Shown in pieces: positions 1-64,000 of a stretch of 64,000 bases of DNA. Location of the stretch: the NCBI GenBank assembly GCA_964016885.1, contig OZ024744.1:84134001-84198000 (forward strand), written 5' to 3'. The first letter of the stretch is position 1. Each line of letters opens with the position of its first letter. Origin of the DNA: Eledone cirrhosa (lineage: Eukaryota). Made by a program: the position numbers and the translations under genes. The notes beneath the pieces are model-generated. The model did not search any database. It was not told where the DNA came from and saw only the letters and a program-made list of their open reading frames with translations.

Positions 1-1752
1 CTATCCATCCCATGGCAAGATCAGTGTGTCTCCTCCTGCAATTCCCCATTACCATCTTATCAATAAGTAACTGGTCCTTTGTACCACGTGACTTCTTTCG
101 GCATCCTTTCTGTTCGTCCGGTAACAAGTTGTTTGTGTGGAGGTGATGGTAGATTTCCTCAGACACAATGCTCGTCAACAGTCTTTCATTATCAGAACTG
201 TGGTACCTTTTGTCAACCACTCTGGCACCTCACCCGACACCAAGCAGTCATTGAACATGGCCGTCAGCTTCGGGTGGAGGGATGTTAAATGTTTAATCCA
301 ATACCCCTGCACACCATCTGGGCCTGGTGATTTCCAGTTGGTTAGTTTTTTGGCCTGCCCCTTAAGAGTTTCAACTGTGATACTCAAATCAGTTTGTTGT
401 TGTGCCTGCTCACCGATCTCCCTCTGTACTGTCTCAATCCACCCTGCCTGGGCATTGTGTCTAACATCCTGCTCCCATATTCCTCTCCAGAATGTTTTAG
501 TTTGCTCCGCCCCAGGGATCAAGTCGTTGCCTCTTTCTTTCCCCTCAAGCTGTCCAAACAGCATCTTCTGGTTGTTGTCGAACATGCGGTTCTGTTTATA
601 CTGACTGACTCTGTTCTCGTATCGCCTGATTTTTGCACTCTTTGCTACAACGCGTTGCTTCAGTTCCTCTATGATAATATTTAGCTTTTTCCTCCTAGTT
701 TTGTATTTTATTTCCAGCCTATTTTTAGTGCCTATGTTTTTTAGTGTCCCATTCAGTAGTGACTCAAGCTTTCCTATGTCATTTCTCATTTCCCCGATTT
801 GCCGACTCAGTCGCTTCTTCCACCACGGCTCTGCTCTTTCTTGTCTGTTGTTTCCTCTCGCTTTTATACCAAGTAGTTTCCTCACCGTATTTGCTGTTGC
901 TTTGAGGATATTGTTGCACTGGTGAAGGCTCCTCGCCTCAAGGTATGGGATGACTTTGTTTACCTTAGCTGTTGTTTCTTTTAACTTTTTCCTGTCTACA
1001 AATCTTAGGTTCATAGGCCTCCCACTATCATTGTTCAATTCATCTACCACTAAATTTAGGATGTCAACCGAATCTTGTCCTAGCCCGTCAGCATTCATCT
1101 CCTCAGTGGCCGTATCTCTGTTCCAGGTATTATTTATCTCAGTATTCAGATCATTGTCTGCTTCGGGTGGTTCCTCCGTTCTCAGGACCTCTTTACCTTC
1201 ATTTCCCACTGGCTCGCTTGTCTGGCATACTACACCCGCCATCTCCAAGCCATTCTCTCTGCTCAGTTCCTCCAGTTCCAGCTCGCTTATCCATCCATTA
1301 GTTCTTATTACCCGAGCCTGCCCGGCCAATTTTTGTTCATCTAATTTAAATAAACCAATCTCGTTCCAGATGTTATGCATCCGTCTCCTGTAGGCCCTCT
1401 CCTTGGGGTTACATTTCAGGTAACATTGCATTACAGTTCTATTCAATTCTTTCGTCCAGTTGGTTCTGGCCCCTTTCCTTCTTCTCCTTCCTCCAACATC
1501 AGCAGTATTTGGTTGACAGTCAGGTTCCTGCTGCTGAGCCAGGGGGCACCTGTTGGGTGAGAGTCTGTCACATGACGTTCTAGTCTCCATTTCACCGTTA
1601 TTCGAACTGTTTATGTTCGATATTTAAACACTCTTATCGAGGATTGGCGAATGTATGGTTACATATCCATCTGTGGATCCACCATTCCACTTGGCCCTTG
1701 TGTGGCATTATCACCACGCTGTATACGAACACACATAAACAAACAAACACAC
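1..1752 (-). mobile_element. R4/Dong-like RLE non-LTR retrotransposon, 5' half (runs off the window start), disrupted in RT
   Basis: ORF 175..1590 has an R4/Dong-type N-terminus (WTKELN..MQCY..YRRRMHNIW..EQKLAGQARVIRTNGW) and the RT start (NWKSPGPDG..YWIK). Bases 1..178 translate in another frame as [41 protein letters not shown]. The 5' end abuts (TAA)n on its own strand. Confidence 0.85.
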
Positions 1753-1775
1753 ATTATTATTATTATTATTATTAA

Positions 1776-1965
1776 GGGCGGTGGATTGGCAGTATCGGTA
1801 GAGGGTCGGACGCCATGCTTTCCAGCATAGTTACGTCCCTTTACCATCTGAGTTCAAATCCCGCCGAGGTTGACTTTGCCTTTCATCCTTACGTGGTCGA
1901 TAAAATAAAGTACCAGTAATGCACTGGTAATTGCTGGCCTTGTGCCTAAAGTAGAAACAATTATT
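1776..1965 (+). mobile_element. tRNA-derived SINE (family S1, octopus-type), full length
   Basis: A box TGGCAGTATCGG, B box GAGTTCAAATCC, body GCCTTTCATCCTTACG..GTCGATAAAATAAAGTACCAG and (ATT)n tail. About 16 related copies occur in the window. Confidence 0.9.
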
Positions 1966-1966
1966 A

Positions 1967-2016
<50 letters not shown>

Positions 2017-2237
2017 TGGACGCACATGTGTGAAGACAATACAATTCTGCAGGGGAAAAGGTTCGTAACTTTAAGCGTTTTTAAAGTTTTTTGTATTTTC
2101 TTGTCGTTAACGAAAATTAAGGTACACATCTTAATTTAAAGAGAGGGAAACCTCTCAATATTCGGGCTTTAAGCCCGAATATTCAGATTTATTTAAAAAA
2201 ACTTCTAAAAAAATCGCTTCCCCACTCCCCCAAAAAT

Positions 2238-4206
2238 ATGGAAATTTTCGACCTTGAAACGGTAAACAACGATCAGGTCAAAGGTTTAAAGGCAGCCACT
2301 GTATATTTCACCACGACTACGATGGCTACAGACATGCCTGTCATCCACTCTACTGAATGTGAAGGCAAAACTCAAAAGCTACCATCACAACCTTCTGTGA
2401 TAGCAGCAGTATCATCTGAAAACGACATCACCACCACCACCGCCACCACCACCACCACAACAACAACAACTCAAAGCAATAACGACAATAACACCGACAG
2501 CTTCAATGTAAACATGGATGGCGGTGGCAACAGCATCAACAAACAAAACAACAACAACAACAAAACAACACCAACAACAAAAGCAACAGAAGCACCACCA
2601 TTGCTGCAGCAGCAGCAAAAACAAAGCGCTTATTGAATATTGATATTGATATTAGCGATAAAGACGAACAGTTGGACCAAGCGTGGAGGCTAATTAAACG
2701 GGAGAAGTCCTGGGCAAACCTGACCATCCCGGACGGGGCAATAGCGGCCATGCAAAGGAGGACGGTGTACTTTCCATGCATTTCGGTGCAGACACGAAAA
2801 GTGGAACTTGCCAGCCAAGCAGAGGTCGAGGCTGCTTTGGAGTACATCGGAAGTAAAATAGAGTATAAAGCAAGAGCCAAACAGTTCGGTACCATCTCGG
2901 TACTGTTCAAAACCGAAGCCCTTGCTATTAAGCACTCGGTGACCACCTGCAGAACGGAACGCATTATCATGCATCCGTCCTACATGGGTAAAAGGACAGT
3001 AAAGGTCCGCATTACCAGCATCCCACCAGGAATGAACATATGGTGGCTGCTGGGATGCGTAATCGAGGAGGGGACAGACACTACCCTCCTGGATATCAAA
3101 AGGACAGAGAGAGAGAAGACTGGTCCGAAATGGATTTGGAGATTCTCCTCCAAATGAAACCGGAGGACATAAACAACATCCCGGGTTTTGCCCGCCTGCA
3201 GGACGGGACAACAATCCAACTAATCGTTGACGGAAGAAGGCCACGCTGCTTCGTCTGCAGGGAAGCAACGCATCTTTAAGCCTTCTGTCCTCAGCGCAAA
3301 AGGGCTGGAGGTCGCAAACCTCCTTTGTTGCCAACGAAGTGTCAGCACGGAAAGCTGCACCACCACTACCACCAAAAACAACACCAACAAAGAGACGGAC
3401 AACAACATCAAAAACAGCCGGATCACCACCAACACCAAAACCAATCCAAGGGGAAAACGAGGAAAGCTCTCCCACTCCCCCCACCCAATTATACACATAG
3501 ACAAAACAATAAACGCACACATAGACACAGAGACACCCACAGCCGCAGACCTTTTGTCTTCCAGCAGCGAAGATGATGAAAAACCCAAAAGTGCAGAAAG
3601 AAGCAGAGAAAACTCACCAAAAAAATCCCCAACAAAACACAAAAACATACACAACAAAAGATACAGACACCACTAACGCAAACACTTCCCCAATAACATC
3701 AGCACTAACAGCAACATCGACACCACCCCACAATCCCCGAACGCAAACAACCTAAACAAACACAAGTACAAATAAACACACAAATACCTGAAATTGCAGA
3801 CACCACACCTACAACAAACACAGACATACCCGAAAAAACACCACCAAAACAATCACCACCACAGTCACCAAAACGAAAACAAATAAAACCACACCAACAA
3901 AATGTTAAAAACTTCGTGCTTGTCAGAAGGGCCAACGATAAACTGATGGCCCTCTTAGCACGAAGAGAGGACATTCAAACAGAGGGGGAGATTTTTGAAA
4001 TGAGCATATTTTGCGTGCCAAAGGATTTGCTTCTGGTCCGAATGTCACTCAATTCCTTCAAAGAAATTCGAGAGAGCTTTCCTCAAGACGTGGGAACCCC
4101 GAATGTGAAACCCACATCGAGACTTTTAAAGGCGTTCCCAAAAGAAACCCCACCAACCATGAAGGTCGAACCATCCGACCTTCACAAGACTCCGAGAGGT
4201 AAGTAA
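2238..4206 (+). pseudogene. Tx1-A ORF1 (gag-like, CCHC zinc knuckle), frameshifted
   Basis: Fragmented ORFs 2238..2636, 2633..3157, 3040..3279 and 3916..4206. VDGRRPRCFVCREATHL*AFC is a CX2CX4HX4C knuckle with an in-frame stop. T/N-rich low-complexity tracts are present. Confidence 0.75.
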
Positions 4207-4235
4207 ACCTTCCCTCTCTTTTTAATCTTGCCAGC

Positions 4236-7200
4236 ATGGCCATATTAAGAGTAGGAAGTTTAAATGTTCGCGGCCTGGTGTCACCCTGGAAGCAGGGTCA
4301 CCTTCTCACGACCTCAGGTCGCTGGAAATGGATGTGATTGCCGTCAGCGAGACCAGAATTTCCGACACGCGCGCACTAGCCCCATTTTCGACGACTATCA
4401 GATCTTCGCATCTGTTAGCAGGCTGGGAATGGGGGTGGGGTGGCAGTGCTGTTTAGGAAAGGACTGGATCTCGAGGTAAGGTCGATCTTCCGGGACCCGG
4501 ACGGTAAGTTGGTGGTCTTGGATGTGAGCAGTAGCGAAGGTGGTGCCTTTAGACTGCTGGCCGTCTACGCCCCTACAGGCGCCGACGACCGGACTTCTTT
4601 AGGCGCCTGGAGACCTTTCTGGGCACGTCTCCCCCTTTACTGTTAGCGGGAGACTGGAATGGCATCTTAGACGCACGCTTGGATTGTGCAAAAGCCCCAA
4701 GCACCTACTCAGCCAGTTCCTTCTGTCTGACAGGTATCGACTAGATTTCTTCAATGTGCCAGTATGGAGCTGGACCAACCGAATGGGGTCATCTAGATCG
4801 TATATAGACAGGATCTTCATTAGGAAAATAGATAGAAATAGTGTAGGCTGCCCACTTTTTAAAACGGTCGCCTATTCAGATCAAAAATTTGTGATCTGTA
4901 CGGTCGACCTAGATAAAACGCGTAGGTTAGGACCGGGTTACTGGAAGCTGAACATGTCATTTCCGGCACGTAAGGCTTACAGGGACCGAGTCAACAATTT
5001 AGTTAACCAAAAGTTGACAGGGGGGGGGGGGTCATCAATAACAGATTGTGGGGGGCTCTCAAAAGAGAGATTAGAGTAACTTCGATAGAGTTCAGCAAAG
5101 TACTAGCGTTAGAGAAAAATAGAAAGGAGGGGGAGCTGGTAGATAAGTTAGACGAGGCTAATTCCAGTGGCATTGAAACTGACGTGCAAGAGGCAAGAAT
5201 GGCATTAGACCATTTCTTCAATGCGAAACAGGAAGGTTTACATTGTCAAAGCTAAGGAGCGTGCCCTGAGAAACGAGGGAACCTAAGCTGTTCGATGTGC
5301 CCGGGTGGGTGGGCGCAGCGTGGTAATAAAACCACAATTCGGTCTTTGGTGAACCGAGACGGACACGAGATAAGCGATTCCAAGCGGATGTGTGAAGCCT
5401 TTCGCCAGCACTTTGCTCGGTTGTTCGGGGAGAGTGGCGAGTCAGAGAGAGTAGCGGACTTCAGTCCCTACCTTGACTGCTTGCCGCGCATCTTGACGCT
5501 CGACGCTGACTGCTGCGAAAGATCAATTACGAAAGACCAATTCAGGACGCTCTTGTCGGCTGCATGAGACGCAAGTCACCCGGTTTGGATGGGCTGCCCT
5601 ACGAGCTTTACGTAAATATGCCAGACTTGTTCTCCGATCTCTACGAAGCACTCTACTGCAACTGGCAGCAGAATGGGAGTATTCCCAGTTCCGTGAACAG
5701 GGGAGTGGTGACGTTGATAAGGAAAGACGAGAACAAGAGGGATACATTAGACAACTTCAAGCCCATAACTCTGCTCAACCCAGATTTTAACATTTTGGCC
5801 AAGGTGCTAGCAAAGTGATTGGCGCTTGTCGTAGAGGATTTGGTTGGGGAGGCGCAAACTTGCGCAATACCAGCCAGGTCCATATACGACAATCTCCACC
5901 TCATGCGATACATCATAGAGAGGGTAGAGTGTAAACCTGGCTTCGGTGGGGCACTGATCAATTTAGATCAATCGAAAGCATTCGATAGGTTCGACCATCT
6001 ATATTTGGAGTTTGTCCTCAAAGCAGCTGGCTTCACCCTGTCTTCAGAAGCTGGATCGCTGCAATGCACAGCGGCACACGCTCGGTGGTCAAGGTTAATG
6101 GCCACCTCTTGGAACCATTTCGGCTCTCCTGATCGGTCCGTCAAGGGAGCCCTCTCTCTTCCCTTCTGTACGTATTGACTCTCGAGCCTTTACTGCGGAA
6201 GCTGGAGCTGTTGCAGGGCATCCCACTCGAACCGGGACGTGGAAAGGCGGTGTCGGCTTATGCGGACGACATCACCGTGATGGTGTCGAACACCTCAGAA
6301 ATCGAGGTGGTCGGCACCTTATTGAAGGAATATGAAAGGTTGACAGGAGCCAAACTTAACCCGGAAAAGTCGGTGGTCTTGCAGCTCGTAACCTGGAGAG
6401 GGAAGCCCATGCCGTCCAACAGCGTTGTGGGGCGCTGGACGGACAGACCGATTAAGTTGCTCGGGGTTCGGTTCGGACCAGACCTCCAGGTGGAAAAGAA
6501 TTGGGACGAGGTAACGAACAGAGTAGCCAGTCTCACCCAAAAATGGGCTGGGAGGAAGCTATCACTGAAAGGTCGCGCGGAGGTGGCAAATGCGTACATC
6601 GCGTCCGTCATCTACTACCGCCTGACCGTCGTGCCTTGCCCCCGTCCGCGCCTCATCAAGTTGGAATGGCTCCGCATCATATTCTTGTGGAGGGGACAAG
6701 TTCCGTTGGTGAGGTGGTCCATCTGCTGCCAGCACCCTCTACGAGGAGGGCTGGGCATGCCGTGGCTAATGATGCGCAGACATGCGTTGAGGCTGCGACA
6801 TCTCCAGATATTCTGCCTCAACGGTTAACAGGTGTGGTCGCCGTTTATCAGATGGGCCTTTCCGCAGCTCATTTCTTTGACTGAGCTGCAGTTCTGTGTC
6901 AAGAAGAGACCGAGACTGGGTGACTGGCACCTGGAATGTTGCCAGGTCCTCACTGCCCTCTACCAAGAGGGCAATGCGATCAGTGGAACTTCCACTCTCG
7001 AGTTCTATAGAGGATTAGTGGTGGGCAATTGCGATGACTCACTCGGAGAAGCTTTGCGCCTCGACGAAGTCGAACTGACCAGTCTGTACCGGAGTACTTT
7101 TGAGCCGGGGACGATGGACAATTTCCAGAAATCCCTCGCTTGGCAGTGCTACCGGGGGGCACTGCCGGTTCGGGATAAACTCTACAGGCACGGGAGTGCT

Positions 7201-7641
7201 GCCAGACGGACCTGCCCAAGATGCGCACAGAACGACGAAACCGTTCTGCACGCACTTGTCCAATGTCCGTGCATTACTGACTTGTGGAGTTATGTCGAAC
7301 AGCGACTGTCGCGTATGGAACGAACCCGGCTATCGGCCGAGTCCATAGTGAAGATCGATCCACCGCCTTCCTTAGGTCAGGAAGAGCAGGAAATTTTCCT
7401 CTGCCTGGTGGCAGTTGCGAAAGAGGTTATATGGTGGACCAGGTTGAAAGGACTAAAGACAGACACTTTTCTCTTCGGCCAATCCCTCATCAACTTCTTC
7501 AAGTTTCTCCTGGAAAGGAAGGTGAGGGTGGAGAGAGAAGTGCTGCACCCCCCACCCACCCCCAGTACATCTGCTAAAAGGTGGATGAATGTGGCAAGAA
7601 TGGTTCGTGTGAACGGGCCTACTCTGACCATGCACTTATAG
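4236..7641 (+). pseudogene. Tx1-A ORF2 (APE endonuclease + RT + C-terminal Zn finger), frameshifted
   Basis: GSLNVRG, VYAP, GDWNG, SYIDR, YSDQK (APE); PGLDGLP, FKPITLLN, LDQSKAFD, AYADD (RT); CPRC..ETVLHALVQC. Confidence 0.9.
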
Positions 7642-7902
7642 GCTAGCTAACTTGAGGAGAGGGGTGCTCTCCCTGGGTGCCCTAGAAGCGCAAGGAGGTT
7701 CAGGATGTGTGGGGTACCTGAGTCACCCTATTTGAGGAATTTATTTTATCAAATTTATGCATAGTTTATTTTATATTTTTTATATCTTCATTGTTAAATT
7801 AGTCTTGCCATTGTACACTTTTACTCGACCTTATTGTAAACCCCCACTGTCCCTGTCTTTGTATTGTCCCCACCACGTCGACCCTTGTGGCTAATAAATG
7901 AA

Positions 7903-7933
<31 letters not shown>

Positions 7934-8240
7934 CAATTGCATTTATCTTGCTTTATGTTCATACGAGTTATCACCAAGTCACAACCAGTGACCTCAAGAG
8001 ACAACAAGGTCTGCCATATTCAAAAAAGAACATACATACACACACATGCATCTTTAGGTGTTGTACTTATATTGACAGAATCTTCCTTAGTATATGGGCA
8101 GTTCCCATTAGTACTATCTTTTGTATTTCTCCTATACGCGGATTTCCTGGGATTTGCGATAAGTAATCATTAGATCCCTTAGGTATGATTCCTAGAGCGC
8201 CTACAACCACTGGTATTGTTTTAGTTCTCAATTTCCACAT
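7934..8240 (-). mobile_element. R4/Dong-like element 3' end (5'-truncated)
   Basis: 8240..8067 translates MWKLRTKTIPVVVGALGIIPKG..IQKIVLMGTAHILRKILSI*, a typical RLE C-terminus. It is followed by a short 3' UTR and has (TAA)n on both sides. Confidence 0.85.
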
Positions 8241-8262
8241 TATTATTATTATTGTTATTATT

Positions 8263-11200
8263 GAATGCTATGGTTGACGGAGGCTCGGCTCTGTAAGGTA
8301 TTGTAAATTTTGACCGCTATAACAGTTGTAAATTGTTTAAAATTTTAACCAAATTGTAGACAAAAACAACCTCCTCCTCGTGAGATGGGTCTTTCTGCCC
8401 GTTATTTGGCCCTTCGGGGTTAAATAACCGCTTATTGGGGTTTTATGCCCAATATTTATTTTAAACAAAAAAAAACATAACTACGAAAAAGAATTTTCAT
8501 AGGTCACTCCCACTCATTCCGTCTTCTTCTTGCTCAATCGTCACTACAGCAGAGAGAAGATTGTCTCTCTCCCTCCCTTCTCTAAATCTGTCTCTCTCAA
8601 GCGACGCCAGTAAAGAAAAATCACGTGCAAAGGGGGCAACATTTCTTCATGACGACGACGACAACGACGAAAAAGGTGTGCGGGAAATACGAAAACCCAT
8701 TTCATTCGTCTGACGTCATGAATAATAGCAGTAGCAGCCGTAATAACAGCAGCAGCAGCAACAGTGACAAGGAAAACAACAGTAGCAGCCGCAACAGCAT
8801 CAGCAGCAGCATAAACAACAACAGCATTAGCAGCAACAGCAACAACAGCAGCAGCAGCAACAACAACAACAACCACAGCAACAACGGCGGCGGCAGTAGT
8901 CGTAGTACCTGCAGCAACAACAAAAGTAACAGCAGCTCTGACGACAACAACAACAACAACAAGAAAGAAAAATCAATCTCGTTTGCAGGTATCGCAAAAA
9001 ACCTGGAAACCATCCTTATAACAAATGAGGAATTACAGGAAGCGAAGAAGATGGTGACGAAAACCGGACACCGAGCAATCTGCAAGGCAGCTGAAAAATT
9101 TTTCGAAACACAACAGCACTGTACGGTCACGTACCGTACAGTAAGCACAAAATCCCGTAGGGTTGAAAGAGCCACAGAGGCTCAAATACAAAAAACCTTA
9201 GGGTCTGTGTGGCAGCGGAAAACGCATATCACCCGAGGCAAGAAATATGCCACCGTAGACGTGCTTTTTGCCACACCCCAGGAGGCAAAGGCTCAATCCT
9301 TAGTGACACTAAGGAGCGAGGAAATGGTGTTGGTGCCCTCCTACTGCTGGCAAAAAATTGTGAGGGTCAAACTGACCCACGTCCGCCCCCGGGATGGCCC
9401 CTTCTTGGCTGGCCGCGTCTGTCTTCGTCGGAATTGAGGACAAAACAAATGTTCTGCAAGTACAGAATAAAGTAAGAGAAGATTGGGTCGGCACCTCCAT
9501 TGAGATGTTAACCAAACCAACCAGGAGTGTACCGTAGCTATCCCGGGTGTGATAGACTTCGATAACGGCACTCCTTCCGAAACCGGTTCCACTGCTACCA
9601 TCAACAGGACAGGCGGTAAGCAGGAAGGATAGGTCCGTGGCACCCATACCCACCCTAGGAAATCAAGAACAGCAGCAGCAGTGGAAGTATTAACAACAAC
9701 AACAGTAATACCAAATGCAGCTGCAACAGAGACTCCAGTGCAAACATCACCAACAACAACAAGTGAAAGAGTGGAGCTGGTACCCCTCCCCGACCTCACA
9801 GAATCAGACATGGGGTGTGAGGTGGGAGAGGGTTGGCAAAAGGTCGTAAGAAGGCACAAACGCAGAAGCAGCGCATCGTCGCCTTCGAAAAGGGAGGAAA
9901 GAAATGAAAAAAGGGTAAAGGCTACTGCAAAGATACTCACAGCAGCAACACCACCTTCAACACCACCACCACAAGCACCAACATCGCAAATACAACAACA
10001 AAACACACACACCCAGCAACAACGACAAGAAAATAGCTGAACCACACCCCACCCCCAGAAAAACAAATGCACGGCAATAAATACACACAACAAGAAACTA
10101 ATGACTTACATAATTGAACACACAGACATTTCACAGCACGACTACATAATACCAGCACCAATCAAAGCGCCAACGAACATAAGACTGGTAAAAATAGCAC
10201 AGAAACAATACACAAACATTAAAACGAAATTCCCCAACGCAGTTGGTGATTTCAGAGACCTAGGAGGGACTCTCAACCGGAGAGTATATTCGGACATACT
10301 CACAGAAGAGCCGACGACCAGCCGAAGGGACGATTCAACGGTCCCTTCACCAGACGATCAAGTGAAAAGGGATGGAGAAACCATCGTTCCTCTACGAAAA
10401 GTACGGTCAGTGGTCTTTCCCATCTTTTCCACTCCATTTTAAACAGGACCTCACTCAGAATAGGCAGCATAAATGCGCGTGGCTTGGGGTCGTCATGGAA
10501 GCAGGGTCACCTGCTCAACGACCTCAGGTCACTAAACATAGTGACGGCGGCTATGATGTGCACGCATCTCCCAGCCGTCCTGGATCCGGGGGGAAGGAGT
10601 TGCTGTGCTTTTTTGGAGAGGTTTGGATCTCGCCATACGGGCCATCTTCCTCGACCCAGGGAGTAAGTTGGTGGTGCTGGACGTGACCAGCGGAGACGGG
10701 AAAGCTTTCAGGCTAGTGGGTTCTATGCCCCGACAGGAGCAGGGTCGCCTGATTTCTTCCGGCGTCTGGAGAACTTTCTTGGAACGTCCCGCTCTTTAGT
10801 GTTAGTGGGCGACTGGAACGGGATCTTATATGCACGCTGGGACTGTGTGGGATTAGCGGATATGGGAGGAGGGTGCAAGAGCCTCACCAACCTGCTCAGG
10901 CGTTTTGAACTGTCTGACAGGTACCGATTGGATTTACCGAATGTGCCAATGTGGACTTGGACAAATCGCATAGGGTCATCACGATCATATCTAGATAGAG
11001 TATTTTGTAGAGAAATAGATAGGTCTAGCATAGGCTGTCTACAATTCAAGATAGTCAGCTACACGGACCACAAATTCGTGATCTGTGTACTTGACATAGA
11101 TAGGCTTCATAGACGAGGACCCGGCTACTGTAAGCTAAGCGCGTCCTTACCAGCGCGCAAGGCCTACAGAGACCGGATTAGCGAACTAGTTAAGCGGGCG

Positions 11201-13663
11201 TTGACGGGGGGACATCGTCAACAACAAGTGGTGGTTTGCTCTGAAAAGAGCAATTAGAATAGAGTCCATTAGGTTTAGTAAGGCTTTAGCAATAGAGAAA
11301 AATAGAGCAGAGGGAGAATTAGTTAGACAATTAGACGAGGCGCTTAGCAAAGGCATCGCGACCGACGTGCTTGCGGCGAAATTGGCCCTTGACCAATTCT
11401 TCAATGCAAAACACGAAGGCTGCGTTGTCAGAGCTAGGGTGCGTGCTCTCAGACACGAGGGGACGAAAGCCGTTCAATGGGCCCGAGTGGCGGAGGCGCA
11501 TCGTGGCTACAAATGATCCGAACAAGGGGGATAACATAGATAATTTTAGGCCCATAACTCTGCTAAACACAGAGTTCAAGATGTTGGCCAAGGTGTTAGC
11601 AAAGAGGTTGCGCTTGTCGTTGGTGGTCTGGTGGGAGAGGCGCAGACATGCGCCATTCCCGACAGATCCATCCACGACAACCTCCACCTCATGCGATACA
11701 TCGTAGAGAGGGTAGCTAGGGAACCTGGCACGGGTGGGTCCTTGTTCAATTTAGATCAGTCGAAAGCTTTCGATAGGGCCGACCATCGTTACCTAGCGGC
11801 AGTCCTGAGGGCGGCTGGCTTTGGCACTGTCTTCAGAGGCTGGATCGCTGCCATGCACAGCGACATCTGCTCTGTGGTGAGAGTGAACGGTCACCTTTCG
11901 GAACCGTTCAACATCATGCGCTCAGTCCGCCAAGGATGTCCCCTCTCGTCCCTCTTGTACGTATTGACTCTCGAGCCATTACTGCACAAACTGGAGACGT
12001 TGAGGGGGTTCCTGCGCGAACTAGGATGCGGAAGATCCGTGTCAGCATATGCGGACGATGTCACCGTAATGGTGTCGAACGCCAAACACATCGAGGCGAT
12101 CGGCACTACACTAAGAGAATACGAAGCAGCGACAGGAGCAATGCTCAACCAGGAAAAGTCAGTGGGCCTGCAGCTCGGCACCCGGAGAGGCAGGTCCATG
12201 CCGTCCAAAAGCGTCGTCGGGCGCAGGACGGACGGACCAGTTAAATTGCCATGGGTCTGGTTCGGTTCGGACCTCCAGACGGACAAAAACTGGGACGAGG
12301 TGACGAGCAGGGTGGCTTCTCTCACCCAGAAATGGGCCGAGAGGAAGCTATCCCTGAAAGGTCGAGCAGAGGTGGCTAACGCGTATATCGCGTCCGTCAT
12401 CTACTACCGCCTGACCGTCGTACCTTGTCCTAAGCCCCGCCTGACTGCGCTGGAGCGTCTGCTCTTTCGCTTTTTGTGGAAGGGACGCGCTCCGATGATC
12501 AGGCGGTCCATCTGCTGTAAACACCCGCTACGTGGAGGACTGGGAATGTCATGGCTGATGATGCGCAGACACGCGCTCAGGCTACGACATCTCCACCTCT
12601 TCCTCGACGGTGATCAGGTGTGGTCGCCGTTTGCTAGACACGTCTTTCCCCAACTCGTCTCCGTGACGGAGCTGCAGTCCTGGGTCAAGCGAAGACCGAG
12701 AGGGAGCGCTTAGAGACTGGAATGTCTTCAGGCGCTCACAGCCCTCGACCAATCGGGCAATGTGATCGGTGGAAACTCCACCTTGGCGTTCTATAGAGGA
12801 TTAGTGGAGGGGAAGAGCGACGACGTATTTGGGAAAACTCTAGGCATCGACGAAAATCAACTAGCCAATCTCTTCGGAAGAACTTTCGGGCCAGGACCTA
12901 TGGACAACTTCCAGAAATCCCTGGCCTGGCAGTGCTACCGAGGAGCTTTGCCAGTTCGGGATAAACTCTACAGGCATGGAGGTGCCGTCAGCCGGGCATG
13001 TCCGAGATGCGCGCAGGGCGACGAAACCGTCCTGCACGCACTCGTCCAGTGTCCGAGCATTGCTGACTTGTGGGTTTATGTCGAACACCTGCTGTCGCGT
13101 GTAGTACGGATCCAGCTATCAGCTGAGTCCATCATGAGGATTGCCCCACCCTCTTCCTTTAGCCGGGAAGGGCAGGCAGTTTTTATCTGTCTGGTGGCCA
13201 TGGCGAAAGAGATAGTATGGTGGACACGTTTGAAATGGCTGAAGACGAGCACTTACCTCTTCGGTGATGCCCTGATTAACTTTTTCAAATTTCATTTGAA
13301 AAGGAAAATCAGGGTAGAAAGGGAAGTGCTCTCTTCCCAGCATTTTGTTGAAAGATGGGTGAGAGAGGCAAGAATGGCCCGAGTGAATGGGCCTACTCTG
13401 AGTATGTGTCTGTAAATTAAAGGTGGAAAATTGGGAGAGGGCACTTGCCCTGGTGGTCAGGGTGACTGTGGCTTTTTAATGGGCTTTCTCCACCAATGTC
13501 CCTCGGAAGTCTTCCCCTATTGGGGAATTTTTTCATTGTTCCATTATTACATCCTCTGTTTCTTTTTTTTACACGCATAAATGCCCATTTGTACCGCCCT
13601 GTATTGTCCTGTACTGTCCTTAATGTCTACTTTATGTAAACCCTTGTGGTTAATAAAGAAATC
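8263..13663 (+). mobile_element. Tx1-like retrotransposon, family B copy 1 (internal deletions)
   Basis: N/S-rich ORF1 remnant (8625..10442) and ORF2 remnants with GDWNG, YTDHK, LDQSKAFD, VRQGCPLS, AYADD and CPRC..HALVQC. (ATT)n at both ends. Highly similar to 30769..36463. Confidence 0.9.
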
Positions 13664-13884
13664 ATTATTATTATTATTATTTTTAAAAGATCGGAGTTCA
13701 TATTCAGTTGATTCTCAGGTTTATTTAAAACTCCATTATACATATTTCGCTGAGGACTATCACCTATGACAACTTGAGCTCTAGACGGCAGGTCATTGAG
13801 TTCTTCTTCGTTCTGCTTCACAACCGACCGACCATAATGTGGTCCCCATATCCCTGTTCTGTTATCCACATACCCCCCCCCCCC

Positions 13885-13924
<40 letters not shown>

Positions 13925-14145
13925 AAGGAAAATGCGAAGCTTGTTGTAAGTGTTAAGGAGTCCTCTATTGATAAGGCCAACAACGATCGTGGCCACGTCT
14001 TTACTCGTAACCAATACCGTGATCTAATCAGAGAGCATCATTATGTAATAAAGTTACCTTCCCGAGGCAATCCAAGCTAAAGGGACAAAATATTGTTTTT
14101 GAAGGCTTCGTCCGTTCTCTCTCTCTCTATATATATATATATATA

Positions 14146-14448
14146 AGCACTCTGGCTAATTGACCACTCCCCAAAGAAAAAACGGCCTGTGCCATGAAGT
14201 GGTCCTGTGTATCTAAATACCATCCCACCCCCAAAAAATCCCCCCCCACATCCACCACCCCTCCCTTACCACTACCTAAATGTATAAATACCAGAACTTA
14301 ATATGACACCCAGCTTCCTGAAGATTTCATCTGAATGAAACATTACTTGTCCTGTAGAAGCTCCTTCTATAAAATAAAAAAATTTTACTCTGACATGTAT
14401 TGAGTACCTTACTTACTGTGGTTATCCCCGACTCAACCCGGGACCTAC

Positions 14449-14450
<2 letters not shown>
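14146..14450 (+). mobile_element. Penelope-like element 3' end / pseudo-LTR fragment flanked by (TA)n
   Basis: Contains a hammerhead motif preceded by TGTATAAATA. The terminal ~100 bp recurs at 17400..17497 (+) and 24163..24290 (-). Confidence 0.6.
14312..14362 (+). ncRNA. Minimal type I hammerhead ribozyme motif
   Basis: AGCTTC-CTGAAGA-(t ttca tc tgaa t)-GAAA-CA..TG-TA-GAAGCT gives a 6 bp stem I, CUGANGA/GAAA core and GUA cleavage triplet. Confidence 0.65.
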
Positions 14451-14538
<88 letters not shown>

Positions 14539-14839
14539 AAACGCAGGAGAGTGTGTTTTCATTAGAGGATATCAACCACCTCCAGCGTGAAGAGAATATA
14601 AGCTAATAGGAGAAACATAATAATTAAAAGGAAAAATTAAAATGAAAAACCTACATCATAATCTAAACAGCACCTGTACAATTTCGCCAAGAATTGGTTT
14701 CGCCGTGTTAGTGGTGACAAACTCGGCTCCTTGCTCATCACACTCTCCTGCGTTTTTCCCCTCCCTATATTGTATTCTAAAGTGCCCTTTGAGCTCATTG
14801 AATTACAGACTTACACGTGAGTTCTTTACTCCGTTATTT

Positions 14840-14931
<92 letters not shown>

Positions 14932-14941
14932 GTATATACAA

Positions 14942-16344
14942 CTAGCAGTGTATCCCGGCGATGCACGGGTAAGAACATTGGTAATAACACTTCCAATGAG
15001 AAACGTTTATGTGTGAGTGCCTATTAAAAACTCACGAAAATATATCGACAGGAAACTTGTTTTATTTGGAGAAAACTAAGAAGTTGAAAGTACAGTTTAG
15101 CTGTCTACATGCATTGTTCATAGAAATATTGTTGAGCCCCTGCTTTTCATACTCCTTCTGTGACAGTTGACCCCCCGGCGTTTCCACTCTGTTTTGGCCT
15201 ATTGCAGTAAATGTGAAACAGAAAGTCACATGTTAAGTTGGCAGAAGGTTCCAGTGTCATCGCAGTAAGGCGTAGTCTACTTACCTCAAAAGTTCATTCG
15301 CACTCTTTCTCTCTATCCTCTCGGTGCAGTCCCTTGCGAATTTATCGCGTAGGCCTGGTGTACATTTGCACCCGATCCATCTGCCCGATGCACATGTCCA
15401 CTTTGTACGGCTTTTGGAGGAAGCAGTGACCAGCAGTACGTTGTTCGGTATTATTATGAAAAGGTGTAGCAGAGAATCCCACGTGAACAAACAGCTCGGG
15501 ACGAAACTGCTTACCTCGAAGGTTCATTCGCCATCGTTCTTGTCAACGCTCCGTTTAGTTGGTATTTGTTGGTATACAGTTAGATGATTAGCGCACAAAG
15601 GATTAATGTTTATTGGCAAGAAGTTAAAGCGACCTACCATGTATCATTCTGCTTTGATGTTAGCGGTTTTCGTTATTGTCAATGGGTTTTTTGGACGGCA
15701 AATTCGAGACCCTTCTGTTTCTCTCTCAATAAACTGACTACTATGAAGACCATTCCATGTTGGCCTGCGGATGGAGATTTCAGAACGCAAAGGTGAATGT
15801 TCAGTGGTAATGGGAGTCCTATGTAGCAGCTGTAATATTGACATTGTTTACGACGTGTGCTTTCACCCTTAACAGGATCTTCTGAAACTAAAAAAATCAA
15901 TCTGTGAACGCAGAAGTGAATATTTCGAAAAGAAATTGCAGCCGAAGGAAAACAGGAAGACGATACTTTGGTTCGTGAAGACGTTCCCTGACAATGAACG
16001 GAAAATAGCGAAGAAAATACGTCATCAATGAGAACAATTTTTTTCATAATGTCGTAATGCAGTCAGCCAGACATACAGACAGATATTATAAGGGCGCGAC
16101 TTATAGCTATGTATCTATCTAAAAAGACAGACTAATCAAGAGAGAGATCGATAACCGGCGCTTAACGCGCCTTTAACAAGAGAAATTTGAAAAATAATAG
16201 CTGCAGTTAATATCTTTCGACCGTAAGGAATGTATAAATGCAAATTTGAAGTCAATCGGAGTAGAAATGTGGATTTGTATAAACTTTGAAAAACTGTGGG
16301 GACACACACATACAGACAATTTCAATTTTATATATATGTATAGA
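14942..16344 (-). mobile_element. Non-autonomous Helitron (~1.4 kb)
   Basis: On the minus strand it starts A|TC(TATACATATATATAAAATTG..GTCTGT) and ends with the hairpin CCCGTGCATCGCCGGG followed by CTAG|T. Confidence 0.75.
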
Positions 16345-16828
16345 TTATAAAATGTGGAGAAGGAACACATGAGTTGGAATATATATATATGTAAATAGAG
16401 AGCAAAAAAAAGATTATTAGGACGAAAAATATATTTTGTTCCTCTATATTTTTTCTCTATTTTCTGGGTTAGAAAATGTATAAAACAAAATATTCTACTT
16501 CGTATGAAGTGTTAAGGTATTAGATTATTTATTTATTAATTAACGATAGTATTGATTTATTTATTTATCAATTTATTTATTTAATAATTGTCAATTACCG
16601 GTTTCAGCATTTTATGCATTATCAAATTATGTGAGTGGGAGAGAAAAAAAAGGAGGAATTTTTATTGGTATAAAATGTAGGAGAGAAGATAAGGTGTTGT
16701 TGAACATGTTATTGAAATGGGAAAGAAAGAATAATATTATTTACAAACAAGGTTTTTCAAGTAAAAAAAAGGGTGATGTGGAACATGATAATGTAATGCG
16801 AAAGAAAGAATATTATTTACAGGCATTT

Positions 16829-17015
16829 AAGGGCGGTGTATTGGCAGTATCGGTAGAGGGTCGGACGCCATGCTTTCCAGCATAGTTACGTCCCTTTACG
16901 ATCTGAGTTCAAATCCCGCCGAGGTTGACTTTGCCTTTCATCCTTACAGGATCGATAAAATAAAGTACCAGTAATGCACTGGGTAATTGCTGGCCTTGTA
17001 CCTAAAGTAGAAACA
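16829..17015 (+). mobile_element. SINE S1 with 15-bp TSD
   Basis: Full-length copy with TSD ATTATTTACAGGCAT at 16812..16826 and 17016..17030. Confidence 0.92.
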
Positions 17016-17496
17016 ATTATTTACAGGCATAGTTCTTGAGGATAAGCAATTCAAAAAGTGTTATTATGGCAGGAGCGCTTAGAGAAGTTGATCCATGGTG
17101 GAGGCAAATGGTAGTCTGGGGTTGGATATGTTTTCCCTTTTTAGAGAGTTATTATGCAGGGGGGGGGGTAATTCAAGGTGGTCGGGTAGGAGAAAGAGAG
17201 GAGAGGGGGTAATTCATTTATATAAAAAAGGATTAGGTAGGGTGTTAGGGAGGTAACTCTTTAAAGAACGTAGGAATTTGGGGCTATGGTTCATTGTTCG
17301 TTCCAGTTTTATTTTAGTGCGAAGTTGAGTCCATTAAGTAGAACTAGAACGAACAATGAACCTTAGCCCAAAATTTCTACGTTCTCGACCTGCGTTCAAG
17401 ACCTGTAGAAGCCATTTCTATATTAATAATTTAAACTCTGCTACGTATTGAGTAACGTATTTACTGTGGTTGCCCCCGATTGAACCCGGGATAAAC

Positions 17497-17604
<108 letters not shown>

Positions 17605-17607
17605 GAA

Positions 17608-17635
<28 letters not shown>

Positions 17636-17638
<3 letters not shown>

Positions 17639-17869
17639 GTAATAATAATAAAATTGAAGACTAAAATCCAAAGAGGGCTCGATAAGGAAAGTATATATCA
17701 AATATATAAGAACCGTAGAGCAAATATTTATTAAAATAACAGATTAAAGTTTAAGCAAAGAATCGCTGCTTTCACCCTTAACGGGATCTTCTGAAAACTG
17801 AAATTTTCAGAAGATCCCGTTAAGGGTGAAAGCAGCGATTCTTTGTTTAAACTTTAATCTGTTATTTTA

Positions 17870-17877
<8 letters not shown>
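17636..17877. repeat. (TA)n-flanked fold-back fragment of a Penelope-like 3' end
   Basis: Near-perfect inverted repeat at 17724..17877. The same family occurs at 19020..19225, 48272..48370 and 51903..52035, and inside the Helitrons. Confidence 0.65.
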
Positions 17878-17928
<51 letters not shown>

Positions 17929-18353
17929 CAGGTATTGCACCAAGAAAAATATTAGGCAATTAGGAATTTATTTGCTTTAACATGTTTCCGTGTCAATTAT
18001 AATCGTCTACATATGCTGACTACAATATATATTATTCACTCACATGCAATACTTAATTATATACAATACTTCACCAGAAAGCCTATAATTGTGGACACAG
18101 AAACATATATTAAAGCAAATAAATCCTTAAACTTCTTTCACGATGATGTTTATATTTTCTTAGTGTAATACTTGCTTACATTAATATACTTAGTGATCTC
18201 TTCTGGAGTTATATACCATATACGCATGCTTGGATATTTATGCTATATGATTCAAAGGATACCGTCGATTTAACCCCTCTGGAAATCAGTTTTCTTTTTT
18301 AAGCAATCATTCCTGATATACATAAACACAACCTTATCTACCTTCACACACAC

Positions 18354-18419
<66 letters not shown>

Positions 18420-18603
18420 GTTTGTATTTGTAAAGCCAAAACAATGCAGGTATGGACATAGAATATAAATGAAAATGCAAAAGATAGTGTTGACTATTAG
18501 TCTTTTACCTTAAATTTATTTAAATGTCCTTAATTTTTTAGATAATATCTCTTCTTCGGAGGGAAGTAAAGCCGAGAATCATTCGGTTTCCTAGTTAGAA
18601 TTT

Positions 18604-19070
18604 TAGTCTACGACTTCAGTTATACCATTTACGTGGTTTTGTCTTTGCGTGCAATTATTCTCCTCGCTCCACATATGACGTATTATCTTCGTTTTTTTTC
18701 GTTCATTGCCAGGGAACGTCTCTATGAACCATCTAAGAGAATATTAGTCTACGACCTCTTTTATACCATAAACGTGGTTCTGTATTTGCGTGTAATTGTT
18801 TTTCACCGCTCCAAATAATTGTTTCTACGTTAGGCACAAGGCCAGCAATTACTGGTACTTTATCACCGCTCCAAATAATGACGTATTATCTTCGTTTTTT
18901 CCGTTCATTGCCAGAGAACGTCTCTATGAACCACCTAATAGAATATTAGTCTACGACTTTTTATACCATAAACGTGGTTTTGATCTGCGTGTAATTGTTT
19001 TTCACCGCTCCTATTAATGACGTATTATCTTCGTTTTTTCCCGTTCTTTGCCAGGGAATATTTCCACGAA
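18604..19070. repeat. Three tandem ~140-bp units, the second interrupted by a SINE tail
   Basis: The unit TTAGTCTACGAC..TATACCAT..CGTGGTT..GACGTATTATCTTCGTTTTTT..GAACC repeats at ~18604, ~18744 and ~18946. Confidence 0.8.
18820..18862 (-). mobile_element. 5'-truncated SINE S1 (3' tail only) with 17-bp TSD
   Basis: TCACCGCTCCAAATAAT is duplicated at 18803..18819 and 18863..18879. Confidence 0.85.
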
Positions 19071-19218
19071 CCAAAGTATCGTCTTCCTGTCTTCCTCCGG
19101 TTGCAACGTTTTTTGAAATATTCACTTCTGCGTTCACAGATTGACTTTGTTAGTTTCAGAAGATCCCGTTAAGGGTGAAAGCAGCGATTCTTTGCTTAAA
19201 CTTTAATCAGTTATTTTA

Positions 19219-19261
<43 letters not shown>

Positions 19262-19451
19262 TATAAAGAGAGAAAGAAATAGAGACAGAGAGAGATCGAG
19301 AGAGCGAGAGAGAAAGTGAGTGAGAAGTGGAGAGCTATATAGATAGAAACTTATATTTCCCTTTATTCACATAAATGTGCAAAGAGAGAAAGTTTATGTA
19401 TGAGTATGCACATACAAATTCTATGCTAACATGGCGCATACATTTTTTACA

Positions 19452-19588
<137 letters not shown>

Positions 19589-20116
19589 TAATATACACAT
19601 ATATACTTAGCAGTTCTACAAAAGGAGATCAACAAAATAAGTAACAGATTGAGAGAAAAAAGAAAGTACTGGTGTCGATAGGCTAGAGTAAAATAACTTG
19701 AAGATAGTGCTCAAACATAGGTGCAGTTCAATGACTGAAAACAGTTAAAATATCACTCAATGTCAGTGCGCCTATACTCAGTGCTATTTATGCGTGGATT
19801 TTAGTGTTATGTGCGCATGTATTTATTTGCTTTAAGTTCTTTCTGTATCATTTTTTTTTTCAAACATTATTTCTGTTGTAGAAAATGGCGTTTAAAAAAA
19901 TCAAGATTTTTCTCTGTAAGCTCTGCGAATATTTTCGATACTTATTAAATAAAGACGACTTATCTTCGTTATAGCTAAATGCATTTAACTCAGCGAATGT
20001 TCTACAATATGTTTAATCTGCAACTGTAAACAGCAATCGAGTTGAAAATGTTTATCTGACGTTCAAAATATTTCAAGTCTATCAGATTAGAAGGGAACGA
20101 CACTGACACTCTTGAT

Positions 20117-20135
20117 ATTATCATCATCATCATCA

Positions 20136-20168
<33 letters not shown>

Positions 20169-20306
20169 TCATTATCATTATCGTTCTCATCACCATCATC
20201 ATCATCATCATCATCGTCATTATCATTTTCATCATAATCATCATCATTATCACCCTCATCATCATCATCGTCATCATCACTATCATTATCATTTTCATTA
20301 TTGTCG

Positions 20307-20345
<39 letters not shown>

Positions 20346-20445
20346 ACATCATCATCATCAACATCATCATCATTATCATCACCATCGTCATCATTATCAT
20401 TATCATTATCATTTTCATCATCACCATCACCATCATCACCATCAA

Positions 20446-20489
<44 letters not shown>

Positions 20490-20612
20490 ACATCATCATC
20501 ATTATTATCAGCATCATCATCATCATCATCATTATCATTATCATTATCATTTTCATCATCACCCTCATCACCATAATTATAATCATCATTATCATCATTA
20601 TTATCACTTCCA
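20117..20612. repeat. Imperfect (CAT)n/(CAG)n microsatellite
   Basis: Direct reading. Confidence 0.95.
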
Positions 20613-20667
20613 TCGACAGCAATAGCAACATTATAACCCTCGCGTTTGTTGGAAACTGTTTATATTA

Positions 20668-20846
20668 ATTCTTTCTACTTTTAGGCACAAGGCCAGCAAT
20701 TACCCAGTGCATTACAGGTACTTTATTTTATCGACCCCGTAAGGATGAAAGGCAAAGTTAACCTCGGCTGGATTTGAACTCAGAATGGTAACGGCCGTAA
20801 CTCTATGCGTCAAAGCATGGCGTCCGACCCTCTACCGATACTGCCA
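20668..20846 (-). mobile_element. SINE S1
   Basis: Reverse-complement match to 1776..1965. It lies directly downstream of the Tx1-C (ATT)n tail. Confidence 0.9.
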
Positions 20847-20876
20847 TAATAATATCGAATGTTAGAATAATAATAA

Positions 20877-23379
20877 TTTCTTTATTGGTTACAAGGGCCA
20901 AAACATAAATGACAATACAAAAGAACAAAGATACTGGGAATTTACATAAAACGTGAGTAAAAAAAAAAGGAAAAACAGAAAATAAATGATAAATAATAAC
21001 AACAGAATTTCCTAATAAGGGGCGGAAGCATCTCCCAGATATAGATTGGGAACTCCACAGATCCGAGATCACCCTAATCGCCAAGAACACCCTAGCAGAA
21101 ACTCTCCAGCCTACAGATGTATGCTCAGAGTAGGCACATTTATATGGAACATCCTCGTTATATTCACCCAACATTTAACAAATGGAACAGCACTACCCTC
21201 TTCACGTTCCTTTCCAAGTGGATCTTGAAAACGTTGATGAGGGCTTGGCCGCCGAAAAGGAGATTGTATATATTTAGCCCTTTCTGTTGCGTCCACCACA
21301 CAGCCCCTGCTTATCTTTATCTGCGAACCTAATGAAAAACCTATCTAAATTAGATCTAGATGACACTATACGATTGCTCCATGTCCACATTGGCGTATAC
21401 GAGAAATCTTGTCGATACGTATCAGAGAGTCAGAATTATCTGATCAGGTTCTTGTGGAGGCACATGACCTAGTGGTAAGGGTGTAGGACTTATGATCATA
21501 ATGTTGTGGGCTCGTTTCCTGGGCTGGGTTGCGTTTTGTGTTCTTGAGCAAAACACTTCATTTCATTCTGGTCCAGTATACTCTGCTAGGGGTTTAGCCC
21601 TGCGATTGTTTGGCGTCCTGTCCAGTCAGAGAGCCTTGTCTTCTCGGTCGCTTCACACCATGAAACTGAGTTAAGCACCGGCCTAACGAGCCTTCTGTCT
21701 TGAGACAGACTTTAGACTTTGACTTAGGTTCTTGAAGCTTTTTCACACCCACCGCCTCTATCGGCAACCTCCTTACAGCTCCAACATGCATCTAAGATGC
21801 CGTTCCAATCCCCCGTTAACAGTAAAGGGTGAGACGTTCCAAGAAAGGCTTCCAGACGCCTGAAGAAATCTTGCTTTCACTTCGAGAAGAAAAAGGCACC
21901 GGTGACTGAAGAATCTGTCTCAGATATAGGTGAGAGTGTGTTTGTATTTATGTGAATGTTTATGCGTGTGCTTGGGTTTAGAAGAGAAAGAAAAAGAGGG
22001 AGAGGGAGAGCTTTGTTGGAAGCCACCCTGGGTGTTTTTCTCGTTATCTGTTGTTGGTGATTGTAGTGGGACTTCTGCTATGTTTTGGGTGTTGTTGCTG
22101 TTATTTCTGATGTAGGTACTGCTGCTCCGCTTGTTGACTTTGCTGTTGATGCTGCTACTACCGAGGTTTATGTTACTGTTGTTGTTGTTCACTATTTCTG
22201 TTGTCGTTGTTGTGGTTTTTAGAGTCCTGGTGTTGACAGCAATGAGGCCCTTTGTTTCTCTGCTTTTTCTTGTGTGCAGAAAGCTCTCGGGTGGCGAATT
22301 TGTCCACACAGATGGCAGCGAGGGCTTCTGCGCTCAACCATAACCTGTAGGTCTACTCCTTCCGGAAGGTGAATATGGTCTGAGATCTTGTGTACATCAT
22401 CTGGTTTGGTGTGGATTAATACTCCAACACTGATCCCAGACCAGTTTTCTCGTTCCACCTCCAGGTGGGTGTTGCATTCTTCCCGGACGATGCAGGCCAA
22501 TGTCCACGAGATATTCCCTTCTGATGGAATCCCTGAAATCTTGACCCTTAAGTCCTTCTTTCTAAACAAGATAGGTACAGCACATACTTATCACTCCGAT
22601 AGCTTCAATCTTAAAGAGCATACTGCTTGGCTCTCGCAATATGCTGAATATCAGGCATTATCTCTAGCAGCGTTCTTTCAATGTCTATCTGATTTCCTAG
22701 CTCCGACTCGTGTTCGTGTTTGTGCACATGAGTTTGTAAGTTACAGTCTTTTGGGTGTTTCTGCCAACACCTGTGGGAAGGGAGCTACGTCAGCCCATAA
22801 GTATACTACCTTTATTAGTTTGGTCACGTGGGCCAAGCATTTGTCTGTCTCTGTGATATCTCTGACAAACAGTTCGGTTCTTCTGGTAACCGTTGCTGCA
22901 AATGTAATGTTGTAATCGTTGTTGTTGCAGTGGTGGTGGTGTTGATGCTGGAAGCGGTGGTGACATTGTTCGTGTTAGTGTTGCTGTTGATTTATGATGT
23001 GTTTGTTTTATTTAGTTGTTCTTGTAGATGTGGTTTTAAAGATTTTAATAGCGGGAAGTTCGCTTCATAATTTCCCCGTGCAGAGTTGTTGTTGTTCCTG
23101 CTACTGTCGTCTTTAAACTTAGGCTGTTCAATCTTGCGGACAGCCCGCTGTTCAATTCAGCGGGTGAAATTTTGTTTTTTGCAATTTTATTTTGAAAAGA
23201 AATTGAGGAGCGGTTTTATTAAAAAACAAACACAGGTTTAATCCCTAAGGGCTAAATGGAGAGAAAAGTTAAACAGCTTGCGGAGATACTGGTTAGTTTA
23301 CCTATAAAACAAAATACGTTGGATAACAACAAACTTACGAGAGCGGTATGTAACAGGTGTCGAAAAACGTACGAACGAA
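20877..23379 (-). mobile_element. Tx1-like retrotransposon, family C, heavily deleted
   Basis: ORF1 remnant with VMVERRSPRCHLCGQIRHPRAFC knuckle, APE fragments at 21310..21880, and an ORF2 C-terminus at ~21120..21300. The 3' end is CCCTTGTAACCAATAAAGAAATT(ATT)n and the 5' end abuts (ATT)n. Confidence 0.8.
21455..21725 (+). mobile_element. tRNA-derived V-domain-like SINE (family S2) nested in Tx1-C
   Basis: tRNA-like head, TGTGTTCTTGAGCAAAACACTT, CCCTGCGAT..TGGCGTCCTGTCCAG and a GACTTT tail. Flanked by AGGTTCTTG direct repeats. A second copy lies at 58997..59290. Confidence 0.75.
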
Positions 23380-23408
23380 ATAATAATAATAATGGTGATG
23401 ACTACGAC

Positions 23409-23465
<57 letters not shown>

Positions 23466-24162
23466 AACTGGGGTGTTCTATCTGTGGGGAAGAATAGAGA
23501 ATGTAACGCCCAAATAGCTCAAAATGAGTATTAAAAAAAACATGTCAAGGTGTGCATGTACCTTCATTAGTCAATGTGCAAAAAGATGGGGTGGTACCAA
23601 CGTGACCCTGAAAGCCAAACCCAAACTACTGAGAGACATCACTATCCAACCGGGCCACAGACATGACGACAACAAAACTCATGTAATAGAGCTCAAATCA
23701 TAATATACACTATTAGGCACTAGACATAAACTCAGAGAAGGCTGTTTGCCTAAGCCCCTTGTTGTGACTCAACATGCAGTATAATATACAGTAATTGTCA
23801 TATTTATTGTGCAAACCATCAACAATTTGAAAATATATGCCCTGTTGCTAGACAATATTCTGTAGTCAAAATATGGTGAAAGCTTCTAATTCAATTTTCT
23901 AAATTTTCAATGGCCACCGTATTATATGACTCAAGTGCTGATTTGCGTATACCATTATCAACTGATAGCCACTAAATTTAAGGGAGAAAATCAGGCGGCC
24001 AGGATGGCATATTCAGCTGGGACCCTTATCCGGATAATAAACGGAGTGGTTTCGATTCCACGCGTCCTCATACCCATTTGTTTCCACTATGGTGGCTAGA
24101 CAATTTTATGTAGTCAAAATACAGGTAAAGATTATAATTCTATTCTCAATACACATATATAT

Positions 24163-24360
24163 AAGTTATTCCGGGTTCAATCGGGGGTAAACACAGTAAG
24201 TAAGGTACTCAATACATAGCAGAGCATAAATGTTTAATACAGAAAAGCTTCTACAGGACTAGAACTGTTTCATTCGTAAGAAATCATCAGTCAGCTTCCT
24301 TATGATTTCTCACGAATGAAACAGTTCTAGTCCTGTAGAAGCCTTTCTATATTAAACAAT
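24163..24360. mobile_element. Penelope-like 3' fragment with inverted duplication, two hammerhead cores back to back
   Basis: Minus strand: CTGATGA-TTTCTTACGAAT-GAAA-CAGTTCTAGTCCTG-TA-GAAGCT. Plus strand: AGCTTC-CTTATGA..GAAA-CAG..CTG-TA-GAAGC. Flanked by (TA)n. Confidence 0.65.
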
Positions 24361-24460
24361 GTATATATATATATATAACAAGGGTAATAAATTCAAAGAT
24401 CAAGATTGATAAAGATATACCAAGATTTCAATAATATATATATAGAGAGAGAGAGAGTGA

Positions 24461-24510
<50 letters not shown>

Positions 24511-24585
24511 GATAGATTGATAGATAGATAAATAGATAGATAGATACATAGATAGATAGATATACATATATATATATACATATAT

Positions 24586-24852
24586 CCAGGGAGTGTAACT
24601 TGGAGTTACTGTAGGTTCACCTGGGTGAGCACTCGATGTTTAGTTTCACTTCAGTGTGGAGGTGTAGAGCTAGACAGTCTGTATTATAGTAAAATAAAAC
24701 AAGGACGAGTGGTTACTCTTTCATTACGTTTCTTGGTTCATGACGCACGTTTCACCACTGATCAGCTTAAGTTTCGATCTGTATCGAAACGCGCGTCACC
24801 AACCAATAAATGTAATGAAGGAGTAACCACTCGTCCTTGTTTTATTTCACTA
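24586..24852 (-). mobile_element. Penelope-like 3' fragment with inverted arm
   Basis: Same family as 55030..55440, with an internal inverted repeat and (TA)n flanks. Confidence 0.55.
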
Positions 24853-25557
24853 TATATATATATATATATATATATTTTTAGCTTGATTTGCTTTTTGGCT
24901 TAGATGGTTGATGCTTTCTTGACCACTTTTTCAGTTTTGTATGGCTTCTTAACATATTGTTTAGCTCTGGTTTTTAACTATTGAGCACTTTGCCAGTGTC
25001 ATTTCTGATTTTTGCGTTTCGTTTCGCCTTTCCTACCCGCCGAAATGCGATTCTCGCTGAATCTATAGTTGTATTAATCTCATGTGTCTTACAATTAACT
25101 TGTTAATAATTTTTATTGACAGGTTAATTGTATAAGTTTATTTTTAAAACCACCCGGTTGAGAACTTATTCGATTTGTGGTATTTATGCTATTTTTCGCA
25201 TGATATACACTTACTGAATTCTTTTGCCAAAATCTGGGGTTATTTCCCCTTGTAATTTCCACACGTGGTTTAACTTGCCTCTGTGTCACTCACAAATTTG
25301 GTACGGAGCAAAATACCTGTTGATAACGTGATATTCCTTGTTCGATCATTATACCTAAAGCTTATATTTTTAAGCAGACAGTACTTTGATTTAGGAGTCA
25401 TAGAAACCCTGCATTGGATTTTAACAGCAATTCCAAGGGGTCCCGGTCTGGTTTTATCATTTATTTTTTATCATTTATTTTGTTTTGACCTGTTTAGCTT
25501 GATTTGCGTTTCGTTTCGCCTTTCCTACCCGCCGAAATGCGATTCTCGCTGAATCTA

Positions 25558-25601
<44 letters not shown>

Positions 25602-25894
25602 AAGATCGGAATTAAGAGTATTCCGCAGTTCACTGTAGTAATAATAATAATAGTATTAGCTCAATATAGGTGGTGAAACGAAGCGAGATTCGTATCAGCA
25701 AAATATAGTTATAAGGTTTGTGATTTAAAACTCTAATCCAGAAATTTGATCCTGAATTGTTTTTTTTCTATTTAATTGCTAACCTTTAGATATTGTTCTC
25801 TATACAGTAACGGTAAAAACACTCGTAATAATTCTTCACACACATCTCACTGTGTAACACACTTCGCTTTGTGTAATATATATATATATATATA

Positions 25895-26079
25895 GGAAAA
25901 AGTTTAACCCCGATGAAAGAGCTCAAGCCGTTTCGACGGCTATTTCTGGAAATAGCCTTCGAAACGGTTTGAGCTCTGCCCGTCGAGGTTAAACTTTTTC
26001 CTATTACCACTCTACTACCCTAAGTATTTAGTACTCTGGTGCGTTATGGTCCACCTGGTTCCTTACTGCACTTCCTTCG

Positions 26080-26080
<1 letters not shown>
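25895..26080 (+). mobile_element. Penelope-like 3' fragment with fold-back
   Basis: Homologous to the terminus of the GIY-YIG-bearing fragment at 40710..41985. Flanked by (TA)n. Confidence 0.6.
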
Positions 26081-26135
<55 letters not shown>

Positions 26136-26139
<4 letters not shown>

Positions 26140-27180
26140 AATTTGTGTTCCAATGTTACTAAGTAGTTGCATTGGATGGAGTCAACCGACGTCGGAGATT
26201 GCTCAACGTATAATAAAGTGTGTTTTAAAATCCGGAGAAAATATGGAGAAGAAGTTTATGAAATGGAAATGCGGGTATAAAGAATTTATTAGGTAACAAT
26301 TGTTTCTATAGTGTATGGGTTACCTATACCTCGCTATTTGAATAATATAAAAATATTATCATAAACCGCAGGTACACTGTAAGCAAACACACCATGTCGT
26401 CAGACCTTTGTATTGGAATGATATGAAAATATTTTATACACTAGATAAAAGAGAAAGAAGGGGGTTAGGAAGAGAAGGGGAAGAGGGAAGTGAGTAAGGG
26501 GGAGGGAGTCCTAGGATTTAAGACTGTCAGACTAGTAGAGATTGTAAGGAGAGAATGTTTTGGCAGTAGTTAGCTTAATGAGGCGTGTTAGGGTTGGCGG
26601 GGGAAGTAAATTCTTCTAGTGGTGTTGTTCGGACAAAATTTAGTTAAAGGGGTCAAAGTGGTACAGAGTTACAGACAAGTTATTGGGGCTATTATAGTAG
26701 CAGGTTATTTCTAAAGGGGTCAAGAAAACAGTGTTTAGTACTATTATTATAGAAAGCCATATCCTGTGTATAAACATATAAAACAGAAATTTGCAAATGG
26801 TGGTGTAAAAAGGTAACATTATATGCATTTAAAAAAAGAAAAAGTCGTTTTCAAACGATGGTTACAGTATAGTGAACGTTCATTTTTGCTGTTCAAAAGT
26901 TTGTTTACCGACGTTAAAATGCAGTATATCTCCAAATTGCATAATTTACAGAATCGATGATTTTGCTTATATGCAGGCGCAGCTGCAATAATTTGCCAAT
27001 CAAGGGAGAATGCTTGATTGCTCCTCCGGAGCTGCCAGGCTTTATCGGCGAGGGTTGTTACGGAGCGCATTTTCTCGTGCCTGATCGAAGATCGATGTTG
27101 GTATAGGCGAGCTTTGAAAGAAGTTGCGGTACATCCGACGTAATACCATTTGTTGGTTCCGGAATTGGTATTACAAATGT
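26136..27180 (-). mobile_element. 5'-truncated Penelope-like element (GIY-YIG C-terminal half + 3' UTR)
   Basis: Translates WYYVGCTATSFKARLYQHRSS..TTLADKAWQL..WQII..CKLCNLE..LLNSKNE..CNHR, homologous to the endonuclease at 54100..54478. Ends at (TA)n. Confidence 0.85.
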
Positions 27181-27335
27181 GTTTGTGCGTGCTTCAAAAA
27201 TATCTATTTCTCTAACAGAACCGAATATAAAGATTAATTTGTTTTCTATGTAGAAGAAATCTGTACGAAAACAATCGTTATTCATTTTGTATTATATAGC
27301 ATTGAATCACTCGTCAACATTTCTAAAGACGTCAA

Positions 27336-27600
27336 TCTATATATCTAAAACAGAGAATGTCTGTCTGTCTGCTGTCTGTCTGACTCCCTAAAACTCGAGA
27401 ACCCACCAACCGATTGTTTTCAAACTTTACACATGTAATACTCATGGTGCTGTGAGTGTGTGTGTATATATATAGACATATACATATATATAATTATATA
27501 TTCGTGTACAGATATTTTTGTATACACAATAACAAAATATAAACAAACGTATTTATTTCACATGTTTAGAATCCCGAGCAACGCCGGGCCATTCTGCTAG
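27336..27600 (+). mobile_element. Short non-autonomous Helitron (265 bp)
   Basis: A|TC start, (CTGT)n, 3' hairpin CCCGAGCAACGCCGGG and CTAG|T end. A longer relative starts at 55899. Confidence 0.8.
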
Positions 27601-27865
27601 TATTAACTAAGAACGTTTCAAATCTTTTCCTACGGGGGCTAGTTTATATGCATTTAACATTACCTGTGGAATGTTTAGATATATGTCAGCGTACGCAATA
27701 AAATATCTAGGCCCTCTAACATATAGACACATAAAGAGAAAGAATTCTCACAACACTACTCACTGAATTTAGTGTAAGATATAATAAATCCCTGTGTCTG
27801 AAGTAATTTTTATTTACTACAGTTATTCCTTGAAATATTGTATATATAATATATATACATGTATA

Positions 27866-27934
<69 letters not shown>

Positions 27935-28166
27935 AGCAAGAAAGTAAGTGTTGGTAAAATCCTGTACTTCAGTATGCGGATAGGGAGCACTCAACGAAGA
28001 TATAAGTTCCGGAGTTATAATAGTGCCGAAACAAGTCAATTGCATGAACTCATAATCCTTTATTTACTGCTATATATATTTGGATGACAGTTAGTCAGTT
28101 CTTAGATATGCCAGCTCTGTGTTTATAGTGTTGATGGTATCAGAGCCTTGGGACATATCATATATC

Positions 28167-28238
<72 letters not shown>

Positions 28239-28431
28239 AAAGAATAGAGGTGTAACACACAAGTTATTATATATTGGTAAACGGAATAGAAAATGGTGAC
28301 AAATTGTTCACAGTGAAAAATAGTTTAATTAGGAATAAGTGAGAATTAATAATTGTATTGGTTAGTATTCAGTTTTGGTTTTAAGTTTTACCGGTTGCGC
28401 ATTTCTAATGTTTTTCAAAAATAATTTTGAG

Positions 28432-28485
28432 ATAGAGCGTCCGTGATGTTTGCTCTGATCAGAGCAAACATCACGGACGCTCTAT
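28432..28485. repeat. Perfect 54-bp palindrome
   Basis: ATAGAGCGTCCGTGATGTTTGCTCTGA is followed directly by its reverse complement. The flanking ~115 bp (28270..28387) is duplicated at 28530..28647. Confidence 0.9.
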
Positions 28486-28486
28486 G

Positions 28487-28537
<51 letters not shown>

Positions 28538-28646
28538 TAAACGGAATAGAAAATGCTGACAAATTGTTCACAGTGAAAAATAGTTTAATTAGGAATAAGT
28601 GAGAATTAGTAATTGTATTGGTTAGTATTCAGTTTTGGTTTTAAGT

Positions 28647-28683
<37 letters not shown>

Positions 28684-28891
28684 CAAAGACGTGGGTTCGA
28701 CTCCCATGTACGTCAATACTCATCTTTCTCCATTTATCTGAGGGTTCTAAACCCCATTATCAGGCTAAAATTTCTTTAATCAAAAATACGGTGAAAGCTA
28801 TTCTATTTTCTAATTTCAAACCTGCTCACTGTTTCAAAACATACTTACTTGTCATATATATATATATATATATAATATGCTTAATACTCAG

Positions 28892-28991
<100 letters not shown>

Positions 28992-29022
28992 ATTAAGCAT
29001 ATATATATATATATATTATATA

Positions 29023-29062
<40 letters not shown>

Positions 29063-29479
29063 CAGTGGTAACCTACTTTAAACTACATTAACCTACCTCC
29101 TTTTCACCACCACCACCATCACCAGCCCAGCCCTACTACAACCAGATTGTATACAATAACCACAATAACCATCATCACCACCACCAACAATAGAACAGCA
29201 CCGAACATCAGTAACATCACAAGCACCATCGACACCAAGCATCACCAATATTATTGCCACCATATCCCTACCAAAATTATGAACACCTTGTCTATATTCG
29301 ACGTTGTTGTCAATGAAATCTTTATCTAAACCAGTAAAAATCATGATTATAATAACTATAATGAGCAATATGATTATGATCATAGTGATGGTCAACATCA
29401 TCATAACTATCATTATGATCATAGTAATGAATGGCAGATCATCATATTTCCCTTTTTTCATCACCCTTTTCATTGAACA

Positions 29480-29803
29480 TTGGCAGTATCGGTAGAGGGT
29501 CGGACGCCATGCTTTGCAGCATAATTACGTCCCTTTACGATCTGAGTTCAAATCCCGCCGAGGTTGACTTTGCCTTTCATCCTTACGGGGTCGATAAAAT
29601 AAAGTACCAGTAATGCACTGGGATAATTGCTGGCCTTGTGCCTAAAGTAGAAACAATTATCAAAAGGTTACGTTCCTTTACGGTCTGAGTTCAAATCCCA
29701 CCGAGGTTAACTTTGCCTCTCATCCTTACGGGGTTGATAAAATAAAGTACCAGTAATGCACTGGGATAAGTGCTGGCCTTGTGCCGAAAGTGGAAACAAC
29801 TAT
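29480..29803 (+). mobile_element. Tandem SINE S1 pair (second copy 5'-truncated)
   Basis: Copies at 29480..29660 and 29667..29803. Confidence 0.9.
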
Positions 29804-29804
29804 T

Positions 29805-29914
29805 GACAACCAAGACAACAATAACAAACATACAAAACAAAACAAAATAACTCAAACAATAATAACAACAACAATAACCACAACAGCAACCACAGTCACA
29901 ACAACAATAATGAT

Positions 29915-29973
<59 letters not shown>

Positions 29974-30173
29974 AAACGACAACAACAACCACAATAATAG
30001 CAACAACAACCACTACAACAACAAAAGCAATAACAGTAACACAAACCACAATAACACCAACAACAACCACAATAACAGCCAGAATAACAACAAAAACGAC
30101 AACAACAACAATCACAATAACAACAACAACAACAAAAGTCACCACAATAATAACAACAACAACAACCACATTG

Positions 30174-30224
<51 letters not shown>

Positions 30225-30297
30225 TTGACGACAACAACAACCACAATAACACCTGCAATAACAACCACAACAACAATCACAATAATAATAACAACGA
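29805..30297. repeat. Imperfect (ACA)n microsatellite
   Basis: Direct reading. Confidence 0.95.
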
Positions 30298-30696
30298 AAT
30301 ATAAGCATATCACTATTTATCTGTGATCTTTTATATCCCTTTCTAAGAAACAGATATTCTACTGTTTGCGTGATAAATTAATTTCTATCCTCTCGCCCAT
30401 TCCTTTTATTCTCATCCGCACGTAAACGTTTTTTTGTTTTTCTTCTCTCTAATTTGTTACACTTGTCTCTATTATCTATTATTTTCCCTTTTATTTCACC
30501 TTACATTCTTTTCTTTTCTTTTCCTCATACACACACACACACACACTGACTCCCCCCTCTCCCTCACCCGTCACACCTTATTTAACTCCTTGTCAAAACT
30601 CACGCGCCCGCACTAAAATCTCCCATTAATAATATAATTAATAATTTTCAAAAAAAATTCAACTTACAGTAATAATAATAATGATAATAATAATAA

Positions 30697-30732
30697 CAAT
30701 TGTTTCTACTTTAGGCACAAGGCCAGAAATTA
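30697..30732 (-). mobile_element. SINE S1 3' tail fragment between (ATT)n tracts
   Basis: Reverse complement of CTGGCCTTGTGCCTAAAGTAGAAACAATT. Confidence 0.8.
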
Positions 30733-30733
30733 C

Positions 30734-30768
<35 letters not shown>

Positions 30769-30770
<2 letters not shown>

Positions 30771-33700
30771 TTTCTTTATTAACCACAAGGGTTTACATAA
30801 AGTAGACATTAAGGACAGTGCAGGACAATGCAGGACGGTACAAATGGGCATTTCTGCGTGTAAAAAACAAAAACAGAGGATGTAACAAAAATAGCAATGA
30901 AAATAACAATGAAAAATTCCCCAATAGGGGGGGAGACTTCGGAGGGACATTTGTGGAGAAAGCCCAGTAAAAAGCCACAATGACCCTGAACACCAAGGCA
31001 AGTGCCCTCTCCCAGTTTTCCACCTTTAATTTACAGATATATACTCAGAGTAGGCCCATTCACTCGGGCCATTCTTGCTTCTCTCACCCATCTTTCAACA
31101 AAATGCTGGGAAGAGAGCACTACCCTCTCTACCCTGATTTTCCTTTTCAAAGGAAATTTGAAAAAGTTAATCAGGGCATCACCGAAGAGGTAAGTGCTCG
31201 TCTTCAGCCCTTTCAAACGTGTCCACCATACTATCTCTTTCGCCATGGCCACCAGACAGATAAAAACTGCCTGCCCTTCGCGGCTAAAGGAAGAGGGCGG
31301 GGCAATCCTCACGATGGACTCAGATGATAGCCGGATCCGTCCTACACGCGACAGCAGGTTTTCGACATAAACCCACAAGTCAAAAATGTTCGGTCACTGG
31401 ACGAGTGCGTGCAGGACGGTTTCGTCGCCCTGCGCGCATCTTGGACATGCCCGGCTGACGGCACCTCCATGCCTGTAGAGTTTATCCCGAACTGGCAAGG
31501 CTCCTCGGTAGCACTGCCAGGCCAGAGATTTCTGGAAGTTGTCCATAGGCCCTGGCCCGAAAGTTCTTCCGAAGAGATTGGCTAGTTGATTTTCGTCGAC
31601 GCCTAGAGTTTCCCCAAGTACGTCGTCGCTCTTCCCCTCCACTAATCCTATATAGAAAGCCGAGGTGGAGTTTCCACCGATCACATTGCCCGATTGGTCG
31701 AGGGCTGTGAGCGCCTGAAGACATTCCAGTCTCCAGGCGCTCCCTCTCGGTTTTCGCTTGACCCAGGACTGCAGCTCCGTCAAGGAAACGAGCTAGGGAA
31801 ATAGGTGTCTAGCAAACGGCGACCACACCTGATCACCGTCGAGGAAGAGGTGGAGATGTCGTAGACTGAGCGTGTGTCTGCGCATCATCAGCCACGGCAT
31901 GCCCAGCCGTCCATGTAGCGGGTGTTGATAGCAGATGGACCGCCTGACCATCGGAACGCGTCCCTTCCACAAAAAGCGAAAGAGCAAACGCTCCAGCGCA
32001 GTCAGGCGGGGCTTAGGACAAGGTACGACGGTCAGGCGGTAGCAGATGACAGACGCGATGTACGAGTTAGCCACTTCCGCTCGACCTTTCAGGGATAGCT
32101 TCCTCTCGGCCAATTTCTGGGTGAGAGAAGCCACCCTGCTCTTCACCTCGTCCCAGTTTTTGTCCGTCTGGAGGTCCGGACCGAACCAGACCCCTAGCAA
32201 TTTAACCGGTCCGTCCGTCCAGCTTCCGACGACGTTGTTGGACGGCATGGACCTGCCTCTCCAGGTGCCGAGCTGCAGGCCCACTGACGTTTCCTGGTTG
32301 ATCATTGCTCCTGTCACCGCTTCGTATTCTCTTAGTGGAGTGCCGATCGCCTCGAAGTGTTTGGCGTTCGACACCACTACGGTGACATCGTCCGCATATG
32401 CTGACACGGATCTTCCGCATCCTAGTTTGCGCGGGACGCCCCTCAACTTCTCCAGTTTGTGCAGCAATGGCTCGTGAGTCAATACGTACAAGAGGGACGA
32501 GAGGGGACATCCTTGGCGAACCGAGCACATGATGTTGAACGGTTCCGAAAGGTGACCGTTCACTCTCACCACAGAGCAGATGTCGCTGTGCATGGCAGCG
32601 ATCCAGCCTCTGAAGACGGGCCCAAAGCCAGCCGCCCTCAGGACTGCCGCTAGGTCGACCCTATCGAAAGCTTTCGACTGATCTAAATTGATCAAGGACC
32701 CACCCGTGCCAGGTTCCTTAGCTACCCTCTTTACGATGTATCGCATGAGGTGGAGGTTGTCGTGGGTGGATCTGTCGGGAATGGCGCATGGCTGCGCCTC
32801 TCCCATCAGACCACCAACGACAAGCGCCAACCTCTTTGCTAGCACCTTGGTCAAAATCTTGAACTCTGTGTTTAGCAGAGTTATGGGCCTAAAATTATCT
32901 ATGTTATCCCCCTTGTTCGGATCCTTTCTCAGCAGCGCCAGAGCTCCTCGGCTCACAGAGCTGGGAATTCTCCCGTTATGTTGCCAGTTGCAGTAAACGT
33001 CCGCCAAGAGGCCTCCGAACAAGTCTGACATCGGTACGTAAAGTTCATAAGGCAGACCATTCAAACCAGACGATTTACCCCTCGTGCAGACAGTCATTGC
33101 CTCCCATACTTCAGCGGCTGTTATCGGCTTTTCGCAACACTCCGCCTCAGTGGCCGAGAGCCGCGGCAGTCCGTCGAGGTAGACACTAAAGTCCATCCCT
33201 CGACCCGGCCCACCACTGCTCCCGAACAGCTGAGCGAAGTGTCGCTGAAAAGCTTCACACATTTGTCCGGGATCGAGTAGCATGCGCCCATCGTGGTCCA
33301 CCAAAGACCGGATCGTGGCTTTGTTGCCACGACGCGCCTCCGCCACTCGGGCCCATTGAACGGCTTTCGTCCCCTCGTGTCTGAGAGCACGCACCCTAGC
33401 TCTGACAACGCAGCCTTCGTGCTTTGCATTGAAGAATTGGTCAAGGGCCAATTTCGCCGCAAGCACGTCGGTCGCGATGCCTTTGCTAAGCACCTCGTCT
33501 AATTTTCTAACTAGTTCTCCCTCTGCTCTATTTTTCTCTATTGCTAAAGCCTTACTAAACCTAACGGATTCTATTCTAATCGCTCGTTTCAGAACAAACC
33601 ACCACTTGTTGTTGACGATGGCCCTCGTCAACGCCCGCTTAACTAGTTCGCTAATCCGGTCTCTGTAGGCTTTGCGCGCTGGTAAGGACGCGTTTAGCTT

Positions 33701-35814
33701 CCAGTAGCCGGGTCCTCGTCTATGAAGCCTATCTAAGTCAAGCACACAGATCACGAATTTGTGGTCCGTGCAGCTGACTATCTTGAATTGTGGACAGCCT
33801 ATGCTAGACCTATCTATTTCCCTACAAAATACTCTATCTAGATATGATCTGGATGACCCAATGCGATTTGTCCAAGTCCACATTGGCACATTCGGGAAAT
33901 CCAATCGGTACCTGTCAGACAGTTCAAAACGCTGAGCAGGTTGGTGAGACTCTTGCACCCTCCACCCCTATCCGCTAATCCCACACAGTCCCAGCGTGCA
34001 TCTAAGATCCCGTTCCAGTCGCCCACTAACACTAAAGAGCGGGACGTTCCAAGAAAGGTCTCCAGACGCCGGATAAAATCAGGCCGCCCTGCTCCTGTCG
34101 GGGCATAGACAACCACTAGCCTGAAAACTTGCCCGTCTCTGCTGGTCACGTCCAGCACCATCAACTTACCCTCTGCGTCCAGGAAGATGGCCCGTATGGC
34201 GAGATCCAAACCTCTCCGAAAAAGCACAGCAACTCCTGCCCCCGATCCAGGACGGCTGGGAGATACGTACACATCGTAACCGCCGAAGATCGGTGCGAAG
34301 GCCCGTGCTTCGGAGATTCTGGTCCCGCTGATGGCCACTACATCTATGTTTAGTGACCTGAGGTCGTTGAGCAGGTGACCCTGCTTCCATGACGACCCCA
34401 AGCCACGCGCATTTATGCTGCCTATTCTGAGTGAGGTCATGTTTAAAATGGAGTGGAAAAGATGGGAAAGACCACTTACCGTACTTTTCGTAGAGGAACG
34501 ATGGTTTATCCATCCCTTTTCACTTGATCGTCTGGTGAAGGGACCGTTGAATCGTCCCTTCGGCTGGTCGTCGGCTCTTCTATGAGCATGTCCGAATATA
34601 CTCTCCGGTTGGGAGTCCCTCCTAGGTCTCTGAAATCACCAACTGCGTTGGGGAATTTCGTTTTAATGTTTGTGTATTGTTTCTGTGCTATTTTTACCAG
34701 TCTTATGTTCGTTGGCGTTTTGATTGGTGCTGGTATTATGTGGTCGTGCTGTGAAATGTCTGTGTGTTCAATCATGTAAGTCATTAGTTTCTTGTTGTGT
34801 GTATTTATTGCCGTGCATTTGTTTTTCTGGGGGTGGGGTGTGGTTCTGCTATTTTCTTGTCATTGTTGCTGGGTGTGTGTATTTTGTTGTTGTGTTTGAG
34901 ATGTTGGTGCTTGTGGTGCTGGTGTTGAAGGTGTTGTTGTTGTTGGCGGTGGGGTTGTCGCCGGTGGTGATGGTGGTGCTTGTGTGGGTGGTGATGGTGT
35001 TGGTGGTGTTGCTGCTGTGAGTCTCTTTGCAGTAGCTTTTACCCTTTTTTCATTTCTTTCCTCCCTTTTCGAAGGCGACGATGCGCTCCTTCTGCGTTTG
35101 TGTCTTCTTACGACCTTTTGCCATCCCTCTCCCACCTCACACTCCATGTCTGATTCTGTGAGGTCGGGGAGGGATACCAGCTCCACTCTTTCACTTGTTG
35201 TTGGTGGTGATGTTTGCAGTGGAGTCTCGGTTGCAGCTGCATTTGGTATTACTGTTGTTGTTGTTAATACTTCCACTGCTGCTGCTGTTCTTGATTTCCG
35301 TGGCGTGGGTATGGGTGTCACGGACCTATCGTTCCTGATTGCCGCTTGTCCTGTTGCTGGTAGCCGTGGAGCCGGTTTCGGAAGGAGGGGAGTTTTCTCC
35401 TTTCTCAGGAGTGTGGCAAAAAGCACGTCCACGGTGGCATATTTCTTGCCTCAGGTGATATGCGTTTACGCTGCCACACAGACCCTAAGGCTTTTTGTAT
35501 TTGAGCCTCTGTGGCTCTTTCAACCCTACGGGATTTTGTGCTTACTGTACGGTACGTGACCGTACAGTGCTGTTGTATTTCGAAAAATGTTTCGGCTGCC
35601 TTGCAGATTGCTCGGTGTCCGGTTTTCGTCACCATCTTCTTTGCTTCCTGTAATTCCTCATTTGTTATAAGGATGGTTTCCAGGTTCTTTACGATACCTG
35701 CAAACGAGATTGGTTTTTCTTTTTTGTTGTTGTTGTTTTCGTCAGAGCTGCTGTTACTTTTGTTGTTGCTGCAGGTACTACGACTACTGCCGCCGCCTCT
35801 GTTGCTGTGGTTGT

Positions 35815-35849
<35 letters not shown>

Positions 35850-36463
35850 CTGCTGCTGTTGTTGTTTATGCTGCTGATGATGCTGTTGCGGCTGCTACTG
35901 TTGTTTTCCTTGTCACTGTTGCTGCTGCTGCTGTTATTACGGTTGCTACTGCTATTATTCATGACGTCAGACGAATGAAATGGCTTTCCGTATTTACCGC
36001 ACATATTTTTCGTCGTTGTCGTCGTCGTGGAGAAATGTTCCACGGTTTGCACGTGCTCTTGGAAACTATCAGAAACTATATTTTTCTTTTTCTTTACTGG
36101 CGTCGCTTGCGAAAGAGAAGGGAGGAAGATAGACACATTTAGAGAAGGGAGGGAGAGAGGCAATCTTCTCTCTGATGTAGTGACGATTGAGGAAGAAGAA
36201 GACGGAATGAGGGGGAGTGACTTGTGAAAATTATTTTTTGTAGCCATGTTTTTGGGGGGGGTTTAAAATGAATATTGGGCACAAAACCCCAATAAGCGGT
36301 TATTTAACCCCGAAGAGCCAAATAACGGGCAGAAAGACCCCTCTCACGAGGAGGAGGGTGTTTTATCTACAATTTGGTTCAAGTTTTAAACAATTTACAA
36401 TTGTTATAGCGGTTAAAAATTACTATACCTTACAGAGCCGAGCCTCCGTCAACCATGGCATTC
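30769..36463 (-). mobile_element. Tx1-like retrotransposon, family B copy 2 (most complete ORF2)
   Basis: (ATT)n at both ends, with the same 5' and 3' termini as 8263..13663. Confidence 0.92.
31031..34440 (-). pseudogene. Tx1-B ORF2 (APE-RT-Zn finger), frameshifted
   Basis: ORFs 33838..34440 (GSINARG, VYAP, GDWNG), 31793..33958 (TDHK, FRPITLLN, DQSKAFD, VRQGCPLS, AYADD), 31394..31783 and 31031..31378. Confidence 0.92.
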
Positions 36464-36564
<101 letters not shown>

Positions 36565-36825
36565 TCATCTAGACTCGAGTCTTTAGTGTTTCTGCTTCAT
36601 TAGGAAGAAATGTAATTAAATTTTATTTATATCTCACGTTTTATCAAACACCTTTCTAAATTAAAAGAACTTCTAGTCAGTATTTTGCTGTTTGTTATGG
36701 TGGGGTGATTTTAAAAAAAAAAAAAAACTTTAATGAACTCATATTTAATTTTTTTTTTTACAACATTACAATAAATTTATATACATACATATCATACATT
36801 TACATATATATTTGTATGTGTATAA

Positions 36826-36912
<87 letters not shown>

Positions 36913-37289
36913 TAAATATATCAATATAGCCGACACATACATATATAAATATATATGTATACAAAGATGTGTATAGGTGTGTGGGGGGGGGGGGGGGTGT
37001 ACGTTATATACATTTTATACATATGACACCCAATGTCAGTTTTTCTTTTTTCCCAGAATAATTAAATAATTTCTCGGTATACACACATACACAAGCATGC
37101 ACATTATTCAGATGCTGCTTTCATATATCCATTGAAGAAAAAGATCTAGGTAGGTTTAGAATGCTCTCTCTTTCTCTTATATATATTTACATTTGTGCAT
37201 GTGTAGGTGTGTATTATATGTGTGTATGCGTGTGCGGTGCGTATGTATATGTTATCTCTTTCTCTTAATTTCGAGTATATTTTTTTGAC

Positions 37290-37775
37290 CGGCCACCTTC
37301 CTGGTGGCAAGGTTGTAAAAGAAAAGAAATTGTCATCCCTTGAATCGCAAGAATATTTTGCAAATTTTGAAGGTGCCAGCTATCGCAGCCATTTGTAGAC
37401 TATGAATTAGGGAGCTACGCTCTTTGTCCGCAAATCCAAGTTCAGCCATACTTTGGTCCAAGCGGGTTGGTATATAACCCGTAGCTCCAATAATGATGGG
37501 TATGAAGCTAAAGGTGTATCTTGGATACGGGATTTGTAAACTCCTCATCAATGGTCCGTAGATGTCCTCCTTCTCCTGTATTTTTCTGACAACGTTTACA
37601 TCAAGTGGGCAGCTGATCTCCACAACAGAACACGTTTTCAATGTGTGGTCCCAAACAACAATATCAGGCCGGTTGAGCTTTAATTTGGTGGCAGTTTTTA
37701 TTTTCAGGTTCCACCAGTATTCCTTAGTGCCATCTGTCTCAATATATTCTTCCTCGTTTGTTGTTAATTTTGTTA
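37290..37775 (-). mobile_element. RLE-type non-LTR retrotransposon 3' fragment (R4-like)
   Basis: Restriction-like endonuclease motif NRPDIVVWD..VVEISCP..EKEDIY..PIIIGATG. Confidence 0.8.
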
Positions 37776-37819
37776 TATATGTATGTATTTTGTTATATAT
37801 GTATGTTTGTATGTATGTA

Positions 37820-38370
37820 TGTCGGATCACTCTTGGGTGCTTTTGGTAACATGTAACCCAGTACAACCTGTCGCATGGTCGGGTCGTCGTCGACTAAACC
37901 GGCAACCCCTCCAAGTTTACTTGGTGAGGAGGAGGATTTTGGACACCCTGAGGACAAAAGCCAAAAACCTGACAAAGTGCAGAAGAACTCATAAGTGTCA
38001 ACAGCCATCCGAAAGTGTGTTAATATGTATATACACATGTACATATGTATGTATATGTATATGTGTATATACATGGGTGCATGTGTATGTATATACGCGG
38101 GGACATAGAAATAGTCGGGCTGGACACCCAATCGCGCGGTTAAACCACTGGGAGTGAAGGACCCCTAGCCCTTGTCAGGGCATTCTTCTAGGAGAAGGCA
38201 ACTCAGGAAACCGGGATAACTCCGATATAAAACCTGCGGCTCAGTAGTTACCGATGATGTTGATCTTTTCTTCTTTACGGGTCATAGTTACTGTCACGCT
38301 CAGAGAGTGGGATTGGCTCAGTGTACAGTCTTTCCTCACTTTAAACAAATATCTTCACGCACAGGTATTG
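37820..38370 (+). mobile_element. Possible RTE-derived non-autonomous element or 5' UTR, split by a microsatellite
   Basis: GC-richer non-coding block with CTAGGAGAAGGCAACT, reminiscent of RTE 5' UTRs. No ORF is present. Confidence 0.35.
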
Positions 38371-38455
38371 CACGATATAATTAATTAATAATTATTAATA
38401 ATCGTATATCGTGCAATTGCCATACTCGATAACGAGGGGGCAAACATCATCATGT

Positions 38456-38550
<95 letters not shown>

Positions 38551-39359
38551 CTAGAGTGGTTCCTCGCTTTCTCTGAGAAATAATGGACTGAATCGGTAGC
38601 CATTTTGTAGAATAATAATATTGATAAGTCCATTTGATGCTCACGCTTAAAAACTCCGATGATGGTCACATTGAAATAGACTGTGGATAGTCATTTGTGA
38701 AGCTTCAGTAAAAAGAGAATGGATCAGGGGCGTTGTAGGGTTATTTAGTCTTTTTTTCGTAACCGTAATACAATTTTCTGTTAGTTGACCTATACTAAAG
38801 GGCTTCGCTGATAGGGTTATGTGTGTTATAATTTCCCACTTCCATGTCATGGAAAGAAGTTGTGGTGAATGTTTGTGCTTATTGAATATTAATGGCTTTA
38901 ATAGTTGTTTCAATGTTCAAAAGTGGCCCGCCAATGGAATATGTTGCACACTCCTGGAATAGATGGTCACGTTTTAAGCAGTTGGCGTTTTTAACGGTTG
39001 GCGTACTGTTTACGAAGATGATGCATTGACACTGCTGGGGCACCGTTTAAAATGTGGTTGGATGGTCATGATTGGAGTATAAGACAAGATAAGACAAAGG
39101 GTTGGAGAGGATTTGAAAACAAAATGTCACAAAAATTATAAATATGAGTGTGTGGTGTATGTATGTGTATGAGTGTGTGGTGCGGTGTGGTGCGTGTGTG
39201 TGAAAGAGAGAGAGAGTGTGTGTATGGGTGTGTGAGAGTGAAAGAGAGAGAGAGAGAGAGAGAGTGACAGAGAGAGACTAAGATTATCTTTATCTAATAG
39301 ATGTAAGCATGATATGAAGACATCTGTTGACTATCTCGACATTAAAACGATGTCTGTAT

Positions 39360-39460
39360 ATCATGGTTAGAACCGGACATCCAAGTGGACAAGAACTTGG
39401 AAGTTCTCATGATCAGAGAAGCCAGTTTCACTCAAAAATGGGCTGAGAGCAAGCTGCCCC
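39360..39460 (+). mobile_element. Degenerate Tx1 ORF2 fragment
   Basis: PDIQVDKN..ASFTQKWAESKL resembles PDLQVEKNW..ASLTQKWAGRKL of the Tx1 copies. Confidence 0.6.
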
Positions 39461-40110
39461 TGTTTGTGACGGGGTTTTTATATGCCCTCAAAAGAACAGT
39501 AACTGGTGTCCCTAGCTGTTGCATGGAAGAACGTTTCAAAATGCATAGAATTGATGCATGCTGCTCAAAATAGCTGATGGAGTGAATCAATATTCATATT
39601 TGTGACGACAAAGACTTACCCATAAGGAAATACTATAATACAAGCTCTAGTGAAATACAAGGTTGATAGACATGGAGATTGTGATTGACCTTATGGCGCA
39701 ATGTGAAGATATTATGACTGCAGAGTTCAACTGAAAGGAAATGTGGTTATAAAAGGTCATATACATTTCTAATGAAACCCAAAACACACAGTACCATTCC
39801 AGAGCTATGTTCGGCCAAAGGTGCAGAAACAAAAACAATGCGACTAGAGGTTATGAGGGAAAATCCAAGCCCTTTTAACCAATTGAGATCTTTTTTTTTC
39901 CTAAAGAAGAAGAAGAGAAGAAGAGACTGTGAAGGTGGTTGACAACAGTATATTCCAGAAGCTGCTCTCTCAAAAGTATCACAAGTTCCATTACTGGTTA
40001 CAGCTATGAGCGCGATAAAAATATTCACCTTGCCTTCATGACCAAACCTTGACGACTATGAAGCTCCTCCTTTGATCACTGCTAATAGAGCAACTTCATA
40101 TTGTAATAAT

Positions 40111-40299
40111 TGTTTCTAATTTTGGCACAAGGCCAGCAATTACTCCAGTGCATTACTGGTACTTTATTTTATTGACCCCCGTAAGGATGAAAGGCAAAGC
40201 TAACCTCGGCGGGATTTGAACTCAGAACGTAAAGGGCCATAACACCATGCTGCAAAGCATGGTATCTGACGCTCTATCGATACTGCCAATCAACCACCC
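40111..40299 (-). mobile_element. SINE S1 with diverged 16-bp TSD
   Basis: TTCATATTGTAATAAT at 40095..40110 and TTCATCTTGCAATAAT at 40300..40315. Confidence 0.88.
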
Positions 40300-40586
40300 T
40301 TCATCTTGCAATAATGAGAAGGACATATGGAGCGCATACACGGTAAAGATAGTCAATAAAAACGCAGAAAAAAGACAACTCTGGTTGCCTTAACATACAA
40401 ATTCTTTTTCTCTAATACATTTTTTCGTTTCATCATCTTCCCACTCTCTTCTATCTTTCTATTTCTTCTATTATTTTCAAATGAAGGACGAGCAGCCAAA
40501 ACGTTAAAATGCCTTTCCTACTATATCAAGCGTTAAACTAATATACTGTTTTGTTTGCTTTTTTGTTTTCTGTTTACTTTTCGCGC

Positions 40587-40668
<82 letters not shown>

Positions 40669-40676
40669 ACACACAC

Positions 40677-40709
<33 letters not shown>

Positions 40710-41983
40710 ACCAAGGAGTTGTGGTAAGGAACCAGATGAACCATAACGCACCAGAGAACTCAATACTTACGGTAGTAGACTGGGTAATAGGGAAAAGTAT
40801 GACCCAGACGGCAGAGCTCAAGCCGTTTCGACGGCTATTTCTGGACTAAATTAGAATTTTTAGTCTGGTAAATAAATAACCGAACTTTTCAAGGGGTACT
40901 TCCTTATATGGGAAGATTGTAGTTGTCAAGAGGATTGGTCAACATTTGTTGTAAACACAAATAAGTCTATCATGGCAGTGGGTGGGAGGTGGGATGGCTG
41001 AACTTGCCTGTAGAACAATGAGGGGGTGGGTGGAGCCGGTCAAGCGTTGAAAGTGAAATATATACGGCAAATTCTAAGGATTGTGTATGAAAGTAGGAGG
41101 TAGGCGAAAAAAGGTTTCTGGAGAAAATAGAGGAGAGACGTTATAGAATGGGTAAATCAATTGAGATTAGGAGTTAATAAAAAAATAAGAGAAAGATATA
41201 TAAAAATATAAAATAGTGAGAAGTGATAAAAAAACAAAAATTATAGAGTCTAAAACAGCTGCTATATTTAGTTGGTGTTGTTTTTTCTGCCAATGCTATA
41301 GAATGAGTTGAGAATAGAAGATAGTAAATAAGAATTATTGAAATTGTAGAATTGGGTAGTAAAAAGTAATACAAAATCTCTGGGGTCTAACACAGCTGCT
41401 ATGGTTAGTTAGTATAGCGTATTCGGCCAATGCTATCTTTAAGTTACTGGGGTGGGAGTACTGGGGTTACTGAGGCCCGATGGGCTGCCTCTGGGTAGGC
41501 GAAAGGGGGAAAAAAAGAAAAAAAAGGACGAGGAAAAAGATAGTGAGTGGAAGGAAGTGATAGGAGGAGACAAAGGGAAGAAGAAAACATAAAGGAAAAG
41601 AAAAGAGGTACAACTACCTATGTAAGCTGAGATTTCCACTATCTTATTCGTTTCAACCCTTATCTACTGATCCGGATAGTTAGGGGATTTGAGGGCGAGG
41701 TAAGTCTTACGCAATCTGTGTTTGCATGCAGTTATCCGTTCGTCTTTTTTGTTCATTATTCTACAGGCAAGTTCAGCCATCCCACCTCCCACCCACTGCC
41801 ATGATAGACTTATTTGTGTTTATAACAAACTTTGACCAATCCTCTTGACAACTATCATCTTCCCATATAAGGAAGTACCCCTTGAAAAGTTCGGCTGTTT
41901 ATTTACCAGACTAAAAATTCTAATTTAGTCCAGAAATAGCCGTCGAAACGGCTTGGGCTCTGCCGTCGGGATCATACTTTTTC

Positions 41984-41985
<2 letters not shown>
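40710..41985 (-). mobile_element. 5'-truncated Penelope-like element with inverted pseudo-LTR
   Basis: 41760..41665 translates IMNKKDERITACKHRLRKTYL.., the end of the endonuclease domain. 41761..41982 is an inverted copy of 40795..41013. Flanked by (TA)n. Confidence 0.75.
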
Positions 41986-42016
<31 letters not shown>

Positions 42017-42319
42017 CATATAGATTGAGTTAGAAACTGAAAATAGTCTTTTACAATTAAATAGCTCAAAGAAGGGAATCTTTCCGAGCCGTATAATATA
42101 ATTGAATATATGAGAGGGATGGACTCAGATACAAGTATACATGTGTTCCAATTGCAAATGACTAACTTAGCTAGGTTGAAAAAATTCTGATTTAAAACAA
42201 TATGGTTTGCCTGTCTCGATATAAAGTGATAAATCAATAAAAATAACAAACCTATATCGGGCAACAGTCTTTGATACCCGGACAGTTCTAAATCTGTTTC
42301 GTAAACATTATTAAGTAAA

Positions 42320-42375
42320 ATGAAGTACCAGTAATACACTGGGTAATTGCTGGCCTTGTGCCTAACGTAGAAACA
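42320..42375 (+). mobile_element. 5'-truncated SINE S1 with 13-bp TSD
   Basis: ATTATTAAGTAAA at 42307..42319 and 42376..42388. Confidence 0.85.
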
Positions 42376-42868
42376 ATTATTAAGTAAAGAGAAATTCAAA
42401 CACAAACTGGCGCGAAAGCTGATGTGCTTATTCACGTGACTGCATCAACCAACCAAACTTCACTCATATATGAAAAAACAACCTGAGCCCCCATCCCCAA
42501 CCCCTTTTTTAAGGCAAAGATAATAAGAACTTTGTAACGCGAAATGGCGCGAAATTTATTATACTTTTTCACCAACCAACCAAATTACTTCTCTAAAAAC
42601 CTAGCATTTCGATCCACTTTTTTTCCATATAAAACAGAAGTGACATTCAAACACCAACTAGGTGTGAGAATAACCACAAACCCTCCATCCCAATTCTACT
42701 TTTGAAAAGAACAAGAACTGCGAAACCGGTAAAGGAACCAAATAAATATATATTTTTTAAAAGAAGACTCCAGTTGCATTTTCGATTTCATCTTTTTTTC
42801 TTATACTTTCACACGTGTAAGACACCTCGGTTTTTTTTTTTCATTTTGTTAAAAAACCTCACTTTCTA

Positions 42869-42900
<32 letters not shown>

Positions 42901-42921
42901 ATATATGTATATGTATATATG

Positions 42922-42952
<31 letters not shown>

Positions 42953-43061
42953 GTATATATATAGGTTGATCGACAAGATCCCTGACCTCATTCACTTAAC
43001 GAGTTAGAGTGGAGCTCGTCAAATCGGAGCGAGAAAATAATACTTGCATTGGTCTTTATAG

Positions 43062-43155
43062 TGAAGGCCCGTGACTGAGTGGTTAGCGAATTGGATTCGC
43101 AATCGTGAGGTTGTGAGTTCGATTCCCGTACCGGATGTTGCGTTATGTCCTTGAA
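43062..43155 (+). mobile_element. tRNA-derived SINE head (S2-like) inside a (TA)n-flanked module
   Basis: A box TGACTGAGTGG, B box GAGTTCGATTCC, then TGTCCTTGA. Confidence 0.6.
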
Positions 43156-43643
43156 CTTCTCCTTCTGCCTGAATTTGCGACCTGTAGATATTATTAGCCA
43201 TTGGAATGACCAATGTAATATATATATATATATATATATAGTAGTGAAAGAGTGAAAGAATAACATGTTCGACTGTACAAAAAGGGTTTTATTTGCAGTA
43301 TTAACAATTGTTTCATTGATCAGGTGAGTCTAAAGGCCACTGATCGCTCGAAATTGCGTCACTCGACCTTAAATACTGTGTGTGTCTCTGATCAAATCAT
43401 TGGAATACACACTCACACGCATATATATATACATATATATATATATTGTTACATTTGGGGATGGCCATGTTGCCAATATTGTGCAAAACGCACACACCAT
43501 ATGATTTTCACTTTATCTTTATTGTTCGTTATTCATTTGTTTATCAAAGTTCTTTCGTCACACATTCTGTGACTTCCTCGATGATTATCTATTGAGCATG
43601 TTCTAGTTTGGCATTTTGGTATAGCACCTTGTAGAACAAATGC

Positions 43644-43706
<63 letters not shown>

Positions 43707-43779
43707 AGTGTGTGTGTGTGTGTGTGCGTGTGAATGTTTGTGTGTGTGTGTCTGTGTGTGTCTCTGTGTGTATCATCTT

Positions 43780-43870
43780 AAGTAGAAGACACTTTCACAA
43801 TATGGCGCAGTGAGATCGAACTCAGAATCAGGAGATTGCAAAACAGATGTCCTTACCACACAACAATGCC
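43780..43870 (-). mobile_element. Degenerate tRNA-SINE 5' fragment
   Basis: The reverse strand shows TGTGTGGTAAG..GAGTTCGATCTC..GTGTCTTCTA. Confidence 0.5.
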
Positions 43871-44699
43871 AATGAATGCTAATATATATCTGTGTGAGTG
43901 TAAATGTATGTGTGTGTGCGTATGTTTGCGTGTATTCTGTATTTGTGTGTATATGTGTGTTTATATGAGTGTGTGCAAATATTTTGTTGTTCTTTTACTC
44001 AAACTGTACATTTAATTGAAGCACACTTAAAAATTGAAGGAGGCGACATGAATTTTCATCTCATTTTACTTTTATATTATTCATTGTGATTGATTTGTAG
44101 TTCATTAAATCAGTTCATGCTGGAACAAATTTTATATAAATTTTATATTACATACTTTTTCCACAAAATAATATTTCGAAACTAAAATAATACTTTTGAC
44201 TCTACAGACCTCTAAGTATGACGGGAACCTTTTTTTTTTTTTATTATTCGTTTCAATAAGCTCTATAAATGCAAACAGACCAATATTCTGAATAGTTCAG
44301 AAATATTAAACAGTAGAAAGATATATGAAGAATGTAAAAAGAAGAATATATGACAATCAAAATATAAATATAAATGTAAAGATAAATGGTAAGAAAAATA
44401 ACTTAATTAAAATAATTAGCTTATTGTTAATAGTTGAGATTACAATTTTTGTGTATCTTTAGTTATTTTCGTTTGTCCTGTCTTTTTGAATTTCTTTTTT
44501 TTTTCTCTCGTTTGTAATTATTGTATCATTCATTTTTTTGTTTTGTTATTGTTGTTGTTTTTGTTTTAAGTGAGGAGTTTGTAAGGGTCCACAACAATTA
44601 AATAGTGAATACCCGAACACTTTTAAATACATACACTTACTGCTTCTTGATTCGACGAAAAATGGTTTCACATTTATAAAAGGGCCTCAAACATTAAAA

Positions 44700-44719
44700 T
44701 AAATGAATGAATGAATGAA

Positions 44720-44762
<43 letters not shown>

Positions 44763-44882
44763 ATATAAAAAACAATAACGAAAGAGAACAAACGCAAAAC
44801 AAAATGGAAAAGAAAAAGAACGAAAGAAAGAATGAAAGACAGAAAGAAAGAAACAAAGAAAGAAAAAGAAAGTATGAAAGAC

Positions 44883-44933
<51 letters not shown>

Positions 44934-45026
44934 AAAGAAAAAGAAAGAAAGAAAGAAAGAATGAAATAATGAAAGAAAGAAAGAAAGAAAGAAAGAAAGA
45001 ATGAGAATGAAGGAAGAATGAATGAC

Positions 45027-45089
<63 letters not shown>

Positions 45090-45350
45090 GAGAAAGAAGA
45101 AAAATAATGAATGAATGAATGAATGAAAGAAAGAAAGAATGAATGAATGGAAGCAAGAAAGAATGAATGAATGACAGATAGGAAGAAAGAATGAAATAAT
45201 TAAAAAAGAAAGAATGAATGAAAGACAGAAAGAAAGAAAGACAGAATGACAGATAGGAGGAAAGAAAGAAAGAATGAGAGAAAGAGAGAAAGAAAGAAAG
45301 AAACAAACAAACAACCAAAGAAGAAAGAAGGAAACAAAGAAAGGAAACAA
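44700..45350. repeat. Compound (AAAT)/(GAAA)/(GAAT)n microsatellite
   Basis: Direct reading. Confidence 0.95.
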
Positions 45351-46065
45351 AGAATTTTGTTTTTTTAGTAATAAACTCACAACATCAACAACAACGGTTG
45401 TTCTAATATATTCCCACTTAATAAGCTTTACGATTATTTATACTTGTTTCACTTCAAAAAGTAAAAAGAAAAACATTGAGATTTCCTTTTTTATTTAGTA
45501 AATCGAGAATATTTTATCAGATTTTCGTGTTATTTTAGATTTTTCAAACACTGGAAAATAAAAATATAAACATTTCTAAAAATAAATAAATAAATAAAAA
45601 ATAAATAAAATAAAGTAAAAATATAATATATTGGACTTTGAATCCGCCACATAATTAATGATATTGTCAACAGTATTCAAATATACTGTTTAATTGATTA
45701 AATTTGATTTTGAAAATGAGAATTGCATCTGAACTGGGTTACTACTGAAGGGCTTCAGCTGCTCTGAAGAGATAGACGATGAATATACAGAGACATTAAA
45801 CTTGCTTAATTTATATTCATTTATTTAACTTCATATTATTATTTTTTTATCACTATTCATGTATTTTTATTGTCACATAATATGTGCCGTCCCATATGTA
45901 TACATACATTTTTACCTATATATACGTGTATGTGTGTGAGTGTGTATGTATTACATATTCATATATATATATATATATATCCAAAATTAAAATTAAGGGT
46001 TGTCATGTCTGAGAGACATGCGCCATATCCACCGTAGAATAAGCTCAAAGATTAGATCCGAGCAT

Positions 46066-46358
46066 TATATATCAACTAGAAATGGATTGACATATATATA
46101 TATAAAATAAACATATGAAACAATCACAGGGAATAATTTGTAAAGAATGTAAGCACACAGAGCTAGGTAGGTAACTAATTAAAGTTTGACTAGAACTTCA
46201 AATATAGATACCTTTTAAAATTGAAGTTCTAGTTAAACTTTAATTAGTTACCTACCTAACTATGTGTGCTTACATCTTTTACAAATTATTCCCTGTGATT
46301 GTTTCATATGTTTATTTTATATATATATATGTGTCAATCTATTTCTAGTTGATATATA
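46066..46358. repeat. Long inverted repeat (~135-bp arms, ~20-nt loop)
   Basis: Arms TCAACTAGAAATGGATTGAC..CTAGAACTTCAA and TTGAAGTTCTAG..GTCAATCTATTTCTAGTTGA. Confidence 0.9.
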
Positions 46359-47689
46359 TATAATTCGTTTTTGAATTTTTTGGCGAGATTTCTTATCTTA
46401 AAACGTGTGTCTGAAACAGATAGATATTATTATACTTTGGCAGGGCCATGTTGCCAATTTATTATACGTTTCCGGTTGGTTGGTTGGCTGGCTGGTTGGT
46501 TCGATAACCGGAATGTTGTTTATATATTGTCACAGCTCTTTCGTCACAGATTCTGTGACCTCCTTAGTGACTAGGTCTTTATTTTATGTGTCCTCTCCTT
46601 TGTTCTGTCCTACACAATCTTCTTTTGTGTGTTGTGTGCTGTGTGCTTAGTTTGCGCATGCGTTACATCCGTCAGCCAGCAGTTGCCAGCCTGGGTGACC
46701 GCCTTAATATATATATATATATATATAAATGTAATCTGAGTTCTTCGAGTATTAATAATAATATTCGATTCGTTTGCAATTATGCAAACAGCCTCTTTTT
46801 TAAACCATGTCAGTAGAATCAGCCCCTCATTCTCGCTCTGTTGTTGGCATGCAAACAGAACTGCAGACACTAATGTTTCTGGGTGATTACCCTTCATCGG
46901 TGCAGTTTACTGTTTACTGCCAACTGTCAGAGCTAGTGAAAATATATGATATTTTCTGAAATATACAGTGACTGATCGGCCTGATTTTGATAACGAATCG
47001 AATGTTATTATTAATATTCGCGAAACTCAGATTACATTTATTGTATTCAGCCATCTAGAGCGATAACTAATTGTTAGTTATTATATATAGAGAGAGAGTG
47101 TGTAAGAAGTTAAGGGCAGAAATATTCGCTTGAAGGGAGTGGGGTTCTCTGAAGACCGAGCTACATCCAGATTATGACTCCTGGGTACCCTTCAGCTGAC
47201 ATTTACACATTCGGATATCGGAGATTTGCTGTGTATTCAAACCGTATGGAGATTTTCTTGACAGGATCTCTGTTGCCTCTGCTTTCAAACTTATATTTAT
47301 ACATAAGGGTGTTTCATATTGCAACCTATTCACCAATCGTCTCATGCTGATTACGCCCGTGATCAAGTTGGTGAAATAACGACATATGCTGGATTATTGG
47401 TCAATTGAATAATATTTAGGGGTTGCACAGTTTCACATCTTTTTATCTATAACAGGTTCTTTTTTTACCTGGCTTATAGTATAATGCCCTTTCTGTTTAC
47501 TTTACTGAATCCAATGAAGGGGCCACATAACAGAACGAAATGAAATGAAAGTAGGAGGAATACATTTTACATGCATAATAATATTGGGTTGAAAGGGAGA
47601 AACATTTTTTATGAATGAAATTTATAATCGGAAACGAATTTTTCTAGATCTATCGATTCACGTGGTGTAAGCAAAAGTTGTTTCTTGAC

Positions 47690-48125
47690 CACATTTGTAG
47701 CCTTAGCCATCAAGCGAACCAAGTGCTAAGCTGCTGGGACTGAGAAGGAGATGTAGGGCGATGGCCAACCACCAATATAGAGAAGGGAGAGATTTATGAA
47801 CTCAGCATAGTCTTCTCGGGGATGATCACCAAAATGCACTACAGTCAGTAGATTTTTCAACCATCTTTTTAGCTCGTAAAAATGTCCCATGGGCTCATTC
47901 TCGTCCAGGATAATTTTATAATGAAACTTATCGATAGACACTCAATGTTTCTGGAACCTTTTTAACACTGGCATACGGGGACCAGATGATGGGTAAACAA
48001 TCCCGAAGATTTTCTTCAAAACCAATTCAAGAATGTGATGGCGCTAACCCACTCACAAGGGAGATTTTTTTCAGAGCTGCTTCAATTTTTGGATTAGACC
48101 GTTGGTGCATGCTGATGTTACTGGC
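47690..48125 (-). mobile_element. DNA transposase remnant (Sola2-like, tentative)
   Basis: HHILELVL..SSGP..KRFQ..HPREDYAEFINLSLLYIGG..VPAA*HLVRLMAK, with stops. Confidence 0.5.
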
Positions 48126-48384
48126 GGTACTCTTGAAAGTAAAATAATTATTCTATCGTCAACTTTGAGTCGTTGAATTTCCTTCAAAATAACTTCAGCG
48201 ATTTGTTGTCTGGTTGATTTCTTTTTATGAGTGAGTTCATTTATTATTATCATTATATATATATATATATATAGTAATAATAATAAATGTGAAGACTAAA
48301 ATCCGAAGAGGGCTCGATAAGGATAATATAAATATATATAAATATATATAAAAACCGTAGAGTAAATTATTTCTATACCGTGTG

Positions 48385-48755
48385 AGGACTCCTACGGTTG
48401 AAACAATGATCCGGAACTACCGTCACAGATGGCTCGGCCATGTATGCCAAAATGTAAGATAGTCGCATTCCAAAACAACTTCTATTGGGTGAATTAGCAA
48501 GAGCAAAGAGAAGCAGAGGGCCGCCCACATAAGCGCTAAAAGGACTGCAATAAAGAAATATCTAAAAACTTTCAACTTCGACCTCTCAACATGGCACAAC
48601 ATGCCTGCAGACCACAGTGCCTGGAGGAAGCAGAAGGAAAACAAAGGGTGTCTGCGATCTTTCGGAAGCACCACTTGCCCACCGAGTGGGAAGGCGCCGA
48701 AGTTGACGTCATAATGTGATTTCCCTTCGTTTAATAATGACGGAGACGAGAATTA
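48385..48755 (+). mobile_element. RTE (BovB-like) LINE 3' fragment
   Basis: RWLGHVC..DSRIPKQLLLGEL..RSRG..KD..W..ADHSAWRK, frameshifted. Confidence 0.8.
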
Positions 48756-48879
48756 ATATATATATATATAAATTAGACAATTATCAAAGTTGTGTTCAAA
48801 TCATAAATATTATTAATATACATAAATAGTATTATGTGTTCATATACATAAATAGTATTATTATATATATATATAGTTA

Positions 48880-49265
48880 TCCAGCATAGTTACGTCCCTT
48901 TACGATCTGAGTTCAAATCCAGCATAGTTACGTCCCTTTACGATCTGAGTTCAAATCCCGCCGAGGTTGACTTTGCCTTTCATCCCTACGGGGTCGATAA
49001 AACAAAGTACCAGTAATGCACTGGGTAATTGCTGGCCTTGTGCCTAACGTAGAAACAATTATATATATATATATATATAGGCGGTGGATTGGCAGTATCG
49101 GTAGAGGGTCGGACGCCATGCTTTCCAGCATAGTTACGTCCCTTTACGATCTGAGTTCAAATCCCGCCGAGGTTGACTTTGCCTTTCATCCTTACGGGGT
49201 CGATAAAATAAAGTACCAGTAATACACTGGGTATTTGCTGGCCTTGTGCCTAACGTAGAAACACT
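48880..49265 (+). mobile_element. Cluster of SINE S1 copies (partial + partial + full)
   Basis: Copies at 48880..48920, 48920..49040 and 49079..49265. Confidence 0.9.
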
Positions 49266-49494
49266 TATATATATATATATGTGTGTGTGTGTGCGTGTGT
49301 GCATATATATATATATATATAGTAATAAGGATATTTATATTTATATATGTTTAATACAACTATAAATGTGGAGGGTAGTACTAAGTACTAGCCGGTTACC
49401 GGTATGACAAAAGGCTCAATGCGAATTTTCAAGTATTTTACAGAGCCGAGACACAAAGTGTTAAAACGATCAAATTTTAGTTTAGAACATTATT

Positions 49495-49541
49495 TGCTGA
49501 CAATTGTTTCTTCCAAAGGGAAGTCTGGAATCATCGGAGCA
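49495..49541 (-). ncRNA. Minimal type I hammerhead ribozyme motif
   Basis: TGCT-CCGATGA-TTCCAG acttccct TTGGAA-GAAA-CAATTG-TC-AGCA. Confidence 0.7.
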
Positions 49542-50287
49542 TAGGGAATGTTGAAACATGTGATTAAAATCCTAGTCATTCAGAACATTTAGGGTACATA
49601 ATTGTTTTTAGTGTCAAAGGCATCATGTGGAGAATCAGGAGTTAAAAAGATGTTATGCTCGGGAGAACACAATTACAGGCACCACTGGTTGAAAGTGTAA
49701 GAGGAATAAGGAAAAAGTACAGGAAAAAAACTTACAAGCAAGGAAAAGTGGTGTACAATTCAGGAGTCAATACTGTCAATAAAGCATGTATGAGGAAAGA
49801 GTTATAATGCAGTTGAAATAAACATATTTTGTGCATGTTATAATTGTTAGAAATGTTTAACATGGCGTGCAATTTGTTAGAGAGGCATGTGGTGATAATG
49901 TAGGTATTTGTTATGTGAGGTGTACTGCAAAGAACGCGATGGAGTTGGATAGGTGATATTCAATAAAGTGTTTAGGTGTTGTAGTTCATATGTATGTGTA
50001 TATGTTGTTTGTAACTCACAGCTATTAACCATGGGATTATTTTCAGTCGTTTATAGTCAATAGGTGTTTGTTTGTTAAATGTAGATTCCACCGAATTTCA
50101 GGCCATGTTGTTATTGTAGATATATTATCTTAAGCATTTTTATCTACAAATTACCTTTTCTAAGGTGTGTATTAACCGTTAATAATCTGTTGGTAAACCG
50201 TCAGATTGCTTAATTTTGTGAGTTTACACAAGAAGTTTACACATGAAGTTTACACAGGATTTTAGTTACATGTTTCGACATTCCTTA

Positions 50288-50334
50288 TGCTCCGATGATT
50301 CCAGACTTCCTTCTGGAAGAAACAATTGTCAGCA
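50288..50334 (+). ncRNA. Minimal type I hammerhead ribozyme motif (inverted copy)
   Basis: TGCT-CCGATGA-TTCCAG acttcctt CTGGAA-GAAA-CAATTG-TC-AGCA, with a palindromic stem III/loop and GUC triplet. Confidence 0.72.
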
Positions 50335-50705
50335 AATAAATTGTCAGCAAATAAATTTGATCGTTTTAACACTTTGCATATATATCTATAAATTGTTCCG
50401 AAAAGATTGATTTGGTAAACACAGGAGCAAGCAAGAGAAAGCTCTCACCATTCGTAGTTTTTAGTTACGAAGGAAATTTTTATAAAAATAACAAAAATAG
50501 AAAATGCTGATGTTACATAAATCGTTTAATCATTATAATTATTTCCACGGTTCTCCCATGCAATCGAGAAGTTTTGCATGCATTTTTCATTGTTATGAGA
50601 ACGGTCTCCTCAGATGATTTAGTGATATGCTGCCGACAGCAAAACACGTCCTTCTGCTCGTGTGTCCAGCAGACATATATCTATATATACATACATATAT
50701 ATATA

Positions 50706-50842
50706 TTTGTGTTGGAGCTCTGAAATAGCGATATGTATATGAATGTACTGTATGTATATTTTAAAACATTTTGAAGGCCTATTATTGAATATACAATACG
50801 TACATTCATATATACATCGCTATTTCAGAGCTCCAAAACAAA
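50706..50842. repeat. Inverted repeat next to (TA)n
   Basis: Arms TTGGAGCTCTGAAATAGCGAT..GAATGTAC and GTACATTC..ATCGCTATTTCAGAGCTCCAA. Confidence 0.8.
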
Positions 50843-51169
50843 TGTCTAATTGTTGCTGAGTCGGTAACTGCTGTGTATGTTGATGAGTTTAAACAGCTCA
50901 TGAACATAATTTGTATTCTATAAGAATCCAGCTTCTACAGGTCACATCAAAAATAGAGTGGCATATAACCTAGATAACCGCTAAGCAGAGAGAAATGCGT
51001 CGGTTTTTACCCTTTGTTTTTACTGAAGCTAGGTATGTGATTATAGTCAGTACAATAAATTCATAGGTAAAGGCCTTCAAAATGTTTTTAAATAAATATA
51101 CAGTATATTATTAAATATACAATACTTACAGTATATATATATACACACACACACATATATATATATATT

Positions 51170-51307
<138 letters not shown>

Positions 51308-52058
51308 AATATATATATATGTGTGTGTGTGTATATATATACTGTAAGTACTGTGTATATATATATATATACAAATTAAATATGTTTAGAATTTTCTGTT
51401 TCTCAATAAGTAAGCTCAATAGACTTTATCTAGAGCCATAATAACCAAATTAAAAGATATATATAGAGAAAGAAGGAGAGAGAAAGAGCCATATATCGTA
51501 TAAAACACAGAGTATATTGTATATATACCAAATACATATTCTATAGACGAATATGTATACAGGTGGAACCATAAGAGAAACTTTATAGCGCTATTTCATA
51601 CCGGGAGAGTATAGCTAAAAAGCGATCTATATAATCGATCATCGAAAGAAAGAAAGAAACACAATCAATTAATATATTCGATCATCGAAGACAAACTATC
51701 GATCATCATTAAACCACATGAGACTCAGAGACTCATCAGAGGTTTAGACGCACCATTCTAAGGAAAATACAGAATGAAGATAGTAAATAAACAAATATAG
51801 CTGGGAATATCACAGCTAAGTACAATAAAGTAGCTCAGTAGACAATATCCAAACCAATATTAAGTCAAAAGTAGAATATATATATATATATATATTTAAA
51901 ATATAGCGATTCTTTGCTTAAACTTTAATTATTATTTTAATAAATATTTGCTCTAGGCTCTTATATATTTGATATATATTTATCCTTATCGAGCCCTCTT
52001 TGGATTTTAGTCTTCAAATTTATTATTATTACTATATATATATATATATATATATATA

Positions 52059-54478
52059 ACTAAGATCAAGAATGACCCGCACCTCTTCGTCACCTCCGAC
52101 AAAACCAAAAAGCTGTACAAGATGGACGCGAGTGAGTATAAAAAATTCATCTATAAGGAACTACACAAAGACTACAAAAAGACACCCTCTAGTACCCTAA
52201 ATGACATAAATAGAGTAGGGAAGGATATAGTCACCAGCTTAGAAATAGAAAAGTACACCAACCCGTACGTCCCTCTGACGCCCAAATTCTCTCTTAAGGA
52301 TCACAAATATGACTTTAATGAAAGCCCCTCTATTAGACTTATATGCCCCTCTACATCAGATATAGGTAAGATTAGTAAAGTGATCCTTGACAGAGTACTA
52401 CTCGAGCTTAATAGAAAGGCTAAGGTCTGCCTCTGGGGCAACACCGACCAGGTCATAAATTGGTTCACCGAGTTGACGGATAAAGCCACCCTGAAATTCA
52501 TCCAGTTTGATATAGATAGCTACTACGCCTCTATCTCCCCCATACTCTTAAATAAGGCACTTATCTTAGCTAGATCTAACACTAGCCTCACCAAAAAAGA
52601 AATAGACATAATTCTAGCGGCACGTAGAACCATTATCCAGTTCGAAGGCTCCCACTGGACCAGAACCAACCGTCCTGATAACTTCGATGTCACGATGGGG
52701 TCCAGCGTCTCAGCGCAAGCAACTGACCTGGTTGGGATATACCTCCTACATAAGCTTAGGGAAGAAATACCGGCCCTACAAGGAGGTGTATATAGGGACG
52801 ACGCCTTGTTTACCGTTAGGAACCATAGCCCCCGTAGGTTAGAGAACCTTAACAAACATATACACAGGTTCTTTAAGTCATACGGCCTATCCGTAACTAT
52901 GGACCTCAACCACAGGGTTGTCAACTTCCTGGACGTGACCCTTGAGTTGAGTACGGGCTTATACAAGCCATACCATAAGCCTGGAGAGTGCCTCTCTTAT
53001 ATTAATTATGCCTCCAACCACCCTAAGCAGACTCTCAACTCCATAGTCTATAGTATCTCACATAGAATCTCGAGACTATCCGCCAATGAGGATATCTTCA
53101 ACCAAGCGGCTGATTACTACAATAGGGCCCTGATAAGCGCCGGCTTTAACCGAAGAATTTCCTACATCCCTAACGCTAGCTCTAGAAACCACCCCCCTCA
53201 TAAAACTAACGTTATAGTAAGCCATACCTATAACCGATCACGCGGCGACCTCGTTAAAGTCGGATATAATAGAATAGATAACCGCACCAAAGATCACGTC
53301 CCCGGCGACGGTGAATACTGTAGATTACTCAAACTATTCCCCTATTACAAAACCAACAAAGGCGACGGCCTACTACCAACGCCTTCCAACCAACATCTTC
53401 GTGTACATAAACATGGAAGTGGTAGAAAGAGTGCACCCGAGCATAAAGTGAAAGGGGCACCGAACGGGCGACAGCGCATTAACACACATAAGAGCGATCA
53501 CTTAGATGGAACCACCCGTAGCAAAAGCACAAGGACACGTAATCGCCACCGTAACGTCCTATGGTTCCACCCCCCACCCCCTACTCTCGAAGTGTGGCCT
53601 CCAACATACCCCGGATATTCTTCGAAGCCTTAGAGAAGAACTTCCCGCCCAACCATAGGTATAGAAAAATTCTTAATAGGAATAATATAAAAATATCCTT
53701 CTCTACTACTCCTAACCTAGCAGACATCATAGGAACAACGAACCACAGTAAGATCACCAAGACACAGCACCTCGACGCAGACGCACCTACACCTGACAAT
53801 AACTGTATCGGCCTTAACAACTCCCTGACAGCATCCAATAGTGTTGGCAACGGCATCCGCAGACGCAACCAGAATGACCGCGAAGTGACTGGGGAGCATG
53901 CAAAACATGGCGTGCAGAATAACAATCGCACCATCCCGCGTGCTGTGGGTTGTAATTGTGCTAACGACAGCTGTGGTAGCGCAGCTAACAACGTAGGCAG
54001 CAACAATGATAGCCTTATCGTGGGAAATAGACGGAACAGCGACAGAAATTGCAACTGCCGCGACAGAGGACGATGCCCCCTTAGAGGATACTGCCTGACC
54101 GATAGGGTTATATATAGATGCACTATTACTAGCCACAATAGCGTTAAACATTATATAGGGGCCACCTCCGGCCCGTTCAAAATTAGGTTTCGAACACATC
54201 TCCACTCTTTCACAAATAGAAAACTAAGGCACTCCACCTCGCTCGCGGACTACATCACATCACTAAAGGACTTAAACATTAGCTTCTCCACGCACTGGGA
54301 GATTGTCGACAGGGCTGCACCGTACAACTTCAAGAGGAAATGCGATCTTTGCCTCATGGAGCTCTACCACATCATAACTGCACCCCACGAGCTCATCAAC
54401 AGCAGAGCTGAAACAGCGATAAGTTGTACACATCGCTTAAAAATATCCTTCTTTAGATGGGTTAAGAATGGAGAGTGA
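52059..54478 (+). pseudogene. PLE RT-GIY-YIG polyprotein with a single frameshift at ~53570
   Basis: SDKT, KDHK..PSIRLICP, QFDIDSYY, VTMGS, YRDD, NFLDVTL (RT); linker CNCRDRGRC (CxCx5C); VIY..HYIG..FKIRFRTH..CDLC..E..CTH (endonuclease). Confidence 0.9.
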
Positions 54479-54962
54479 AATAACACACTGGATCTCCCTG
54501 CAACAAGTCTTAACACCCCGGCGGGCGGGCGCAGCAAAATAACACCCAGAAAACGATCCCTGCATACCAAAAATTATCCGGGAAAGACTGTCCTAACACC
54601 GGCCAAAGTTACCTCCCTTGACCTGCTGCAAAATCAAAACAAGATATTTTTGCGAACAATGAATCTTGATGTCGATTTAACCCCCAAATCTCTTTCCAAA
54701 CTATATAAGGAACACTTGTGACTGTTTATGCCTTGAGAATTTAGGTGATATTTTCAATAAACATGTTTTAACGGTCTATTCTCCGATTTTTCACTTTCCC
54801 ACGTGCTTACGCTCTGCTAACTCTCTAGCCCACTAAATATTAACACTTCGAATATTTAATACTGCCGGCACTAGTATCGAGCACCTTTGGCATACGCTAC
54901 TTGGCAAATAACTATATGTATCACCTATCCCTCCTTTTCTTCTCTCTTTCTCGATACGTAAA

Positions 54963-54965
<3 letters not shown>
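52059..54965 (+). mobile_element. Penelope-like retroelement (Hydra-clade-like), 5'-truncated, inserted in (TA)n
   Basis: RT with a C-terminal GIY-YIG endonuclease, a ~490-bp 3' UTR, and (TA)n on both sides. Confidence 0.9.
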
Positions 54966-55029
<64 letters not shown>

Positions 55030-55032
<3 letters not shown>

Positions 55033-55436
55033 AAAAGATAACAAGGACGATTGGTTACTCCTTCATTACATTTATTGGTTGGTGACGCGCGTCTCGCCAC
55101 TGATCAGCTCAAGGTTCGTTATGTATCGGGCTTACCCGACTCTGTAATCTGCAGCTCGACGGATCCCTTGAAATGCTAGCAGATAATTTTCTACTACCAT
55201 TTCAAGGGGTCCGCCGAGCTGCCGATTACAGAGTCGGGTAAGATCGATACAGATCGAACTTTGAGCTGATCAGTGGCGAAACGCGCGTCACCAACCAATA
55301 AATGTAATGAAGGACTAACCAATCGTCCTTGTTATCTTTTCAATATAATACACTCGGTATAGCTCGACTCAGAAGTCAACCTAAACATCGAGTGCCCACC
55401 CGGGTGAGCCTACAGTAACTCCAAGTTACACTCCCT

Positions 55437-55440
<4 letters not shown>
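55030..55440 (+). mobile_element. Penelope-like 3' fragment with ~150-bp inverted arm and hammerhead-like core
   Basis: Fold-back at 55030..55345 and CTGATCA-GTGGC-GAAA-CGCGCG-TC at 55266..55289. Flanked by (TA)n. Confidence 0.6.
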
Positions 55441-55534
<94 letters not shown>

Positions 55535-55898
55535 CGAACGATATATCCAGAGAAGACACAGTATATTGTATATATACTAATACATATTACAGAGAACATA
55601 TACTCAAGATGGAATCAAATGAGACTTCTCTGTAAGATATATCAAAGCTTCAAAACTAGAGACAATCTGCACTAAATGTAAGATTATATAATTCATAGAA
55701 TGTCTTATTAAAATTATTAAAAATTTTAAACAAAATACCTGATAATGATCAATATATTTTCCTCATATGTATTCTCCATAAAATCAGAATACATAATTAA
55801 GGCTCGATGTATTCTCTGAATTCTATTTTGAGCTGTTTTAGAGACAAGAAATATGTTTGATTTTGTATCATTCATCACATCCTTTACTTTGAATGTGG

Positions 55899-56390
55899 TC
55901 TATATATCTAAAACAGAGAATGTCTGTCTGTCTGTCTGTCTGACCCCCTAAAACTCGAGAACCACCCAACCGATTTTTTTCAAACTTTACACATGAAAAA
56001 CTTATGGACGTGTGAGTGTTTTGAGCAAAAATGTTTCAAATTTCCAACGCCCTATGGATGGCATTAGGCGCCGAACGTCGCGCCCTTATAATATCTGTCT
56101 CTATGTTTAGCTGTCTGCATTATGACATTATGACACTATCTGTGTGTGTGTGTATATATATGTATATATATATATAGTGTATATATATATATATATAGTG
56201 CGTGTGTAACGTTTTTCGAAATATTTATTTCTGCGTTCAGAGATTGATTTTTTTAGTTTCAGAAGATCCCGTTATGGGTGTAAGCACCGATTCTTTGCTT
56301 AAACTTAATCTGTTATTATCATATATATATAATATAATTATATATTCGTGTACAGATATTTTTGAATGCACAAAAGCAAAATATAACCAG
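55899..56390 (+). mobile_element. Helitron, longer relative of 27336..27600 (3' end not identified)
   Basis: Same TCTATATATCTAAAACAGAGAATGTCTGTCTG start. Internal blocks are shared with the Helitron at 14942..16344. Confidence 0.7.
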
Positions 56391-57937
56391 CACCAAAATC
56401 AACAACAAAAAAGTGAGGGAACGCAATTACATGCTTTTGAAAAATCGTAATTGAAAATTATTTGCCTATTCACCCAAGACGACTTCACTTTTTATTAGGA
56501 CTTCTGCATCAATTGGTGAACATGCGACGAAAGATTGAAAGGAGTAAGACAACACCCTCTCCATGTAGTTTTTACGTACATATTTAGAGAAGAAAGTTCA
56601 GGTTTCTGTCCGAGGCTCTCCTTCGTTCTCTGCTAGTTTACCAGTCTGCTAGTTTTGGTTTATAAATTGTTATAATTTAATACTTTCAACGAATATACTT
56701 AACTTTATTACGACTTTATAATTTTAAAATGTTTACTTAGATAAAGTTATATGAACAGAATTTAATTAAATAGGTCGTGTTCACATGATTTTGCCCGAGT
56801 GAAGGTAATGTGAAGCCAAAAAGGTTCTTACCAACTTGAAAAAGATTTAAAAACGGCTGTTTTGAACCGGCATATTATTACTAATCTTCCGTCGCTTTCA
56901 TTTAGACATTTTCAGACTTGTTAACTCTCCCCCTCCAACGGGGAGATCTCCCATCCACCCTAAAGTGGGTGGGAGATGTCTTCTCTTGTGAAAATGGATA
57001 TAGCTTTCATTATGTAAAATCTCACCATTTTGCCTTTTTTTCTCCCTATTTTGGGGCACTTGTTTTCATAGTACTCTGCGTTTGGATTTTCAGAGGTTGC
57101 AGGTCTGCATTTAACTATGTACTTGGAACTCTTTGCTGAATTTTCCCCCAATGTAAAATGACTACGATAAAAATATTGTTGACAAATAGAAACTGATAGA
57201 CAGATGACAAAATCAATATACATTTACCCATAATGAAGTAAGGTACGATGATAGAATTTTTTTTAAATCATCTGGGCTATACTAGCCTACACCTCGACTG
57301 AAAACTAAAGTAGGCACACACACGTTTCAAATAAGATGGTATGGACAGATTGATTGTATATGTACAACATAGCAAATTTACATTTTCAAGTTGAAAAACA
57401 GAAAAGTGTATTTAGAGGTTATAATTAAGCATTTGTTTCTAATAAAAATGAATATATTTTTACTTTTAAATATACGAGTGTAAGTTCTGTGTAAATGCAT
57501 TGCTGGTTCTACTATAGAAAAGCCATTCAAATGATTTTAATATCGTAACGCATTGAAAAGAAAGAAATCCTGTGCCTTTTCTATTAGTATCCACCTCACT
57601 AGATAATTAGAGCTATAACGCCGTATTACTGCTTGTTAAATGTAAATATACTTTCGGTGGCATAACTACGTTGCTTCCTCACAACTTTCTTAACAACGTA
57701 GATTTTTCAGAGATATATTTTCAAAGATGTACGTGATGATTATCTCGATAAAAATATTTTTGTACACAACAATTCTTAGTTATTGAAATGACATTGCTTT
57801 GCTATAGAAAATCTATGATATTATCCTGATTAATATTATTCATTATCAACAACAATTTGGAAAGCATGATGAAAACATTTCCAAATTTACGTTCAGCCTA
57901 ATTACAAATATAGATTTAGTGTACACTGCGATGAAAG

Positions 57938-58230
57938 TACGAAGGCAATCCCAAAAGTAAGGTCTCCAAAGCGATGGGGGACGCAGAGAAACAGTTCGTA
58001 CGGCTGTTAGCAACACTGTTGTGATTTGTGCTTCCTTCACTCCCAAACAAGTATGCGCGCGCTTCGCTGGGATGCTGAATTTTGGCTTGGCAGCCGTTGA
58101 GAATGGAGCTCCCGTTGAACGCTACCGCCAAGTGTGAATTTCGCTCAGTTATTCAGTTTTTGAACGCAAAACGCAAAAGGCGTTGAACCGATTGAAATTC
58201 ATCGCCAATTGACAGAAGTGTATGGACAAA
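57938..58230 (+). mobile_element. Mariner transposon 5' fragment
   Basis: TA-CGAAGGCAATCCCAAAAGTAAG TIR-like start and MELPLNATAKCE..RSVIQFLNAK..VEPIEIHRQLTEVYG HTH N-terminus, frameshifted. Confidence 0.75.
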
Positions 58231-58339
58231 TTTATTAAAAAAAAAACATTCATCAACTTAATCTTCATCTACACATTCAATACCGTATTTAAAAAAAGAT
58301 ATGCATTATTGAGAAAGTTAAAGGCGTTATAGTATATAT

Positions 58340-58520
58340 GGCTTAGCAGTATTTGTTATGGTTCTTTACGTTCTGAGTTAAAATCCCGCCGTAGTTAACT
58401 TTCCCTTTCAACTTTCTGAGGTTGATAAAATAAGTACCATCAAATACTGGAGTCGATTTAATCAACTTTCGCTTCCCCTCCTTCCAAATTACTACCTTTG
58501 TGCCTTAAGTAGATATCATT
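58340..58520 (+). mobile_element. Old, long-form SINE S1
   Basis: Diverged match that retains the GTCGATTTAATCAACT..CCCCTC segment. Confidence 0.75.
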
Positions 58521-58832
58521 AATAAAAAGGGTTATGCGGAAAACAAATGTAAGTCGTGGTTGCGTAAATTGTAAGTCATGAAAAATGTCTAAATCAATTG
58601 CAAAGATTGTCTTCAATTTCAATTAAATACAAGACAGGAGTTGTCAATTCCCCCAAACACCTGGGTGGCTGCTTTGTTTTAAAATAAAGTAATCAAGTCA
58701 GGCGTACAAGATTTCTTCAGTTGAGTGCGATATTTTCAATTGTAAGTTTATTAAATTTTGTTAAAAATATTATGCTAAGCTCGAGTAATATAAATGAACT
58801 CATATATCTATGTGTGTGTGTGAGTATATATC

Positions 58833-58878
<46 letters not shown>

Positions 58879-58996
58879 ATTTTCTGAGTGTGTGTGCGTG
58901 ATTTTCTGCGTATATGTGTATGAGTATGTGTATGTGTGTGCGCGTGCGTATGTGTGTGTGTGGACGTATATAAAAAAATCTAGAAGCACTTAACCT

Positions 58997-59290
58997 AGTC
59001 AAAGTCTAATGTCTGTCTTAAGCCAGAAGTCTCGTTAGGCCAATGCTTATCCTGGTTTCATGGCGTCAGGCGACTGAGAGTACAAGACTCCCCACTGGAC
59101 ATGATGCCAGTCCATCACAGGGTTAAATCTCCAGTTATTGTTGGTACTCATTTTCAGATGAGTATACTTGAGCATCGTGAAATGATGTGTTTTGCTCAAG
59201 AACACAAGACGCAACCCATCCCAGGAATCGAACCCATGACATTACGATCATAAGTCCAACACCCTTACCACTAGGCCACGCCCCTCTACA
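58997..59290 (-). mobile_element. SINE S2 (V-domain-like), full length
   Basis: Reverse-complement homolog of 21455..21725, with A box TGGCCTAGTGG and B box GGTTCGATTCC. Confidence 0.8.
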
Positions 59291-59640
59291 TTTGACCCTA
59301 GGCAGTACAATTTTAGTTCAGCTAGGTGAGAGATTTGATTACTGACAATGTAGAACGACACTTTATGTGATATATTTCAGACTAATTTTTGCGTTTGTTT
59401 ATTTTACATAAAAATAAAATCATAGTCCCAACTATGTAGTTCAGTTTATGACTTTAGATCTATTTGAAATAACGAAATGGGAAAATTGGTCTCAGATATA
59501 ACACATAAAAATGTATGAAACATTGAACACAATTTATCACACATAGTATCTCGATATTGCGGTGATTACTACCCAACTAGCTTATAACTGTTGCTTGTGA
59601 GGAAAAACTTAACCTCCTATCAGTAACAACAATAGATCTA

Positions 59641-59965
59641 AAGGCAAGCGAGGCACTGCTCCCTGGAGCAGATACAAACTATGCAGTGTGGAAATGCCTA
59701 AACAGACTAAGATCTGGTGTTGGACATGCAAAAGTACTCTTGCAAAATTGGGATATTTAAAGGATGGGGACGTTATGTGTGACTACAGCATCGAACCACA
59801 GACTATGAAGCACCTCCTGATATGCCCTCTGCTGGAACACCCCTGCACAGCATTGGACTTGGCAGAGTTTAATGAGAAAGGACAGCAATGTGTTCAGCTG
59901 TGGCGGAACCACATCTAGCCAAGCTTTATAACTGACACTCTTGTGGTCTTGACAAGAAAGAAGAC
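59641..59965 (+). mobile_element. I-group (Vingi/Ingi-like) LINE 3' fragment
   Basis: VWKCLNRLRSGVG..LAKLGY..CDY..QTMKHLLICP, followed by a short UTR ending AAGAAAGAAGA. Confidence 0.7.
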
Positions 59966-61214
59966 TCCAATAGCCACTGTTGAACTGAAGACATACACGT
60001 TTAACCACTCAACAGATAGCAATTTTCGATAATGTACATACATAAACACACGATGCAATTAGAGCAATATCTGTATATACATTATATGTCTTTGTAGAAT
60101 ATATACACCTAGAAATGTGCGTGCTTAGACCCTACTAGCCATAATAACCTTTATTACTTATAAATTGCAAACATTTTGCATAATATGCATAAGATGTGTG
60201 TTGTAGGGAATAAAAACGAAAGCAAAATATGAAACTACTGTGTAATTGATTTTGAGTTTAAATGGACACGCAGTCAAATATAGAAAAAAAATCATATACA
60301 CAACATAAGCATATATATCAACCTTTTCTAGGACCAAACATGCTAGAGACGAGCCTCAAAATGATCGTCTAAAAATCGTCAACTCAGTCTAAATCGTGGG
60401 AAGAATTAACAATAAATTCCTCAACCATATTTAATTGCTTAGGGGAAAACATTCTGATTTTTGTTTACGAATGTAATAATATATGTATGTAATATGTTTT
60501 TCTATATATAAAAGCATCTATACAAAGATTTAATTAGGCAGTAATGAGCCGATGATGTTAAATAAACCAAAATATCCTTTGACTACAAAGCAAAATCAAA
60601 CGAATCTGTAGCCAAGCACGGAAATTTACTTGAGAAATTTATTCTTTGAATTATCCTCCATTTTCTTTTAAGGTCGTTAACAATTGCTATCCTAAGATTC
60701 TGTTATCTGTCTCTAACTTGAAGAGAATTTTCAATAAATTACGAATATATTGCTTTCAGAATTCTGTATATTACTTTTAAACTTATATATGCAAATCTAT
60801 GCCATTGAAAACTTTGAGTTATATTTCTCTTGGATTCTTTTTTATTTTTTATTATGCAAATTATCCGTGGCACACTTTATATGTAAATATCTGCTATTTG
60901 ATCCACTGTCTCAGTTTACGTATGCTATTTCGAGGAGGTCAAAGAGACTGAATCATATGCCAATACAAGGATGAGACTGTCCTTTGCCTTAAGCATGTGA
61001 CGTTACTTTAGAAATATATTCTTAACATCTTCAAATTCTCCCTTACACTTTAAAACGCGCTAACAATTAGAGCTAGATTTTTGTTACCTGTCTTCAATAC
61101 AAAGGGAAAGTTCAATGAATTAAGAATTTATTGAGCAAAGCATTCAGTGCATCACTGTAACTTAATTATCTAAATTCCTGCCATTGGCGTCTTTGAGTTA
61201 TATACCTTATTGCA

Positions 61215-63045
<1,831 letters not shown>

Positions 63046-63309
63046 TAAAGGTGGTGTATAACACATAGCGTGTGTAATCTTTCAAACCAAAGTGATGAGC
63101 TGTGATTCACAGTAGAAGAGATTACTGATCTTGGTGCTGGTTTAATTACCTTCTAAAGCAACCTTTCCTCTGCTCGATCCTCTCAAGTGTGAACAAATCT
63201 GGCTTTAGATTCTCAACTTAATTGTTCCACCATTATCTTTCTATTTCTATTTTCTATTTTATCTCTGTATTTCTTTATTTATTTATACCGCTCATTATTA
63301 TAATTGAAT

Positions 63310-63855
63310 TGGCAGTATCGGTAGAGGGTCGAACGCCATGCTTTCCAGCATAGAGTTAGGTGCCTTTATGATCTGAGTTTAAATCCCACCGAGGTTAACT
63401 TTGCCTTTCATCCTTACGAGGTCGATAAATAAAGCCCCAGTCACGCACTGGGGTCAAGTTAATCGACTTTCCCTTCCCTTAAATTGCTGGCCTTGTACCT
63501 ATACTAGAAATCATTATTATCATTGGCAGTATCGGTAGAGGGTCGGACGCCATGCTTTGCAGCATAGACTTTTGGCCCTTTACGTTCTGAGTTCAAACTT
63601 CGCCGAGGTTAGCTTTGCCTTTTATTCTTACTAGGTCGATAAAATAAAGTACCAGTCTCTAATCGATTTCCCCCTTTGCTCCAAAATTGCTGGCTTTCTT
63701 CCTAAATCAGAAACCAATATCATTACGTCCCTTTACGTTCTGAGTTCAAATCCCGCCAAGGTTAACTTTGCCTTTCATCCTTACGCGATAAAATAAAGTA
63801 CCGTTAATGCACTGGGGTAATTGCTGGCTTTGTGCCAAAAGTAGAAACAATTATT
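63310..63855 (+). mobile_element. Three head-to-tail SINE S1 copies
   Basis: Copies at 63310..63515, 63523..63720 and 63723..63855, joined at ATT/ATC tails. Confidence 0.9.
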
Positions 63856-63869
63856 CCCATTAATATTAC

Positions 63870-63916
<47 letters not shown>

Positions 63917-64000
63917 GTTTCTTCAGACGTGTTTCTATGGGATTGCTTGGTGCACTTCATGTTCTTGAGATGTTTGCAGCAGTGTGTGTTCATATGTTTT

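Follow-up and report, generated by a model that had tools for sequence, protein, structure and literature searches.

A short 3' terminal motif common to an abundant octopod SINE and L1-group LINEs in ATT repeats points to a candidate SINE/LINE partnership

Shared 3' tails have rarely been reported for the L1/Tx1 group of LINEs. A 2012 survey lists, in the sections available, L1-group LINEs in 3 of 58 SINE/LINE pairs, all plant or algal. In maize, ZmSINE2 and ZmSINE3 have a 3' end in common with LINE1-1_ZM of the monocot L1 lineage, and in Chlamydomonas SINEX-3_CR does so with L1-1_CR; according to the excerpts of these sources, the pairs share 45–80 nt and end in poly(A), and the monocot hairpin combines a conserved loop and 3' flank with a variable, compensated stem (PMC3472496, PMC3747384). 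Within the Tx1 clade, mobilisation of the crocodilian SINEU by Tx1-Mar was proposed from target preference and age; the SINEU family has snRNA heads and a Mariner target, and for the 3' half of SINEU-1 no similar LINE was found (PMC4494074, in the available text). The same text describes Kibi and Koshi as Tx1-clade LINEs residing in simple repeats of fish, (TC)n and (TTC)n, and mentions no SINE partner for them. Stringent pairing via a common 3' stem-loop tail is described, in excerpts, for eel UnaSINE1/UnaL2 and for bivalve V, CORE and Meta SINEs with CR1, L2 and Nimb elements (PMC4824008, PMC11481361, PMC4758252).

In a 64-kb stretch of Eledone cirrhosa DNA (the window, always at its full length), a SINE, S1, and L1-group LINEs have a 3' end in common, as do the plant and algal pairs, and the layout proposed for S1 is that of the monocot hairpin. 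The S1 pair differs from them in being animal, in sharing only about 22 nt and in having ATT ends and targets. While SINEU was linked to its LINE by target and age, S1 has a shared tail and a microsatellite target; its LINEs resemble Kibi and Koshi in residing in simple repeats, but these are (ATT)n. From the eel and bivalve pairs it is set apart by the LINE clade and by the length of the tail, which is longer there. An octopus pair is absent from the available text of a 2013 review of 58 SINE/LINE pairs, and our literature search, to which Repbase Reports and subscription journals did not belong, found no paper naming a LINE partner of octopus SINEs; in Octopus vulgaris, SINEs make up 11.6% of the genome (PMC13282606). 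New here are a possible hairpin with paired stem changes, data on ATTATT targets and their orientation, and the occurrence of AATAAA in the LINE motifs and not in S1.

S1 is short, non-coding and dispersed, with about 15 copies or pieces in the window (Table 1). The window was matched by 25,943–157,171 contig records and by 1.8% of the RAD reads of public runs, nearly all of them at S1. TPRT marks are present: duplications of 13–17 bp are clear in 5 of 13 insertions, several fragments are 3'-only, and 5'-truncated copies retain the 3' end; at 4 of the 13 insertions no convincing duplication was found. The copy at 1777..1959 has, by the usual consensus, an A-box-like (1787–1798) and a B-box-like motif (1850–1861). 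S1 is likely a tRNA-derived SINE; searches with ARAGORN and Rfam returned no tRNA or Rfam match. Ohshima and Okada are said to have described the tRNA-derived octopus SINEs OK, OR1 and OR2 in 1994, to which S1 may belong or be related: set beside them by description only, it is likewise an abundant octopus SINE with an A/B-box-like head. A literature search with the sequence of a window motif matched no paper. S1 was also considered as a MetaSINE, which was rejected because the 66-bp Meta domain is absent in a by-eye comparison with BivaMeta-SINE1 and BivaMD-SINE1.

Table 1. Coordinates of S1 copies, LINEs and associated features in the window
Position	Strand	Feature	Remark
1777..1959	+	S1, full-length, short subfamily	LINE A inserted into its ATT tail
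1938..1959	+	S1 terminal motif	possible GGC-CUUGU-GCC hairpin, 1936-1946
1960..2016	+	(ATT)n run	S1 tail/target and LINE A insertion site
2017..7905	+	LINE A, L1-group (Tx1-like)	decayed; EN, RT, zf-RVT
7883..7905	+	LINE A terminal motif	with AATAAA; ATT tail 7906-7934
7935..8240	-	Dong/R4-like element, 3' end	(TAA)n tail; no match to S1 end
8263..13663	+	LINE B, L1-group (Tx1-like)	ORF2 with internal deletion
13642..13663	+	LINE B terminal motif	ATT tail 13664-13681
16831..17015	+	S1	exact 15-bp target duplication, start ATTATT
18820..18863	-	S1 3' fragment	5'-truncated; 17-bp duplication, start ATTATT
20670..20846	-	S1	immediately downstream of LINE C tail
20875..23377	-	LINE C, L1-group	older, deleted, second SINE family inside; motif 20875-20896
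29479..29798	+	S1, two copies	head-to-tail
30701..30733	-	S1 3'-only fragment	inside (ATT)n tail of LINE B2
30769..36463	-	LINE B2, L1-group	second family-B copy; motif at 30790
40111..40298	-	S1	17-bp duplication with 2 mismatches, start ATTATT
42316..42375	+	S1	5'-truncated; exact 13-bp duplication, start ATTATT
48880..49263	+	S1, tandem copies	ATTAT(AT)n context
58330..58520	+	S1, long subfamily	old; decayed motif
63308..63848	+	S1, three tandem copies	long subfamily included

The LINEs were classified by their proteins. Their ORF2 carries an APE endonuclease, an RT and a C-terminal zinc domain (Pfam PF03372, PF00078 and PF13966), and its closest solved structure was human L1 ORF2p (E 1e-35, vs 1e-15 for R2) among PDB matches that include no L2, CR1 or RTE comparator. 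By these comparisons the LINEs A, B, B2 and C are assigned to the L1 group, and they likely belong to the Tx1 clade. In a quick RT tree of 76 rows without labelled Tx1 rows (P0002 was left out as too short), an octopod clade (99) was placed within a 23-row clade that includes a cuttlefish protein (100); neither the ESM Atlas nor two protein searches yielded a relative labelled as Tx1. A target-sequence preference of the Tx1 type is present, with all four copies in (ATT)n. Tx1-clade elements also have an ORF1 with a CCHC zinc knuckle; the motif is intact in C (~22317), broken by a stop in A (~3247) and was not seen in B and B2, which are decayed. The original prediction had S1 parasitising ATT-specific Tx1 elements; a partnership is still the best reading and the ATTATT site is shared, but the LINEs are shown to be L1-group only. 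An intact LINE of the lineage was not found within the 64-kb window. Substitutions set B and B2 ~5–6% apart, and ten short S1 copies differ by 1–10% from their own majority, so that the ages of S1 and the LINEs would roughly overlap.

The five element ends quoted in the original prediction were found where it had placed them (SINE 1938, Tx1-A 7883, Tx1-B 13642, Tx1-C 20896 on the minus strand, SINE 63491). The motif CCTTGT-N8/11-GAAA has 16 matches in the window against 0.67 ± 0.84 expected from 100 shuffles, and all 16 stand at element 3' ends, 12 of SINEs and 4 of L1-group LINEs from three families. The predicted colinearity of the S1 and LINE termini therefore holds, but over about 22 nt only: the end match has 64–73% identity, and the 80 nt upstream give 0–4 matches per 10-nt block. 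For S1 and LINE B (Tx1-B) the count of 21/28 was right; six of the 21 are ATT tail, however, and 15/22 are identical before it. Only four of the 122,634 non-SINE 22-mers score at least 15/22 to the S1 end, two of them being the B and B2 ends, and among 112 ATTATT starts outside SINEs an ungapped score of 15 was reached only by B and B2 (next best 10). Tested against dinucleotide shuffles, all 12 S1 x LINE end pairs gave p 0.001–0.011, compared with 0.03–1.0 for 18 pairs of S1 with six other element ends, whose positions were set by eye.

Among the LINEs themselves, the 3' UTRs are 92, 76 and 72% identical (A/B, A/C, B/C) in their final 25 alignment columns, against 49–57% farther upstream. This agrees with the earlier claim that the three families keep a motif in otherwise diverging 3' UTRs, but part of the conservation is due to AATAAA, which the LINE motifs contain and S1 lacks. 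Short and long S1 subfamilies alike retain CCTTGTG and AGAAA and have lost only AATAAA, and the long-subfamily end (AGAAATC) equals that of B and B2 in the last 7 nt. Motif scans of viral (3 stretches) and metagenome (20 stretches) contigs gave chance matches with no likeness to the window or ORF2, and related loci were found in neither viral nor prokaryote collections.

The motif can fold as a small hairpin with an invariant CUUGU loop, and its stem differs between S1 and the LINEs with paired changes. Both sides changed in three of four pairs, and the covariation of 0.306, for a model picked after inspecting the sequences of four related lineages only, was reached by 0 of 500 shuffles (slid controls 0–0.14). 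The LINE B hairpin, AACC-CUUGU-GGUU, has a pair probability of ~0.87 in short context; the values range from 0 to 0.9 across SINE copies and are 0 for LINE A, and the LINE C copy has two of four stem pairs broken. RNAalifold found no consensus structure in a 16-row alignment. As modelled, the hairpin is energetically weak; the motif possibly acts as a cis signal for the RT, a candidate role.

Insertion sites were compared as well. All five unique target duplications of S1 start with ATTATT (background 0.15–0.18% per position), and all four LINEs have (ATT)n flanks at both ends in the same orientation as S1. The S1 sites are apparently less strict, mostly two ATT units; long (ATT)n runs hold 2 of 13 SINE insertions vs 4 of 4 LINEs. 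The (ATT)n tail earlier ascribed to S1 is in most copies merely the start of the target duplication, and such a tail is not partner-specific, since BivaCORE-SINE2, an L2 partner in the excerpt seen, has one too. Clustering of S1 and the LINEs is explained by the common ATT target. L1-clade LINE duplications measure 7–18 bp (mode 13–15) and those of RTE 7–15 (mode 10–12) in the available text of PMC6007223; by length, the 13–17 bp of S1 would lie within the L1-clade range and mostly above RTE, but without the ATTATT overlap they are 7–11 bp and fit RTE equally well.

We consider it probable that a lineage of cephalopod L1-group LINEs mobilises S1 by means of a short 3'-terminal signal together with ATT priming, also because the ATTATT site and orientation are shared and the stem covaries around an invariant loop. 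S1 would have acquired its tail from such a LINE by a template switch. The LINE ORF2 endonuclease would nick ATT repeats, the AUUAUU end of the RNA would pair with the nicked strand and prime reverse transcription, and recognition by the RT would depend on a short signal at the 3' end, possibly a 3–4 bp hairpin with the CUUGU loop followed by AGAAA; S1 would be moved in trans by the LINE protein. AATAAA would be needed by the LINEs for Pol II 3'-end formation, while S1, if Pol III-transcribed, could have lost it and retained the rest. Against the partnership, the 22-nt match is shorter than in bivalve SINE/LINE pairs, which share 35–61 bp at 72–95% (PMC11481361, in the available text). Such a partnership would account for the pile-up of SINEs and LINEs in the ATT microsatellites of the window. 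An animal L1-group case would be informative about the ancestral mode of RNA recognition in this group, stringent or relaxed, which the very short motif makes testable. We hold more tentatively, and somewhat doubtfully, that an ATT-specific, cephalopod-wide Tx1 lineage, which would stringently recognise the structure of a minimal 3' hairpin (CUUGU loop plus AGAAA), drives one of the dominant SINE expansions in octopus genomes and would be the first L1-group LINE of animals for which a shared-tail SINE can be demonstrated; if true, stringent recognition would persist in animal L1/Tx1, with a 22-nt handle for testing it.

It is unlikely, although this reading deserves weight, that the LINE lineage gave S1 its tail and moves it with relaxed recognition, the AUU repeat end alone being what matters, as poly(A) is for mammalian L1, and the motif being a relic of descent or serving Pol II 3' processing in the LINEs. 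The weak hairpin, the share of AATAAA in the conservation and the decayed motifs in some S1 copies (58496, 63685, 63827) would fit this reading, but not the stem covariation, nor the loss of just AATAAA from both S1 subfamilies. We regard as less likely still a partner from another clade (L2, CR1, RTE) outside the window, the likeness then being due to convergent use of ATT targets or to a tail handed from one clade to another. S1 matches three separate L1-group families in register but none of the other five ends in the window, and among the 24 loose-end rows listed no foreign sequence adjoins the S1 tail on its 5' side, a weak argument. Nevertheless, most SINE partners are L2, CR1, RTE or Nimb elements in the excerpts of PMC4824008 and PMC11481361, octopus is rich in RTE, CR1 and Dong elements (PMC13282606), BivaCORE-SINE2 combines an L2 partner with an ATT tail, and an RTE-like piece at 59.9 kb weakly matches the S1 end (p 0.03–0.14).

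That the LINEs target S1 tails, or that S1 is a remnant of their target, so that the motif is co-located and not shared, is very improbable. LINE A does lie within an S1 ATT tail, S1 pieces follow the tails of B2 and C, and Tx1-clade elements targeting other transposons are known (PMC4494074, in the available text); but the LINE motif contains AATAAA and stands 5' of the LINEs' own tails, and S1 is directly upstream in just one of four LINEs. The LINE motif is also family-specific, and the identity of B and B2 over their last 25 nt, where they differ from S1, largely refutes this reading. The (TAA)n-tailed pieces, which we take to be Dong/R4, gave R2 as best PDB match (E 0.004) and no match in a Pfam search. 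Such an R2-group element, also residing in ATT/TAA repeats and adjoining S1 and LINE A there, is hardly credible as the partner of S1, since, read in its own sense, it has a (TAA)n tail, on the strand opposite to S1, and its end does not match that of S1 (p 0.29–0.54).

In public runs, head-to-tail S1 tandems were found again in three of four. In X4 the flank 5' of S1 reads (ATT)n, with an agreement of 0.47; in X1 and X23 its consensus is just T-rich. At position 20890 of the LINE C end, copies in public runs mostly have G in the sense strand (154 of 191 reads in X23; 67, 56 and 25 contigs in X1, X4 and X5, short matches that may mix families); the second mismatch of this end, 20889, does not figure among the positions listed. 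This G would restore the closing C-G pair but also a motif letter, and is thus taken to support the motif, not the pairing.

The window is repeat-rich animal DNA. In it lie about 15 full or partial copies of the abundant, putatively tRNA-derived SINE S1 and four LINE copies belonging to three related families (Table). Within one of these families, the copies B and B2 differ in their internal deletions (about 390 nt in ORF2 of B and about 290 nt in ORF1 of B2, self-BLAST). LINE C is interrupted by one copy of a second SINE family, which from its motif we take to be CORE-like, and whose tail is unlike that of S1 and ends in GACTT-type repeats. Also present are R2-group pieces, presumably Dong-like, RTE-like pieces and one element that we take to be Penelope-like; its two long ORFs, of 540 and 307 aa, overlap and gave no Pfam match, and its inverted-repeat flanking pieces were also seen at 24556-24875. 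Several families of short inverted-repeat (palindromic), MITE-like elements lie between (TA)n runs.

Repeat elements in the window and proposed terminal hairpins (RNA, stem-loop-stem)
Element	Position	Strand	Hairpin
S1			GGC-CUUGU-GCC
LINE A	2017-7905	+	GACC-CUUGU-GGCU
LINE B	8263-13663	+	AACC-CUUGU-GGUU
LINE B2	30769-36463	-	
LINE C	20875-23377	-	GGCC-CUUGU-AACC
Second SINE family	21453-21730	+	
Second SINE family	58992-59290	-	
Presumed Penelope-like element	52011-54478	+	
RTE-like piece	59581-59960	+	
MITE-like	17613-17909		
MITE-like	40679-41021/41753-42004		
MITE-like	46196-46330		
MITE-like	50256-50376/49454-49573		

ORF2 of the LINEs contains endonuclease, RT and zf-RVT domains; its closest solved structure is human L1 ORF2p, and its closest named relatives are Argonauta hians proteins (69% and 54%), which makes an octopod the likely host. 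In a quick tree of 76 rows, A, B and B2 grouped with the Argonauta proteins (support 99), nested in a 23-row clade including a cuttlefish protein (support 100). A CCHC knuckle was seen in ORF1 of C and is broken by a stop in A. Together with the microsatellite targeting, these features would fit membership of the Tx1 clade, and a table in PMC13282606 lists L1-Tx1 families for O. vulgaris.

The original prediction held that the 3′ end of S1 is colinear with that of the Tx1-like LINEs, and all ends quoted for it were correct on re-reading. The motif CCTTGT-N8/11-GAAA occurred 16 times in the window versus 0.67 expected, namely at 12 S1 ends and the four LINE ends. The S1 majority end, built from 11 ends with the copy carrying an extra base omitted, matched B and B2 at 15 of 22 positions, C at 14 of 22 and, when one gap is allowed, A at 16. 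Identity of at least 15/22 to the S1 end was reached at 4 of 122,634 non-SINE positions, B and B2 being two of them, and of the 112 non-SINE sites that start with ATTATT, none but B and B2 scored above 10 without gaps. When the last 30 nt were aligned locally and compared with shuffles, all 12 SINE-LINE pairs gave p values of 0.001-0.011, and the 18 pairs of SINE and six other ends gave 0.03-1.0. Upstream of the motif, S1-LINE identity was at background level. Identity between LINEs was 92, 76 and 72% in the last 25 columns versus 49-57% over the remaining UTR, in part because of AATAAA, present in 4/4 LINE ends and in zero SINE ends.

All four LINEs are flanked on both sides by (ATT)n in their own sense. 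Five of 13 S1 insertions have unique 13-17 bp duplications, each of which begins with ATTATT right at the SINE end (background 0.15-0.18% of positions); four lie in microsatellites (two in (ATT)n, two in ATTAT(AT)n), and at the other four target duplication was absent. Because the duplication copy on the upstream side consists of target sequence alone, the ATTATT preference is real; its source may be endonuclease choice or RNA-DNA pairing. The shared S1/LINE end is genuine: it far exceeds chance, and this independent target signature supports it. The Dong-like elements occupy the same ATT repeats on the opposite strand: a nested cluster on ATT/TAA repeats at 1-14000 comprises Dong-like (-), S1 (+), LINE A (+), a Dong-like 3′ end (-) and LINE B (+), with the two LINE groups on different strands of a single microsatellite. 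S1 duplication lengths, taken as usual to include the ATTATT overlap, lie within the L1-clade LINE range given in PMC6007223; without that overlap they are 7-11 bp.

We consider S1 likely to be partnered with this L1-group LINE lineage. S1 would have gained its terminal 22 nt from the lineage, and the LINE ORF2 would copy it by target-primed reverse transcription at ATT repeats, where the AUUAUU end of S1 RNA may pair with the nicked strand. Either the motif itself might be needed (stringent) or the AUU end alone (relaxed); that both S1 subfamilies kept CCTTGTG and AGAAA and lost AATAAA favours a role for the motif. Within the window, the ages of the two are compatible: S1 copies diverge 1-10% from their own majority, and B and B2 are ~5-6% apart. 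That the true partner is an unseen L2, CR1 or RTE LINE seems improbable. Shared tails are the rule among L2, CR1, RTE and Nimb partners (PMC4824008, PMC11481361, PMC4758252); the best rival end here, that of the RTE-like piece at 59.9 kb, gave p values of 0.057, 0.136 and 0.029, is out of register and has no ATT. This piece is the 3′ part of an APE-RT LINE, its last 47 residues 83-85% identical to a 937-aa Pogonophryne albipinna (fish) protein and an unnamed 900-aa protein; horizontal transfer is possible.

For the L1 group, PMC3472496 and PMC3747384 give only three SINEs with LINE tails, from maize and Chlamydomonas, out of 58 pairs, and a crocodilian Tx1-driven SINE was proposed on target preference and age, a shared tail not being found (PMC4494074). 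Our literature search, made mostly at the level of titles and abstracts and outside Repbase Reports, Dfam, SINEBase and the octopus SINE paper of 1994, found no report of this pairing; S1 itself has probably been named already, and its tail may have been noticed before. S1 and these LINEs are a candidate animal L1/Tx1-group SINE partnership via a very short shared tail.

Bases flanking CCTTGTG that differ between the SINE and LINE B are matched by upstream changes, suggesting a hairpin as a lead. Of the 64 cells in the hairpin columns of the alignment, 75% pair, and both sides change in 3/4 stem pairs. The covariation score was matched by 0/500 shuffles, with slid controls lower. Relatedness inflates scores of this type, and the structure was picked with the sequences already in view. 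RNAalifold predicted zero structure, pair probabilities were high only in B/B2 and a few S1 copies, and stem pairs are broken in A (one) and C (two). Other copies aligned to the C end mostly have G at position 20890, restoring motif and closing pair; this is no separate proof of pairing. A monocot L1/SINE pair described by Ohshima likewise combines a fixed loop, a fixed 3′ flank and a variable stem.

In a survey of four public runs from three organisms, S1 was extremely abundant. Its 5′ flank had an (ATT)n consensus in run X4 and a T-rich one in X1 and X23. Tandem S1 copies, head to tail, were found in 17 contigs of X1, 591 reads from 35 starts of X23 and 7 contigs of X4, and none in X5. Copies of the short S1 subfamily carry a 7-bp hairpin directly before the tail (1890-1930 and elsewhere) and lack ~35 nt found in the long subfamily (63452-63485), a segment with its own palindrome. 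Both forms, including the long one with this extra internal segment, were common in the runs.
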